64,000 nucleotides of DNA from NCBI GenBank assembly GCA_047495785.1, contig JBLDXI010000042.1:744001-808000 (forward strand), written 5' to 3'. Below the pieces are notes generated by a model that worked only from the letters and a program-made list of their open reading frames with translations, was not told the origin of the DNA and did no database searches. Below are positions 1-64,000 of the stretch, piece by piece. A program made the position numbers and the translations under genes. Position 1 is the stretch's first letter. Every line of letters starts with the position of its first letter. This DNA is from Lepidodermella squamata (lineage: Eukaryota; Animalia; Gastrotricha).

Positions 1-467
1 TGAAAGTGAAAACCATCGAACTCAACATATTATCCTATATATTTGTTTTTTATAATGTCTGTTATCTATTTACAAATTCAACGACCGACGATACACGCTA
101 TGAATCTTTAATCCGCGGAGTCGGTCAAAATTAAAATTATAAATTGTTTCAATAAGTATCCTCAGTCAACCGTTTTTTATGACGAGCGATGAGACCATGC
201 CATTAGCAAGAATTCTCATAATTCTTGATTATACCAAAAGCTTCAAATTGTCCGCAATAATCTTCTCTCGCTTCAATTTATTTTCAAGCAAAGATGAATT
301 GTCTCACAAACACAACACATTTCAGGGAGCCGATCTCACTGTATTCGATCGCTACTTGATTTCGCTCACTACTCGTTGTACTGTTCTACTCGAACGATGC
401 TTGTTCTAGATTACTAGCCTGATGATGAGTACGCGGTACCCGAAAAGTCTCTCCACTCGAGAGAGTA

Positions 468-776
468 GGGCAAAATGGCCGACGGATAAGTGTAGGCCAT
501 GACCCGGCGGTCCTTTTGACACCGAATTTGGGGACTCGAGGTCTGAGCAGGTATTTGAATAAATGACAGTGAAAAAACGTCGAAATTTTGGATTAGAGCC
601 AAGAAGCAGACCCGAGAATTGGACCTAATTATTAGACCCAGATTATGGCGCAACAATCAAAATTTCACTCTTTTTGCAAGTTGATTTCTGTGCGTTCCTT
701 GAAGTCTTTGGCCCCCGAATTCGGTGTCAAGAACCGCCGGGTCATGGCCTAGACTTATCCGTCGGCTATTTTGCCC
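468..776. repeat. Inverted repeat (~65-bp arms), probable MITE relic
   Basis: gggcaaaatggccgacggataagtgtaggccatgacccggcgg... at 468 is the near-perfect reverse complement of ...ccgccgggtcatggcctagacttatccgtcggctattttgccc ending at 776. Confidence 0.7.
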
Positions 777-840
777 AACGGCGCATCGTTGACCAGAAAA
801 AAGGACGTTTCGACAGACCCAGGAATTGGATCCAATTATC

Positions 841-2059
841 CAGGGGCGTAACCAGGAATTTGTTTTGGTAGTTGTTATGGATCTCACGCAGGGGCGTAAC
901 CAGCCTCTCACGGTTGGGGTGGCCTAGGTCATATTTTCTGGGTGCGCTCAAGGATCCGAGAGCTATCAGTAACGGAAAAGAATTGTTGCTTTCTTAAAAT
1001 GAATTGAAATTTGAACTAAAACTGGAGCGAAGCGAGAAGGTTTTGAAGATTTGTCTCTCAGAAATACTCCGAAACCTCTCAAAACTATGGAATTTTCCAG
1101 TAATCAACCTGCCCACTAAATAAAAAAAACTAAATTACTGAATATGCGAGCGAAGCGAGCTTTAGCTAACGGTTTTTATTTCTTTTCCACCTCAGAATTA
1201 GCCTGAAAATGCTTCAAAATTCGACGAAAAAAAATACCGTAAACTACAGTATATAGGCCGCATCCTGAATAAAGACCGCACCCGAATAATCGCCGCAAAA
1301 TAGCCCTATTTTCATCAATTCAGCATAAATAAAGGCCGCGCGCGAATAATCGCCGCACCTAAGCACGTGATCAACAGCCACCCAGGCGAATCGCCAGATG
1401 GCACCCCCACTGCGACTCCTACCGCTACGCCGACCTACTCCCTACTCACAAGGTGACGTCGAGGAGGCGGATTTTCCGAAGAGCCGCGCGTGAATTGGCG
1501 GCGCAAGCCCCTTGTTACACCTGTTACGCCTGCTACAAGTCAAGTTTTGAAAAATTGAGGGAAATAAAGGCCGCACTCGAATAATCGCCGCACTCGTATA
1601 ATCGCCGCACTTTTTGCCTCTTTTTCGAAAATCAGGAAAATTAGTCGCCGCGGCCTTTATACTGTAGTTTACGGTATATTTGACATCAATTGTACACCTT
1701 CCATGGGTATTACACCCCCTAGTTTGAAAGACATCGATTTCGAGAAGTACGAAGTACACAACAGTTCACTTTTTGCAATTGTTCCGGATGGTAGGGCCTG
1801 TGCCCCGGGCGCCGGCTAGTTACGCCCAGGGTGGAATATTGATATTTCCCGGGAAAATTCAAGGTCGATGAGTGCGGGTTTTCAATACGAAATATGGACA
1901 CTATCGGAATTTCGAGCGTAGCGAGAAATTATGTGCAATTTTGCAAACATTTCCTCCATTTTGTAAGCAATTTTAGGCATTTTAGGCCGAAGAGGGGTTT
2001 TCAGTTTTCATTTTGGTAGTTGTTTGAACAACCAAAACAACCAGCTGGTTACGCCACTG
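841..2059. mobile_element. Non-autonomous hAT-type DNA transposon
   Basis: TIRs caggggcgtaaccag / ctggttacgccactg; perfect 8-bp TSD caattatc at 833-840 and 2060-2067; no transposase ORF. Confidence 0.8.
1237..1674. mobile_element. Tc1/mariner (pogo/Tigger-like) MITE nested in the hAT element
   Basis: TIR ccgtaaactacagtata(t/a)aggccgc at both ends, TA on both flanks, internal gaataatcgccgca repeats. Confidence 0.8.
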
Positions 2060-2405
2060 CAATTATCGGATCTCGCAGTCTATTTTTGGCAATTAAAGTG
2101 TTAACGAAAACGAAAAGCTTTTTATTTTGTCCTTTTTTCCAGATAAAACGAACGAAAATGTACAATTTGGAAGGTAAGAAAAAAAGGCGCAGGCACATCA
2201 CGAAAAGGCGCTTGTCCGGGACAGTGCGCCACTCATAACACCGGACGGGCACATACTGAAATTATCACAAGGAGCGGAATTATCAGACACAGCAGAAGAC
2301 AGAAGGCTAGTGATTAGTGGTAGGACAGCAGAGACGGAAGGTAGAGGACGGGAGAAGAAGAAACAAGGAAATAAGCAGGAAGGATAAGAAGAAAGAGGAG
2401 AGAGA

Positions 2406-5249
2406 CTAACATTGTGGGACAGGGAGCGGGCCGGGCGGCAGGCGAGCGTTGAGAAGGAAGACAGGCGACTTCACAGGCGGCGACGCGGAAAGCCGAACAT
2501 TCTCGATGTCTTCGCGAAGCGGCAGCACAAAGCGTACGACGTTGTCGGCATAGCGGCACTGGACGGCTTTTAAGTGCGAGGACAGACTGGGCAGGCGACA
2601 GCGCTGCTCCAGCGCACTAACACGAACACGATCATCGAGACGGACATGGAGAATGGCGCGCAGACAGTTATTCTGAAGCACGTCTAGGTGGCGGAGCTGC
2701 GTCTTCGCAGCAGACGCAAAGGAAACGAAGCCGAAGGTGGCGATGGAACGGACGAGCGCCAGGTAGGCGGTGCGGCGCCACCGAAAAGACAGCCCTGGCC
2801 GGCTAACAACCGAGCGGAACCACGACAGATTCTTCCCACAGCGATGGAGCACATGGTCGACATGGGGCTTCCAGGTCAACTTCTCATCGAACAGAATGCC
2901 CAGAATTCGAAGTACAGAGACTTGCGGGATGACAGTGCCGCCAAGCACGAGCCTCACACCGGGGGGACGACGGGAGAATGCGATAACCTCACTCTTTGCG
3001 GCGTTGAATTGCTGCCGCCACAGGCAGGCCCAAGCGGCGACGCGATCGACTTCCGCCTGAGCACACATCTCAGCTTCGGGGAACGAGGCACCAGAACCGA
3101 CAACCGTCAGGTCATCAGCATAGGCATCCAAGTCACAGCCAGGGGCACTGGGGGTCCGGAGAAGATCGCTAGTGTAGATGACATAGAGTAGGGGCGACAG
3201 CGGGGAACCTTGCGGCACGCCGCACTGCAGCTGGACCTGTCTGCTCAGAAAACCCGCAACGCGAGCTTGCAACTTTCGATCTCGAAGATAGTCGGCGAGC
3301 CATCAGACCAGGTTACGCGGGAGGGGCAACTGGCCAAGCTTGTAGACGAGACCGGCATGCCAGACCGAGTCGTATGCGGCCTTGACATCCAGGCCGACAA
3401 CTACCACCTTGCGCTTATCCACACGAGCCTTGTGCACCCTGTGGGCCACGCGGACAGGGACGTCCACCGCAGACCGGTGCTCACGAAACGCGAATTGATT
3501 ATCCGGCAATAGATGTTGGTCCTCCAGCACCTGGCTCACCCAGCGGGCGATGATTGCCTCGAGAATCTTGCCGTCAGTAGGGAGTAACGAAATAGGCCGC
3601 TGCGAGGACACCGCAGCCCTTGGCTTGCCGGACTTCGGCACCGCCACAGCCACAGCTTCCTTCCAATCAGGCAAGGCGAAACCACTGCCGAGACACATGT
3701 TGTACAGCCGCCTGAGGTGAATCTGCAGGGGAACACCGCCCCACTTGTAGTAGACATTGCCGATGCCATCGAGCCCAGGCGCCTTGAAAGGCTGCAGCCG
3801 ATCGATCTCACGCGCTAGCATTCGTTGGCTGACGCTAAAGTCATGAGGCCCAGGGAGCCGAATCACACCGACTGGCTGCAAGGCCGGGTCGTTGGCCATC
3901 GCATGTTCCAGCTCGAGCCACCGCTGACGCGTTGCCGCATCGGCGGCCGGATCACAGTAGGGATACATCGGGGCGATAAAGTGAGTGAGTAGCTCGTCGG
4001 CCAGAGTCACGGACGGGTGGAGGATACTACCGTCAGGGAGCGTCATGGGCCCACACGTGCGGGGCTGCTGGTGCCGGTCAAGTTGGCGCAGGCGCACCCA
4101 AGCTTCGCGGTAACGAAGTTGTCCAGATAGCGCTTCGACCTGCCGCAGATTGGCCACGTCACGACGAAAGGCGTGCCGCTCCTTCGCATCTCGGAACGCA
4201 TCGTCCAGACGCCGCAGTTCGGCCGCAAGAACGGGGTCAACATGGCCACGGATTGCCCGCTCCAGTACTCGCTTCTGCTTAAGAAGGACTCGCATCTCGG
4301 AGGACAGAGAAATCTTTTTTAATTCGCTACGGTCGCAGAGGGGAACATGAAGCCGACGCGCCTCAGCCAGAGAAGCGTTAATAGCGCGGCGATAAGTCGT
4401 CAGGCGGGCTTGCGGATCGCCAACCTGAGGAAGAGCAATAGCGGCGAGTAGCGTCCAGAGCGTGCGTTGGTAGCCATGGCGATCGGCCCGAGATAAATCG
4501 AATCGAAGGGCAGGCTCAGGGTCGGGCAGACGCCGCCTCACCCCGAGTACGGGGACGTCGAAACGAGTGGAAGTGCTAAAGTGGTCGCTGTTGAATCTGT
4601 CGCCGACGGACACGTCACCGGTGAGCAGGCAAAGGGCAGCGGCGTTGAGGACCCACACGTCAAGCGTAGACAGACTACCAGTTCTCAGATCGATGTGCGT
4701 AGGAGCAGAGCGTAACACAGTTAACCCGAGCCGAGTGGCGACATGGTGAAGCTTGTATCCATTAGGGTTCCACAGGTCAGTAGTGCCCCAGAGCGGAGAT
4801 TTCGCATTGAGGTCACCTGCAAAAACGCAAGGTGTGAGATCGGCAGTCGCCTCTTCAAATTCGCGTTCGAGAAATCGCAAGTCTAAATCGGAAGACGGTG
4901 GACAGTAGCCGGTGACGAGTCGAAGGGCCGCAGCACGAGGATCAGGGACAACGTCGAGACGGAGCCATTCGCTACGCTTGCGACCCACAAGCGCCAGTTT
5001 GCGCTCGCTAAGGACAGTGACGCCCTCCCGAACGAGGAAGGCCGCTCCACCGCACGACCCCCTGTACAGCAGTTCGTCCGGGGCCTGCTCCCTATCACAC
5101 CTAAAGACAGCGAAATGATCGAAGAACACAGAAGAGAGAGAGAAGTAATAGGTTTCACTTAAAAATACAAACAAAGCATCAATTAAGTCAGATAAATACG
5201 TTATTTCGACAGGCTTGCCATTGGCACCCTGAGGGTTCCACTGCAGCAT
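2406..5249 (-). pseudogene. LINE ORF2 (AP endonuclease + reverse transcriptase) with a single in-frame TGA at 3303-3305
   Basis: EN motifs QWN, LSET, GDLNA, SDH; RT motifs KAPGLDGI, RPISLL, LDVKAAYDSVWH, GVPQGSPLSP, YADD; ORF pieces 3303..5852 and 2406..3272 share a frame (PRNLV*WLADYL). Confidence 0.9.
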
Positions 5250-5265
5250 AGAGACGGGAATGAGC

Positions 5266-6804
5266 TCAGTTGTCGTCATAGCGGTACGAGCCGGTGCCAT
5301 CCATCCGCTGGTCGTTGCCGCCACTGTGGAGGTCGTAGACTTCATTGGACAGGTGAGCCAACGATTCTTCGAGGTCCCTACGCCAGGCGACCTGGTTAGC
5401 GCGATCAGCCGCGACGGCGTCAGACAGGGCGTGCAGTTGTAGCTGGATATTCTTGAGCAGAGAAGAGATGCCCGCAACAGCAGCACTGAGCTGTGCAGAA
5501 GAAGACGACTCGGCGCCGGGGGGAACCACGGGACCAGAGAGAGGCGTAGCCGGCGTCGACGGCGGCGGCGGCGGCGGCGCAGCGGTGTGAGCAAAGCTGC
5601 GACCCGGGGTGACGTGGGACGACCTACCACCACCATGCCGAATGCTGGCAGCCGCGGCAAGCTTGTCGAGCTTGGCAGCAGCGTGAGCACGTCGGGATTC
5701 GATCTCAGCCGACTGGGCGGCCTTGAATGCGGGGCAGCCGCGCCAGGTGCAGAAATGCTTCGGAGCCCCGCCATCGGGACAGTTGCAGCAATGAGCTTCC
5801 GCGAGGGTTGCTTCACACTTCTCAGTAGGGTGTTTCTGAGCGCAACGGCCACACTTTACCGGGGTACCGGGCGGGCAGTCGATGGTAACATGCCCATACC
5901 GGTTGCACTTACGACACTTTGACGGCAACACAGGGGGGCGAAGAGGCCGAACTCTGACGCGTCGGTTCAACCACTTGAGGCCATTATCGCGTGCATCTTC
6001 GTAGCCTTCTTTATTCGCGAAAACAATGACCCGGGTGGGGGGACGATGGGGATTCTTTGCTGGCAAATCACGAATTTCCTCGACATAGTCAGGCGAGAGG
6101 TGGGCCCGCAGATCGTCAACAGAGTAGCAGGCCGACAGACGCGAGGTCAGCACGGTACGGTGTTCTTTCTCTACTGCAGGAGGCAAGGGACGAGTAGAAT
6201 CTGGCTCACCGGGGCGATGAACACGGTAGTTAGACCCTCTGAAGGCACCGGCGACAAGGTCCCTCTTCAGGAGGCGATCCGCTGCAGCCGGCGTGGAGCA
6301 GATGACCCGAAGGCCACCACTCCGCATGTCGACCGCCGCTTGATACTCGAGCCAGGGCGCAGCGCGAACTAGCTCGGGCTCGAGCTCACTTCGAGACATG
6401 CCAAAGACATTATCAATGATAACCACGCGTTTGCTAACAGGGTTAGACGGGGCCGGTGCTTGACGAGCCGGGCCGACAGGAGCACCACGAGGGGGCAGAG
6501 TTGGCGGCTGGTTGGTGACCGGCGGAGAAGACGACGACGCCCGAAGCGCCGGAAAATCGGCGTCGGCATCCATGCGGTCGACGGAGGACGACGGAGAGGC
6601 ATCGGCACTGCGGTGCTGTAGGATGAGTGCTTGGACCTCGGCGATGGCAGCGGCCGAGAGGCCCTTCACATTGAGTTTCCTCGGCAGCTTCGCGCCGTCA
6701 GTGGCAGACGACGGTGGGTCCGGTTTTGACTTCTTCTGCTGAATGCCCCCATCGGGCGGGCGGCTTCGGCGGCGACCGGAGGGCGGTCTGCCGTTTTCAG
6801 CCAT
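5266..6804 (-). CDS. LINE ORF1 gag-like nucleic-acid-binding protein
   Basis: Three zinc knuckles (CRKCNRYGHVTIDC, CGRCAQKHPTEKC, CCNC...H...C) after an RRM-like region; likely ATG at 6804. Confidence 0.88.
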   Translation of the reverse strand: MAENGRPPSGRRRSRPPDGGIQQKKSKPDPPSSATDGAKLPRKLNVKGLSAAAIAEVQALILQHRSADASPSSSVDRMDADADFPALRASSSSPPVTNQPPTLPPRGAPVGPARQAPAPSNPVSKRVVIIDNVFGMSRSELEPELVRAAPWLEYQAAVDMRSGGLRVICSTPAAADRLLKRDLVAGAFRGSNYRVHRPGEPDSTRPLPPAVEKEHRTVLTSRLSACYSVDDLRAHLSPDYVEEIRDLPAKNPHRPPTRVIVFANKEGYEDARDNGLKWLNRRVRVRPLRPPVLPSKCRKCNRYGHVTIDCPPGTPVKCGRCAQKHPTEKCEATLAEAHCCNCPDGGAPKHFCTWRGCPAFKAAQSAEIESRRAHAAAKLDKLAAAASIRHGGGRSSHVTPGRSFAHTAAPPPPPPSTPATPLSGPVVPPGAESSSSAQLSAAVAGISSLLKNIQLQLHALSDAVAADRANQVAWRRDLEESLAHLSNEVYDLHSGGNDQRMDGTGSYRYDDN

Positions 6805-7066
6805 ATAATCAGTAAGTAATGTGTCGCTGAATAGCACAGACGATCACCAACAATTTTAACGTAAAACTGTTAAATACTCATGGATGCCTTTCTAATTCAT
6901 GGAGACGCTTTCTACTGAAGCCAATTTACTTCGGTGAAAAAACCAAAAAAGGTGTTGAATATTGCAAAACTGAAACGAGAAGTTCAGTTTCATAACAGTG
7001 ACATGCTGTAATTTTTTCACGGCAGAAAACGCATTGTTTGTAATTTGATGATGAATGCATGCCGCC

Positions 7067-7498
7067 TCATCCCGATCGCCTGGTCGTCGTCGTAGCCGTC
7101 CGTCTGCCACATGCGCATTCCGATGCAATTCCGCACCACGTTGACACGGCATTTTTGTTCGCGATGGCCCGGCACGATCCGGAATCATGCGGCCCGCCTT
7201 TTGCACAGCCATTCGCGCAGTACGAGTTGCAATCACAGCAGCCTTTCCGCACACAGTTCAACGATCGCCAAGCTGCGCGGATGCAACGGTTGTCGCACGA
7301 CTGGTTGGGGCGGTCGCCGCATACAGTCTTATAGGCCGCTTTAATATCGGGCCGCACAAATGTCATATACACGTCGAGGGCGTTCAGGACATGTGGGCAT
7401 GATCTAGCAATGTAATACATGAAGTCGTCAACAGCATCGCAAGCGGCCAGATGTGGGCCACAAACGGCAGCAAGTAGCAAAATAGCAACAACTTTCAT
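7067..7498 (-). CDS. Secreted cysteine-rich protein of unknown family (intronless)
   Basis: Signal peptide MKVVAILLLAAVCG; 14 Cys in the mature region; TATAAAA on the minus strand at ~7541-7547. Confidence 0.7.
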   Translation of the reverse strand: MKVVAILLLAAVCGPHLAACDAVDDFMYYIARSCPHVLNALDVYMTFVRPDIKAAYKTVCGDRPNQSCDNRCIRAAWRSLNCVRKGCCDCNSYCANGCAKGGPHDSGSCRAIANKNAVSTWCGIASECACGRRTATTTTRRSG

Positions 7499-8643
7499 TG
7501 CCAAGCAGATTGCATGGTGGAAAGCTCATAATCGGCCAGCTTTTATAGCCGAGTTGTTTTGATGTTTCTTACTTCTATCTGGAAGCTTCTACTAGTCCGC
7601 GTCCGAAATTTCTAATTTGGGAAGTTTTGTCGGAAGCTATTACGAATGACCGCAATTACGGAGACAAACAGAGCCAACGGCAGGATTTTTTTACATGCGA
7701 TGCGTGTTGGTGTCAATGCTTTTCCACGCTCGTCTCTCCTTTAACACCAGATGTACATGCCAAGTATCTATTTTTGTTACTTTTGTCGCCAGTTTAAAGT
7801 CGTGATGATATAGCCAACGGCGGTTTCTATACACGATTCTTGATTCCCAAGGCACTTCGTATGCCAAACTGGGGTGAAAGTAATGTGGAGTGAAAAGTGA
7901 AAACAAGAACTGCAGTTGGATAGAAAAACCCCGCTCCTAAAGAGTGAGGACGAGGAGGCGAGGGCGATCGAATCGTTTGTTGAATAAGCTCAAGCTTTCT
8001 GTTGTAAACAATTAAATGTTAGTAGAGGGCCTGGAAAAATTCCAACTTCAAGGCTTTACTCATAAAAAATTAAAACTCGAACGACTATTCAACACGACGC
8101 TACGCTACAAAATAATGCAAAAATATCAGGAGTTTTTTTATGATGTCGGCCGATTCAGAGATTGATTGCTTAGGTTGACTGTAGCATTGCTTTCTTTGTA
8201 GTCGATGACAATTAGGAAATATGAGAGCGACAAACAGCTGAAATTCAAAATATTCTTTATTTCCGGTCTGAATAAAATAGTCAATAAATGGGTCAATCGA
8301 TAAACTAGGGGTATCTAGACTTAATCTTCTGTTTACTATCGGTTTCTTCTATGGAAACTTCGCGAATAATCGAAAAACCTATAAGTAAGTTATAACATAA
8401 TTTTTCGAGGGCCGCGTGACTCTCTTGCGAGTGACTTTCGGCTGCGCAACAACGTTGTTACCAACCTGTGCGCTAAAATTAAATTTTAAACGCCGTTTGT
8501 AAAAAAATACTGTACCATGCCATGCCCATAAAAAATTTAACAGTTCTTAACCTGACTTGCGCGTGTAATATAAGCGACTTTAATGTACCGAGTTGCAAAA
8601 AAACACAGTTATTTGTATCTTCTCTGCGAAAAATCGTGCATAA

Positions 8644-9699
8644 ATGAATGTGCCCTTTCTCAGAGTATTCGCTGGTTTCTTTATTGCTTTCCTGATTTTT
8701 GCATTTATTTTCGGGCATGAAAGTCAACAAATACTCTGGGGCAGCTATATCGAGCTCCATTTAACGAAGGGGAACAGTAAAACTACTACAACAGAACGAA
8801 ATCACTGTCAAATTGATTGCGATTTCGACGAATTAGACGCTTTGTTAATCGCGATAGCTTCGAGAAATTCAACAAAAATCCCGAAAATACTACATCAAAC
8901 CTGGAAAACCAGCAACACATTGCCTGAAAAGTATGCAAAATACCGGTCGAATTGGATGAAAATGCACTCGCATTGGACGCATGTGCTATGGACGGATGAA
9001 ATGAATAGGAAATTGGTCCAGCGCGGCTATCCTTGGTATTTGGACTTTTACGACAACCTTCAAGTTGGCGTCATGCGATCCGACGTAAGCCGTATTCTCT
9101 ACATGCATCGATACGGCGGGATGTACGCAGATCTCGATACTGAACCTCTCCAACCTATAGATCCTTTGATCGATCAAGCCGAGAAGCCTGTTCTGTTAGG
9201 TTATATGATGGACGTGTACAGAGATCATCACGACAAGCAGTTTCTACCAGCTTCGTTAATGTTGGCGAAACCAGGCCATCTTCTCTTTTCGATCGCGTTG
9301 TCCCAATTTCTATACCAGCGGAAAAAGTTCCCGCTACCTGGGACGAAACCCGAGTTCGTAACGGGCCCAACGGGATTTTTCAACGCAATAGAGGACTATA
9401 TGGCTGCTTACAAACAAATGACTGGGGAAGATACTGATGCCTCGCCGAAAAAGCTCTCAAATGATATCTACGACTTGAAGGTATTTCCATCGAAGGTACT
9501 CCAGCCTTACTCTTGGGCGCAGAAGGCTGAGGATATTGGCAAGGTTTGCGAGGGTCGTTCGCCTGATTTCAACGAGGATCTCTGCAAATCTAGATTTGGC
9601 AAAGAGTCGTTCACTATTCAGTATTCCAGTCAATCGTGGGAAAAGGACTGGCGCGATCATATTAGCAAACACGAACAGTTTTATCCTGATTTATTTTAA
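8644..9699 (+). CDS. GT32-family DXD glycosyltransferase (SUR1/OCH1-like), type II membrane, intronless
   Basis: N-terminal TM; IPKILHQTWK, RSDVSRILYMHRYGGMYADLD, TGP motifs; AATAAA at ~9731. Confidence 0.9.
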   Translation: MNVPFLRVFAGFFIAFLIFAFIFGHESQQILWGSYIELHLTKGNSKTTTTERNHCQIDCDFDELDALLIAIASRNSTKIPKILHQTWKTSNTLPEKYAKYRSNWMKMHSHWTHVLWTDEMNRKLVQRGYPWYLDFYDNLQVGVMRSDVSRILYMHRYGGMYADLDTEPLQPIDPLIDQAEKPVLLGYMMDVYRDHHDKQFLPASLMLAKPGHLLFSIALSQFLYQRKKFPLPGTKPEFVTGPTGFFNAIEDYMAAYKQMTGEDTDASPKKLSNDIYDLKVFPSKVLQPYSWAQKAEDIGKVCEGRSPDFNEDLCKSRFGKESFTIQYSSQSWEKDWRDHISKHEQFYPDLF

Positions 9700-10767
9700 A
9701 ATGATGTTTTATTTGTTTGCAGAAGAAATCAATAAAACAAGATGTATCTTGTCCAGTGCTCTTATTGCCTTTTTGTCGACTTGTTTCATCCCATAACCAA
9801 TGTGACTAACTCGATGCGAAATATCCAACATATCTAAATGTATTTTACCCTCCTTGTGGCCTTGACCGTTGACTCTCCTATCGCATAAATGTGTTGTATA
9901 TTGTATATCAGGCCGCCAAACGATCGTGTAGACTCCAAACATGTGCTAGACCGAAAAAGAACGAAAATTAAACCCGCCGTTTCATCTATCTCAGAAGATT
10001 TTGGCGCATTATTGATTGGGAAATCAATAGTGCAAAAAAGCCACAAAAGCGATAAAAGTAGTTCGTCCCTTGCAGCTCCAAGATCCTGGCTTGGTGCAGT
10101 GTCAAATAACCTGACGCTTAATTGTACGCCAAACCGATTTCTATTTTGAATATCAATATTCAAATATTAAGACCCATCGCGCGAAGCAGGATCTTCGAAC
10201 TAGGCGGAATTTGCAGACCAAAAATGATCAAAGGGTCCTCCCTGTAGTCTTCATGGTGTTTTCCACATTGGCCTGCTGAACTGGGGCTACGATAACCCTC
10301 GTTCACCCCGTACTTCGCGCCCTGTTTAGTGCTCCCATCTTCCCCAAAAGGACGCGAAAGACCCCCCGCTTAGGGTAAGTGTGAAGACAGCAAAAGAGAA
10401 AATGAAATGACTCAAACCCTTTATCGACCAGCGAGAAAACAGCACTCAAGTTCAGATATCAATAATAGAAGAGACGTCGGGATTCTGCTTTTAAAGTACG
10501 CAGTGCCGTTCCTGCAACAGGCACTTTCAAAGATTCAGCCAATGAGCTAGTCTAAACTGTCCAAAAATCTTCACATTGTTGTTACTCTACGGTTAAAAGT
10601 CTGAAATCAACAAGCAATCATGATCCCGCGCCAACAATGACTAAAATCAGTCGATTTCAACCATGTCGCTTTTCCAGGTCAAATCTACCATACTCGAAAA
10701 CAACAACACTCACGTTCAGATATCAATAATAAAACAGGCGTCGAGAACTTTCGACTAGCCATTATAA

Positions 10768-12382
10768 ATGAAGGATTTTCAAATTTTAATGGTCGATGCA
10801 AATGGTTTCCTACCCAGTGGCGTGACTGGTTTTCAATGGCTGTTCGTTACGCTGAAAATTCTTGGCCTGATGCCCAACTGGTCTTACATAGATTGGGAAT
10901 TTAAGCCCAGCTCCCGGGGTTACAAATGCTACGTCATTTCTCTCGTTATAATTTCATGGCTGAATGGGCTAAGAATGTTCACAGTCTTCTTCACTCGAAC
11001 TCTGGCAAACACGCCTCTTTCGACCATCATCTACTACATCGTCGGGGCTATTTTCCATATGAACGCAGCTGCTGTGAGGACTACGATGGTTGTTTGTTGC
11101 TGGAGGGGCAAATTCCAACCGATTCTAGACCTGAAAGAAACAACTCAAAAGGTTAGGGAAATCGAGAGAAATCGCAAAGCTCTGTACCTTTTCATCGCGG
11201 CATGTCAATCTCTTCTGACAAATGAAGTCCTCATTTCGTCGAGTTTACTCTTGAAGAGAGACGACTACGGCTTTATGGCTTCACCTATGGACATGATAAG
11301 TAGTGATCCTGCGACCTGGGGCTGTTTTGTAGTCCCGGTTTGGATGACTTTGAGCTCCATTAGCGATGGCGGTCTCATCTTTTCGATCGGATTCTTTACA
11401 TTACTAGGCTTCACCTTAGCCGAGAATTTCCATCATCTTTCGAGGTCAGTTATACGGTACAGCAAGCGAGCTAGTTCGGTTATTTCGCCTAAAACTACTG
11501 ATGAACGAAATTTGAATGAGCGGGAATTTTTCGAACAGCTCCGCAATCAGCATTTGGTTTTAAAGCGAATGGTTCGGCATTTTGATCGACATATCAGAAT
11601 AGCCATTTTCGGTACTACAGCTCATGGTTTCGCAGCTCTAGTTATCTCGCTGTATCAAGGCGTTTGGGGTGGCGGGGTTGGGAGTGGCGCTACGTTTTTG
11701 GATGTTGTTGTATCAACTTTTTGGATCTTAGCTGCTGCAGCGAGTGTCTTGATTTTTCTGCTACCCTCAGCTTTCATCGCTCACTGGGCTGAAAATGTCA
11801 AGGAGAAACTGTTCAAGTTGAGATTGAGGTCACAAGATTCCGCTACAAATTTACAGGTACGTAAAATTCCCAATTTATAATCAAAATACTATCGAAATAC
11901 CGAACTTACCGAATTCCGGTTTTACCAGGTAATTACGTTATTTTCTTTTTCTCTTCCACATTCGAATGACTAGAGTGATAGGCAGAAGTTCAGATACAAA
12001 AATAGGCGTATCACTTCGGAATTTCGAATTTGGGTATTACCCGGTATTTTTTGGTATTTTCGATATTTTCATACTTCGAAACCATATTTGATGTAAATTC
12101 CTTCTATTCAAGCTAACAATGCTCCTCAGCCAAGTTTCTGAGCCGTGTTCTCTCCACGTGCTTGGTATGATTCCTCTTAGGAGGGAAACCCTGGCAGCGG
12201 TAATTTTCATAAAAATAGCATTATTTAATTTGATGATTTATGTTTTCCAGCTATTCGCCGCATTGCTCACATATTTTTTGATCCTCATCGACTATACAAC
12301 AGGCGACAAAACACGAATCGCCCCATCAGCTATGGATCGGCTAATTAACAATACAAGCAACCATTCGACATTTTCACATTAA
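10768..12382 (+). CDS. Gustatory receptor-like (7TM ion-channel chemoreceptor) gene 1; exons 10768-11856, 12113-12199, 12251-12382
   Basis: Multiple TM segments, N-terminal LKILGLMP, C-terminal TYFLILIDY (GR TM7 motif TYhhhhhQF-like), two phase-0 introns near the C-terminus. Confidence 0.8.
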
Positions 12383-12472
12383 ATATTTAACGCCTGATTA
12401 ATCATGTTTTCGCACTCTGAACGTGCCCAAGGGATTTCGGGAAATTTATTAATCGAAAACCAGGGTTAAAAA

Positions 12473-13904
12473 ATGAAAATTTCCGAAATAATGAAGACTT
12501 TTCCTGAGGAACTTTCTCATAGCTACAACGATGATTTTCGATGTTTCAAGCCGTTATATTACCCGATGAAAATTCTTGGCCTTCTGCCAAACTGGCCAGT
12601 CAGAGACTGCGATACCCAGAGCTGCAAAGCCTACAAGTTTTACGCAATTTTCCTCGCAATTTTGAACTCGGTATACGCCGTCCTCCCTTTCACTGTTTTC
12701 ATATGGAGCAATGGCTCAAATACCCCGGTTTTCCGACTGCTATACCTGATGAACATGAGCTTTTACTATATGACAACATCCTCTGTTCGCTGGAACGTAT
12801 TTCGTGGTAGTTGGAAGGGTCTTTTCCTACCTGCGTTCGATATTAGAGACTGCGAACGATCACTTTGCCGCGACGAGATTTACGACATGAGCCGAACTCG
12901 GAAAATGCGTGGTTTATGGTTCCTCCTAACTGCAATCTCTGTATCGGTTACATGGGTAATTAACGTAGTTCTTGTCTCGGTTACTATGCTCGAGTACAGA
13001 ACTTCATTCGGAACCCTGGTCTCCCCACTTCATGCGCTGATAGAAGACAATTTGGCGTGGGAAATCATTTCTGTAGTATTTTTTGTAATTCGGGGAATTA
13101 TCTGCGATTCCGCCATGATGTTTGGCATCGCCTTCTTCGAAATAACAATCCTAACTATGGGTAGAAAACTGAGATTAATGGCGACCGAAGTCTCAAAATA
13201 TGCGAAGTTAACTAGCGAGAATAATGAAAGTGGGATATCTTGCTATGAAGAAAAGGAATTTTTCGAAAAAGTTCGCTATCAGCACTTAAAAATTTTGAAA
13301 ACCATTCGCCGGTTGGATCGAGATCTTCGCCCCGCGATTTTCGCTTGCGTCAGTTTCGGATTTGTCGGGCTTCTCATATATCTGTACCAGGCGATTATAA
13401 GTGAAACGAAAGACAGTACTGTCAAGAGCTTGGAGAGCTCTTGGATCTTCTACAGTATTGGAACTTTGATGGTTTTCATCGTTCCATCAGCTTATTTGAA
13501 CCACTGTGGCGAGGAGGTTCGTGAAAAGCTTTACAACTTGAAAGTTCGATCAAATGATACTCCAGCCCATATACAGGTTGGGATTTTTACCATTCGAAGT
13601 AGTCGCAGCCGTGAATAGCTAATTTATTTTGCTTCTAGCTTAATATGCTTTTGAGTCAAGTGACGACCGAATCCAGCTGTCTAACCTATATGGGCGTGAT
13701 ACCTCTCAAACAAGAAACCATTGCTGCGGTATGTATTAAAGCTCGTATGCCTACGTACTGTTACCGTTTGCTTATATCCAGCTATGTGGCGGCTTTTTGA
13801 CTTATTTCCTCATTCTTTTCGATTACACTTCGGGCGAAAAGAGTCAACTGGCTACATCGATGGTCCTCGCACGAAATGCTACGAACTCTACGTTTTCTTC
13901 ATGA
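12473..13904 (+). CDS. Gustatory receptor-like gene 2; exons 12473-13576, 13639-13728, 13782-13904
   Basis: Paralog of gene 1 (KILGLLPNW, TYFLILFDY) with the same phase-0 intron positions. Confidence 0.8.
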
Positions 13905-14417
13905 AAAATATTGTGTATCATATTCATTATCGTGAAGAAAAAACAGGTGCAATCTATCATTATCATATATAAATATGTTTGAAATTGCACTCTTTCATAC
14001 ATTATATATTTTCAATAAATTCGAGCTGGAATCTTTACGGGAATACCAGGTGACTAGTTTTCGGTTTTTATAAAGCGAAAACATGGGTCCTATGACTTTT
14101 TTCGGCTGAAGATGGTCATTGAACTTCAACAGAAATTAGTAAAAAGTAAAAACCTAAGCTCGAACCAACCCGAGCCAGAACCTTAACCCCTAAAGCCTAA
14201 CCCCGATTTCAGTTATTCCAGATTATTCCAGTTAGGTTGAAATGAGACCAATGGAGTTACTATATCACGTACCAGTCACGTCATTGAAAATCTACCGCAA
14301 ATTTCGATTTTTTCACGTAATTTAGCGCGAAATAAACCTACGCATATACCCAAGAGAAATCGACAAAAATAACGCCGAAAAACACCATTGTTGATTCATA
14401 GGTTTTATTTATCAACC

Positions 14418-15743
14418 ATGTCAAAGCAGGCAATTTCCGAAGAATTTTACGGGTTTCGACCATTTTACGTACACCTAAAACTTTTCGGCCTGTTACCAAA
14501 CTGGTGCTACTGCCATGGCGGTTTCAAGCAGAGCGGCAAAATGTACAAAGCTTACGTCATCACGCTGGTCATATTCGGCTGGTTAAACGCTTTTCGAATG
14601 CTGACGATTTTCATATGGCACAACAGCTCGAATACCACCACTTTCCGCATTATTTACTACATCGGCAGCGTTTTGTACCACTTCGCAGCTGCAGCGATTC
14701 GGACTAATATGGTCATCGGAAACTGGAAGGGAAAATTCATGCCAATTTTACGATTTTCCCCGGCTGTCTCCAACTACCCCGTTATCACCTATACCGAACA
14801 AGACATTGCAATATTCAAAAAACGAAGATCTGCTTTCTACATGTCTATGATAGCGACTTGTTGGTTCGGCTACATTTGCAACGCAGTTTTAGTCTCAGTC
14901 GCCTTGATGCTGAACAAAGAAGGCTTTGGAATGATGGCAACGCCCCTTAATGACTTGGTTGAAGACGAATGCCTGTGGAACATGGTTTCAGTACCATTTT
15001 GGCTTGTGACAAGCTTCGTTTGCGATATTGGCATGATGTTTTCACTTGGCTTCTTCATGTGCCTAGCTTTCACGACAGGGCGAGGTTTTCAAGAACTGTC
15101 ACAAGGAATCAATTTCTACGTTACTGGGAAGTCGAACTACGGCGAGATCGATTTTCTCAAGGCGACAAAAGAGCGGCATTTACAACTGCTGAAACGGGTG
15201 AAAGCCTTGGACAGAGATTTGCGCATGTCCGTCTTCGCGGCTACTTCATACGGGTTCGTCGGAATTTTGATGAATATTTACCAGTTGGGCGGGGGCGATG
15301 AGGGGGCGCATTTCTTATGGGGCCTCGAGAGCTCTTGGATCGTCTACTCGATCTTCTGTATGCTGATTTTCCTACTGCCATCGGCCTATCTCGCGCATTG
15401 GGGCGAGGAGGTTCGGGAGAAGTTGTTCAAGGTGAAAGTTGACGGGCAAGACTCGACGACCCACATCCAACTAACGCTGCTCTTCAACCAAGTCTCGTCT
15501 GAGCCGGTTTGTTTTCGAATTCTTGGAATGGTTCCTCTGAAACGGGAGACAATAGCTGGGGTAAGTTGAAATCAGGATTTGTTTAGTTTTTGGCTAATTT
15601 TACCTTATTTTTCCAAGCTTCTTGGAGGTTTGCTCACCTATTACCTGATTCTGATAGACTACACTTCAAATATCAGCAGCAAGCCTGGTTTCGGGAGTAC
15701 TGTAAACGCTCTGACAAATTCGTCGAATACAACCCTCAGCTAA
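14418..15743 (+). CDS. Gustatory receptor-like gene 3; exons 14418-15560, 15618-15743
   Basis: Paralog (KLFGLLPNW, TYYLILIDY); only the last intron is present. Confidence 0.8.
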
Positions 15744-15939
15744 CCAGACAAAATCTTTGCAACAGCAAATATATTTATATTCTGTAATTCGACTAAATCT
15801 AAGAATACATATTTCAAATATTTCTGAATTTATTCATTAATATTTCCATGCGCCTCAAAATGAGCAATTCAGACTAAGTAGAAGCATATCACATGATATT
15901 CATGTAGCAATATAATAGTAATAATAAATAATTTCTAAA

Positions 15940-17493
15940 TCAGTTCAGTGTTCCAGCATTCAGCATAATATCGTAGACGTAGGCGACGTAGGTTCGAATT
16001 TGACTGGAATCAGGGCAAGCCGCCATTCTGCAACGAAAAAAAACAAATGAGAAACAAAACCTTTGGGCTAAGAAAACGGGTAAGAACTCCAAGGAAAATT
16101 GTAGACCATATATGAAAGAAAAATGACTCACGGCTTGGCAGCTCTGATGATTCGTGGCAAAATCAGAAGCTCCAGTGAAGACTTTAATCTAAGAGGTGTT
16201 CAGAGATAAAATTGGAAAATATCGCCAATATTGCTGTTCCAACTCACTTGCAGCGTGCTGTTACTGCAGAAACTCTGGCAAAGCGGGTTAGTACCCAAGT
16301 AACACGAAACCGCATTCTGCGAGTAGAAAACATGAGTGCATTGGTCCAAAATTTCGAAACAACTTACGCCTCGCTCGCACAATGGCTTGGTCGAAAACAC
16401 AAGAGGCCGGTAAAGTTCCGTTTCGGTTCCGTTGTGGCATTGAGTTGTGGTTCGGCGGCACGCTGTGAAAGCGAAGCTCGTCGAGTTGAAGCAACGAACG
16501 TGCGGCAGCTCAGCCTCAGATTCGTTAACTTGAAGAAGAAAATGATAGAAGAAAAATTGAGCAGGGCAATGACTCACAGGCACCAGCTAAGCAGTTTGTA
16601 AGGCCAACATATTTTTTCCACCGCTTTTTCTGAAAAAGATAGGAATTGCATGAGGAATGGTCGATATTTTGTATTCCAAACCCAATCATTAGGGCAGTCG
16701 ATTGAAGCCGGTACGCAGGTTTTAGTGACTACTCCTGGGGCCGTGCATCGTTTGAAGAATCCGATCTGTCAAAGAATATATTTTAAATTTATTTGACCCT
16801 AGGTTGACAAGTGAAACTTACGGGAAAGTAACGAAGAGCCTTTCGGCACCGTCTCAGGTTCTTTGCGATGAAAATTCTGCCGAAAACCTTTTTTACCTGC
16901 GAAAAATTCATAGGGGAAAAGATTTATAATTTATAGAATAATGGAATAATAATGGAATAAAAAAATTATGAATTTTATGAACTACTTCTCAAATTAAAAA
17001 TTGATATCCAGCTCAATTTAAAATCTTTTCGGAAAAAAATAAAATAAATTAAACTTTGAAAAATTTGAAATTTGAAATTTGAAAAAATATCAACAAAATA
17101 AAAAAATAAAAAAAATAACTAACCTCAACTTCGTTTTCCGAGTTGCAATCGATATTGCCGGGCGTACATCTCACCCCAAGCGATAAATAGTTGTAGCACA
17201 TACGAGCGGTCTGATTAGAAATTTTCTAAGACAGTGTTGAAGCAAAACCATACAACTCACGCCTCGAATACAGCTTCCTTCGTCATTGAACGTGTTGCCC
17301 CACTGGAAAATCGGAAAATTAGCAATTAAATTGAGCGAAGATAGCAGCAAACCGAGTGCTCAAGCAGGCTATCACATGCTGGCTCTTTACAACCCATATA
17401 GGTGTTGTTAAAGACCGAAAAACACCGGTGCCAAGCTGCCTGGCTGCCCGGAATAGTAAAAGCACAAATAACCAGAAAAATCAACGTGTTCAT
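15940..17493 (-). CDS. Secreted multi-exon protein made of Cys-rich repeats (no LamG domain)
   Basis: Signal peptide MNTLIFLVICAFTIPGSQA; small exons WHRCFSVFNNTYMGC..., WGNTFNDEGSCIRG, PHVRCFNSTSFAFTAC... homologous to exons at 21904-23260 and 63037-63345. Confidence 0.65.
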
Positions 17494-17729
17494 TATTTCA
17501 ATGAATGAAAAATGAAAAATTCTCGATAAACATTAATGACCTGGGCACGAGCCGGGTATTCGCGTGCGATAATATTACAACTTTTTAATATTTAAAAATT
17601 AAAAACACAAAAATAACACAGCACCCAGCCTTGAGAGTAAATAAAAGAATTTCAAACAACGGCATTTATTGAAAATTCCAAAGCTTGACGAAAAGCCCAG
17701 ACATTGGCATAACGCCCCTTTCTAAAAAA

Positions 17730-19751
17730 ATGTTGGCAAGAATTATAATTCTGACCTTGAGTTTTAATCCAGCCGAGCCACAGAGCTCAGCCTCATCGAT
17801 TGATAATCAAATTCTTGGAAATTGGCCATTATCAGCTGAATGTGGTCTCTTCGATTTCGGGCCTTGGCAAATCGAACCTGAGTGGCAGAATCCTGCTTTG
17901 AAACCGCGTTACGCCACAGGACCTAGTGGTTTAGCAAACTCCGCTATAGCCATCGGCCCTGATGATATGGACTACTTGAAATTCTCGAACCCTGTTTTGA
18001 AGTTCGCAGCAACTTCTTGGACAATCGCGTTGTTTTTCAACTCTGGCGGGGCTATGGGACCTATTGTCGAATTCGTGCAGCCTGGTTTGAGTTTTTCCCG
18101 CCATTTATGGGCAAATTTCGCAATTGATGACGGCATATACATCTGGCAGGAAGGTTTTACCACATTGGCCTGTAACATGCGAAGCTGGCAATTTGTCGCT
18201 ATGACTTATGAATCTCAAACAAATGAATACCGCCTGTTCTGCGATACTTCATTAGGCTCGCCAATAGTTCTAGACACATCGGGCTTACATAAACCTGATA
18301 CTTTTCTACTAGGAAAAAGGTTCAATTTCAGAATTTTTGAGAAAAAGGTGAAAACTTGAATTTTAATTAGGTGGGGTCAATCAGGTAATTCCTTCCAAGC
18401 ATCCTGCCTTCAAATGTATAGCAAAGCCTTGACAAGTGCAGAGCTAATTGACGTGAAGGGCCGATGTCTCAAAAGTACGGTTTCATATTTCGTATTTTCC
18501 TTGAATTTTTCGTTTTTCTTTAAAGGCTCCGTTTCTTGCAGCCAAAATCTCGAAATATCTAGGCTGACTTCGAATGTTACTTTCCCTAACATTGTGCCTA
18601 GCCCGCCTGCAGACGTCCAACTGTTGTACCCAACTGATATCAAGCCCGAAACTTCAAAGCCAGTTATAACTGCTGAAGAGCTAATGATAGCGTGCCCAGC
18701 CTTCACGCCAGACCTCACAGCCCCGCCGAACAACGATCAGACAAATCTGATCACGAACGTATTTGCCGTCGATCGATTTGTTTCCTTCGATATCGAAGAT
18801 CAAACATTGACACTGAGTGGGCTTTTCCTGCTCCAGTGGAGCGTGACGACGTGCAGGAAGAAATATTTCGGGAACAAATTTCCGCTGTTCGATTCGGCAA
18901 ACAAACGCGAGAGGGTGTTCACAACGTCACCCGACCAGGTTTGGACCCCGACTTACCTGTTCACATCCAGCTCGAACGATGTGTTCATGCGAGGCGACAC
19001 ATTCGGCGATGATCTTGTAGTCACCTTACAGACTAATCGCAATATAGCAACTCCGAATGTAACCGTCCAGTTTTTCCTCCTTCGCCGGGGATTTTACGCC
19101 TCGAAATGTCCTCTTAACTTAGCCAAATTCCCTTTCGATAGCTTGGAGTGCGATTTTGAATTCACCCTTCAAAGCTCGAAAGACCAAATTGCATTCTCGA
19201 ATTCAATTATTCTATGCCCGGAGGATCTAACTTCGACCGAGTGGTACTTTGTCTATTGTGATTTTTTTAACTCGACCTCGCCATCAGGTGGGGTGAGGGC
19301 TAGTGTTGTTACCTTTAAAATCGCCTTAACTCGAAAACCTGGCTACTACGTTGTTAACTTGATTTTCCCGAATGTTGCGCAATTTTTGCTGGAACTTGCG
19401 TCATTCTTGTTCCCAGCAGGAAGGCCGGAACGTCCCATGTTTTCTATGACCATTTTGCTATCACTGACGTTCGGACACACTAATGTTATGAGCTTAATTC
19501 CGAAAACAGCTGGGAGTGTTCTTTTAAATGAGTTCATCTTAGCTCTGTCAGCCATCTCGGCGATCATTTCGATCTATCAGCTATGGGCTAATTTAGTCTA
19601 CGAGCCTAAAGCACAGCTTAGTAAGAAATTCGGCAAGAAAATCTTCTCTGGCATCACTCTCATTCAATTTCTTGATCTATTGATGTTTTTGCTATCGCTG
19701 ATGGGGTTTATTGGTTTGGTTGCCTACTTTTTCCTGACGATCAATAAGTGA
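17730..19751 (+). CDS. Cys-loop (pentameric ligand-gated) ion channel subunit with N-terminal LamG/pentraxin-like domain
   Basis: Signal peptide; ConA/LamG-like segment (SWTIALFF, WQFVAMTYE); two short introns (~18319-18370, ~18480-18525); WTP loop A, Cys-loop CPLNLAKFPFDSLEC, RKPGYYVVNLIFP pre-M1, four TM helices. Confidence 0.88.
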
Positions 19752-20059
19752 AAAGAGAAAATTCTCATTTGCAAATGCTATTTTCTATACATTAAATGAT
19801 TAATGTATCATTGGTAACATTAACTAGAAACTACCGTTTACTAATAAAAATATGGAATCAAATATGTTGATAAAATATATTCTCATCGATCAAAGCCGTA
19901 CCCCTGCCTTATGAACGGGACAGCCTTCTTTTGAAGTCCTTTAAAGAAATAGCTAGCGATGACACGATATTATGAAACGTTACGCTGTTGCAGGTCAATA
20001 TCAGGAACACATCAGCTTGAAAATCCTACTTCGCACCCTGAGCGAGATTAACTGCGGGA

Positions 20060-20280
20060 TGCTGCGGGACGGGTGCAGGATCTTACCGGAATTCACAGCG
20101 ATGGGATCGGTTGAGATGAAGCAAGAGGCCGTGTTAGCCCGGCCAAACGGCTCAGTCACCTGTTGAAGAGGAAAGAGAGGTATTCGAGGTCGTAAAATCA
20201 GCTGTGCGATAAGAAAAAAGATCAGAAAAAAGGCCAAGTGGCAATAAGTCCGGGCGATTGAAGCACATCATCCAAATTCA
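20060..20280 (-). pseudogene. Degenerate LamG exon fragment
   Basis: QQVTEPFGRANTASCFISTDPIAVNSGKI matches RQVAGPFGRPNTAFYYNSTDPIAVSAGKI at ~25465; frameshifted and truncated. Confidence 0.65.
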
Positions 20281-20440
20281 GAATCTTCTCGAGCTAAATT
20301 GCTTCGAAGTACAGTGCGTACTCGATAACTGCACCCTATATCCTATATGAGTGCAATTCCCTAGCAAACTGGTGAAAACTGTTCCCCTTTTTATTTAATT
20401 TTGTATCTCAAAATTTATTACAATATAATTAACGGTAAAA

Positions 20441-21237
20441 TAAAATCTGTCGCACCAAAATGTAAAGGTTCGCCCTCATTTTAAATAAGCGCGCCCTCAA
20501 AGTAAACAAAGCCGCCCCGATTGCGCAACTGTCGCCGCTCAATGGCGAACAAGTGCGCGCCTCATAAAACCATAGAATTTATATATTTCTACAAAATCTT
20601 TAGCCAGTTTTTTCTATTTCCCTCGCTCATAATTTCCTGAAAATGCAAAGCGCGGTGCTGAAACTGCGGCTCAGCTAATTGCTGTTTGCTGTTTGCGAGT
20701 AATAATATAAAAAATTGCGGGTATTCTCGGCCTGCTAGATGAGATGCTAGCCCCTTTTTTATCCAAATTGTTCGAATAGGACCTTGAAGATCGGCTGTAG
20801 GTAACGTGGTCTTTGAAGCATTTGATTTGAACGCGTACATATCTAACCTGATATGTCCCCGCTCAGGTATTAGAGGCTTTTACGGTTATAGCCTTACGGC
20901 CCTGATCACTAAATTATCACAAAAAGAGCGCACGATGTAAATCATATCCAAAGTGGTAGGCATTTCGGTTTATATACCGGTTCAGCAGATTTACTGTTGA
21001 TTTAAATAAAGGAATAGAGGTGCGACTAATAGGTATCATCATCAAATCAGTGCGAAATAGGTTTGCGCGTCTTTTTTTTTCAAACAGGGCGAAGTTTTAT
21101 ATTCTTCGCCTTTCGCTGTAATAGGCGAATTAAGGTGGATTAGTGCGGTGATTAAACAATATGAGTAATTTGGGCGAGTTATTTATTCTTGGGCGACACA
21201 AATGGGGCGAACTTTACATTTTAGGGCGACAGATTTA
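20441..21237. mobile_element. Degenerate MITE
   Basis: Imperfect TIR aaatctgtcgc(a/c)c(c/t)aaaatgtaaag(g)ttcgccc at both ends. Confidence 0.55.
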
Positions 21238-21903
21238 CACGCACCCTATAATTATTTACTTTGTAAAGATCGGTTTGAATCGCGTGCGTGATAGTAGATT
21301 TATGCTGCGATTTATAAGCGTCTTTCACTAGAAACTTGAAACTTGAAATGTATCTTGAAGATTGCTCATCTGCTCAAATCTTTACTGAACCTGTCGTGAA
21401 ATGAGAAAGGCCCAGTCAGCCAATGCGATATTTCACAATTTTTCCGTGTCTCAATAAGGTCAACAACTCTTCAAGTTTGACTTTATAGAAATTTTCAATT
21501 GAATTATGTATATGTTATCATTTCCTCCACATTCAAAGTATTCTCAACATTCGCCCAACGGCAATTTTATTTTCGCGTGGCGAATTATCTTGACCGCGTT
21601 GTCTAAAAGTAAATAAACCAGCAGCTCTATATTCGCCCTTGATAACGGCTTACCTGGATAACTACACGGCATCGAGGGAGCATTGTATCAAGAATCTTTA
21701 TTAGCTTGAATTTGCATCGACAGTTCAGCGGCCTCATAGCAGGGTCAGGGCCAATGGGTTCCATCTGTGTTTCTCACACATGTGGTGTTGTTTTGAACAG
21801 ATATAAATTAGCCACGAGCGAAGAGCGAAACCAAACGCGTGCTCAAAAAATATTTAATCTGTTATTTCGCTTCATTTGAAGTATTTTTTTCAATAAAATT
21901 GCA

Positions 21904-24900
21904 ATGAGAAGCATTATTTTACTACTAGTCGTGATTTCGCTTACGTTCAACGGCCAAGCCTCAGGCCAGGTGTTCAAGCGATGCTTTCAGGTTACCAACA
22001 ACGCATTCACGTCTTGCCGAGATAACAACCCTACCTGTGATCTTATCACCGAGTATCAGGTATTTTTATATTGAACATCATTAAATGATGTTTTCAGTTT
22101 TCATTTTTTCGAATAATTTCAAAAATTATTAACACTTTTTGGACTGTAATGAACTAAAATTGCTTTAAAATTTGTCATTATTATGCCTGTAGCGTGTAAG
22201 GTTTTTCCGATTTTTCCACTTGTAATTTTTCATTCACTTTTAATCAAATACAATTTTCATTTTTTCCAATCAAATTTCTGGAAATTCAAGAATATTTATC
22301 TTAAATGTTTCGTTTGCTTAGTGGGGTCCTCTGTTCCCAGATTTGACATCCTGCCGATCAGGGGTAAGAGATGTAAAATGTTGGCCTCGCTGGTGCTAAT
22401 TTCATCTCGGTAATAGAATGCTAAAATGTGCTACAAATACGGCGCTCTAACAACAAGGTGTAATCCCGGCCTTGGCAACTGCAAATTAACCGGCGAACCA
22501 GCTGCTGACAGAGAAATCGAGGTGAATTTACAGTTCCATGATCAATATTATTCTCATTTCCTTCAATTCCAGCTCAATTGGTACAAAAATAACACGTTAA
22601 AAGACAGCTTGACGGCTTGCAATAACGCGAGATCGATATTCGCTGTAAAGTCACAGTTCAACATTTTTTAATGCTCTGTATTCATTTATGTTTAGAACCA
22701 ACCTTTCAGAAGATGCACGGACAACGGAGTCGTGAAAACATGTGTTCCAGCCAATTTCACCTGTCCTGAGAACTGGGTTAGGGACGAATAAACTTAATAG
22801 ACCACGAAGCTAGTTTTTATGATAGAGTTGGATTTTTTATTATATTATTTCCAGCTCGCATCAAGCGGCACTCCTTATGGCAATCTTAGCCTCTGCGTCT
22901 CTGGAACTTCACGTATTTTTCATACTTTGAATTATTAAATGAACATGTATTTTGCCTAATGGAAACAGTTCGAGTTCCAGACAGCGAGAAACCGCATGTT
23001 AGGTGCTTCAGCTCATCGAACGGAAGCTTCATCGATTGCCGCCTCGAAACGACTGGTTGCCAGGCTGGGGTTGAAATTCGGGAATTTTCATCGGCCACGT
23101 TTAGCAACAGAGAAGGCTGTTTAAAAGGGGTAAAATATAGTTTGAATGAAACTTCGACTACTTGTATGATTTTTACCCAATCAGAGAGCTGTCCGATGTG
23201 ACACAAGCAGGGGCAAGCAGTGCTATGGGGCTTTCCCAAGTGGTACGCGGGTAAGTTAGGCGTCGCACTATATTATATGAATTCGCAACGAGATATTATC
23301 ATGACAGGTTAAAGTCTATGGAAACTCGTCGTCATTCAAAGATAATCACGACGCCTGCAAAATGGAGGCCACGGAAAATACGGTATTTGTTTGACATTGC
23401 CAACTGTTCAATATTGTTAACTATATTAAAAGTCACATTGTCTTTTCTGTAAATATTCTCTTATTTTTTCAATAAGGGGGGAGGGGCGATGGTAGAATTT
23501 GAATGTATCTGATTTTTACTATGATTCATGAATAATTTTAGATAGTAGCGTGATCACAGATGACAAAACCTAAATTATTACCGCAATTGTCTGTATAAAG
23601 GCGGCGGCGATTAATTTGTTAAAAAAATGCGGCGATTTTTCAGGGCCTTATTTGTCCCAAGTTTTGAGTTTATAAGGCAACAAGGTATTTCACCCTGTTT
23701 TCTCCGATTTGGATGTATAATTAATGATTTAGGCGAGACGGCCTTTTGATCTGATTGATTTTGATTTACCCTGAGGCAATCTAAAAACTGGAAATCTCGG
23801 ATGCCACTGAACTAAGATCTTTCCGCCATATTTAATAAAAATTCGCATTTGTCGCGCGGTAGCGTCAGAGGGACGGAGGGACGGTAGTGTCAAATTCGCT
23901 CAATTTTTTAATTTTAAATCGTGTTGTCATTCATAGTGTTTTATCGGTGTCAATGATTTGATTTTTTTATTTAGTTCCGTAAAAGGGGGGTTTTCATTGA
24001 GGGAGTTCCGAGATGTAATCCGTAAATCAACAACCTTAAAGATTCTACTTCATGCACTGCTTAAGACGTGCGGCGATTAAAAGCGGGCGACCTTTGTTAA
24101 CGCTCGAAACTACAAGGCTGAAATTACTAAACTGACCTTTAATACATTTTTCCTAGCTCAAGCTTTGCACATATGACCTCCTCATGGCGGCGAAATGCGT
24201 TCCAGTAGCTGATTCCTGCCCTCAAAACTGGGTAAGCCCGAAATTGAAGAATAATGCTTTATATCAGCTATATTGCATGGTCAGGCATCAACATCGATGT
24301 TCACAAGCGCTGAGCTGTGTGATAGACGTGAGTTAATATCACTTTCCTAACTTGCTTGAAAACGGATTGATTTTCTTCGCAGAGACTCCTTTCGGGCTAC
24401 CGCTTGAGACAGTTTACCTGCCTCTCAGCCAAGAATTCGGTACGAGTGACATAAGTGGAAATGGTATCAACGGCAGTTACTCTGGCTCATCTTCGTCATT
24501 CGACAGCGGTCCGTACAGCAGCTCAGCGATTTTAATCAACTCAACCGCTGGATCCGTGCTTTTGGACAGCAGCTTGCTCAATGTCGACAATTCATCGTTC
24601 ACAATTGCTCAATACGTATTCTGTCCTTTGGGTTCAAGCGGCAAACAAAGAATTTTCGAGTTCTACGACGAAAAGGATCGCACCAGCATTGATATCGATA
24701 GAGCTAATGACCTTCTGCGAGTAAGCCCAGGTACGTTTTACATTGACTAACATGTTTTATCGCTCTTCTCTGCCGATATTTTTCATACATTCTGACCTTC
24801 TGGTATTTATTACTGCAAAAATTGAAAAAGTATTAAAAGTAATTGAATTCATGGGAAAAAGTAAAATATTCAACTGTGGGGGTGGGTGATTCCATCTTTC

Positions 24901-26078
24901 GCCTGCCTTCGCCCTCTGCAAAACCGGAAACGGTATAGACGCACAAGTCGAATGAGAGGATAAATAAAAACATTATTATTATGAAATTGAAATAAAATCA
25001 AATAATTTAGATTGTCTATATACTTTTACTTCATAGATCAGAATGCAGGCGTTGATTTGGAGGGTGTCGTGCCTAATGTGGATCCGAATTGGTCCTTCAT
25101 CGCTTTATCTTACAACCGCGATACCGAGAAGTTGCTAATCGTTCATGATAACTATGTCCTCGAAGAATCAGTAACTCCTAATACGAGGCCGGTGGTTAGC
25201 ATGAAAATAAGACTCGGTGGAGATTTGGCCGGAAACAACGCGTTCAATGGCAGGCTGGCATGTTTTTCGCTCCACAAACACGCGATGTCCCTCGACCAAA
25301 TGTGGATTCTTCGCAAGAAGTGCTTTCAAATACAGCTCGGAATGGTTGTCACTATGGACGTGATAAGATCGCGATTGACCAGCTTCGTCGGTAGTTGGCC
25401 GCTGGTTTCCGATCTGAACGATCGCATCGACCTCAGAGCTGATTTTACGACTCCAAATGCAGCTCTCCGACAAGTCGCGGGGCCCTTTGGCCGGCCTAAC
25501 ACGGCTTTCTATTACAACTCAACCGATCCTATCGCCGTGAGTGCCGGAAAGATCGCGCTTAATGGCGACTTCACGATGCTTTTGTTCGTTGCTTCGGCTA
25601 AGCAGAAAGGCACAATCCTGGAATTTGCTCCCGATGAGACGAACACAGGATTCAGACTTATGGCCGATGTCAATCAAACCTTCACGCTCAGGCCGTATGG
25701 GTCAGCTGAATTAACAATTCGATGCTCTGGACCGAATGGAGTCGCATGGCATCATCTCAAGATTCTTTACGACCAAGATGAAGGAACGTTCTTCACGTGT
25801 ACAACGCGAGGTGGAGCCCAGGATATTACACTCCCCGCTCCGTTCACCATGTCAGGGTCATTCCACTTGGCAGGGTATGTATCCACTTGACGAATCAACA
25901 ACATGTTATCTAGTAAATGATTGTTGACAGATCTTGGGCTACCCCTGTCGAGCCGCTCATGGGAAGCATGGCTTGCCTGAACATTATCCGGGGTGCTCTC
26001 AATTATGCAGATTCTCCTGAAAAACAGCGAGTTTTAGAAATTTATTGTGCTGCCTTTGCGATTCCCGAATTGCTGTGA
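21904..26078 (+). CDS. Secreted protein: Cys-rich repeats + two LamG/pentraxin-like domains (many small exons)
   Basis: Signal peptide MRSIILLLVVISLTFNGQASG; Cys-rich microexons 21904-24330; LamG ORFs 24352-24750 and 25012-25890 (DISGNG, FTIAQYV, WSFIALSY, FNGRLACFSL); last exon ends CAAFAIPELL*. Confidence 0.72.
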
Positions 26079-26652
26079 AAACGGATATCATCATTTTTGA
26101 ATTTTGAAATCTTCCTAAAATGATTTGTTCACTGATGTGAGCATGAAGTGTTGCTAGTTTAAATATTAAGGTATAGGGCTGATATGGCATTTAACGCTGG
26201 TTGCCGATTTATCGAATAAATGTTACAGCTTAAAACTTGATTATTTGCGAAATAACTGCTGTTTTTTCTTTTTGATGAGCTTCAGTTGAGAGAGTTATAT
26301 TGGGTGTTGCTATCGGCACATAATATTATGTGCCTCTTATTGGCTATTTGCACATACATAAGAGCGCCATACAACTAATTCTTGGCCTCGTGAGCGTTGC
26401 TCTGAAATTTAAAAAATTTTCGCTAATAATGAAAATGTCAGTGCACAATTTACTTTGCGTAAAATACCTTGCAATCGTGGAATACTGTAATTTCAGTTTA
26501 AAAAATTAGGCTGGTCTTGACGTACCAGAAAATTTTAATTCATTACCAATGTTGGTAGAGAGATAACCGGGCGCGAAACCTACGAATTGGCGTAAAAGAC
26601 GAGGGGTAGTCCAGGCTATTCGGAAGGCCTGTTCGCGAGTGTCCGTCTTCGG

Positions 26653-26811
26653 CTTGGTCTTCGAGCCTAAAACACAGCTTAGCAAGAAAGTCGAAAAGAA
26701 AATCATTGCTGGTGTGAACTTCATTCAGTTTCTTGATCTAGTTATGCTTTTACTATCGCTGGCGGGGTTTGCTGGTTTGATTTGGTACTTTTTAGTAACG
26801 ATCAATAAGTG
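26653..26811 (+). pseudogene. Orphan 3' end (M4 helix + stop) of a paralog of the 17730-19751 channel
   Basis: Nucleotide and protein similarity (EPKTQLSKK...IQFLDLVMLLLSLAGFAGLIWYFLVTINK*) to 19594-19751. Confidence 0.8.
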
Positions 26812-27058
26812 ACAAGAGAGCTTCTTTATTTGCAAATATATCACAACTTCGAGACCATTTCATTAATCGATGCTGAAGTGAATAATAAATTAATTATTAT
26901 AAATAATAAGTCATTATTAAATTAATATTAAATAGCCTCTTCGTTGCTTGAAAACTACGACAGGTAACCGAGGTATATCAAGCTGTGCTTTTTTTATTTA
27001 CCGAGTATTTTCAGCAATAATCAAAGATTAAGGCCTGTGAGTGAATGGGTGAGCGAAT

Positions 27059-27410
27059 GATATCAGCCGTCGATGTTTTTTCGCGTGATCATCGCTACCT
27101 TGTGATCAACGGCATAACACTATGCAAATAAGCAACCTTGATATCGTTAGCGACGCTGAATAACTCGGATTTATGTTTGTTTACATCAAGGCGACGACTG
27201 ACAAGTAAAAAGCGGAAATTTTTACGTGTATGAAGAGGCGAAACGAAAGACATTTTACTTGTCTCCTCTCAGTTTGAAACGGACGTAAACAAGCCTAAAT
27301 CCGAGTTATTCAACGTCGCTAACGATATCAAGGTTGCTTATTTGCATAGTGTTATGCCGTTGATCACAAGGTAGCGATGATCACGCGAAAAAACATCGAC
27401 AGCTGATATC
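27059..27410. mobile_element. Palindromic MITE with ~125-bp near-perfect TIRs
   Basis: gatatcagccgtcgatgttttttcgcgtgatcatcgctacc...gaataactcggattta and its reverse complement at ~27296-27410. Confidence 0.85.
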
Positions 27411-27484
27411 TCAGTTGCCGCCAAGTAAGCTCAACGGCCATACTAATTCGTAACAATCATTCTTTACTTATGTATTCCACCGTG

Positions 27485-30423
27485 CATAGAGAACGGAGTG
27501 ATCAGAGTGTTAACTCTCGCAGAAAAATGAAGCCTAAATTAAATATAAAATTCCTCCTTAAAAATTGCAAAAAACTTGATTAAATGTTTTATTCTTTTTC
27601 ACCATGCATGTTTACATGTAAATTTCTCGTTTTTTACACGAATTTTACATCCAATAGCGGTGAGTAAGTTTTTTCGAGAATGGTATCATTGGAATGAACG
27701 TTTCTTGCGCTATCAGGCTGAATTCGCAGTTTTTCTTGGAAAGTTGTTACGCGGTTTGGCCACTCTGTTAATTACGCGGCATTTTTCGGCCTTTAATGGA
27801 CTCTGAGAGCGGTTCAACGGAGCAAAGGAAGTTTGTTGTTTCTGCTGAATCGTTGAAAAAATTTCGGACCCTGTCACTAAACGCCGGATATGACTTGATC
27901 GACACCTGGTGCTTTCCTTACCCAGCAGTTAGAAATCCCGGAAACAGGTTTCGAGCGCTGTGGAGAGCCGAAAAAGTTCACAAAGACGTCATCAAGCGAA
28001 AAGCCTACGCGCTGACGCAGACCTTTGAGATAGCCTTCGATATTGACAGCAAGAAACTGCATGATATGCTGTTGTCGGCTACAAATAGCGCCGAGCAATC
28101 AAGCTCTGCAGAAGTTGACAGTGATTCGACTAATTCAACTCCATCTACTCCATCAACAGAATTAATCGCCCAGCCAGATTTAGCAAGCAAATCGATTAAT
28201 ATACCAAGCACGAGCTCGCCATCGCCGATAGTGTCTTCGAATCCTCAAGTTATTGTCGTTTTGACCCCGATCGTCCGTTACGATGGAGCCCTCAGTCGGC
28301 TTTCGCCTTCCGAGAATCCGTCTATGAACACCCCGATACCGGCTCGAAAAAGAGGTCGCCCTGGTGATACGATTGACGAAGTGCGTAGTAAATTGATAAC
28401 ACTGCAACAAAGGGAAAGAAGAAAGGCTTGCCCAAAAGCTAAACGCATCAAGAAAACGCCGGCCCCGAAGCTACCAGAGCGAGGATTACGCGTCTTTGAA
28501 AACGCTCTCTTAAATTCAACGCGCAAGCCCAAAGGTCGACGTTATAATACTGAATCGCAGGAGTTTTTCGTGGCAATGGCTTTGTGTGGGCGAGCTACAT
28601 TTTCCATTCTTCGAGAACTGTTCGGTGATAACATACCTTGCCGGGGCACTGTTTTCAATTGGCTGCAGCGCATACCAGTCGAACCTGGCAGTGTGTCTTT
28701 TGTAATAATGAAACATGTAAGTATTCTCTAGCTTGAACCAAGCCGTCCCACTGACTCGTTTTCTGCCTATTCAGTTTGTGGAAATAGATCCGCAGAGTGC
28801 GACCGATTGCGTTATTCAAGTGGATGAGATGTCATCACGGAAGGCTATGTTTTATGTTGGCAAGCTGGATGTCATGTTAGGTCGGCCGAATGGAGGGAAG
28901 CTATTTTCCTTAGAAGCTGCGGTGGTTGCGCAACCAATCTCACCCAGCCGCAAATCTTGGCAGGCATTCAGAATTCAATAATTTATCGAATCAATAAGGC
29001 ACGAACTTCGCATGTGAAAAGTGAGGGGTCGAATAGTACTTTCTCAGTGTGGAGTTGTTTGCCGAAGCCGAAGAAGATCCAGGCTGCTGATACTGATGAC
29101 CGAAAAATTGAAGAAGCCGTCTCAGCTATGATATCGAATGCTGAAAAGCAGCGAGACGAGTCGGCATGCGAAAACTTACGTACAAGGCTGCAGTCACCTG
29201 TTCTGACTATGCGAGAAGCGAATGACTCATATACAGCTGGATACTTGTCTTCGAGGGTTTTGGAGGATTTGGAAACGGATTGTCATGGCTGTATTAAAAG
29301 TGTGACTGGTGATGGATCAGACGTATCAATGCTTATGATTGAACTAAAATCATACGATCCTGATCGACAGCTTCTTACAGTGCCATCTCGAGCAGTCTAC
29401 TTGCTAACTTCGAGAGCCTTCAAAATTTTCGAAATTTACAAGTCCTACATTTTGAGACACCCAAAGCCTGCAGCTGTTGCTGCTGCCCTGATTTTGAGGG
29501 AAGTTGTTGACGACCAAAGAATACGTTTTTGCGCGACGCACCACAGCTGCGTGGCCAATTTACTTGCGATGCGAGCATCGAGAATGTTGGTTCGATATCA
29601 TACCAAAGTTGATTTTCAAGTCGAAAAACAGCCGACAAGCCGAAGAAAGGCGCCGCAATTTCAAGGGAAATAGTGAGCAGAAAATATTTTTTGTTGGTTC
29701 AGTTGTTCGAACTGCATTTGTTATGTTTCCTTCCCTTCGAATTTTTACAGTGGTCGGTAAAAAATAAATGAGAGTTTCCTGTAGCATTTGGTATTTGGTT
29801 ATTTGCGTTCGGCAGCGTAAGATTATAGCTTTTTCTTGAAGCTTTGATCACGAAATTCGATCCTTTGTTCGCAGGTAAGAATATAACTTTCATGATATGC
29901 AGAGATAAAAGGAGGCGAGTGAATAATAAGAAATAATAAGAAATGAATAGTTTTCGGGAAGCAATAAATGCGCACTATTTTGGTTCCCAACATCGCTTGA
30001 TGAAGATGTTGATATCAAAAGAAGCGCCAGAAGCTGATCTATCTTTTTGATACATTTGCGACCTTGTGTCATGCCCAGTCACAAAAAAATGTGACCTAAT
30101 AGTGACATATTCCGTTGAAAATAATTGGGAAACTTTAACACCTTATAGCAGACGGACCGTAATTTTCCAAGAAAACTGATCGATATTGTTTTAAAGGAAA
30201 TTTGAAGGTGAGCAGACACGGTACTGTTTTGGAAAAATTTATCAACCGCTATTATTTTGAAATGGCCCGGGAAAGTGAGCATTTTATGTAAAAAATGCAT
30301 GTAAAACAAACTTCAAATCCATGAAAAAATCCTCCTAAATGCCAATTTTCCCTATTTTTGCTTTTGAATTCAAACTTCATGTTTTTACTATGAGTTAGCA
30401 CTCTGATCACTCCGTTCTCTATG
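27485..30423 (+). mobile_element. P-superfamily DNA transposon, internally deleted
   Basis: 32-bp TIR catagagaacggagtgatcagagtg(t/c)taactc; perfect 8-bp TSD ccaccgtg (27477-27484, 30424-30431); P-transposase-like ORFs inside. Confidence 0.9.
27796..29673 (+). pseudogene. P-element/THAP9-like transposase remnant
   Basis: KGRRY...LR...IPCRGTVFNWLQRIPVEPG, CVIQVDEM (first catalytic Asp) and C-terminal YTAGYL...CHGC...LTVPS motifs; most of the catalytic core is missing. Confidence 0.75.
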
Positions 30424-30600
30424 CCACCGTGTCTGTTAGAGCCTTAGAATCGAATGGTAAGTTTCCTTCGCACGCTTATCTCTCTTTTCCCACTCAAAAT
30501 ATGCCGTCTTAGGTGACGGAGCCGCCGCGCAATCTGACAATAAGCAAGCGACCCATTCAACAAACGTTAAATGCATACGTCTCATATGCCGGGTTGGTAA

Positions 30601-31446
30601 GGGGCCACACCGATTCTCGTGGTGTTACGCAGTGGTGCGCAGCGAGCGCGCGCAGGCGCACACAGCGGCGCTGTGGTGTTCCTAGTACTCACGCATTTGG
30701 CTATCTTAGCCCGCTCGGGAGCCAGATCGGGCGCACCCGCTTTTCGAGTTAACGCGAGTGAGCGTGCGCGGGCACCAATCAGAGTTTCGTCCAGCGCCGC
30801 TTGCGCAATCAGAGAGTAAAAGTCGACTCGGGTGAGCGCGCGCAGAGTCTACATTTTTAAATAATTTGGGCCGCGCGCGCTAATGTCAAACGGCTACTGT
30901 CAAAAAGTGTGGCGGTTTTATTACCAAAATAAAATTCAGGCAATGCTCTATCGAATAGATATAGGCTCCCGTATGTAAAAATTAAACGAAAATGTTTAAA
31001 CGCTGGCTCCAAAATTGTCGAATTAAATGCGCGCGCTCTTCAAAACCGCGAGGAAACAAACGTCATTTCGTCCAATTTTTATGCATCAGAGCCCAATATA
31101 TAATCGATAGAGAATTTTTTGAATTTTATTTTGGTGGTGAAACCGCCTCAATATTTGAAAATATCCCTTTGACAACAGTGCGCGCCGCTCGAAGTTTTTA
31201 AAAATTTAGACTTGCCGCGCGCGCACATAGTCCAATCAACTTCCACTTGCGCAACACATCACAGATGCTAGTCGCCCGCGCGCGCTTGCCCGCGTTAACG
31301 CTAAATGCGGGTGCGCCCGATCCGACTCCGGAGTAGGCTCTCGTAGCCAAATGCGTGAGTACTGGGAACTCCACAGCGCCGCTGTGCGCGTCCGCGCGCG
31401 CTCGCTGTGGACCACTGCGTAACACCACGAGAATCGGTGTGGCGCC
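30601..31446. mobile_element. PIF/Harbinger (Tourist-like) MITE
   Basis: Long TIRs gg(g/c)gccacaccgattctcgtggtgttacgcagtggt...; TAA TSD at 30598-30600 and 31447-31449. Confidence 0.88.
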
Positions 31447-32270
31447 TAAAGTAAGTATAGCACCTCAATGCCTATATCTAGCCTTGTAACTATACTCCAT
31501 TGTAGCGGACTAAAAAGTACTTCTGCAAAATGAGAAAACATTAATTCGGCCATAGAAGAGGATGATAGATTGGCAACAAACTCGAAATGCAATTCATGTT
31601 TATGACAACACCCTGAATTACAAAATCACATTCCGTCCTACGTTAAGGATATTATTCTACAATCCATTTCTTCAAATACAAGAGTTTTTGGTGGTGGAAA
31701 GAAAGCGTCAGTGCTTTTCATGTTATGTATAGTCGCCGTAATTCAGCTGTTCGTATGCTCAAGAAAATGAAACATTTAGCCTGCGGTTTCGTCTATTTTG
31801 AGAGGTTTTGAAGCGCGTTATTTGTTGAAATTTGTTGAAAATGCGACATTTCCAACTGATTCGCCAACTCCAGTTTTGCAAAGTATAAATAAATCTAGAT
31901 AAAACCCGAAAAAATAGTTGCATGCCTATAGCGATTCCGTTTTTTTCAAGTGAAGGATTGCTAGTGATTAAATCATGGGTAGTTATCGCATAAGACTGAT
32001 TCTCAACTTTACGAAGGAAGCGAAACACGATTTTTTTATATGTCCTTTCATCTTTTTCCAATAATGTCCCTTTCTTTCCATCATTTTAAACAAAAATTAT
32101 ACTTGCCGCTATACGCTGCCACCGATCAAGGGTTTTTATTTACTTGGAGTCTAGATGTCATAGCTGATATCATTCGCTCACCCTTACTCTGGTCCCGTAG
32201 CATTAGCAGTGCCAGTTCATTATTTTATTTTTTATTCTTCACTTTGAGTATCAAACATATAACTACTATC

Positions 32271-32547
32271 ATGCGGACTAAAGTTATTCCTATGGTCGCA
32301 GTGTTATACTGCCTCGCTGTTGTGGCAAGTTGTTTCGATTACGACGATGGATCAGATTCTCCGGCACCGCTGAGTAAGTGATACCGCAATGACTATCAAC
32401 CGATTTTACTTCTTGAATTTTACACCATCATTAGATACTGCTTCAAACTCAACTAAAAATCCACTCGAGCCGGACACCCTTGAACACATGATAAACAAAG
32501 TCGTCCCATATATCACGAGTTTTATGAAAAAGTTCCGAATTTTCTAG
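32271..32547 (+). CDS. Small secreted peptide precursor, 71 aa; exons 32271-32373, 32435-32547
   Basis: Signal peptide MRTKVIPMVAVLYCLAVVASC; phase-1 gtaagt...ag intron of 61 bp splices in frame; AATAAA at ~32647. Confidence 0.6.
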
Positions 32548-33439
32548 CGGTGGTATGGGCATTTCGGTAGCAGGCCGGTCTTCGTACTCTGTGTTGAAGT
32601 CTTATTGTAATCTGTGCTAATCTACACTATATGCTTCAATTATTCAAATAAATGTGTTCCTTGGTGGTGGTAAGAAATCGATCGAGCAAGCAATAAGCCG
32701 TAGAATAAGACACTCTCTAAAACTATAAATCCTTAAAATGTCGATAAAGTTCCTTAGGAAGTTGACTCGACATATTACTTGCACGCTTCAAAAACAGGAT
32801 GTAATCTAAGAGTTAGAACGTTCGGAAGAAATGGGTGGAAAGCCCCTGAAAATAACCACATGGGTTACGAAGGACGCTTTCATCATAAAATCGAAAATTA
32901 CCCCCTAGTTTGAGTATCCCACTCCGCGCACTGCCATCCTATTTTCACGCTTTTTGAGGGCTAAAGATTGAAGATGCAATATATCCCGAGCTGCTATTGG
33001 AACTCATTTCGGAAGAAATATCATTTTCAAAATTGCCACAGCTCAGTATTGGGACAAAGGGATTGTTAGGATCTCAAAGGTAATGCTGATTATACATCTT
33101 ACTCTCAGGCGTGCTGCTCTTTTCCTGTCTCCTGAAAAATTAACTCGACTTGTACTTATAGTCGATCATTAATCGATAAGGAAATCGAAAAATCTCACTC
33201 AGAAAGGAAGGAAAAATCTCCTAAGTTCGTTCAAGGTATCAAAACATTGGTTGGGTCTATTTCACCCATTTTTGTATATTTACGATGAGAACTTAAGAAC
33301 AAGTAGTTTTCGTGTTCGTGTCTTGAAGCTATCATATTCATTCTAAATTAATTCATGCCATAATAGCTGCAATTACCGTTGAGACAACTGAGTTGCCGCA
33401 GTGTAAGTGATAATCCTATTCTTTTTTCCAACATTGCCG

Positions 33440-33770
33440 TCAGAACAAGTGAGCCATACCGAGGAAGTGGCACACAGGTGTTACAAAGAACCAAACTGGA
33501 GCTCTGATAATACTACCCTGGAAGAGTGCAAGGAATTTTGCTTACTTTTCAAATCGTGTATTGCCCTCAGCTACTCCGACAATACGTGCTCGTACTACAT
33601 CAAGTGCCTCTTCACACACCACGCCGCACAACTTCATGGCTGTGTTCATTCGCATGTCCAATTATCAAGCTCAGAATAAAGCAGCCGATCAATGCTTTGG
33701 TGACGATGGCATCACTGGCCGTGTCAACTATGGTATGGATGGCAGATGGCGGTCGGTACAAGGCGCATGA
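33440..33770 (+). pseudogene. PAN/Apple-like domain fragment, apparently frameshifted
   Basis: TLEECKEFCLLFKSCIALSYSDNTCSYY fits the PAN pattern CxxxC...C...Y...C; no clean start or continuation. Confidence 0.4.
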
Positions 33771-34644
33771 AGTGATACCAGGAAATTCGGTGATACCAGG
33801 TTGAGGGTAGTACAGGGGTTACCGGAAAACACCAGACCCAGTAGTACCCCAATCAAAGTTCTTTCGCAGGGTAGGAGCATGTGTTTTTCTAAATATGAGT
33901 GAAGCACATGTTATTTTCAGACTACCTATTTGCTATCATCAGCTAAGCTCGCTTTGCTAGTCATTAAGTACTAGTGTTGGAAACGTTGCGCTCAATTTCC
34001 TTTTTATAGCATTATTCGCGTCATTTTGTGATCTTACTCAGCTTTCATTCCCTCGATTCTTGACCAGCTTGCTTGCGCACAAATTAATCCCATACCTTAT
34101 TTTAACGTTTGATTTGAAATAAAAGTATTTGGGTTGTGGGAAGAAAGCGTTTTCTCACTATTCCATGCAGTGCCAGGAATTCGACGAGTCCCTGTTAACG
34201 GCAAACAGCGTGCAAATTACAGCGGTGTCGTACCCCCAGTTCGAGAAGCCCAGTAACGACAGCCGAAAAACCACAGGGGACACTTTTGTCAATAACTTCG
34301 AAACCATCAAACTTTACTCGGTAGCTCATAATTAGAAGATCCAACTTTGTTCGTTGATTATGATAATAAACAGCCGATTGATATCAGGCGGTATAAATAA
34401 AAATACTGGCATAACTTACATACCTATTACGTTAAACCTTAGTTACTCTGAGTTTTAATTTGACATTTAACGAAGTAGGACCGCGTCTCTGGTGGGAATC
34501 ACAAAAATTGGCATGAGGGTACTTTGAATGAGCTCACCGTTCGAGCTGGTAGGGATGACCATTACCATCCCTAGCGGTACTTCGCTCTTCTGACATACGC
34601 GCAATACATACGCTCATTTCGAGAATAAATGATCACCAGATTAC

Positions 34645-35605
34645 CAGAATGTCATTCTTCCAGATCAAGAAAGAATTGAAGAATTAGTATTATTTACTGA
34701 AATTTTCACCTGGAAAACGAGGACAAACTTATGCTCCGGTCATAATTCGTTTTTAGGCGCGCCTTTCATTGCGATAAGAACACCGACATATGCTAGAATA
34801 TTTAGTTGATGCTTGGCATCTATGAATTGCTTGTATCCAGATGCACTCCACACTCATGCTGGTCATTTTGACACGACGACGCACCTCGTCCCTATTTCGT
34901 ATTACGATTTAGGATACCACTTCATTTTCGCACAGCGAATTGTTCATCTAAACCGGCACTAGCCGGTACAAGCCAGCTCTCCAAACCGAGCTGGGGGTCT
35001 ACAACGGACTGATTTTCACTGTCTGAGTCCGGTTTAGGCATGAAATAAATTTATTTTATGGGGAATTTGAAGTTTTTTATTTTTACAATATTTCGTCCTT
35101 TTTCGACTTGTTCAATCTGCGTTTAATCTTGGGACAAGGTCTCGACTATAGAAATACATCAACAACGCTATAAGGCTAGTCAGTCGTTTTCGTCATCCTA
35201 TTAACAAACTTCTCGCAAAAGCAAGACGCAAACTTTTGAGGTTGAGAATTTGTCATTTGTCGCTGAAGGAATTAGTACCAGCAATGTCAATTTTCAGATC
35301 AAGAAAGAATGGAAAAGTAATATCTTAAGCTACGATAACCAGGAAAACGAGGACAAACGCATGCTCTTGTAATATTTAATTTGTAGGCGCGCCTAGCTTT
35401 GCGATAAGAACAGTGACATATGCTAGGTTATTAAGACCTGGTACATGCCACTTGCTTGTGTGTTCATCCTCCTTACTTGTGGCCATCTTGACTCGGCTGC
35501 ACCTCGTCCCGACATCCCATACTTCTGCTACGAATCACAGATATTAACAATTTATTAGGCTTCTAAATGATTGCCACTCGGCGCCAAATTTAAGGTCCCA
35601 CTTCA
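34645..35605. repeat. Diverged direct duplication (~300 bp; copies ~34645-34930 and ~35278-35605)
   Basis: Shared blocks cagatcaagaaagaat, ggaaaacgaggacaaac, taggcgcgcc, gcgataagaaca, gacatatgctag, gcacctcgtcc. Confidence 0.7.
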
Positions 35606-36026
35606 TTAATGTGCATCAAAAGCGGAAAAAACACCGGACTACTTAGGCTGGCTCGATCAGTGGAGTTTAGACTTAACATCCAAATATTATGGTCTTAACC
35701 GAACTCTCTGAACCGGTTGTCTAAACTGGAACGATTTTGGGGTCAGAGACTGGATTTGGCATGGAGAGGTCTGTTATTATAAAAGCCGCCGGGAAATTTG
35801 AAAGTTAGCCTTCGTCGAGCACGTAGCGGGCCAATCAGAGTGTGCGTGTGGAGGAAACCTAGGCGGGCCTGAAAATGAGCCAAGTTAGGTCAGGGAGCGA
35901 AGTAGAGACGGTAGGGATAGTAGGTCCCTACCAATTCAATCGGTCCGCAAGGTAAACTCAGTCAAAGACCAAAGGGGCGACCCTTATGTCGGTGTTCCTT
36001 ATCCAAACCCGTTCGGCCGTCTTACT

Positions 36027-36113
36027 ACCCTAACCCTAGCCCTAACCCCAGCCTAACCCTAGGCTAACCCTAACTATAACCCTAACCCTAACCCTAACCC
36101 TAACCCTAACCCT
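36027..36113 (-). repeat. Interstitial telomere-type (TTAGGG)n tract
   Basis: About 12 perfect or degenerate CCCTAA units. Confidence 0.8.
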
Positions 36114-36563
36114 TTAAATAACGAATAAAAGGGTTAGGTATTGAATTAAATGAAATTTGGTACCGGCGTAAGATTTTCCCGGGACCCTTATGTCGTTTTT
36201 CCTTATCAGTTCGGTCTCAGTATCTGAAGCTATTTTTTCTAGTAATGTTTTAGTGCGACGTGTAAAAATGGCGCCTTGGGTTAATTTATCCGCATTTTCA
36301 AAGCTCGGGTTTATTCATTTAATTTTCGTTCATTCTTTCCGAGATTTAAAAACCGATTTGCAATGTTCGAGCTCATTTGCTAAGAGCCAAGGGCGTTTAA
36401 TCATGGCGCAACTTTGCGCTTATCGCCGTGTTTCAGCCCTACTTTCTCATCAAATTAATGATAAGATTTTGTTGATCGAAATTCCTGATGACTTCTTATC
36501 ATAATTTGACATATGCCGGATTTTGTGGTTCCATTATTACAAAACATATTGATAGATAAAAAC

Positions 36564-39500
36564 ATGAAATCGCAATTTTTCATCCTTCTAATTCTGGCGA
36601 TTTTCCAAGATGTGTCAATCACCTCATCTAATGACGGGTCTATCCCAGAAATCTTAGATAGCATTGGCTACATTGAGGTTGACTCGAATTTCAACTTTGA
36701 CGATGCAGATCTTCTGCCAGAGTTGGCAACAAGCAAAATCGGAACTGTTGTATACAACGTCTGTTTGCAATATCGCTCGAGACTAACTTGAAATATCTGA
36801 ACTTTGATTGCAGGAATCAATCTACTTGGCTTCGTATTTTGTATCGGACATCAACTCGACGTATCTGAAACGCGTGCCTCTGCCGAACTATGCAGTGTTT
36901 AAAATCGCTTCGATTGAAGTTGACAACAAGACTGAGGCGATCGCAGACATGAAATATCGCTTCTACCCATCGATTGGCGTCTGGCAGGAACTAATTCAGA
37001 CAGAGAGAGGAATCAAGATATCCTCAGTTTTTGGCTGCACTTTCTACCCCAGCCATTCTTACTTCCATTTTATGAGCATTATAGCTGATGGCAAGTTCGT
37101 TGGTTCGTCGGTTCGATTTCATCAAAACGAAAGCTACGCCAAACTTCTGAGTGATGGCAACTATAAAGTTAAAATCAATAAAACCTTCGAGACTGTGGCT
37201 AATCAGAGATTCAGGTGAGCTATTTTTAGTTCTAATCCAGCTTATTTGCTAACCCCTCAGAATCTCAAAAACTATGACGGTTGTCGCAGACCGTGTTCCG
37301 TTCCGTCTGTCGTTAGGGAGGATAGTGGGGTCCCCCAAAACTGTGCAAGGAGGATCAGTGTGTAGTATTAAAAAATGACAGCGGGAGTTTCCCGTCAACT
37401 GTCAAAGGCCGCAGGCCGACAGTGTAAATAAGGATATAGTGATTCTATTATGTCAGGGTATCGGTGTGGTGAAATTACCGAAAAACGAGACTCAATCAAC
37501 CGTGGCGATTTTTGACAAATATTGAGTATTTCAAAATGCCAACATTCGCTAAGAATTCAACATTCAACATAATTTGATGGAAATTTGAGGAATAATGCAT
37601 TGAATGATGAGGAATTTAAGGAATCCTTAACGTGCTGAAGGCAGAAACGAGATTTCAAGGGCTGAAATAGAGGATTCCTGTTCCCACATGGTTGGTTATT
37701 TTCTTAAGAAAAACTAATTTTCCGCTCGATATCTGGATAAAATGCCCTACCACTCATACACCCATGGCGTCTGATTAAATTAATTTTGTTTGCATTTAAA
37801 AATCAACCTTAAAAAATCGTTTAACAAATTCTATTTGCTTCATTTCTTTTGTGCGTGTCAAATATCGTGCGTGTCAAATATCGTCCAGAACTGACTATTT
37901 TGATTGGCTATAAGCTCATCTCTCAGTTTAAGCGTTCAATAAAAATAGTTTTTGTTAAGATCCTGTCTTTGATTAAAATTTCGGTGTGGCTATTGGCACA
38001 TACATTATGTGCCCCTTAATGGCTATTGGCACATAACATTTTTCATTCAACTGCTTTTTTCGGGAGTTTAATTCCCAGATACCAGCATTTCAACGTTGCA
38101 TTAGCAATCTAGGGGCGGCGAATTCACTGGAATCGTCGGATTTCGCGTAACTGTGGGATAGACTTCAGATACTCTACTTGGGCTACCCATTAGATGACGG
38201 ATACCCCGATTTGCGGGCCCATGACTGCAATTTCGATATCGCCATTCGATTCCCCGTTGACGAAAACCCTAATATCAATACTCGTTGAACATTTCGATGC
38301 GTGACTTTCTAAAACATCGAAAATTGAAATTAGCGTTATGTGCCAATAGCCATTAAGAGGCACATAATTATGTGCCAATAGCAACACCCTTAAAATTTTT
38401 CTTAGCTGATGTAATCCCTTAATGGGGCCTTGTTCTTTTGGGTAATTCAGATATCTGGATTTTAGAAATGAAAAATGAAAGGTCCACCTTAAACGCGTGA
38501 GTGGGCGAAATCACCGGGCGGAAACACATTTTCCATTGAAGCAAAAAATAACCAACTTTATTTTCCATTCTAGAAAAGTCGAATTCTTCGATTCGCAGAG
38601 CGTCAGTTCCGCGACTATATGTGTAAACAGCACTTTTGCTCTTGATGGCAAACTCTCATTCGATGTGGCAATCACTTCCGAGGTTACTGAATCGGCAGTA
38701 TCCTTCCAGACTATTGATCAGTTGGCAATGGAAGCTCAAGGCGAATTGGAGTTACTGATGGCTGGATTGTTATCAGCTAGAACTTTGTTCGAAGCTCACA
38801 TCGGCGGATGGCAGGCTTATCACATTGGTGGTAGTGTCAGTGTGAAAGGGAAAGGTTTGTCTATTAAAAAATAATCATGAAGTCGTTTTCAGAAGTGCCT
38901 TCTACTTTCATCAGGACCTCAGCAAGCTGTAATAAGTAGAGCGATTCAATCCGCATACTATCAAGTTTTCAGCCAAATCGTCGCAACCTCGAGATCCAAC
39001 TTAAAACCCTCTCAGGAGGTAAGATATTTCTTTGGAGCTTCCGCGTGTGGCCTCGGCCGCGGATCATCCCGGCGCCAGTTTGGTGGACATCGAAATGTGG
39101 AGCATGACATTTTTCTCTTTCAACCTGTTGCTTGGCTCCATCATGAACTTGCGAACCAGATGATGTTGCTGCTCCCACCAACCCTCCCCGTTCTCAACAT
39201 ATACTCCTACGAAACTGTAATTAGGGATGTTAACCTAGAGGATGCGGCTCCAACTTGGTGTAAACACTGCTCAGAGCAAGGCATCTACAGCGACGGCCTC
39301 TTCAGTTTCGTCACACGAATTCTTTACTTCATCACTGGGGCAAAAACTCGTTCTGATATCTTGCTCGAAAAGAACCGCAATATGAATGAAAAATTCATCA
39401 GCGAATTATCAAAAGATAACAACAGCTTCATCTCGATTACCGGCGTTACTGGGCCGGATGAACTTCACATGTATCAGTCGAATAACCTGGTTACCAACAC

Positions 39501-42500
39501 CCTCGGCCAACTCGCAGTTCACTTCACGCAGTATCTGGCCTGCCTAAATCGAGAGCCAATCAATGACGAGTTGTTGGATAGAGCAATGCGAATAAAGTTT
39601 CCGTATGATAATAGTACGAATATCAACTATCAGTTTGATGGTTTCAATTTGAGTGATGCGATCTCCCAGGCTGATGCTCTTCTGGCTCACTTTCCAGTTG
39701 GATACAATTTCTCCGGGCGTTTCCTCGAGCAAGCCCCGCCTGAGATGCTGAGGAAGGATATTGACGTAAAATGATTTTGTATTTAGTAATAATATTTGGG
39801 ATGTAGATATAGAAGTTCAAGTTAGAAGGACCACAGAGCACCAAGTGCAAACCTAACAGGATGTAAAGTTCACGAAACCCCAGCTTCGACATTTCAACCT
39901 CTGTACAACCCAGGGTGCGATCTTCGATGCCCGAGCTCCCCGAAAAACATTTTTGGCTGTATTTGCTAATAACCGAGCGAAGCGAGAAAATCAGTGTGGA
40001 ATAACGTGGTGGGGATGGTGGATACGGTACCCGGCAGTTGGCCCTTTTTAGCCCGTACCCGCCGGGTATGACCGCAGTGCAAGCAAAATAGTTGGGAACG
40101 TCAACCAATCAGGATCATTGTTTACAGTTCACAGCCAATCAAAGCAGTTCTCGCACTGACTCCCTTTAAAACGCAGCTCGCAGCTGATTGGCCGGCTCTA
40201 ATAACTTCAGAGAGTGTGGCAGCGCACTAATGCTACTTGATATACTGCGCGCCCCCAATCCCCCTGAAAGTCGCGCACTGGAACAGCCCCATGTGGGACC
40301 CCGTGCAGCTGGCAGGGACCCGAAACAACCATCTTCCGCACCCCTTCAAACAACCAAGCCGGAAAATGGGCTCAGTTAAGATGCTTGATATAGGTTTTGT
40401 TTCTAGGATCAATTTAGTATCTGAAGCTTTATCTAATGGACATAATTCCTAATTTAGCCCCCATGAGAAGAAACAACTTTACGGAACATATGGAATATGT
40501 GCTTAATTTGAAGCGAAGTTCCAACTTAATGATAATCTCCTATTCAGCTCTTTTTGATAATCAAAAATCAAATGAAAAATTTTATATTCTGGTTTTTAGA
40601 ACTATAATCGTCGATTTGGCAGATCTTCCAATGATGGTGTTGGAATCGTAGAAATTCCTGCAACATCTCTATCAGTCAAAGCCATTCTTGAAATGCAACT
40701 GGCCACGGTGGATTCCCTAGCAACCGGTCGGAAGGATTTCGAACTCTTGCTGCAAAACTACCAATCTGGTCCGTTTATCATCTGGCGGAACGTGACTGAT
40801 GTGAAAAATGCAGCAATTGGACACACCTATACCGCAGCTGCATTTTTAGGAGTTTTAATGTTCGGATTTGGCGGGCTTCGTATAAGGAACAATCGGGTCG
40901 ATATTCAACAGCCATCGTTACCGGATGGCATTGACAGCCTTACACTGTCACAAATCGCATTTCTAGGCTACGAAATCAACTATCACGTCAATGCATCGCA
41001 TATTACCTTGTTGTCGCTAAGTGAGAACTTCAGGAAAACAACACGGCTATTCAGTCGAATGAAAAACGGGTATATTCCACTGACATCAGCTAAGGTTACG
41101 CTGGAAATCCCACCAGTGGCCGAGACGTCTGATACGACTGCGGCGATTTACTCTTTCATTGCGGATAGCAGCTCGAAATGTATTTTGGATGATCGAAACT
41201 ACAACAGCCACAACCCGTACTATTCTGTGGACGAAGCCGAGGACAATTCCAAAAAATCAGGTATCTTTAGCCAGTTCAGTGTAGGAAGGATCCTCGAAGT
41301 AGGGGTACCTTTGAGCTTCAAGTATTTACGTTCCCGAGTTTATCGGACCAAAGCAGTGCGCTAGTGGTATAGCTAGTTGTAAAGACTATAGACCCAACAC
41401 TACGTCAATGCCAAGGTGGAAAACACCAACAAGACCCTTTGGCCATATCGGGGCACGAAAACACTGCATAGTTCGGATCCTACATCGAGCTCTGAATCCC
41501 CTACATCTTGCACTGAATGGTCCCCCTTTGGGTTTTCAGGTTTTTTGTCTTCGCCACTCGAGCTGGGTAGTGCACGAAGTAGGATCCTCGAACTAGGAAG
41601 TGTTTTCGGGCCCCGATATTAAGGCCAAAGGGTCTCTCCGTGGTTTTGTTGGGGTTTCCACCTTGGCCTCGTGGCCCCCATTCCTCCCGTACGTGCACTG
41701 GAGTTGGGGGTACTGTTCCCACTACTGTTCACCCTGTTCACTGTACTGTTCACCCCCGTACTTCGAACACTGCGCCAATTATTAAAGTGTATTTGTGAAT
41801 TTTAGATTCTGGGGACGATCAACTGCTCCTGATCATTCTGACATCCGTTTTTGGCGCCATTGTCGTCATAGTCTTAGGACTTGGGTTCCTCTATCGAAAA
41901 CGGTTTCGTAAAAAGGCAGCTAGCATCGTGGCGAACAGCGATTCCAGCTACATCGTACCATTCGCAGACTTCACAAAGCTACTCGAAGGCATGGAAGGCG
42001 CACAAGATCTTATCATCCTGATCGAGCGGATCAACGTGTGCAACGACTGGCTCGAAATAACCGGCATACTGGGAACTGGCCACTACGGCGCCGTGCAACA
42101 AGCTGTTCTTCGCATGCCCGGGCAGAGCGAGCAAGACGTAGCCGTGAAGAGCATCCGGCCCGATGTTAAGTCTGATTTTGTTGGCCTTATCAAAGAAGCC
42201 CATGTTATGAAAGACTTCGACCACGAAAACGTTCTGCCGCTCATCGGAATCGCGATTCTTCACGACCAGCCGCACCTTATCGTGCCTCTCATGCAAAATG
42301 GGACTCTGAAGGAATATCTGAAGCCGAAAAGGTTGGCAGATGTTAGTTACAGCGAAAGGATGCGGTTCATCACCCAAATTTGCGATGGTATGGTGTACCT
42401 CCATTCGAGGAATTGCCTTCATCGAGATTTGGCCTGTCGTAATGTGTTGCTGTCTAGCGATTTAACGTGTAAGATTTGCGACTTTGGCCTGTCGCGAGTG

Positions 42501-43541
42501 TTGGAGCAGGAGGATGACTACTATCGAACGTCGACGGAGAATGAGTATGCTGTACCGGTCAGGTGGCACCCGCCCGAGTCTGTGATGCGGAAAATCTTTG
42601 TTCTCAAGAGCGATGTTTGGTCTTTTGGCGTTGTCGCCTGGGAAATTTTCACAAGTAAGGAAACGGAGTTCGCTAAATCTTCTAAAATACTTATTTCACC
42701 TGTTCGAAAGTTTTATTTCCCGAGAGACAAGCATAGTTCAGTTCTTTGATTAAGCAAAGGAATCCCTCCATGAGAACCAAAGCAAGAAGAAAGTTTGTTC
42801 AACCCTGAAAAATACCGAATATGCCCGAAAAAGTTACCTTCGGGTTTCCAGTTTTTCTCCAGCTTGCTCCATAAATGATGGGAACAGTGTAGGATCTTCG
42901 AACGGGGGAATATTTTCCACCCGGAACTTTTTTACAAAAGGTTCCCTTCGGTGGTTTATTCGGGTTTCCAAGCCTGGACCTTTCGAACTTGTTGACCAAA
43001 GGTTCCCTTCGGTGGTTTATTCGGGTTTCCAAGCCTGGACCTTTCGAACTTGTTGACCAAAGGTTCCCTTCGGAGGTTTATTCGGGTTTCCCAGCCTGGA
43101 CCTTTCGAACTTGTTGACCAAAGGTTCCCTTCAGTGGTTTATTCGGGTTTCTCAGCCTGGACCTTTCGAGCTGGGGGGTATGAAACCTGAAACCTTTATT
43201 ATTACCCTCTTTATTATGTAAACTGAGTGGAAATTCATGATGTTGAAGATTCAGTTAAAAGATGTTATTCTTCTAACAGACTGCGAACGCGAACCTTACG
43301 ACCAGCTTCAAGCCATGGAGGTTATTTTCAACGTTTGCCACGGTTATCGATTGCCAAAGCCAACGGCGTGCCCAGATAAAATGTGAGTATACAGAACATA
43401 TCGAACCATATTTTCTCTTAATTTTCATTTTCTAGCTACGATGATATAATGGCGAAATGCTGGCAGCAAAATCATGAAGATAGGCCGTGCTTCAAGCAGC
43501 TTCAGGAAATGTTACAAGATCAAGCATTCACCCATTGTTAA
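36564..43541 (+). CDS. Receptor tyrosine kinase with GH65/PGGHG-like glycosidase ectodomain; exons 36564-36758, 36814-37214, 38574-38854, 38915-39765, 40600-41260, 41806-42654, 43280-43382, 43436-43541 (~1148 aa)
   Basis: All seven GT-AG introns are phase compatible; signal peptide; GH65-like motifs (AYYQVFS, GASACGL...GH, GVTGPDE, SQADALL, FLGVLMFGFGGLR); TM LLLIILTSVFGAIVVIVLGLGFLY+RKRFRKK; TK motifs GTGHYG, VAVK, HRDLACRN, DFG, PVRW, SDVWSFG, CW; AATAAA at ~43591. Confidence 0.85.
37983..38388. mobile_element. MITE in RTK intron 2; a solo end of the same family lies at ~26301-26355
   Basis: TIR ggtgt(g/t)gctattggcacata...tatgtgcc(c/t)cttaatggctattggcacataac and its reverse complement. Confidence 0.75.
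41277..41772. mobile_element. Repeat/MITE with internal inverted repeat in RTK intron 5; related copy at ~10185-10325
   Basis: Inverted arms ~41410-41482 vs ~41580-41667; shared aggatc(c/t)tcgaactagg and gttcacccc(c)gtacttcg motifs with 10185-10325. Confidence 0.6.
42938..43170. repeat. 61-bp minisatellite, ~4 copies, in RTK intron 6
   Basis: Unit aaggttcccttcggtggtttattcgggtttccaagcctggacctttcgaacttgttgacca. Confidence 0.9.
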
Positions 43542-43642
43542 TTATTTCAGCTTTGCTTTGGTATACCATTTGAATTTTTGTACCTAATTCAATAAATAAA
43601 TCTTTATTCGAAAAAAGTATTTCTTTCAATAAAATCGTGAAA

Positions 43643-44930
43643 TTAATCCATAATGACGCGATCGGTTATCGATTCTAATATCGGTTTTGTTGGCAGAGTG
43701 AAATTCAGCTCAAGCAGCGATTTTGTGTCCAGCTGGTTGTAGGTCTCAATCAAATTTCCATCCCAATCGAGATCTTGCTTCTTCTCAAGGTGTCTGAAAT
43801 CAGTCCATTCAGGATTCGGCCAGCTGACTAGGTTCCATTTTTTCGCTAAAAGGCTAAAAACCGTTTGATCATGTCGATTTTCTTTAAAATCCGTCGATTC
43901 GTCCCTCAACTGGCTGGGCTCATCGGTTAAAATTCGCGGATCTTGAGAGTAGGTCAACCATTCACTGACGAAGCGTATCGAGTCGAAAGATCGGCGAAGC
44001 ATGACGTAGGCGCCGTAGATTTGCATAGTTTCGTTAATTCGAGGCATTAAATGTTCGACATTCAGCAGCAGATAGGCGTCGGATTTCGACCATGGAAATT
44101 CGGGAAATCGTTGATAAAATACAACAATATCTTGCTCCAGTTGAGCCTAAAACGAAATTCATAAAATAACAAAAAAATTGGGAAAAATGGGGAAAAAATT
44201 TAAAATTTAAAATTTAAATTGTTCAATTTTCGATATTAAATTTCAAAATTTATTCAGATTTAAGATTTAAAATATTATTTAAATATTTTCAAAGGTGGGA
44301 AAAAATCTTGGAATTTTATTTTAATTTCAATTCAATTTTCGAATTTTAATTTCGATATTATGAATTTGTTCAAGATCGAATGCTTACCTGTAAGCAAATA
44401 AACTCTTCCAAGCTATTGATAACAAATTTATCCGAATCAATGTACAGCATGACATCGGATTCGTCCAGCTCCAATAGAAACTTGAGAATCAAATAGGGTT
44501 TCCACAACCAAAGCCCACCACCGCGTTCGACCGAGACGATTTCCCGATTTTGGGCTTCGAAATGATCGTCCAATATCGGCTTAGCGACTACAACGCAAAT
44601 GTCAATTCCTGGAATTTGAACAGCCATTTCGCAGTGCTTCTTAGCTTCTTCAAGGTACCAGCCATGCGTTGCGCCTGTTACAATGATTCGATGTCCTTTA
44701 ACCAGGCTACAGCGCTCATTTTCAGGTAAAGTCATGTTTGGTAGCTTCAAGGGTCGATAGATGAAGATTGAGCCGGGGGAACTTTTCTCGGTCATTTCAT
44801 CGACCCATTTCAGGGAATTTTTCGGGAAAAGCTGGTTATGAAGGTCATTGATCCAGCTGGCCACGAATATATAGGTCAGGAGGAGTAGACCAACCAGTTT
44901 CGGAAACAAAAATTTCGATTGGCGAATCAT
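43643..44930 (-). CDS. Putative glycosyltransferase-like type II membrane protein; exons ~44930-44389 and ~44147-43643
   Basis: N-terminal TM; RGGGLWLWKPYLI, YIDSD (DXD) and ENRHDQTVFSLL motifs typical of an uncharacterised GT-A-like family. Confidence 0.7.
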
Positions 44931-45354
44931 GAGGCTGATCGATTTTCAATAAAAAAATCTAAATAAATAAGAATCAAAATGAGACTAATGAAAAAATAGG
45001 GTTATAAAAAAAATCAGGATTAAACTTTGAAATTATATTTTGAAAAATTTGGAAATTTGAAAAATTAGAAATTTTTTGGAAAAAATGAAATAATAAAATA
45101 TTAATTTTTTTTAAATATTTGAAAAAAATATAAAAATTATATCTCAAAATTGCCCATTCCGATAATTTATTTTCAATTATTTCTCAAGTAGTAAACTAGT
45201 AAACTAGCTTGAATTTAAATTTTCTAGATTTTTAAATTTCTCAAAAATTATTGAATTTTTTTTCGGCTTCGATTTGTCACCCTGAGTTTTCAAAACTTCA
45301 GAAAATTTCAAACAATAATTTATTTTCGAAAAATTAATATTGTATTCGAGTTCA

Positions 45355-46362
45355 TCAGAATGTCTCAGGCCTGTAACCGTCATTTTGCGAGTCATTCGAT
45401 CCAATGAAAGCCATCCAATCGCTGCGCCAAGATTGGCTCGAATATTGAACAACAAAAGACCCAGGGAAAAGCTGTTTACAAGCCGATTCATCGAAAACCG
45501 GCGACAGCCCAGAACAAACTGGTTTGACCTTCTTGTCCTTCCACGAAAATGGATGGAGGACATTTTTCGGAAAAATTCGCAAATCGTAAATAAATTCCGA
45601 ACAATTGTACAGCGACCCGGCCGGCTCGAGCCCCGTCATTTCCCGCCTCACAGCAATGTAGCTCAAAATCGAGTTGAAAAACGCGACCGGCCCAGTAATA
45701 AAAACCGGCCTAACGTCACGCCTCGCATATTTCTCGGCCGCATATTGAAACTGGGTCAACGCGATTGAAAACAGTAAATGACCCGGTTGCGCCGCCATAA
45801 CACTCGCTGGGACGAAATTTTTATCCAAATCCTCCTCAAATTTTTCCATCATATAGCCGAGTAGGACGGGGCGCGCTTCATCGGCCAACAGGGTGTCTGA
45901 AGGCTGTAACGGCTCCGTGTCCAGATCCGCATACACCCCGCCGTAGCGGTGCATGTATAAAATTCGGCTAACGTCGGATTTCATAACGCCAACGGGCAGC
46001 GAGTCGTAGAAATTGAGGAGGTAAGGGTAGAATTTAGCGACCAGGTCACGGTTCATTGCGTCCGTCCATAACTGGTGCGACCAGGTTGGGTGAAGGTCAA
46101 GCCACGTTTTTCGGTATCTCGCGTAATTTTCCGGTAAATTATCCGAATTTTTCCAGGTTTGATGAAGAATTTTTGGAATTTTTCCGCCGAACGAGGCGGC
46201 GATTAATTTCGCATCGATCGAATCGAAATCGATTTGTTCCGAATTTCCAGGATCAAATGCTGATAATAAATAGCAAATAATTATTGTTGAGCTGATTAAA
46301 ATAATTGATATTAGAAAATTGAAGAATTTTCTTAGCTGAAAATCACTTGCGTTAAGCAACAT
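45355..46362 (-). CDS. GT32-family glycosyltransferase, intronless paralog of 8644-9699
   Basis: IPKILHQTWK, KSDVSRILYMHRYGGVYADLDTEPLQP, QYSSQSW shared with the first copy. Confidence 0.9.
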   Translation of the reverse strand: MLLNASDFQLRKFFNFLISIILISSTIIICYLLSAFDPGNSEQIDFDSIDAKLIAASFGGKIPKILHQTWKNSDNLPENYARYRKTWLDLHPTWSHQLWTDAMNRDLVAKFYPYLLNFYDSLPVGVMKSDVSRILYMHRYGGVYADLDTEPLQPSDTLLADEARPVLLGYMMEKFEEDLDKNFVPASVMAAQPGHLLFSIALTQFQYAAEKYARRDVRPVFITGPVAFFNSILSYIAVRREMTGLEPAGSLYNCSEFIYDLRIFPKNVLHPFSWKDKKVKPVCSGLSPVFDESACKQLFPGSFVVQYSSQSWRSDWMAFIGSNDSQNDGYRPETF

Positions 46363-46473
46363 TTTTTCGAATAAAAATAAAAACAAAAAATTTTATGTAG
46401 CAATTCAAGCGTGGCACGCGATTTAATTTTCGACGTGAATTCATTCATTTTTATTTTTGCTTTTCACGAAAAA

Positions 46474-48144
46474 ATGTTGATTCGTTCGATTCCGAGTGTT
46501 AGGTTAAAGCGATTCTTCACGTTGATTTGCTGGACGGCTGGTTTTGTGGCGATTTCGACCGTGACCTTGATTCATTCAAGCGTGAAATTTTCGATTTTCA
46601 AACGACTAGTTTTAAGTTCGTGCCAGGTAATTTTATTAAAATTAATAAATTTTATCAATGATTTTTTAATTAAAAAATTAGAAAAATGGAAATTTTCTGG
46701 AATTTGAGATGAGTAAAAGGCGCGAACATATTCGCAAAATTTGTCAGCAAATTGCGGAAAATGACAGTGATTTCAAGAACAATCGAGTTGATTGGTCAGC
46801 TTTCGAGCAGCGAAGGTGGAAAAATATGACGCGACCTAGGTGGTGGTATGACCTGGTTGTTAATGAGAAATATCAGTTCATTTATTGCGCGTAAGTTTCG
46901 AGTTTCCAGTATTTCCATTTTCAAAAATTCCAGAGTTTTCCCAAAATTTTCTTAAATTCAGTAAATTACTGAAATTAAATTAAAAATTGTATCAATATAG
47001 TGATATTTTTGGATTTGAATTGATTATTGGTTATCGATTATCGATTATCGATTTTGTATTATTTTCGAAATTCAAAGCTTCATGGCCAAATTTCATGATT
47101 AACGAAAAATTTGTATTGAAAAATTACAGAAATCGATTTACCTATTTAATTTACTTTGATTGATTTTTTCAAAATTTCAATCACTCAACAGGACGCCGAA
47201 AGTCGCGAGTACCAACATTCGCCACTACATTTTACGGCTATCAAACGCTTCAATCGATGAACAAATGCTGGGCGAAGAAGACACGGCTGATACCTACAAC
47301 CGCGATGACCAGCTGGAAATTTACAAGAAATTAAATAATACCCGGCGGCATTTTGCTCTGCGAAAATTTCACACCTTCAGCAATGTTTCAGTGGCCAAAT
47401 CCATATTGAGTGATTTCCGCAAATTCGTCTTCATTCGAGACCCGGTCGATCGCCTGATTTCAGCTTGGCACGATAAATTATCGAAACCGGCTGACAAAAC
47501 TGACCTGGTTCATCAAAGAAATTTCAAAGTAAGCGAAAAATTGTGAAAAATTCAAAATTTTTGAAATTTCAAATTTTAAAAATGAATTTGAAAAAAAAAT
47601 TAATTTCCAAATTTTTCAAAAAATTTCAAAATTTCAAAAATTTGAATTTGAATTTTGAAATTCTAAATTTTAATAATAGATTAATATATTGTTTGAATTT
47701 CGATTATTTCAGGCCGTTGGTAGCGATATAATTCGAAAATGTCGACCCGGCGCGACCCAGGATGAAATCAGTCAATCGCAACCAGTCACCCTGGAAGAAT
47801 TTTTGTGTTACCTCGCCCAGTCTGATGATTCATCGAAATTAAACCGTCATTGGCGACCTCAGAACCAGCTGTGCCACCCGTGTTCAATCGACTATGACTA
47901 TATTGGCGTAATGAGCAGCGATGACCTAGCAAATTTCGGCTGTGAAATGGAGCATATTGCGAGGCAATTTACCGGCCGAGGAGATGTGCCAAGTCTCGCT
48001 AAATCGCCTCGGCTTTACGGCGCGAGACAAAACTATCTATCGATATTGGACGAGAAATCGAAGAAATTGCTTGGCAAAGTGATCGATAAACATTATAAAA
48101 TCGATTATGAATTATTTAAATTCGCTTTCAAAGCTCCAATTTAG
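46474..48144 (+). CDS. Carbohydrate sulfotransferase (HNK-1/CHST8-14, Sulfotransfer_2 family) 1, multi-exon
   Basis: Type II TM; 5'-PSB TPKVASTN; 3'-PB RDPVDRLISAW; NRHWRPQ...CHPC..DYDYIG; YKIDYELF. Confidence 0.85.
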
Positions 48145-48192
48145 CCCAATAAAATTCCAAATTTTTTCAAACATATTTTTAGATTTCTTGAA

Positions 48193-49921
48193 ATGATAGC
48201 TCTACGATGGTGGTGAGACGAGATCGATGGACGTGTATAGGATTGCCGCTCGGCTGGTTCTTGCTCAATTTTCTTGCCTATTTGGCGTTGATCAGCTACA
48301 AATCAACGACCCAAGTTTCGAAAATCGACGATGGCCGGCCGATTATAACTGCTTTGTTCGGCAAAATTATACCTCGAAAGAAAAAGGTAAAAAAATTGAA
48401 TTTTTTGAAAATTGGGACCTTAAAGCATTAGAAAACTAAAATGGAAAAAATTCAAAAAAAAAATAGAAATTAATTCAATTTTAAAATTTCAATTTTCGAA
48501 CTCAAAAAGGGGAATTTATAAAAAAAATTCCAATTTAGATTGAAAATTCGAACTATACCCTAGGTTTTAATTTTCTGAATTCTATCTAAATTCTCTGGTT
48601 ATAGAATTTTTTTGAAAAAATTTGGAATTTTTAGAAATTCTAAATTCATTAAAGGTTCTTACGTGCTCAATTCGACCTAATTTTCCATTTGACTAGGCTT
48701 CAGATTTGAAAATTGAAGTCGAAATAAATGAGCGGAAGCATCGAATCACCGAAGCGTGTCGAAATATGCGTGAAACGCACTCAATCTCCACCTCAAATTT
48801 CGAACTTGACTGGGACTCATTCGCCGAATTTCGCCGCAATAAATCGGCCAAAGTTCGCCCGGCTTGGTGGCAGTTTTTACTCGTCAATGAAAAGCACCAA
48901 TTTGTCTACTGCATGACGCCTAAAGTTGCTAATACCAACATTCGGCACTACATTATGAAGCTATCGAATAGTTCGATTTTAGGCGGGAATTTACTGGAAA
49001 AATACGACCGGCTTCAACAGTTGGAAATTTATCGGCGGTATTTGATGTATAATGAAGACGTGAGGCCGTTATCGTATTTCGAAATCGATCGAGCTCAAAA
49101 ATTTATGGCGAATTTCAAGAAAATTGCGTTCTATCGGGACCCGATTGATCGGCTAATTTCGGCATGGCGAGAAAAATTGTCCACGATCAATTCGGATGGT
49201 GTAAATACAAAAGTCTTCAAGGTAAACAAATAAATTGAATTAAATTTTGGAGTGTGCCAATAATTTCTTCAGAAATTATGTTCAAATTATATTCGAATTG
49301 GTGAACTTTTTTTATAAGAAATTTCAGATTTCCAATTTTTGAAATTTAATTTTTTTTTTAATTTTCAACAGATCAAAATTCACAACTTTTAATTTCTTTT
49401 TTGACATCATCTTTGAAATTTTTATTCAAAATTTTCAAATTTCAAATTTCAAAATTTCAAAAACTCTGAAGGAAAGATTCATTAATTTATTTCATTCGGT
49501 AATTTATTTATAGAAAATTGGCCGCCAAATAATGAGAAAATGCCGTTCCAATGCGACCTTTGCGGAAATCGATCACGGCCTTCCAGTCGCCCTGGATGAA
49601 TTTCTGTGCTTCATAGCCTCAATGCCGCCATCTATGTCCCTAAACCAACACTGGCGATCACAGTTTGACATTTGCAAATATTGCGCTATCAACTACGATT
49701 ATATCGGCTATTTGCCGGCGAAAAATGGTGAAAAATTCAGCTTGGAAGTTGAGTTCATTTTCCGACAGCTGACTGGCTTGAAAAAGGTTCCGAAATTCCC
49801 GCGACCTAATCAAGGGAAATCGAATATGGCATTGAGCCAGAAATCGCAAGATACTCTGAGATTCATAGCTTGGAAAAAATATTCTATTGACTATTTGCTA
49901 TTCGATGTCGGAACTGTTTAA
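48193..49921 (+). CDS. Carbohydrate sulfotransferase 2, tandem paralog
   Basis: TM; YCMTPKVANTN; RDPIDRLISAW; NQHWRSQ..ICKYC..NYDYIG; YSIDYLLF. Confidence 0.85.
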
Positions 49922-50294
49922 TAAAGAAGCCCTAAATTTTGCGATGATTCGTTTTACTTGTTAAGAAGTCCAGATATTTTTACCAGGTTGACGGACAGGA
50001 AGAAGCACTGCGCATGCAGCTCGAAAAATAACTCTGAAAGATGAAACTGAGCAATCCGCAGGCAGGGTCTGTTGGTATCCATAGCCATCTGCATATGATA
50101 ACACCTCGGCACAATAGGCTTTGAGCATTCATACTATCCGATGTTAGCTTTACCATTGCAATGCACTAATTTATTTTCTTGAAGTTATCGGAATTTGTCA
50201 ATGAATAGCATTTGGATTTAGAATAGTAATTAGGCTTAAGGTTAGCAGTTGGCATAATTCAATAGCAGTCAATAACGGCTTCGAGTCGATGGTT

Positions 50295-53200
50295 TTAGTT
50301 CATGCCAGGAATTTGGAAAGCAGCGCAATTGATCTCGACAATGCGCAGCTGGCCCGAAGTGAGAACTTGATTGAAGATGTTGATGCAAGACAAACCCGTG
50401 CCAAGCTGATCTTGCGCATCTGCCCAGGATCTGACATAGGACGAACAATTGGTTATTTACGCAGTTATAGGTATAATAAACAGTTACCGCCCAATGATGA
50501 ATTGACCACTTTTCGTGATGGGCCGCTGGCCACTGCCTATCAAAAAACTCTGGCTGTCGGCATAAAAACTCAACTTGTCGCCGTCCGCATCGAACGTGAT
50601 TGCTAGAAGCAGCCAATACTGCTGCGTCGGGCAGGATATTGAAGTTGAATTTTGGCCGTATGGACGAATGCTAAACGAGTATCCTGCGGCAGTGACCTTG
50701 AGTCCCTGCGTCGTACCGTCAGGGCCGAATTCAAGTATCGGCTTGTACGATTTAATAAAACTCGGGGCAAAAAAGGAGATGGTGAAACTGCCACTGTCGA
50801 GCTTGACTTTGTCAGAAGTTACTACTATAGGATCGGTAGAGTTGTAGAGAAATGCCTTATTCGCAAAAAAAGGCCCGGCAGTTGGCGTCAGAGCCGTGTT
50901 AGGAGGTGTCGCATCGGCTCTAGGATCAACGAGATCGTTGAAATCGGACACTAGCGGCCAAAGACCGATGTTTGACGGCAGAAGGGTGTTCAATGCTTCG
51001 GGCTGCCAAGTTTTGCCGGCGTGTATTTGTGCGCACTTCTTCCTCACCATCCACAACTGTTCGGTGGATAGAGCTCGATCGAAAATTGAGACACAAGTTA
51101 GCTGTCCCGGAAGACTCGCGTTGTTGGCGAGGTTTCTGACAAATTTTATGTGATTGCTCGTAATAACTGCCGAAGAAGTGTGCTGACCAACAACTCGGTG
51201 GCAAAAATAGGTAAACATTTTGGAAATGTTATCGTATGAGACAGCGATAAAGATCCATGGCTGATATTCATCCGTTTTTCCATAGCAGAAGGTCACCATG
51301 GGTATCGCATTTGAGCCTGTCAAAATATTACTGGCTTGAATTGAATGAAAAATTATACTAATAATATGCAAATTGAGAAACAACGAGACTCAATTGAGGA
51401 AACCATAGAACAACCTTTATCTATGGAGGGACGGACCTATAAGCGATAGAAAACACGGGCTAACACATTTTAAATTTACCCGTAGTTTTACAAATCTTTC
51501 AGCTATCTTAGAACTATCCAGAGACGGACTTTGAGAGGGACTCAGTATCATTACAGTGCTCCCTCGATAAAAGCACTGGGTCGGGAGCCAGACCCGGTCT
51601 TTAAACAAGGGAAAGCTATAACGAGGGCTGTAATTGAATGCAGGAGCTAAAAATAGACCGTTGCTACGTCTTAAGACAGTTGCGATGGCAACGCGCTGAA
51701 AGAGACGGACACGGATTATGTGTAATTGCAAATTTAGCTCGCTGAAGGCTGTGAAACGATTAAGCGATGAATCATAAGTGCGTCGTAAAGTTTATTTTCC
51801 TAGTTGCCTTCAGCTTCAGTTTCCTAGAATAATTCTGAAAAACACCAGAAAATTTAGCGTAACATTTTCTAGAAGACGGAGTGTTCAATTCAGAATTCAC
51901 GCTTCGCATACATTTTTAAGAATTATTCAAAAATGACTAATTAATGTGAAAAAATGAAGATATGTTCGAAAACTTTTACGCAGCTACGCTGCCTCTTTCT
52001 TTTTTGAATTTCACTGAATTAATGGCATTGAGCGATCACGGACCTCGTAATTTCAAGGCATAAGACGTGTGGTTCCGTCAAGGGGATTCGATAGAAGATT
52101 CGATTGAATCGAATGAATTATTATCCTCTCAGGCGTGGTCTGATTTTCATTCCCTATTAAGATCAGAGCAAGTTGAAAAAATCGGGCAGAAGCTCCCGCC
52201 GCCCCTTCTCGGGATGTTGCAATTTTCAAAGTCAAAATCGAATCATAAAAAGTTGTGAAAAACCGGGAAAATTGCCAGGGCGCTGAGCAATGAAATCGTT
52301 AATTAGTGGCAGCGAGTTGCATGCTAGATCAGGCCTATCGACTTTCAAAAATCGGCTAAAATATCCAATAACTCAGGATAACTCGAACGAATGATAACGG
52401 TTTATTATGGCTTATTTGCAGACCCCCCCTAGAAAAGTGAACGACGAGAAATTCAAATTTTGCGCGTTTCTGTGTGGTTGTCACTCGAATTTAATGTTTA
52501 TTTGGAATAAATAAGAAATTTAATTTTTAAAAGCATTTTCAAAAATTAATATTAAAAGCGCGCTATTTCCTGGTCTCGTCTTCGCGGACTTAGGTGTTTT
52601 CGCCGCTCGCCGGCCGGAATCGGAGTTCCGGTCACCCAGCGCCCGGTTTTCGGGAGTTGTATCGTTCAAAGTGTAAGCACATGTTCCAAATGTTCCTTTC
52701 ATCTTCTAGTTGTTAAAAATGAAGCAGAATCAAAAGTTTTGCAAAAAACCGCTGCCGCCGCTCATACCTGTTGATTCGCGTATTCGCCATCTATTCCCTG
52801 GCGAAGTACTCGAAGATGCTAACCAAAGAGCATTCGCTTGGAGAGACGACGGTGAATTCGGACCTGTGTGGAACGTTGAGATACAGTCTAAAAGTCTGAT
52901 GTCCCTGGACGATATCGTTGAATTTTTCGAATCGAACTCCGAAGTCCGCTTCAAGAAGGAGACCCACCCAAATTCTGACCCAAAAGGGGGTCAGTTCGAA
53001 GTGGTCAAGAAACTAATTTGCAACCATGCTCCGCATGAGACGAATAAGAAAATTTCTAAGAAAATTAATGCTGCTCCCGGTGAACTCAAGCAGCAGCGAA
53101 TCCAAGAGTCGAAGATTACCGAGTGTGAAATGCGGATCGAATATCGTCGCCATTCGGTAACTAGAGGATCCAAATCGAATGATGCTAACAAGACGCGCCG

Positions 53201-56200
53201 AGATCCTTATTATTTTACGCACCCAGTGTCTATCATTGTAAGGTGGGAGCACGACCATCACTTGGATGTGGCTGATTGCTATCGCCACAGGAAGCTGAAG
53301 AAGGAAACGTTGGTGGAAATGGAAGAATATTTAGCATTACATAAGAGTATATCTAAAGCTTCCTCAGAGTATTTCAAAGCCAAAGAAAAGGAACAGATGG
53401 AGTTGTACCCTGATGTGCCTTACGAGAAGCTTGTCGCGAACAGAGAAATTTTCCCTCTCGATAATGACTGGTACCACCTTAATCGAAAGCTACTTATCAA
53501 GACTCATGGCGAATTAACCATTGATTCTATGATGGAGCGCTTGAGAGAATTCTCCGAAAAAAATCGAGATCGCTGTATGTTTGAAACTTGGGAGCACGAT
53601 GGTGTCAAGCAATGGTGTATGGTTTTACGAACGGATTTGATGGCTAGAGTTCGCAATCTTATTCGAGAGGCGACCGAGATATTGTTTGTTGATTCTTCGT
53701 CATCGATGGATTTAGTTCATTCTTCTATAACTTTGATAATGACATCTTCACAAACGATCGGTGCATTGCCCGTGGCAATAGCTTTACATCGCTGCCAAAC
53801 AACAGACAATTACTCCAAAGCTTTCTCGCTTGTTAAAAAATTCATTGGTAGTTACAATGGTTGTTTTACGATTGATATGTCAGACGCAGAACTGGAAGCT
53901 TTAACTGCCACCTTCCCAGGTATTTTTTACTCTTTTTAATTAAATATATATTTACTCTAGTGAATATTGAAGGGTGCGACATTTACTGGTGCATGTTCCA
54001 TGTACTGCAAGCAGTTTGGCGTTATATCGTTAATCGTGACCACAACATCGTCCGCGAGGATTGGGTTTTCATATTCGAATCATTTCATGCTGTTGCCTAT
54101 TCTAACACCGAACCCGAGTATGAACGAAATCGTCGCGCTTTCATGTCAGACGAACGGGTGCTCAAATATCCGAAATTGGTGGAATATCTCAAATGCTATT
54201 ATGAAAATGAAAATGCTTCAAGATGGGTCATGTGCTTTCGTGGCAAGAATCATTGCGGTAATATGACGAACAATCCAGTCGAGCGAGCCGTCGGAATATT
54301 CAAGGATGTGGTTTTAGATCGAGTACGGGCGTATAGTGCAGTAGAGTTAGCTGACTTCACAATCACTAAATTTGATGAGTTCTATCGTAAGAAACTACTC
54401 GACGTATCACTCAAAAGACGCGCTATGAAAATCAATTATACGAAAGTGGATGCAGGCATCGAACATTTCTCCGAAATTGAGCCGGGTATTTACCACGTCA
54501 GCGTTGAAAATGGAAATGACTACTTCGTGAACTTAAACAAATTTACCTGTTCTTGCTACTGTGGGGAAAAACGGGGGCTATGCAAGCATGTAGTTTCCAT
54601 AGCCTTATCTCGAAACATCACTCTGCCTGATCATCTCTTGGCAGATCCCAACGACCCTCTGGTGCGAGAGCGTCTCTGTCTAATTGCCACGGGCAAAACC
54701 TCTGGTGCTAATTTCTTGCGCGGTCTCAAGGATTCTAGAGGTGAGTATTTTTTCTAAGAAATATTTTTTATTTTTTAAATTTTTTATTCAGACTACGGCG
54801 GCGAAGGGAAGACTTCAAATCAGGCTGAAGAAATTGATGAGCAGAAAGAAGGATTGATGGATTTATCAGAAGTGTCTATTGACGTTTTCGACGCGGACAT
54901 GGCTGAAGAGGATAAACCACCGGGGATCAACTCTGAGTTGTCCATACACGACTCCTGGTTGTTAAACCAGTCCTTGGCTTTTGACGATGTTGCAACAATT
55001 CCTCTGGAATGCGTGAAAATGAGCTCACCATCGCAGCCTGAATGCAAAAAGCAACTAGCTTTCGACGCTCTTCATTCAGCTGTTGATCAAATGGAGAAAT
55101 GCTGCGCTGTTTCAAATAATACGTTCATCTTCCAGGTGCGTAAATTCGCGGATAACTTGACCAAGTACACAGCGAAGGGACCTGCTACCACTGAGTCGTT
55201 CTTGGCGCGTTGCAATATGAAGGCTTCGTCTGGTACTCGTCTGCATGGTCGTATTGCTGTTCAATCTACGCAGCTAGGGCGCCGAACTGTACCGTCTGGC
55301 TCCGGCTTTCGACAGCGACCTGGCCGCAGAAGTATTGCCAGCCAACTTCTCGTCAATACGAGACCATCTGATAACGTGACTGGACATTTTAAGTCGCGTT
55401 ATAAGTTGAAAAAAACTGCTTTGAAAGTGATGAAAAGAAAATAATAAATAAAAAAGACTCGAAGTTTAATCTGTGATCTTGAGTTTTTCTTACGGAGAGT
55501 TCTTGAGTTCTTCACTGAAGAATTTGAGCAAGAGTATACTCCAGAAGACGCCACAGGACGTAAATTTTGAAAAAAACGAACTCTTGTTTTTACATCGGTT
55601 TTCAGTCAATCTGACCTTGCTGAGATCAGCGCAATTTACAGAATTGTTCTAGCCTTCATAGTTTTCCATCTGCAACATAGGGAACGCTAGGACGACGCCG
55701 CGGCGTCGCGCGCGTTCGTTGCCCAACGAACGAACAAAATCCCGTTGCTAATGTAAACAAAATATTGTTTAAAATTCCAATTTCTTTCTTATTTTTATTT
55801 TTAAATGTGTTTCTAAATACAAATTAAATTTGCAGTGAAAAGTAAGCGGAAAAACGCGAAATTTGAATTTCTCGTCGTTCACTTTTCTAGGGGGGGTCTG
55901 CAAATAAGCTTTATTATGAGAATAAATCTATGTATCAAAATTCAATTAAATCTGAAAACATGGACACGATTCTTCGTGATTACGCAACACGGGTGGGAAA
56001 TAAATTTGAAGAACTTGAAAAAGTCATTCAGAAAAATAATTTAGAGTGGAAAATTCAAGAATTGTCGACCAGAAAACCTGGATTATTAATAGTGATTATT
56101 AATAGTGGATTATTAACTGTGAGCCTAATTTCCTATTAGGCTCACAGTTTATTCCAGCGGGGCTCATTTAAAGATGTCAGAAATTTAAAAAAATACCACG

Positions 56201-59200
56201 AAGTTTCAGATTTTCCTAAGAAAAGTAACGATTTTAATCCTGACTCATGCTAATAATACTGATAAATTAAAAGAGATTTTCTGGCCGGGAAAACTGTTAA
56301 ATAATGAAAAATGATGGCAATTCAATGGGTAATTTGTTTGATCAGCAATCGACCTCATGGAAAATCTGCAAATCAATAAGATTGAAGATAGAAGGGCATT
56401 TTTATAGTTGAAACGAATTACTAATTTTTTCTGATGAACTGGCGTAACTTCTGGAGGAATTTCAACTAAAAAACAGGACGACTCGCAGCTGGCAGTGGCA
56501 GCTAATCCCACTCTGTTGCACAATCAAAGTCATTTCAAAGCCGCAAGAACAGCTTAATGCACTGATGATCTTTCAACTCGTTTGAACTAAACTTGAAATA
56601 ACTGGATCTCTCAAAACCACGACAACGCGCGCTAGGTTTCTAGGAACGCTTTATTATTTTAACTTTTCACGCTTAATTTTTTTAATCTGTCAAATAATTA
56701 TTTTTTGTTTAATTAATAATTTTCCACAAATTTATTTATCAGGGTCCAAAATTACGGTCTACAAACGAGGGAGTTCTTTTAAGGAGGGTGCCACTAACGA
56801 GGGAGCACTGTACCACCCTAGTCCGGGCACGAAAAATAAAGAATTAGCCCACTGTTTCGCCAATAGCCAAATGTGAGGTTTCAGAGGTTTAATAATGTTT
56901 TCAATAATGTAGTTCAATGTCTTTCTCATTGACCCACATGGACCGCACCCTGAGCCGCTGCGGGCAAAATCTGTCTTGGTACCACACCATCGTTCGGCGC
57001 CCTGGGCTCTCCTTCCGCTGGCGTCGTGCCAGCTACCTCGCTCTCGTCCGCTCGATCGCCTCTTTCGGCTGCGTCGTCTTTTCGTCCGCTGCAAAGCTAC
57101 AGTTACGCAGCCTCGACGTCCTCCAGAACAAGTGCATGAGTGCGATGCTCAACGTTCGCCTGGCTGACCGCGTTCGCATCACCGATCTCGAGCGGCGTTG
57201 TCGCCTGCCCAGCCTTTCGGAGTTTTTCTCCCAAGTTCAAGTCCGTTACGCCGAGAATGCCTGCAGACATGTGCTACCACTTCGCGAGCAAATCGAAGGC
57301 GTCCGCTTACGTCCGCCAACGACGATGAAGTCACCCGTAGTCCTCCATGACCGCCTGTCGTCGGGCCCGCTCCCTGTCTTCGTGACTTAGTCCACCCTTT
57401 CCCCTTTATTCCTTGTATTCTCCGTCCTTCTCTTATCCTCTGTTCTGTCTCTGTCCGAATTTCTTTCTATTCCTTCCTTCTGTCTCTGTTTCTTTCTTCT
57501 CATCATTCCTGTTCACGCTCTTCTCTTCATTTACGTTGCTCTATGTCTTCTGAACTGTTCTAGCACTTTCGTTCACTTTCCTATCTACCCGTACCCGATA
57601 ACACTTGAGCTTCTGATAAATCCTTCCTTTCTGCCTCCCCAATAGTGTCATCCGCGAACTGTCTTAGACAATCGCGTGTCCTCTGTGTGCCGGCGCCTGG
57701 TCTGACATATGTATCTTCATTGTTATTATTTTCTGCCTTTAAAGTTAATTTGTATGTCAACTAAGGACAAATAAAACAGATTTTCGTTCGTTTCGTTCAT
57801 TTCATACGGCTAAATTCAGCACCCTATTTCGCACCGATGCGGGATAGAATTGGATATATACTAATAATTTGAGGGGTTCGAGCGAGTTTTCTGACGCAAA
57901 ACGCAAACATTATGAGTCACGCCAACACTCAACGTTTCTCCCATTCAATCAAGTCAATCACTTTTGTTTCCGAGCAAAAACGAAGCAACTATCGCCTTTA
58001 AAATCCCGCAGAACAAATTGATTATGTAACATTTCACATTTCACTTAATGCTCGCAAGTCATTCCTAAACGAGTTTGGCCACGATACTTAGTTGACAGGT
58101 CACTGCAGCGTATTGTGCCGTATTCTCATGATCTTCGATCTTCAATGAGACCTGATTCCTAAGACCTAAGACCTAAGATTACTCTTACTCAAACTCATTT
58201 AATTATCGTCTAATATCTCTCATCCTATGATCAACAGTTTGCAGAAGTATTCCGTCCAACAGCAATCTTTTTGGCGAGGTCAAAGTGCTGGATGGCTGCA
58301 TGCCAAAATATCTTGAAGACACATTTGCAGAGAATTTCAGCGTTCCCGAGGACCCCTATTTCGGCTACGAATGCTTTTGGAAAGGTCGAGCGCATTCGGG
58401 TGGCGGAGGCGTCGGCTTACTGGTCTACAAAACACACGCGGTGGTTGTCGAACGATCGCTGCCATCGAAAGTCTTTGAAAATTATCAATGCGTTGTAACG
58501 CTACCATCCGGGAAAAGTCTTGCTATGACCACGATCTACAGGCGACCGAATTGTTCCAGTGACGAATTCAATTACAATGATGCCGAAGAATTCATCCACC
58601 CCAGTTCGGCCGGGCAAAACAACAAAATTATCGCACTGTGTGGTCAATTTTGAGAGGTTTTGATGCATGTTTCGGTGGAAAATCTTCATAACTTGTCATT
58701 TTGGCAAAAACAGCGGCATTTGTTTTCATCACTGGCAGCTCCGGGATCCAAGATCGCGCCCTGCTTGCAACTGTCGACGAGCCGGACGACTGCGAAACGT
58801 TCTGGTCCCGAATCAAACTTCAACTCCTAGCAGTGATGGACGAAGATGCCCCGATGATCGACAAGAACAAGCTAAAAAGCGAAATCGCCAAACCAAGAAG
58901 CATTTCGATCCAACGCTCACCTGGCGTCAACTTCAACCACAGCGACGCAAAGCGCGCCGTGCTCGATATCGTCGGCGAGTTAAGGAGGCTGGCAACGACC
59001 CGCGAAAATTGTGGCGAATCGTCAAAGATTTCCGTCTCCAAGAGATGAGCCATTGCAAAAGGCCACAAATTTTAATCTGTTCTTCTTACAAACAGGAAAA
59101 ATCGTGGCCGAAAGTCTCGGAGGCTGTCTGAACTTTGCGAGGCGTAAACGAAGCACAACGCCGTTTACGTTTCGACCTGTCTTGGTCGCCGACGTCGAGA

Positions 59201-62200
59201 AAGCGATCGACAAACTGAGTCACAATGCTACAACCGGTTTCGACGGCATTCCTGAGTGCATCATCAAGATGGCCAAGCTCTCGATCGCTCAGCACCTCAG
59301 AGTGCTCATCAACTCGGCTATTCGAGATGGCGTAATCATCATCGATTATCATCGATCGGAAAACGGTCATCGTCACGCCGCTGCACAAGTCCGGTTCTAA
59401 AGCTGAGCTTTGCAATCTCAGGCCAATTTCGATGACCTCATCGCTGGCACGTACATTTGAGCGCTGCCTGGCAACACCGCTGAAGGTCCATCTCCGCTCG
59501 ATCAAATTCCTTACGTCAGCACAGCACGGGTTTCCACAATACCATTCGACTGAAACTTGTGTGGCATCATTCACCAAACGTTGGCGTCATTTGCTAGACA
59601 GTGGAAATGTAGTTGGAGCTATTTCTATAGATCTATCGGAAGCGTTGGATACGCTGAATAGCGAGGGTACTCTAGAATCACTTCGATGCGCTGGCCTTAC
59701 AGATTCGCTCAATTTCAATTCGCTTGATGATGAGTTATTTAAGCAACCGCCACCAAACCACCAACATCTTTGGCGAATCATCTCCGTTCGAGTCGGTTGT
59801 ATGCGGTGTGCCACAAGGATTAGTCTCTTATGTTCACGATCTCCCCCTGATCTTGAGCCGATGCGGCATAACTCAAGACGCTGACGACGTTACCATTTTC
59901 TTTGGTTCGAAAAACATCAACGAACTGCAAGCTGTTCTACAACTGGAACTCAACAGGTTGTGTACACGGCTGAAGCAGAATAGCCTGGCGGTAAATGGTG
60001 AAAAATCGCAGTTCATGCTGCTCAAGCCGCACCTTTCCACTGCGCCTGACTTCACGGTCACCATCGGTGGCGTTGCGATCAGGCCGTCTTCCGGCTTTCG
60101 TATTGACGATGAGCTCTCATTCGACGATTATGTCGAGATGGCGAAGGACAAGGCTCGAAATTATATGTTGTTTTCCTCATATTTTGCCAAGCTTCCCTCT
60201 CTTGGGTGTAATAGCTTCTAAATAAATAAATAAATAAATAAATGGACTTCTGAGTTTTTCAACGACCCTAACAATATGATCAGAAAACAGAACCGAAAGT
60301 TTACCCGCAAATCCCAGCAGCGTGTTCACTTTAGGATTAAACTCCAACTTGAATTGAATTGATAGTTGACTGTCGTATAACTCGAGGATTCTGACGCCAG
60401 CATTAGAAAAATTCGCAAAGCCAGCATAGAATGAGATTGTGAATGAATCATTTAGAACGAGCCGGCTACTTGCAACTTCAAAATAGCCGGCTGAATCTCC
60501 GACAGAAAGGGCCGCGTTAGAATAGTCGAATGGCCCAGTTACAAACGAGAGCGACGAGCCACCAACTATCGCTGATTCAATATTGTTGCCACTGATATCG
60601 CGGATGTCGTATTCCTGCGTGAGAGGGAAGAAAGCCAGGTCGCGGGGTAACCCGAAAGGAGTTACTATTCGAGGAAAGAAGTTCATTCACCGGAACGACT
60701 GGTCATCAATCAAACATACGCTGATTGCACTCTTCAATCGTGGCGTACGTCGTGCTATTTGCTTGCGTCTAAATTGCAATAACATTAACTCAGATTAACA
60801 GCAAACAATAACTGTTACCATATTTTGCGGACAATTATCTGAAGCAGGAATGCACACGGTCGCCATCAGAATCTGATTTGTGCAGAGCTTGTACTAAAAT
60901 AAATAAAGTTATGTTCAACTTCTTAAATTTAAAGTTGAAAAATTGCGGAAATTGAGAAACTTCAATGATAACTGCTTTCGCCAGAATCATTTTAAAACTT
61001 GAATATTGGTTCGTTTGGCGAAAGTGATTTTCAAGTTTTCAAAGCAAATACCCGAATTTCTGTCGCCGCCATCTTGCAGGCATCGTGATTTTCTTTGAAT
61101 GACGTTGAGTTGCGATAGACTGCACCCTAACATCAATAAATGGCATCAAAGTCCGAAACCAAGTCAACTGACACGCATACCCGGGTACCACTCGGAAAAG
61201 CTCCATAGCACTGCTTGCCATTGCTTGTGACACATTGGACGGCTCTCTATTAAAAAAAGTAATATTCAAACGCAATCATCAATCAATAAATACCTTGTAT
61301 GATAGAAAATAAATGATTTGAAATAGAAAATTCCAAAAGGGGGCACCTATTCGCAACTAAGCTGGAATTATGTGCAACACAGAAACAAATTGATAAAGGA
61401 GGCCCGCCAACAGCAATAACTCGATGTTTTCGCCAAACGGATGCTGGAACAGCACTGTCCCGCCTGGCATCTAAGTTAACATAAAAAAATCCGCGAAAGC
61501 AGACTGCCACCAAATAACCGCGAACTTCAAGTCTAAAAAAAATTTCCTTGTTGCACCTTATGTGCCTGTATGACCTTTTCTGCCTTGGACCGAAGCTTCG
61601 CCTTGAGATCAAAAGGGTAACTGAACCTCGAATGAAATTAATGCCTCCTCTCTCGTTACAGACCCTGTGACTGCTGTGACGCCGAGTCGTGAGCATTGAG
61701 CCTGCAGATCCACATGAGCTAAACCCCGAGCCTTCTGCCCCTTCCGTAAGTATTTTGCGATTAATAAGCCTATATTTTCTCATTTTCCAGGCACTAAGCA
61801 TTGAATTCGAGCATTGCTAAGCTTTGATCTGCACCGAATCGAGGACGTCACTAACTCACCGGCAATTTTCTTCTTGTATATGATCCAGTAAAGAAAAAAT
61901 ACGGGACCCCTCTACTTCCGGCCCCCGGTACTTCGCAAACTGTACTGAACTGTACTCGCTAGCGTTTCGGTATAACCCTCCATTTGACAGTGATTCCATC
62001 TCGCCATTGTTCTCTACTTGTGGTAAATAATTTACTCAAGCATACAAAATCTCGCGGTAGAATGACTTTCTCTGCGGTAAGTTCAGCTATATCATGAAGG
62101 AAGGAGTTAGAACTGCGCGCAGCGACAAAGGGTTATCTGATTGTGTGTGCGCGCGCAGCCGCGGGCGTACTTACAATACGCGTACGTTTTACGCAACCGC

Positions 62201-63345
62201 TATAGTGCATGTCTTCCAATGCAAACTGTAACTCAGTTTAAAATCTGTGCGTGAGAGAAAACAAAATCATTCGTTAAATATGAAGTGCTTCTACGGTAAA
62301 ACTACCGCCGCGCGCGGTAAAAACTTACTAACGCGGCGGCGTTAGTTTTACCGCAAAAGCATTATGGTAGCCTTGTTTGCGTGCTGCAGTAGAATAATTA
62401 CCGTCAAACTAAGAGTTATACCGAAACGCTAACGTAATGTAGTGGTCCCGTTTTGCGTCCTCGGAGAAAATCGACGAAGATCGACTGAGCTACCCATGGC
62501 CATGTGTATCATCCGCAAAGGGCATGAATTTTCAATGGAATGGTTGGAATTGGCCCCCCCCCCCCCCTCCCCCCAATTCCCTAGGGTATTCGCCTCGCCG
62601 CTCGGGAAACATTAAGTCCCCTACAGAGATTTTATTCTCTATGATATAGCGCACGGCATGGCTTGCGCAATGCCGGCGAAGCACGATCGAGGACGTTTCC
62701 TCATCGCTTCATTATACATACCACCCAACTAAATTCTTAAGTAACTTGATATAAATTTCAAAAACCCAGATTAATTTTCAATTTTGGAATTGGTTTCAAC
62801 ATGTCTTATGAACTGACGACAATAAGTCATAAGCAATCAATTTTGAGGAAAATTCAGGGACCCTTGTATTTCAGGGACTTGAACAATTTCAGATTTACTT
62901 GTCCGGTTTGAGAATATTAAATAAAAACAACTTTTGAGCAAAATAAAAAGCCATGAATACATTTTGTAAAAAAAAACTACGAAATCTAACGAATATTGGA
63001 ATTTAGGAAAGCATTTAAGCTCAGAGCTCAGCTTTTTTATTTAGCATTTAGCATCACTTGAAACGTTACCCCAGTTAGGCAGTTAGCCCTGTTGGCGAAT
63101 GTCGCAGACGAAAATTCACGCGTTTCAGACCCAGCCTGACAGCCAGCTGTCTCGAGGCGGCAATCGACAAAGCTTCCAGTTGACAAATCGAAGCACCTGA
63201 CATGCTGCTTCTCGCTGTCTGGAACTTGCACTATAACAGTGCAACATAAAATGGTTCATGAAGTAATTATGAGTCAATGAAAAACCTACATGTTGTCCCT
63301 GAGATGCAGAGGCTTAAATTAGCGTACGAGCTGCCACCTTCAAGC
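50295..63345 (-). CDS. Paralog of the Cys-rich repeat + 2xLamG secreted protein (5' end not in window or disrupted); ~9-kb TE-filled intron at ~51340-60300
   Basis: Exons at ~63290-63345, 63065-63231, 61180-61248, 60820-60892, 60300-60670, 50490-51335 and 50295-50430 match the 21904-26078 exons in order (VPDSEKQHVRCF, GKQCYGAFPSGTR, TPFGLP...DISGN, WPLVSD, CAAFQIPGMN*). Confidence 0.68.
52410..55909 (+). mobile_element. Mutator-like (MULE) DNA transposon, apparently autonomous
   Basis: ~50-bp TIR gcttatttgcagacccccccta gaaaagtgaacgacgagaaattcaaattt; perfect 9-bp TSD tttattatg (52401-52409, 55910-55918). Confidence 0.93.
52719..55444 (+). CDS. MULE transposase with SWIM zinc finger; exons 52719-53919, ~53973-54740, 54792-55444 (~873 aa)
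   Basis: LFVDSS (D), FTIDMS (D), CMFH, TNNPVE (E), SWIM CSC...LCKH; phase-1 introns splice in frame with no stops. Confidence 0.88.
56930..57803 (+). mobile_element. 5'-truncated LINE related to the 2105-6867 element
   Basis: ORF2 C-terminus (RPGLSFRWRRASYLALVRSIASFG) closely resembles 2406-2880; pyrimidine-rich UTR; aaggacaaataaaa + ttcg tail. Confidence 0.88.
58230..60243 (+). mobile_element. Decayed CR1/L2-type LINE (EN-RT) with (TAAA)n tail
   Basis: GGGVGLLV, IYRRPN, TGFDGIP, QHGF..YHSTET, IDLSEALDT, GVPQG and DADD across several frameshifts; taaa repeats at ~60219-60243. Confidence 0.85.
61953..62438. mobile_element. MITE
   Basis: Imperfect TIR g(c/t)tagcgtttcggtataac...tttgac(a/g)gt(g/a)att at both ends. 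Confidence 0.7.
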
Positions 63346-63359
63346 TGTGAAACCTTCAA

Positions 63360-64000
63360 GCTTTACTCGGCAATTTCAGCGATCTCAGTATGACCCAAAC
63401 CGGACAGTTCATCACCCGACCGTCATCTGGTACAGCTATTGATCACTGCTGGCATAGCAAAGAAACAAAATATCTTGCCGCAGGTTCTGTTCAGGGCTTT
63501 AGCGACCATCATGGCCTGATCTCCGCATTTGACATGCCCAAAAGAAAACCCGATGAAGAAGTTGTTGAGTTCAGGAACTACAAGAACTTCTCGGAGACTG
63601 AATTCTCAAAGGATCTTGGTGAAGGATGCCAAAATCTAATTCCGCCAGAAAATGATGTGAACGATGCTTGTGGCAAATTTACCGATCACTTCTGCAAGAC
63701 CCTCGACAAGCATGCCCCGAAAACAAAAATAAAGAATTCCTGTCTTCCGAAAGTTACGAAGAAGTGCAAGGACCCGGAAGTACTTAATGCTTTGCGTGAA
63801 AAACAAATGGCCCACAGAGTACACTTAACGAAGCCAACACCTGAGTCTCACCTCCGTTTCAAAGCGATGAAGTCGAAAGCTCGCATCCAATTTCAGATTT
63901 CTACTTGAAGAAACTGCAAGAAGCAGCATCGTGCCCGAAGAAAACCTGGGCGGTTCTCCGTGAATTTCTCCCGCACAAATCAAAAGAAGGAGTGATTTCA
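63360..64000 (+). mobile_element. CR1/L2-type LINE ORF2 fragment (endonuclease C-terminus and linker), runs off the window
   Basis: TRPSSGTAIDH, SDH, FRNYKNFS...F..DL and LDKHAP motifs. Confidence 0.8.

Follow-up and report, generated by a model that had tools for sequence, protein, structure and literature searches.

Non-catalytic enzyme folds serve as extracellular recognition modules in several proteins, as exemplified by the carbonic anhydrase-like domain of RPTP gamma/zeta and by the cholinesterase-like neuroligins. In tyrosine kinase signalling, alpha- and beta-Klotho, which possess a GH1 fold minus one catalytic Glu, act as high-affinity surface binding modules (PMC10229096), and in plants, receptor-like kinases with a GH18 ectodomain have been described, namely tobacco CHRK1 and approximately 90 others (PMC5485988). 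As for GH65, the -1 subsite residues Trp, Asp, Lys, and Gln (Fj W343, D344, K538, and Q539) are completely conserved, and so is, among the hydrolases of this family, the general-base Glu (Fj E616; human E574) (PMC8626586). A receptor tyrosine kinase (RTK) class with a GH65 ectodomain is absent from a holozoan kinome survey (PMC8662651), and such an RTK is likewise absent from the 2024 review of GH65 (PMC11442529).

The window analyzed herein is a stretch of 64,000 nucleotides from Lepidodermella squamata (GCA_047495785.1, contig JBLDXI010000042.1, positions 744,001 to 808,000). Eight spliced exons at 36564-43541 on its forward strand give one ORF of 3447 nt with a single terminal stop, encoding a product of 1148 aa (Table 1). 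All eight exons are flanked by AG..GT (GT-AG introns) with end phases of 0,2,1,0,1,1,2, and the model of the initial annotation was thus reproduced exactly upon recomputation. The predicted protein consists, in this order, of a signal peptide, an ectodomain with 12 sequons, a single TM helix, and an intact tyrosine kinase. Hydropathy, motifs, and Pfam recovered the signal peptide, the single TM segment with a basic stop-transfer, and the complete kinase with the activation-loop YY.

Table 1. Predicted features of the receptor gene (positions refer to the window).
Feature	Position	Strand	Residues	Description
Exon 1	36564..36758	+	1-65	Start codon, signal peptide, ectodomain start; hydrophobic N-terminus
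Signal peptide (exon 1)	36564-36629	+	1-22	
Exon 2	36814..37214	+	66-199	N-terminal GH65-like domain; aligns with the P0001 start and N-terminal regions of GH65 proteins
Exon 3	38574..38854	+	199-293	End of N-terminal domain, linker
Exon 4	38915..39765	+	293-576	(alpha/alpha)6 barrel (first two thirds)
GGHRNVEHD (exon 4)	39082-39108	+		Pocket motif, remodelled relative to GH65
YSYETV (exon 4)	39202-39219	+		Pocket motif, remodelled relative to GH65
GPDELH (exon 4)	39451-39468	+		Remodelled pocket motif; general-acid Glu475 kept
SQAD, remodelled pocket motif (exon 4)	39664-39675	+		
Exon 5	40600..41260	+	577-797	Last barrel helices, C-terminal beta-sandwich
WRN (exon 5)	40783-40791	+		Asn640 at the general-base position, within an N-V-T sequon
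NYNSHNPYY (exon 5)	41197-41223	+		Clade motif
Exon 6	41806..42654	+	797-1080	TM helix, stop-transfer, juxtamembrane Tyr845, most of the kinase
TM helix (exon 6)	41823-41894	+	803-826	Followed by RKRFRKK stop-transfer
S-Y-I-V-P (exon 6)	41946-41972	+		Contains juxtamembrane Tyr845
Exon 7	43280..43382	+	1080-1114	Kinase C-lobe
Exon 8	43436..43541	+	1114-1148	Kinase end, very short tail, stop

The Pfam search assigned exon 6 to PK_Tyr_Ser-Thr (E 3.7e-62), and the kinase domain runs on into exons 7 and 8. The kinase scored 210 bits with PF07714 versus 127 bits with PF00069, and the motifs GTGHYG, VAVK, HRDLACRN, DFG, the activation loop DDYYRT, and PVRWHPPE were all found. Its best PDB kinases, namely choanoflagellate RTKC8, Eph, TYRO3/MER, JAK1, and MET, all fell within ~128-145 bits and pointed to no clear family. 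The nearest kinase relatives were other RTKs of the same genome (44-47% identity), which share the exon 6-7-8 order and carry unrelated ectodomains. The layout and motifs thus supported the assignment of the gene product as a single-pass type-I RTK.

In the Pfam search, which was run on exon pieces, Glyco_hydro_65m scored 21.6 bits on exon 4 alone, under the 27-bit cut-off, and 22.7-24.4 bits on the exon 4 pieces of paralogs; a kinase-less relative, C15a, cleared the cut-off with 57 bits. Hence, of the two domains that the initial annotation expected from HMMER, the kinase emerged and the GH65 domain stayed below threshold. Because the single exons gave only such sub-threshold scores, phmmer against PDB and a fold search were needed to settle the homology. 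Exon 4 matched the human PGGHG crystal chains at E 7.8e-13, exon 5 alone gave no match in the PDB by phmmer, and the spliced ectodomain was alignable with GH65 proteins across residues 25-747. AF2 modelling, which covered exons 4 and 5 singly, gave a pLDDT of 79 for each. The top Foldseek hits were PGGHG 9sd7/9sd4 (TMq 0.71-0.74) for exon 4 and PGGHG (E 7e-7) for exon 5, whose model terminates in a beta-sandwich; PGGHG, FjGH65A, and GH65 phosphorylases led the lists for both models (prob 1.00, TMq 0.58-0.74). The proposed collinearity with PGGHG held for the motifs compared, the motif pairs of GVTGPDELH, SQAD, PFIIW, and FGFGGLR aligning as had been stated. By alignment for the N-terminal part and by predicted models for the barrel and C-terminal part, the whole ectodomain (~775 aa) appears to correspond to a PGGHG-like GH65 three-domain fold.

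At least ten further copies with the same eight-exon layout were found in the genome, bringing the family to at least 11, and the repetition of this layout in ten further copies is far beyond chance. Exons 4, 5, and 6 were collinear on one strand in 11/11 copies, and exon 1 together with its phase-0 end was kept in the paralogs. Intact models of 1094-1162 aa were obtained from seven further copies, six of which have phases of 0,2,1,0,1,1,2; these models were built with a splice-site heuristic, and the junctions in clu3, clu7, and C30_1186k are off-pattern and unrefined. The introns of the tandem cluster are mostly 43-65 nt. In four unsaturated pairs, whose halves have similar dS, the ectodomain gave dN/dS values of 0.23-0.31 and the cytoplasmic part values of 0.04-0.12; in comparison with the C36 sister copy, the ectodomain and the kinase gave 0.31 and 0.04, respectively (dS ~0.25). 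Both halves of the receptor gene are under purifying selection, with evolution of the ectodomain 3-8 times faster than that of the kinase. Gene conversion was considered as the cause of the 99% identity of the kinase to that of the C36 sister and was rejected, given the dS of 0.27 versus 0.22 in the halves and the flanks being ~89% identical throughout.

Sequencing run X1 covers the exons of this gene and none of its unique intron sequence, and it appears to be exon-only, RNA-like material, its RNA nature being a guess. X1 contigs lie at >=99% identity over the exons of this copy, and one of them spans 41260|41806, running to 41260 and then on through the initial 19 nt of exon 6. This low-depth contig is the first transcript hint; its 19-nt overhang is exact to the C36 sister with one mismatch to this copy, and thus may derive from the sister gene. 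The notion that this copy is a decaying, functionless duplicate recalls the three family copies that are damaged or unresolved (a stop in exon 4 of clu1, a broken kinase, and an unmodelled junction 5 in clu5) and the enlargement of its own introns by repeats, yet the intact ORF, the dN/dS values relative to the C36 sister, and the closely matching X1 contigs make it extremely improbable.

These data also bear on whether the model erroneously merges two adjacent genes, one for a secreted GH65-like protein with its end near 41364 and another for the kinase. The frame of exon 5 is indeed open as far as 41364, and kinase-less relatives exist. Nevertheless, exon 6 opens with the TM helix, in phase 1, and contains no in-frame Met until after that helix, so that the kinase part has neither a start nor a signal peptide of its own, and the read-through tail of exon 5 does not constitute a GPI signal, in contrast to the ends of the kinase-less C15a and P0001. 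Furthermore, the same junction recurs in the solved paralog models, where the cluster introns are 43-129 nt, and the X1 contig crosses it, X1 coverage stopping at 41260. We therefore give the two-gene reading hardly any credence: the fusion of the GH65-like ectodomain to the kinase in one gene is real.

The kinase-less relatives C15a and C15b from the same genome and P0001 of metagenomic origin are 33-40% identical to the receptor ectodomain. The RTK ectodomains were monophyletic in the tree (support 100), and together with C15a and P0001 formed one clade (support 100) separated from ordinary GH65 by a branch of 2.0 substitutions per site. When exon fragments were aligned to P0001 with MAFFT, the pieces scattered, and this alignment was left out of the conclusions. 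A canonical PGGHG was sought in this genome but not found, the best matches being the C15 copies devoid of the base and a degenerate GH65-like ORF on C59. Used as the query of a homologue search, P0001 recovered a single ordinary GH65 besides itself. A metagenome scan with an exon 5 profile picked up one locus (L022), which is 24-30% identical, represents an ordinary GH65, and has no match to the kinase part of the model.

To assign the active site, residue roles were taken from PMC8626586 and from the PDB titles of the PGGHG mutants E430Q and E574Q. The general-acid Glu (Hs E430/Fj E472) is kept as Glu475 in GPDELH and is invariant in the eight intact copies, while the general-base Glu is replaced by Asn640 here and by Asn in every copy. 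In P0001, the general-acid Glu is also lost, with Lys in its place. The -1 subsite here reads Val354, Glu355, Ser543, and Gln544; that is, Gln alone is retained, and Val, Glu, and Ser take the place of the Trp, Asp, and Lys through which GH65 proteins hydrogen-bond the -1 glucose. In addition, the +1 Trp is Tyr or Phe in the receptor family, and the phosphate-binding Ser-Ser of phosphorylases is absent, the aligned residues being Pro-Ala (IPATSLS) as in hydrolases. Judging from these catalytic-site residues, the ectodomain is probably a pseudo-glycosidase, not an enzyme. Inverting glycosidases sometimes recruit another carboxylate as the base, and some residual glycosidase activity may persist in the ectodomain via such an alternative. 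The recruitment of an enzyme, as had initially been envisaged, is not supported, given the Asn at the base position in every copy, the replacement of three of the four -1 residues, and the sharing of these losses by the kinase-less relatives.

The initial annotation further suggested sensing of collagen Glc-Gal-Hyl or of kojibiose/trehalose-type glucosides, for which the altered -1 subsite provided no support. On this reading, the ectodomain would be a PGGHG-type site that functions, or is at any rate specific for glucosides, and the receptor would sense either Glc-alpha1,2-Gal-hydroxylysine on collagen or sugars of the kojibiose/trehalose type. Among solved structures, PGGHG is the closest; the general-acid Glu is kept, as are Gln and Asp in the KQAD motif, all being invariant or nearly so; and, judging by PDB titles, the laboratory E574Q mutant of PGGHG has not lost binding of glucose and kojibiose, so that a natural Glu-to-Asn replacement could leave a binding-only site. 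We nonetheless consider it decidedly unlikely, since the completely conserved -1 Trp, Asp, and Lys and the +1 Trp are all substituted, the base position bears a conserved glycosylation sequon, and the clade stands on its long branch away from the real enzymes.

This N-x-S/T sequon at Asn640 is conserved in 14/14 clade members (RTK copies, C15a, C15b, and P0001). If glycosylated, Asn640 may plug the pocket, and ligand binding would then take place elsewhere. The GH65-like domain would in that case be a scaffold whose old active site is filled by its own N-glycan, with a protein partner bound at another surface, in the manner of beta-Klotho and the tails of FGFs, or with a role in adhesion or constitutive dimerization. 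Consistent with this proposal, the sequon is universally kept, the kinase-less relatives resemble GPI-anchored surface proteins, and the fast evolution of the ectodomain is what would be expected for diversifying protein-protein recognition. On the other hand, the pocket-equivalent columns were invariant in 8/13 cases across the eight intact copies, compared with 22% of all ectodomain columns (Fisher p 0.002), and this conservation above the ectodomain average points to a working pocket; the scaffold proposal is thus regarded as rather unlikely. A more speculative thought, which we deem unlikely, is that the inactive GH65 pocket has retained binding of a particular carbohydrate, for example an alpha-glucoside or collagen-type Glc-Gal-Hyl. 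If so, these would be the first animal RTKs under the direct control of a glycan bound within an active site of enzyme origin, and the 11 copies, as they diverge, would serve as a set of receptors for distinct sugars of dietary, microbial, or matrix origin.

C15a and P0001 carry a GPI-signal-like hydrophobic tail directly after the NYNSHN motif. Since the catalytic losses are common to these kinase-less, GPI-signal-bearing relatives, the surface protein would have been non-catalytic before the kinase fusion, and we infer that the recruited module was an already inactive cell-surface GH65-like protein. Based on the tree and the C-terminal tails, the family would have arisen once, by a swap of the GPI-anchor signal of such a protein for a TM-plus-kinase module common to other RTKs of the genome, and tandem duplication would have followed.

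Taken together, we consider it quite probable that the locus is one intact, expressed type-I RTK gene, belonging to a family that is lineage-specific and numbers at least 11 copies, with a pseudo-glycosidase ectodomain, a single fusion, and a candidate role as a pocket-ligand receptor. An extracellular ligand, either glycan or peptide, would bind the rebuilt, strongly conserved former active-site pocket, and this binding would pair two receptors or reorient a preformed dimer in the usual RTK manner. The activation-loop YY would then be trans-phosphorylated, and the conserved juxtamembrane Y-x-x-P tyrosine would become a docking site.

The claim that no RTK class with this ectodomain was known withstood the searches: outside this genome, the architecture was not found in the literature or protein databases, and HMMER with exon 4 against 1.84 billion protein representatives, a set that may not include entries from this genome and its near relatives, gave nothing above 37% identity, no kinase fusion, and one close kinase-less protein. 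RTK classes are defined by their ectodomains, and a complete GH65 pseudo-glycosidase would underlie this one. As the ectodomain escapes Pfam at threshold, ordinary annotation would label these genes as orphan kinases, and other invertebrate genomes may hide similar cases. One genome here holds the putative intermediates, from GPI-anchor-like dead GH65 proteins through a single kinase fusion to a tandem expansion with a fast ectodomain and a frozen kinase, and the family offers an experimentally tractable route to what a rebuilt glycosidase pocket can recognize.

Among the known systems, PGGHG/ATHL1 (protein-glucosylgalactosylhydroxylysine glucosidase, a GH65 hydrolase; PDB 9sd4-9sd8) matches the barrel and C-terminal domain best in both sequence and structure and appears collinear over the full length, sharing the general-acid Glu and the hydrolase-type Pro-Ala where phosphorylases have Ser-Ser. 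It differs in lacking a signal peptide, TM segment, and kinase, whereas the receptor has Asn as the base, the V/E/S subsite, and a clade-specific 8-residue insert (SGRFLEQA), at an identity of ~20-25%. C15a, C15b, and P0001 have the rebuilt pocket in common with the receptor, along with WRN-[x]-[ST] where the general base would stand, the insert SGR[FW]LE, and the motif NYNSHN, but C15a and P0001 bear the GPI-signal-like tail in place of the TM plus kinase. RPTP gamma/zeta and neuroligins have other folds and other cytoplasmic parts (phosphatase or none). The plant GH18 receptor-like kinases resemble the present receptor in combining a glycosidase-family ectodomain, one TM helix, and a cytoplasmic kinase, but they belong to another kingdom and employ GH18 and a Ser/Thr kinase of the RLK/Pelle type, and they arose independently. 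Klotho-FGFR likewise employs a dead glycosidase fold as the ligand-binding part of an RTK system, binding being putative in the receptor described here; Klotho, however, is a GH1 TIM-barrel on a separate polypeptide that acts in trans with FGFR, whereas the present receptor carries a GH65 (alpha/alpha)6 fold in cis, and would thus represent a cis-fused counterpart to Klotho-FGFR and a clean natural case of a pseudoenzyme turned receptor.

Rebuilding the gene model from the window sequence yielded eight exons (see the table below), each bordered by AG and GT and ending in phases 0,2,1,0,1,1,2, which upon joining gave a 3447-nt coding sequence for 1148 aa with a single stop at its end, exactly as described in the initial annotation. 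The predicted protein layout likewise agreed with that description: a hydrophobic N-terminal signal (residues 1-22) is followed by an ectodomain with 12 N-x-S/T sequons, one transmembrane (TM) helix (residues 803-826) succeeded by RKRFRKK, and a cytoplasmic part matching Pfam PK_Tyr_Ser-Thr (E 3.7e-62, 210 bits; generic Pkinase model, 127 bits) with intact motifs of the tyrosine-kinase type, namely GTGHYG, VAVK, HRDLACRN, DFG, DDYYRT, and PVRWHPPE.

The ectodomain and kinase halves are one gene. The TM helix stands at the start of exon 6, which opens in phase 1 and has no start codon ahead of the helix; the exon is therefore incapable of standing alone. When the genome (121 Mb, 151 contigs; the window corresponds to C42:744001-808000) was searched with exons 4, 5, and 6, these pieces were found collinear and on the same strand at ten further places and no others: a sister on contig C36 and nine copies on contig C30, which include a seven-gene tandem cluster. 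The eight exon pieces were identical in layout in all copies, and a simple splice-site search gave intact models of 1094-1162 aa from seven of them (phases 0,2,1,0,1,1,2 in six of the seven), every model combining complete kinase motifs with a signal peptide and a single TM helix; among the damaged copies, exon 4 was interrupted by a stop in one and the kinase was broken in another. At the nucleotide level the C36 sister and the window copy were about 89% identical, and this similarity extended 2 kb on the upstream side and at least 1.6 kb on the downstream side. Between these two genes, dS was similar in the halves (0.27 and 0.22), and dN/dS fell from 0.31 for the ectodomain to 0.04 for the cytoplasmic part; the corresponding ratios for three cluster pairs were 0.23-0.25 and 0.06-0.12. 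Purifying selection therefore acts on both halves, the outer one evolving 3-8 times faster.

X1, the only RNA-like public run holding the stretch (its RNA nature being guessed), provided 42 contigs, 39 of them at ≥99% identity, positioned in exons 3-8. None of them covered unique sequence of introns 4, 5, or 6, and coverage ended at 41260, the pattern expected of RNA and not DNA. One contig reached 41260 and continued with 19 letters of the exon 6 start (41806 onward), with one mismatch to the window copy and none to the C36 sister; it offers thin support for the predicted ectodomain-to-TM splice in this gene pair, the copy of origin being uncertain.

Introns 2, 4, 5, and 6 of the window copy measure 545-1359 nt, whereas those of the C30 cluster are about 50 nt long (mostly 43-65 nt); the window introns are swollen because of repeat insertions: a 61-bp tandem repeat in four copies lies in intron 6, and high-copy repeats with depths of 1700-2600 in the DNA-like run X2 lie in introns 4 and 5.

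The collinearity of the ectodomain with human PGGHG (ATHL1), proposed in the initial annotation, was supported. Of the two Pfam matches anticipated, PK_Tyr_Ser-Thr was recovered from the exon pieces, whereas Glyco_hydro_65m (GH65m) stayed under its cut-off with exon 4 alone (21.6 vs 27 bits). In a phmmer search of all PDB chains, exon 4 matched human PGGHG (E 7.8e-13; 9sd4-9sd8) and, more weakly, maltose phosphorylase (E 1.6e-3); a language-model search also recovered GH65m clusters for this exon, and residues 25-747 of the spliced ectodomain were collinear, in local comparison, with GH65 proteins from the representative search. Crystals of human PGGHG were the top structures for the AlphaFold models of both exon 4 (pLDDT 79, pTM 0.80; E 6e-8, TMq 0.71-0.74) and exon 5 (pLDDT 79; E 7e-7, rmsd 3.3 Å over about 175 residues), followed by the hydrolase FjGH65A and GH65 phosphorylases. 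The exon 5 model shows final barrel helices and then a beta-sandwich in a GH65-like arrangement. As judged from sequence and predicted structure, the ectodomain is GH65-derived.

GH65 hydrolases employ a general-acid Glu and a general-base Glu (E472 and E616 in FjGH65A), and W343, D344, K538, and Q539 of FjGH65A, which hold the -1 glucose, are "completely conserved" (PMC8626586); the human PGGHG mutants trapping glucose and kojibiose are, per their PDB titles, E430Q and E574Q. In the alignment, the general acid was kept as Glu475 in GPDELH and the general-base position was Asn640, PF..W-T-E having become PFIIW-R-N. The four -1 positions were Val354, Glu355, Ser543, and Gln544, and the +1 Trp-Glu was replaced by Tyr391-Glu392. 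The ectodomain is thus, on its sequence, most likely not an enzyme. Phosphorylase identity was ruled out, because the Ser-Ser position of phosphorylases is Pro-Ala. Since the -1 subsite residues are changed, a PGGHG-type glucoside is an unlikely ligand, and the earlier idea of Glc-Gal-hydroxylysine or glucoside sensing was not supported. The genome yielded no canonical PGGHG in which the base is intact. A very degenerate GH65-like ORF pair on contig C59 (Pfam GH65m 39.6 bits), its FWD, WES, and PDE motifs all eroded, has no relation to the RTK clade.

Asn640-Val-Thr constitutes an N-x-S/T sequon, and this column is kept in 11/11 RTK copies, in two kinase-less GH65-like genes on contig C15 (C15a and C15b), and in the kinase-less metagenomic relative P0001 (L012-L021 and P0001); the aligned canonical GH65 enzymes all lack it. 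Because the sequon is clade-wide, the old base position may carry a glycan, which could fill the pocket and shift recognition to another part of the ectodomain. Although the presence of the sequon in every clade member favors such self-occupation, the pocket is far more invariant than the ectodomain overall: among eight intact paralogs with ectodomain identities of only 38-85%, 8 of 13 pocket-equivalent columns were invariant and the remainder conservatively variable, vs 22% of all ectodomain columns (Fisher p 0.002). By this comparison, the rebuilt pocket is not decaying.

For a receptor of this architecture and fold, with the base lost, the pocket conserved, the kinase intact, and both halves under selection, we envisage that the ectodomain would bind a ligand, for which the former active site, conserved as it is, would be the most likely place. 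A peptide can be bound by a dead glycosidase pocket, as the precedent of Klotho shows (PMC10229096). Receptor dimers would then be driven or reoriented by the ligand, leading to trans-phosphorylation of Y1035/Y1036. With so short a C-terminal tail, docking probably falls to juxtamembrane Tyr845, which is invariant in a [SN]-Y-x-x-P-F-A-D motif.

Outside this genome, 88 matches came from an exhaustive HMMER scan covering 1.84 billion representatives, only one of them close: P0001 (37% identity). A metagenome contig of eukaryote-like character encodes it as a single ORF of 796 aa; the next gene there is ELO, and no kinase lies downstream. C15a exceeded the Pfam GH65m cut-off (57 bits), and both it and P0001 close, directly behind the NYNSHN motif of the clade, with a short hydrophobic tail of the GPI-anchor-signal type. 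C15a, C15b, and P0001 all carry WRN-x-[ST] and the rebuilt pocket. Maximum-likelihood analysis placed the eight RTK ectodomains in one clade (SH-aLRT 100), nested in a larger clade with C15a and P0001 (100); 2.0 substitutions per site divide this larger clade from 30 ordinary GH65 proteins. The nearest non-family kinases in the genome, including L028 and L029, showed 44-47% identity and the same exon 6-7-8 order. Because their upstream ectodomain ORFs had neither GH65 similarity nor a Pfam match, L028 and L029 are classed, by sequence, as other orphan RTK classes on the same TM-kinase module. The kinase-less C15 genes probably represent the form from which the RTK ectodomain arose. In the simplest history, a surface-anchored GH65-like protein, already catalytically dead, would have had its GPI signal replaced once by the TM-kinase module, and the resulting fusion gene would have multiplied.

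Elsewhere in the window, the RTK gene faces a convergent Gly_transf_sug gene about 1.8 kb beyond its 3' end. The interstitial (ACCCTA)n array, the complement of the TTAGGG telomere repeat, precedes the RTK start codon by about 450 bp and hints that the organism may use TTAGGG telomeres, not the arthropod or nematode repeat.

Coordinates of the receptor gene, related loci, and other features (window positions unless a contig is given)
Feature	Position	Strand	Remark
RTK exons 1-8	36564-36758, 36814-37214, 38574-38854, 38915-39765, 40600-41260, 41806-42654, 43280-43382, 43436-43541	+	rebuilt from sequence
Asn640 sequon	40789-40797		
Intron 4 repeat	39902-40067		
Intron 5 repeat	41562-41727		
Intron 6 repeat	42924-43169		
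(ACCCTA)n array	36027-36113		about 15 copies
Kinase-less genes L020, L021	C15:4761483-4763021, C15:4775353-4776992	+, -	base-less GH65-like clade
Degenerate GH65-like ORF pair	C59:170021-172593 (L027:3021-5593)		
Non-family kinase L028	C31:845412-846254		
Non-family kinase L029	C46:1802027-1802860		
Single-ORF genes, Gly_transf_sug DXD glycosyltransferase domain	8644-9699, 45355-46386	+, -	E 1e-17, 2e-16
Tandem single-exon 7tm_7 chemoreceptor-like genes	10768-11880, 12473-13618		E 2e-5, 2e-8
ORF near 7tm_7 genes	14388-15569		
ORF beside 7tm_7 genes, Cys-loop channel ligand-binding domain (Neur_chan_LBD)	18414-19751		E 7e-8
ORFs, weak Laminin_G_3/concanavalin-like lectin matches	25012-25890, 50484-51383	+, -	E 1e-6, 4e-7
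GC-rich (57-59%) block, LINE-type ORFs	2406-6837	-	endonuclease/exonuclease/phosphatase domain; RVT_1 E 1e-13

As to whether the architecture had already been described, a point raised in the initial annotation, full-text literature searches returned no paper describing a GH65/ATHL1/PGGHG-tyrosine kinase fusion, and a holozoan tyrosine-kinome survey (PMC8662651) and a 2024 GH65 review (PMC11442529) do not mention one. The window contributes an intact gene and its sister, the contrast in selection between the halves, the scenario of a GPI-anchored precursor, the sequon conserved where the general base would stand, and the splice-junction contig. We regard the protein as an RTK whose ectodomain class is new, though not as something categorically new. 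Its nearest known relatives and analogues are PGGHG, the fold donor of its ectodomain; Klotho-FGFR, which follows the same logic but in trans; and plant GH18-RLKs such as CHRK1, which are alike in logic but differ in kingdom, glycosidase family, and kinase type (PMC5485988).
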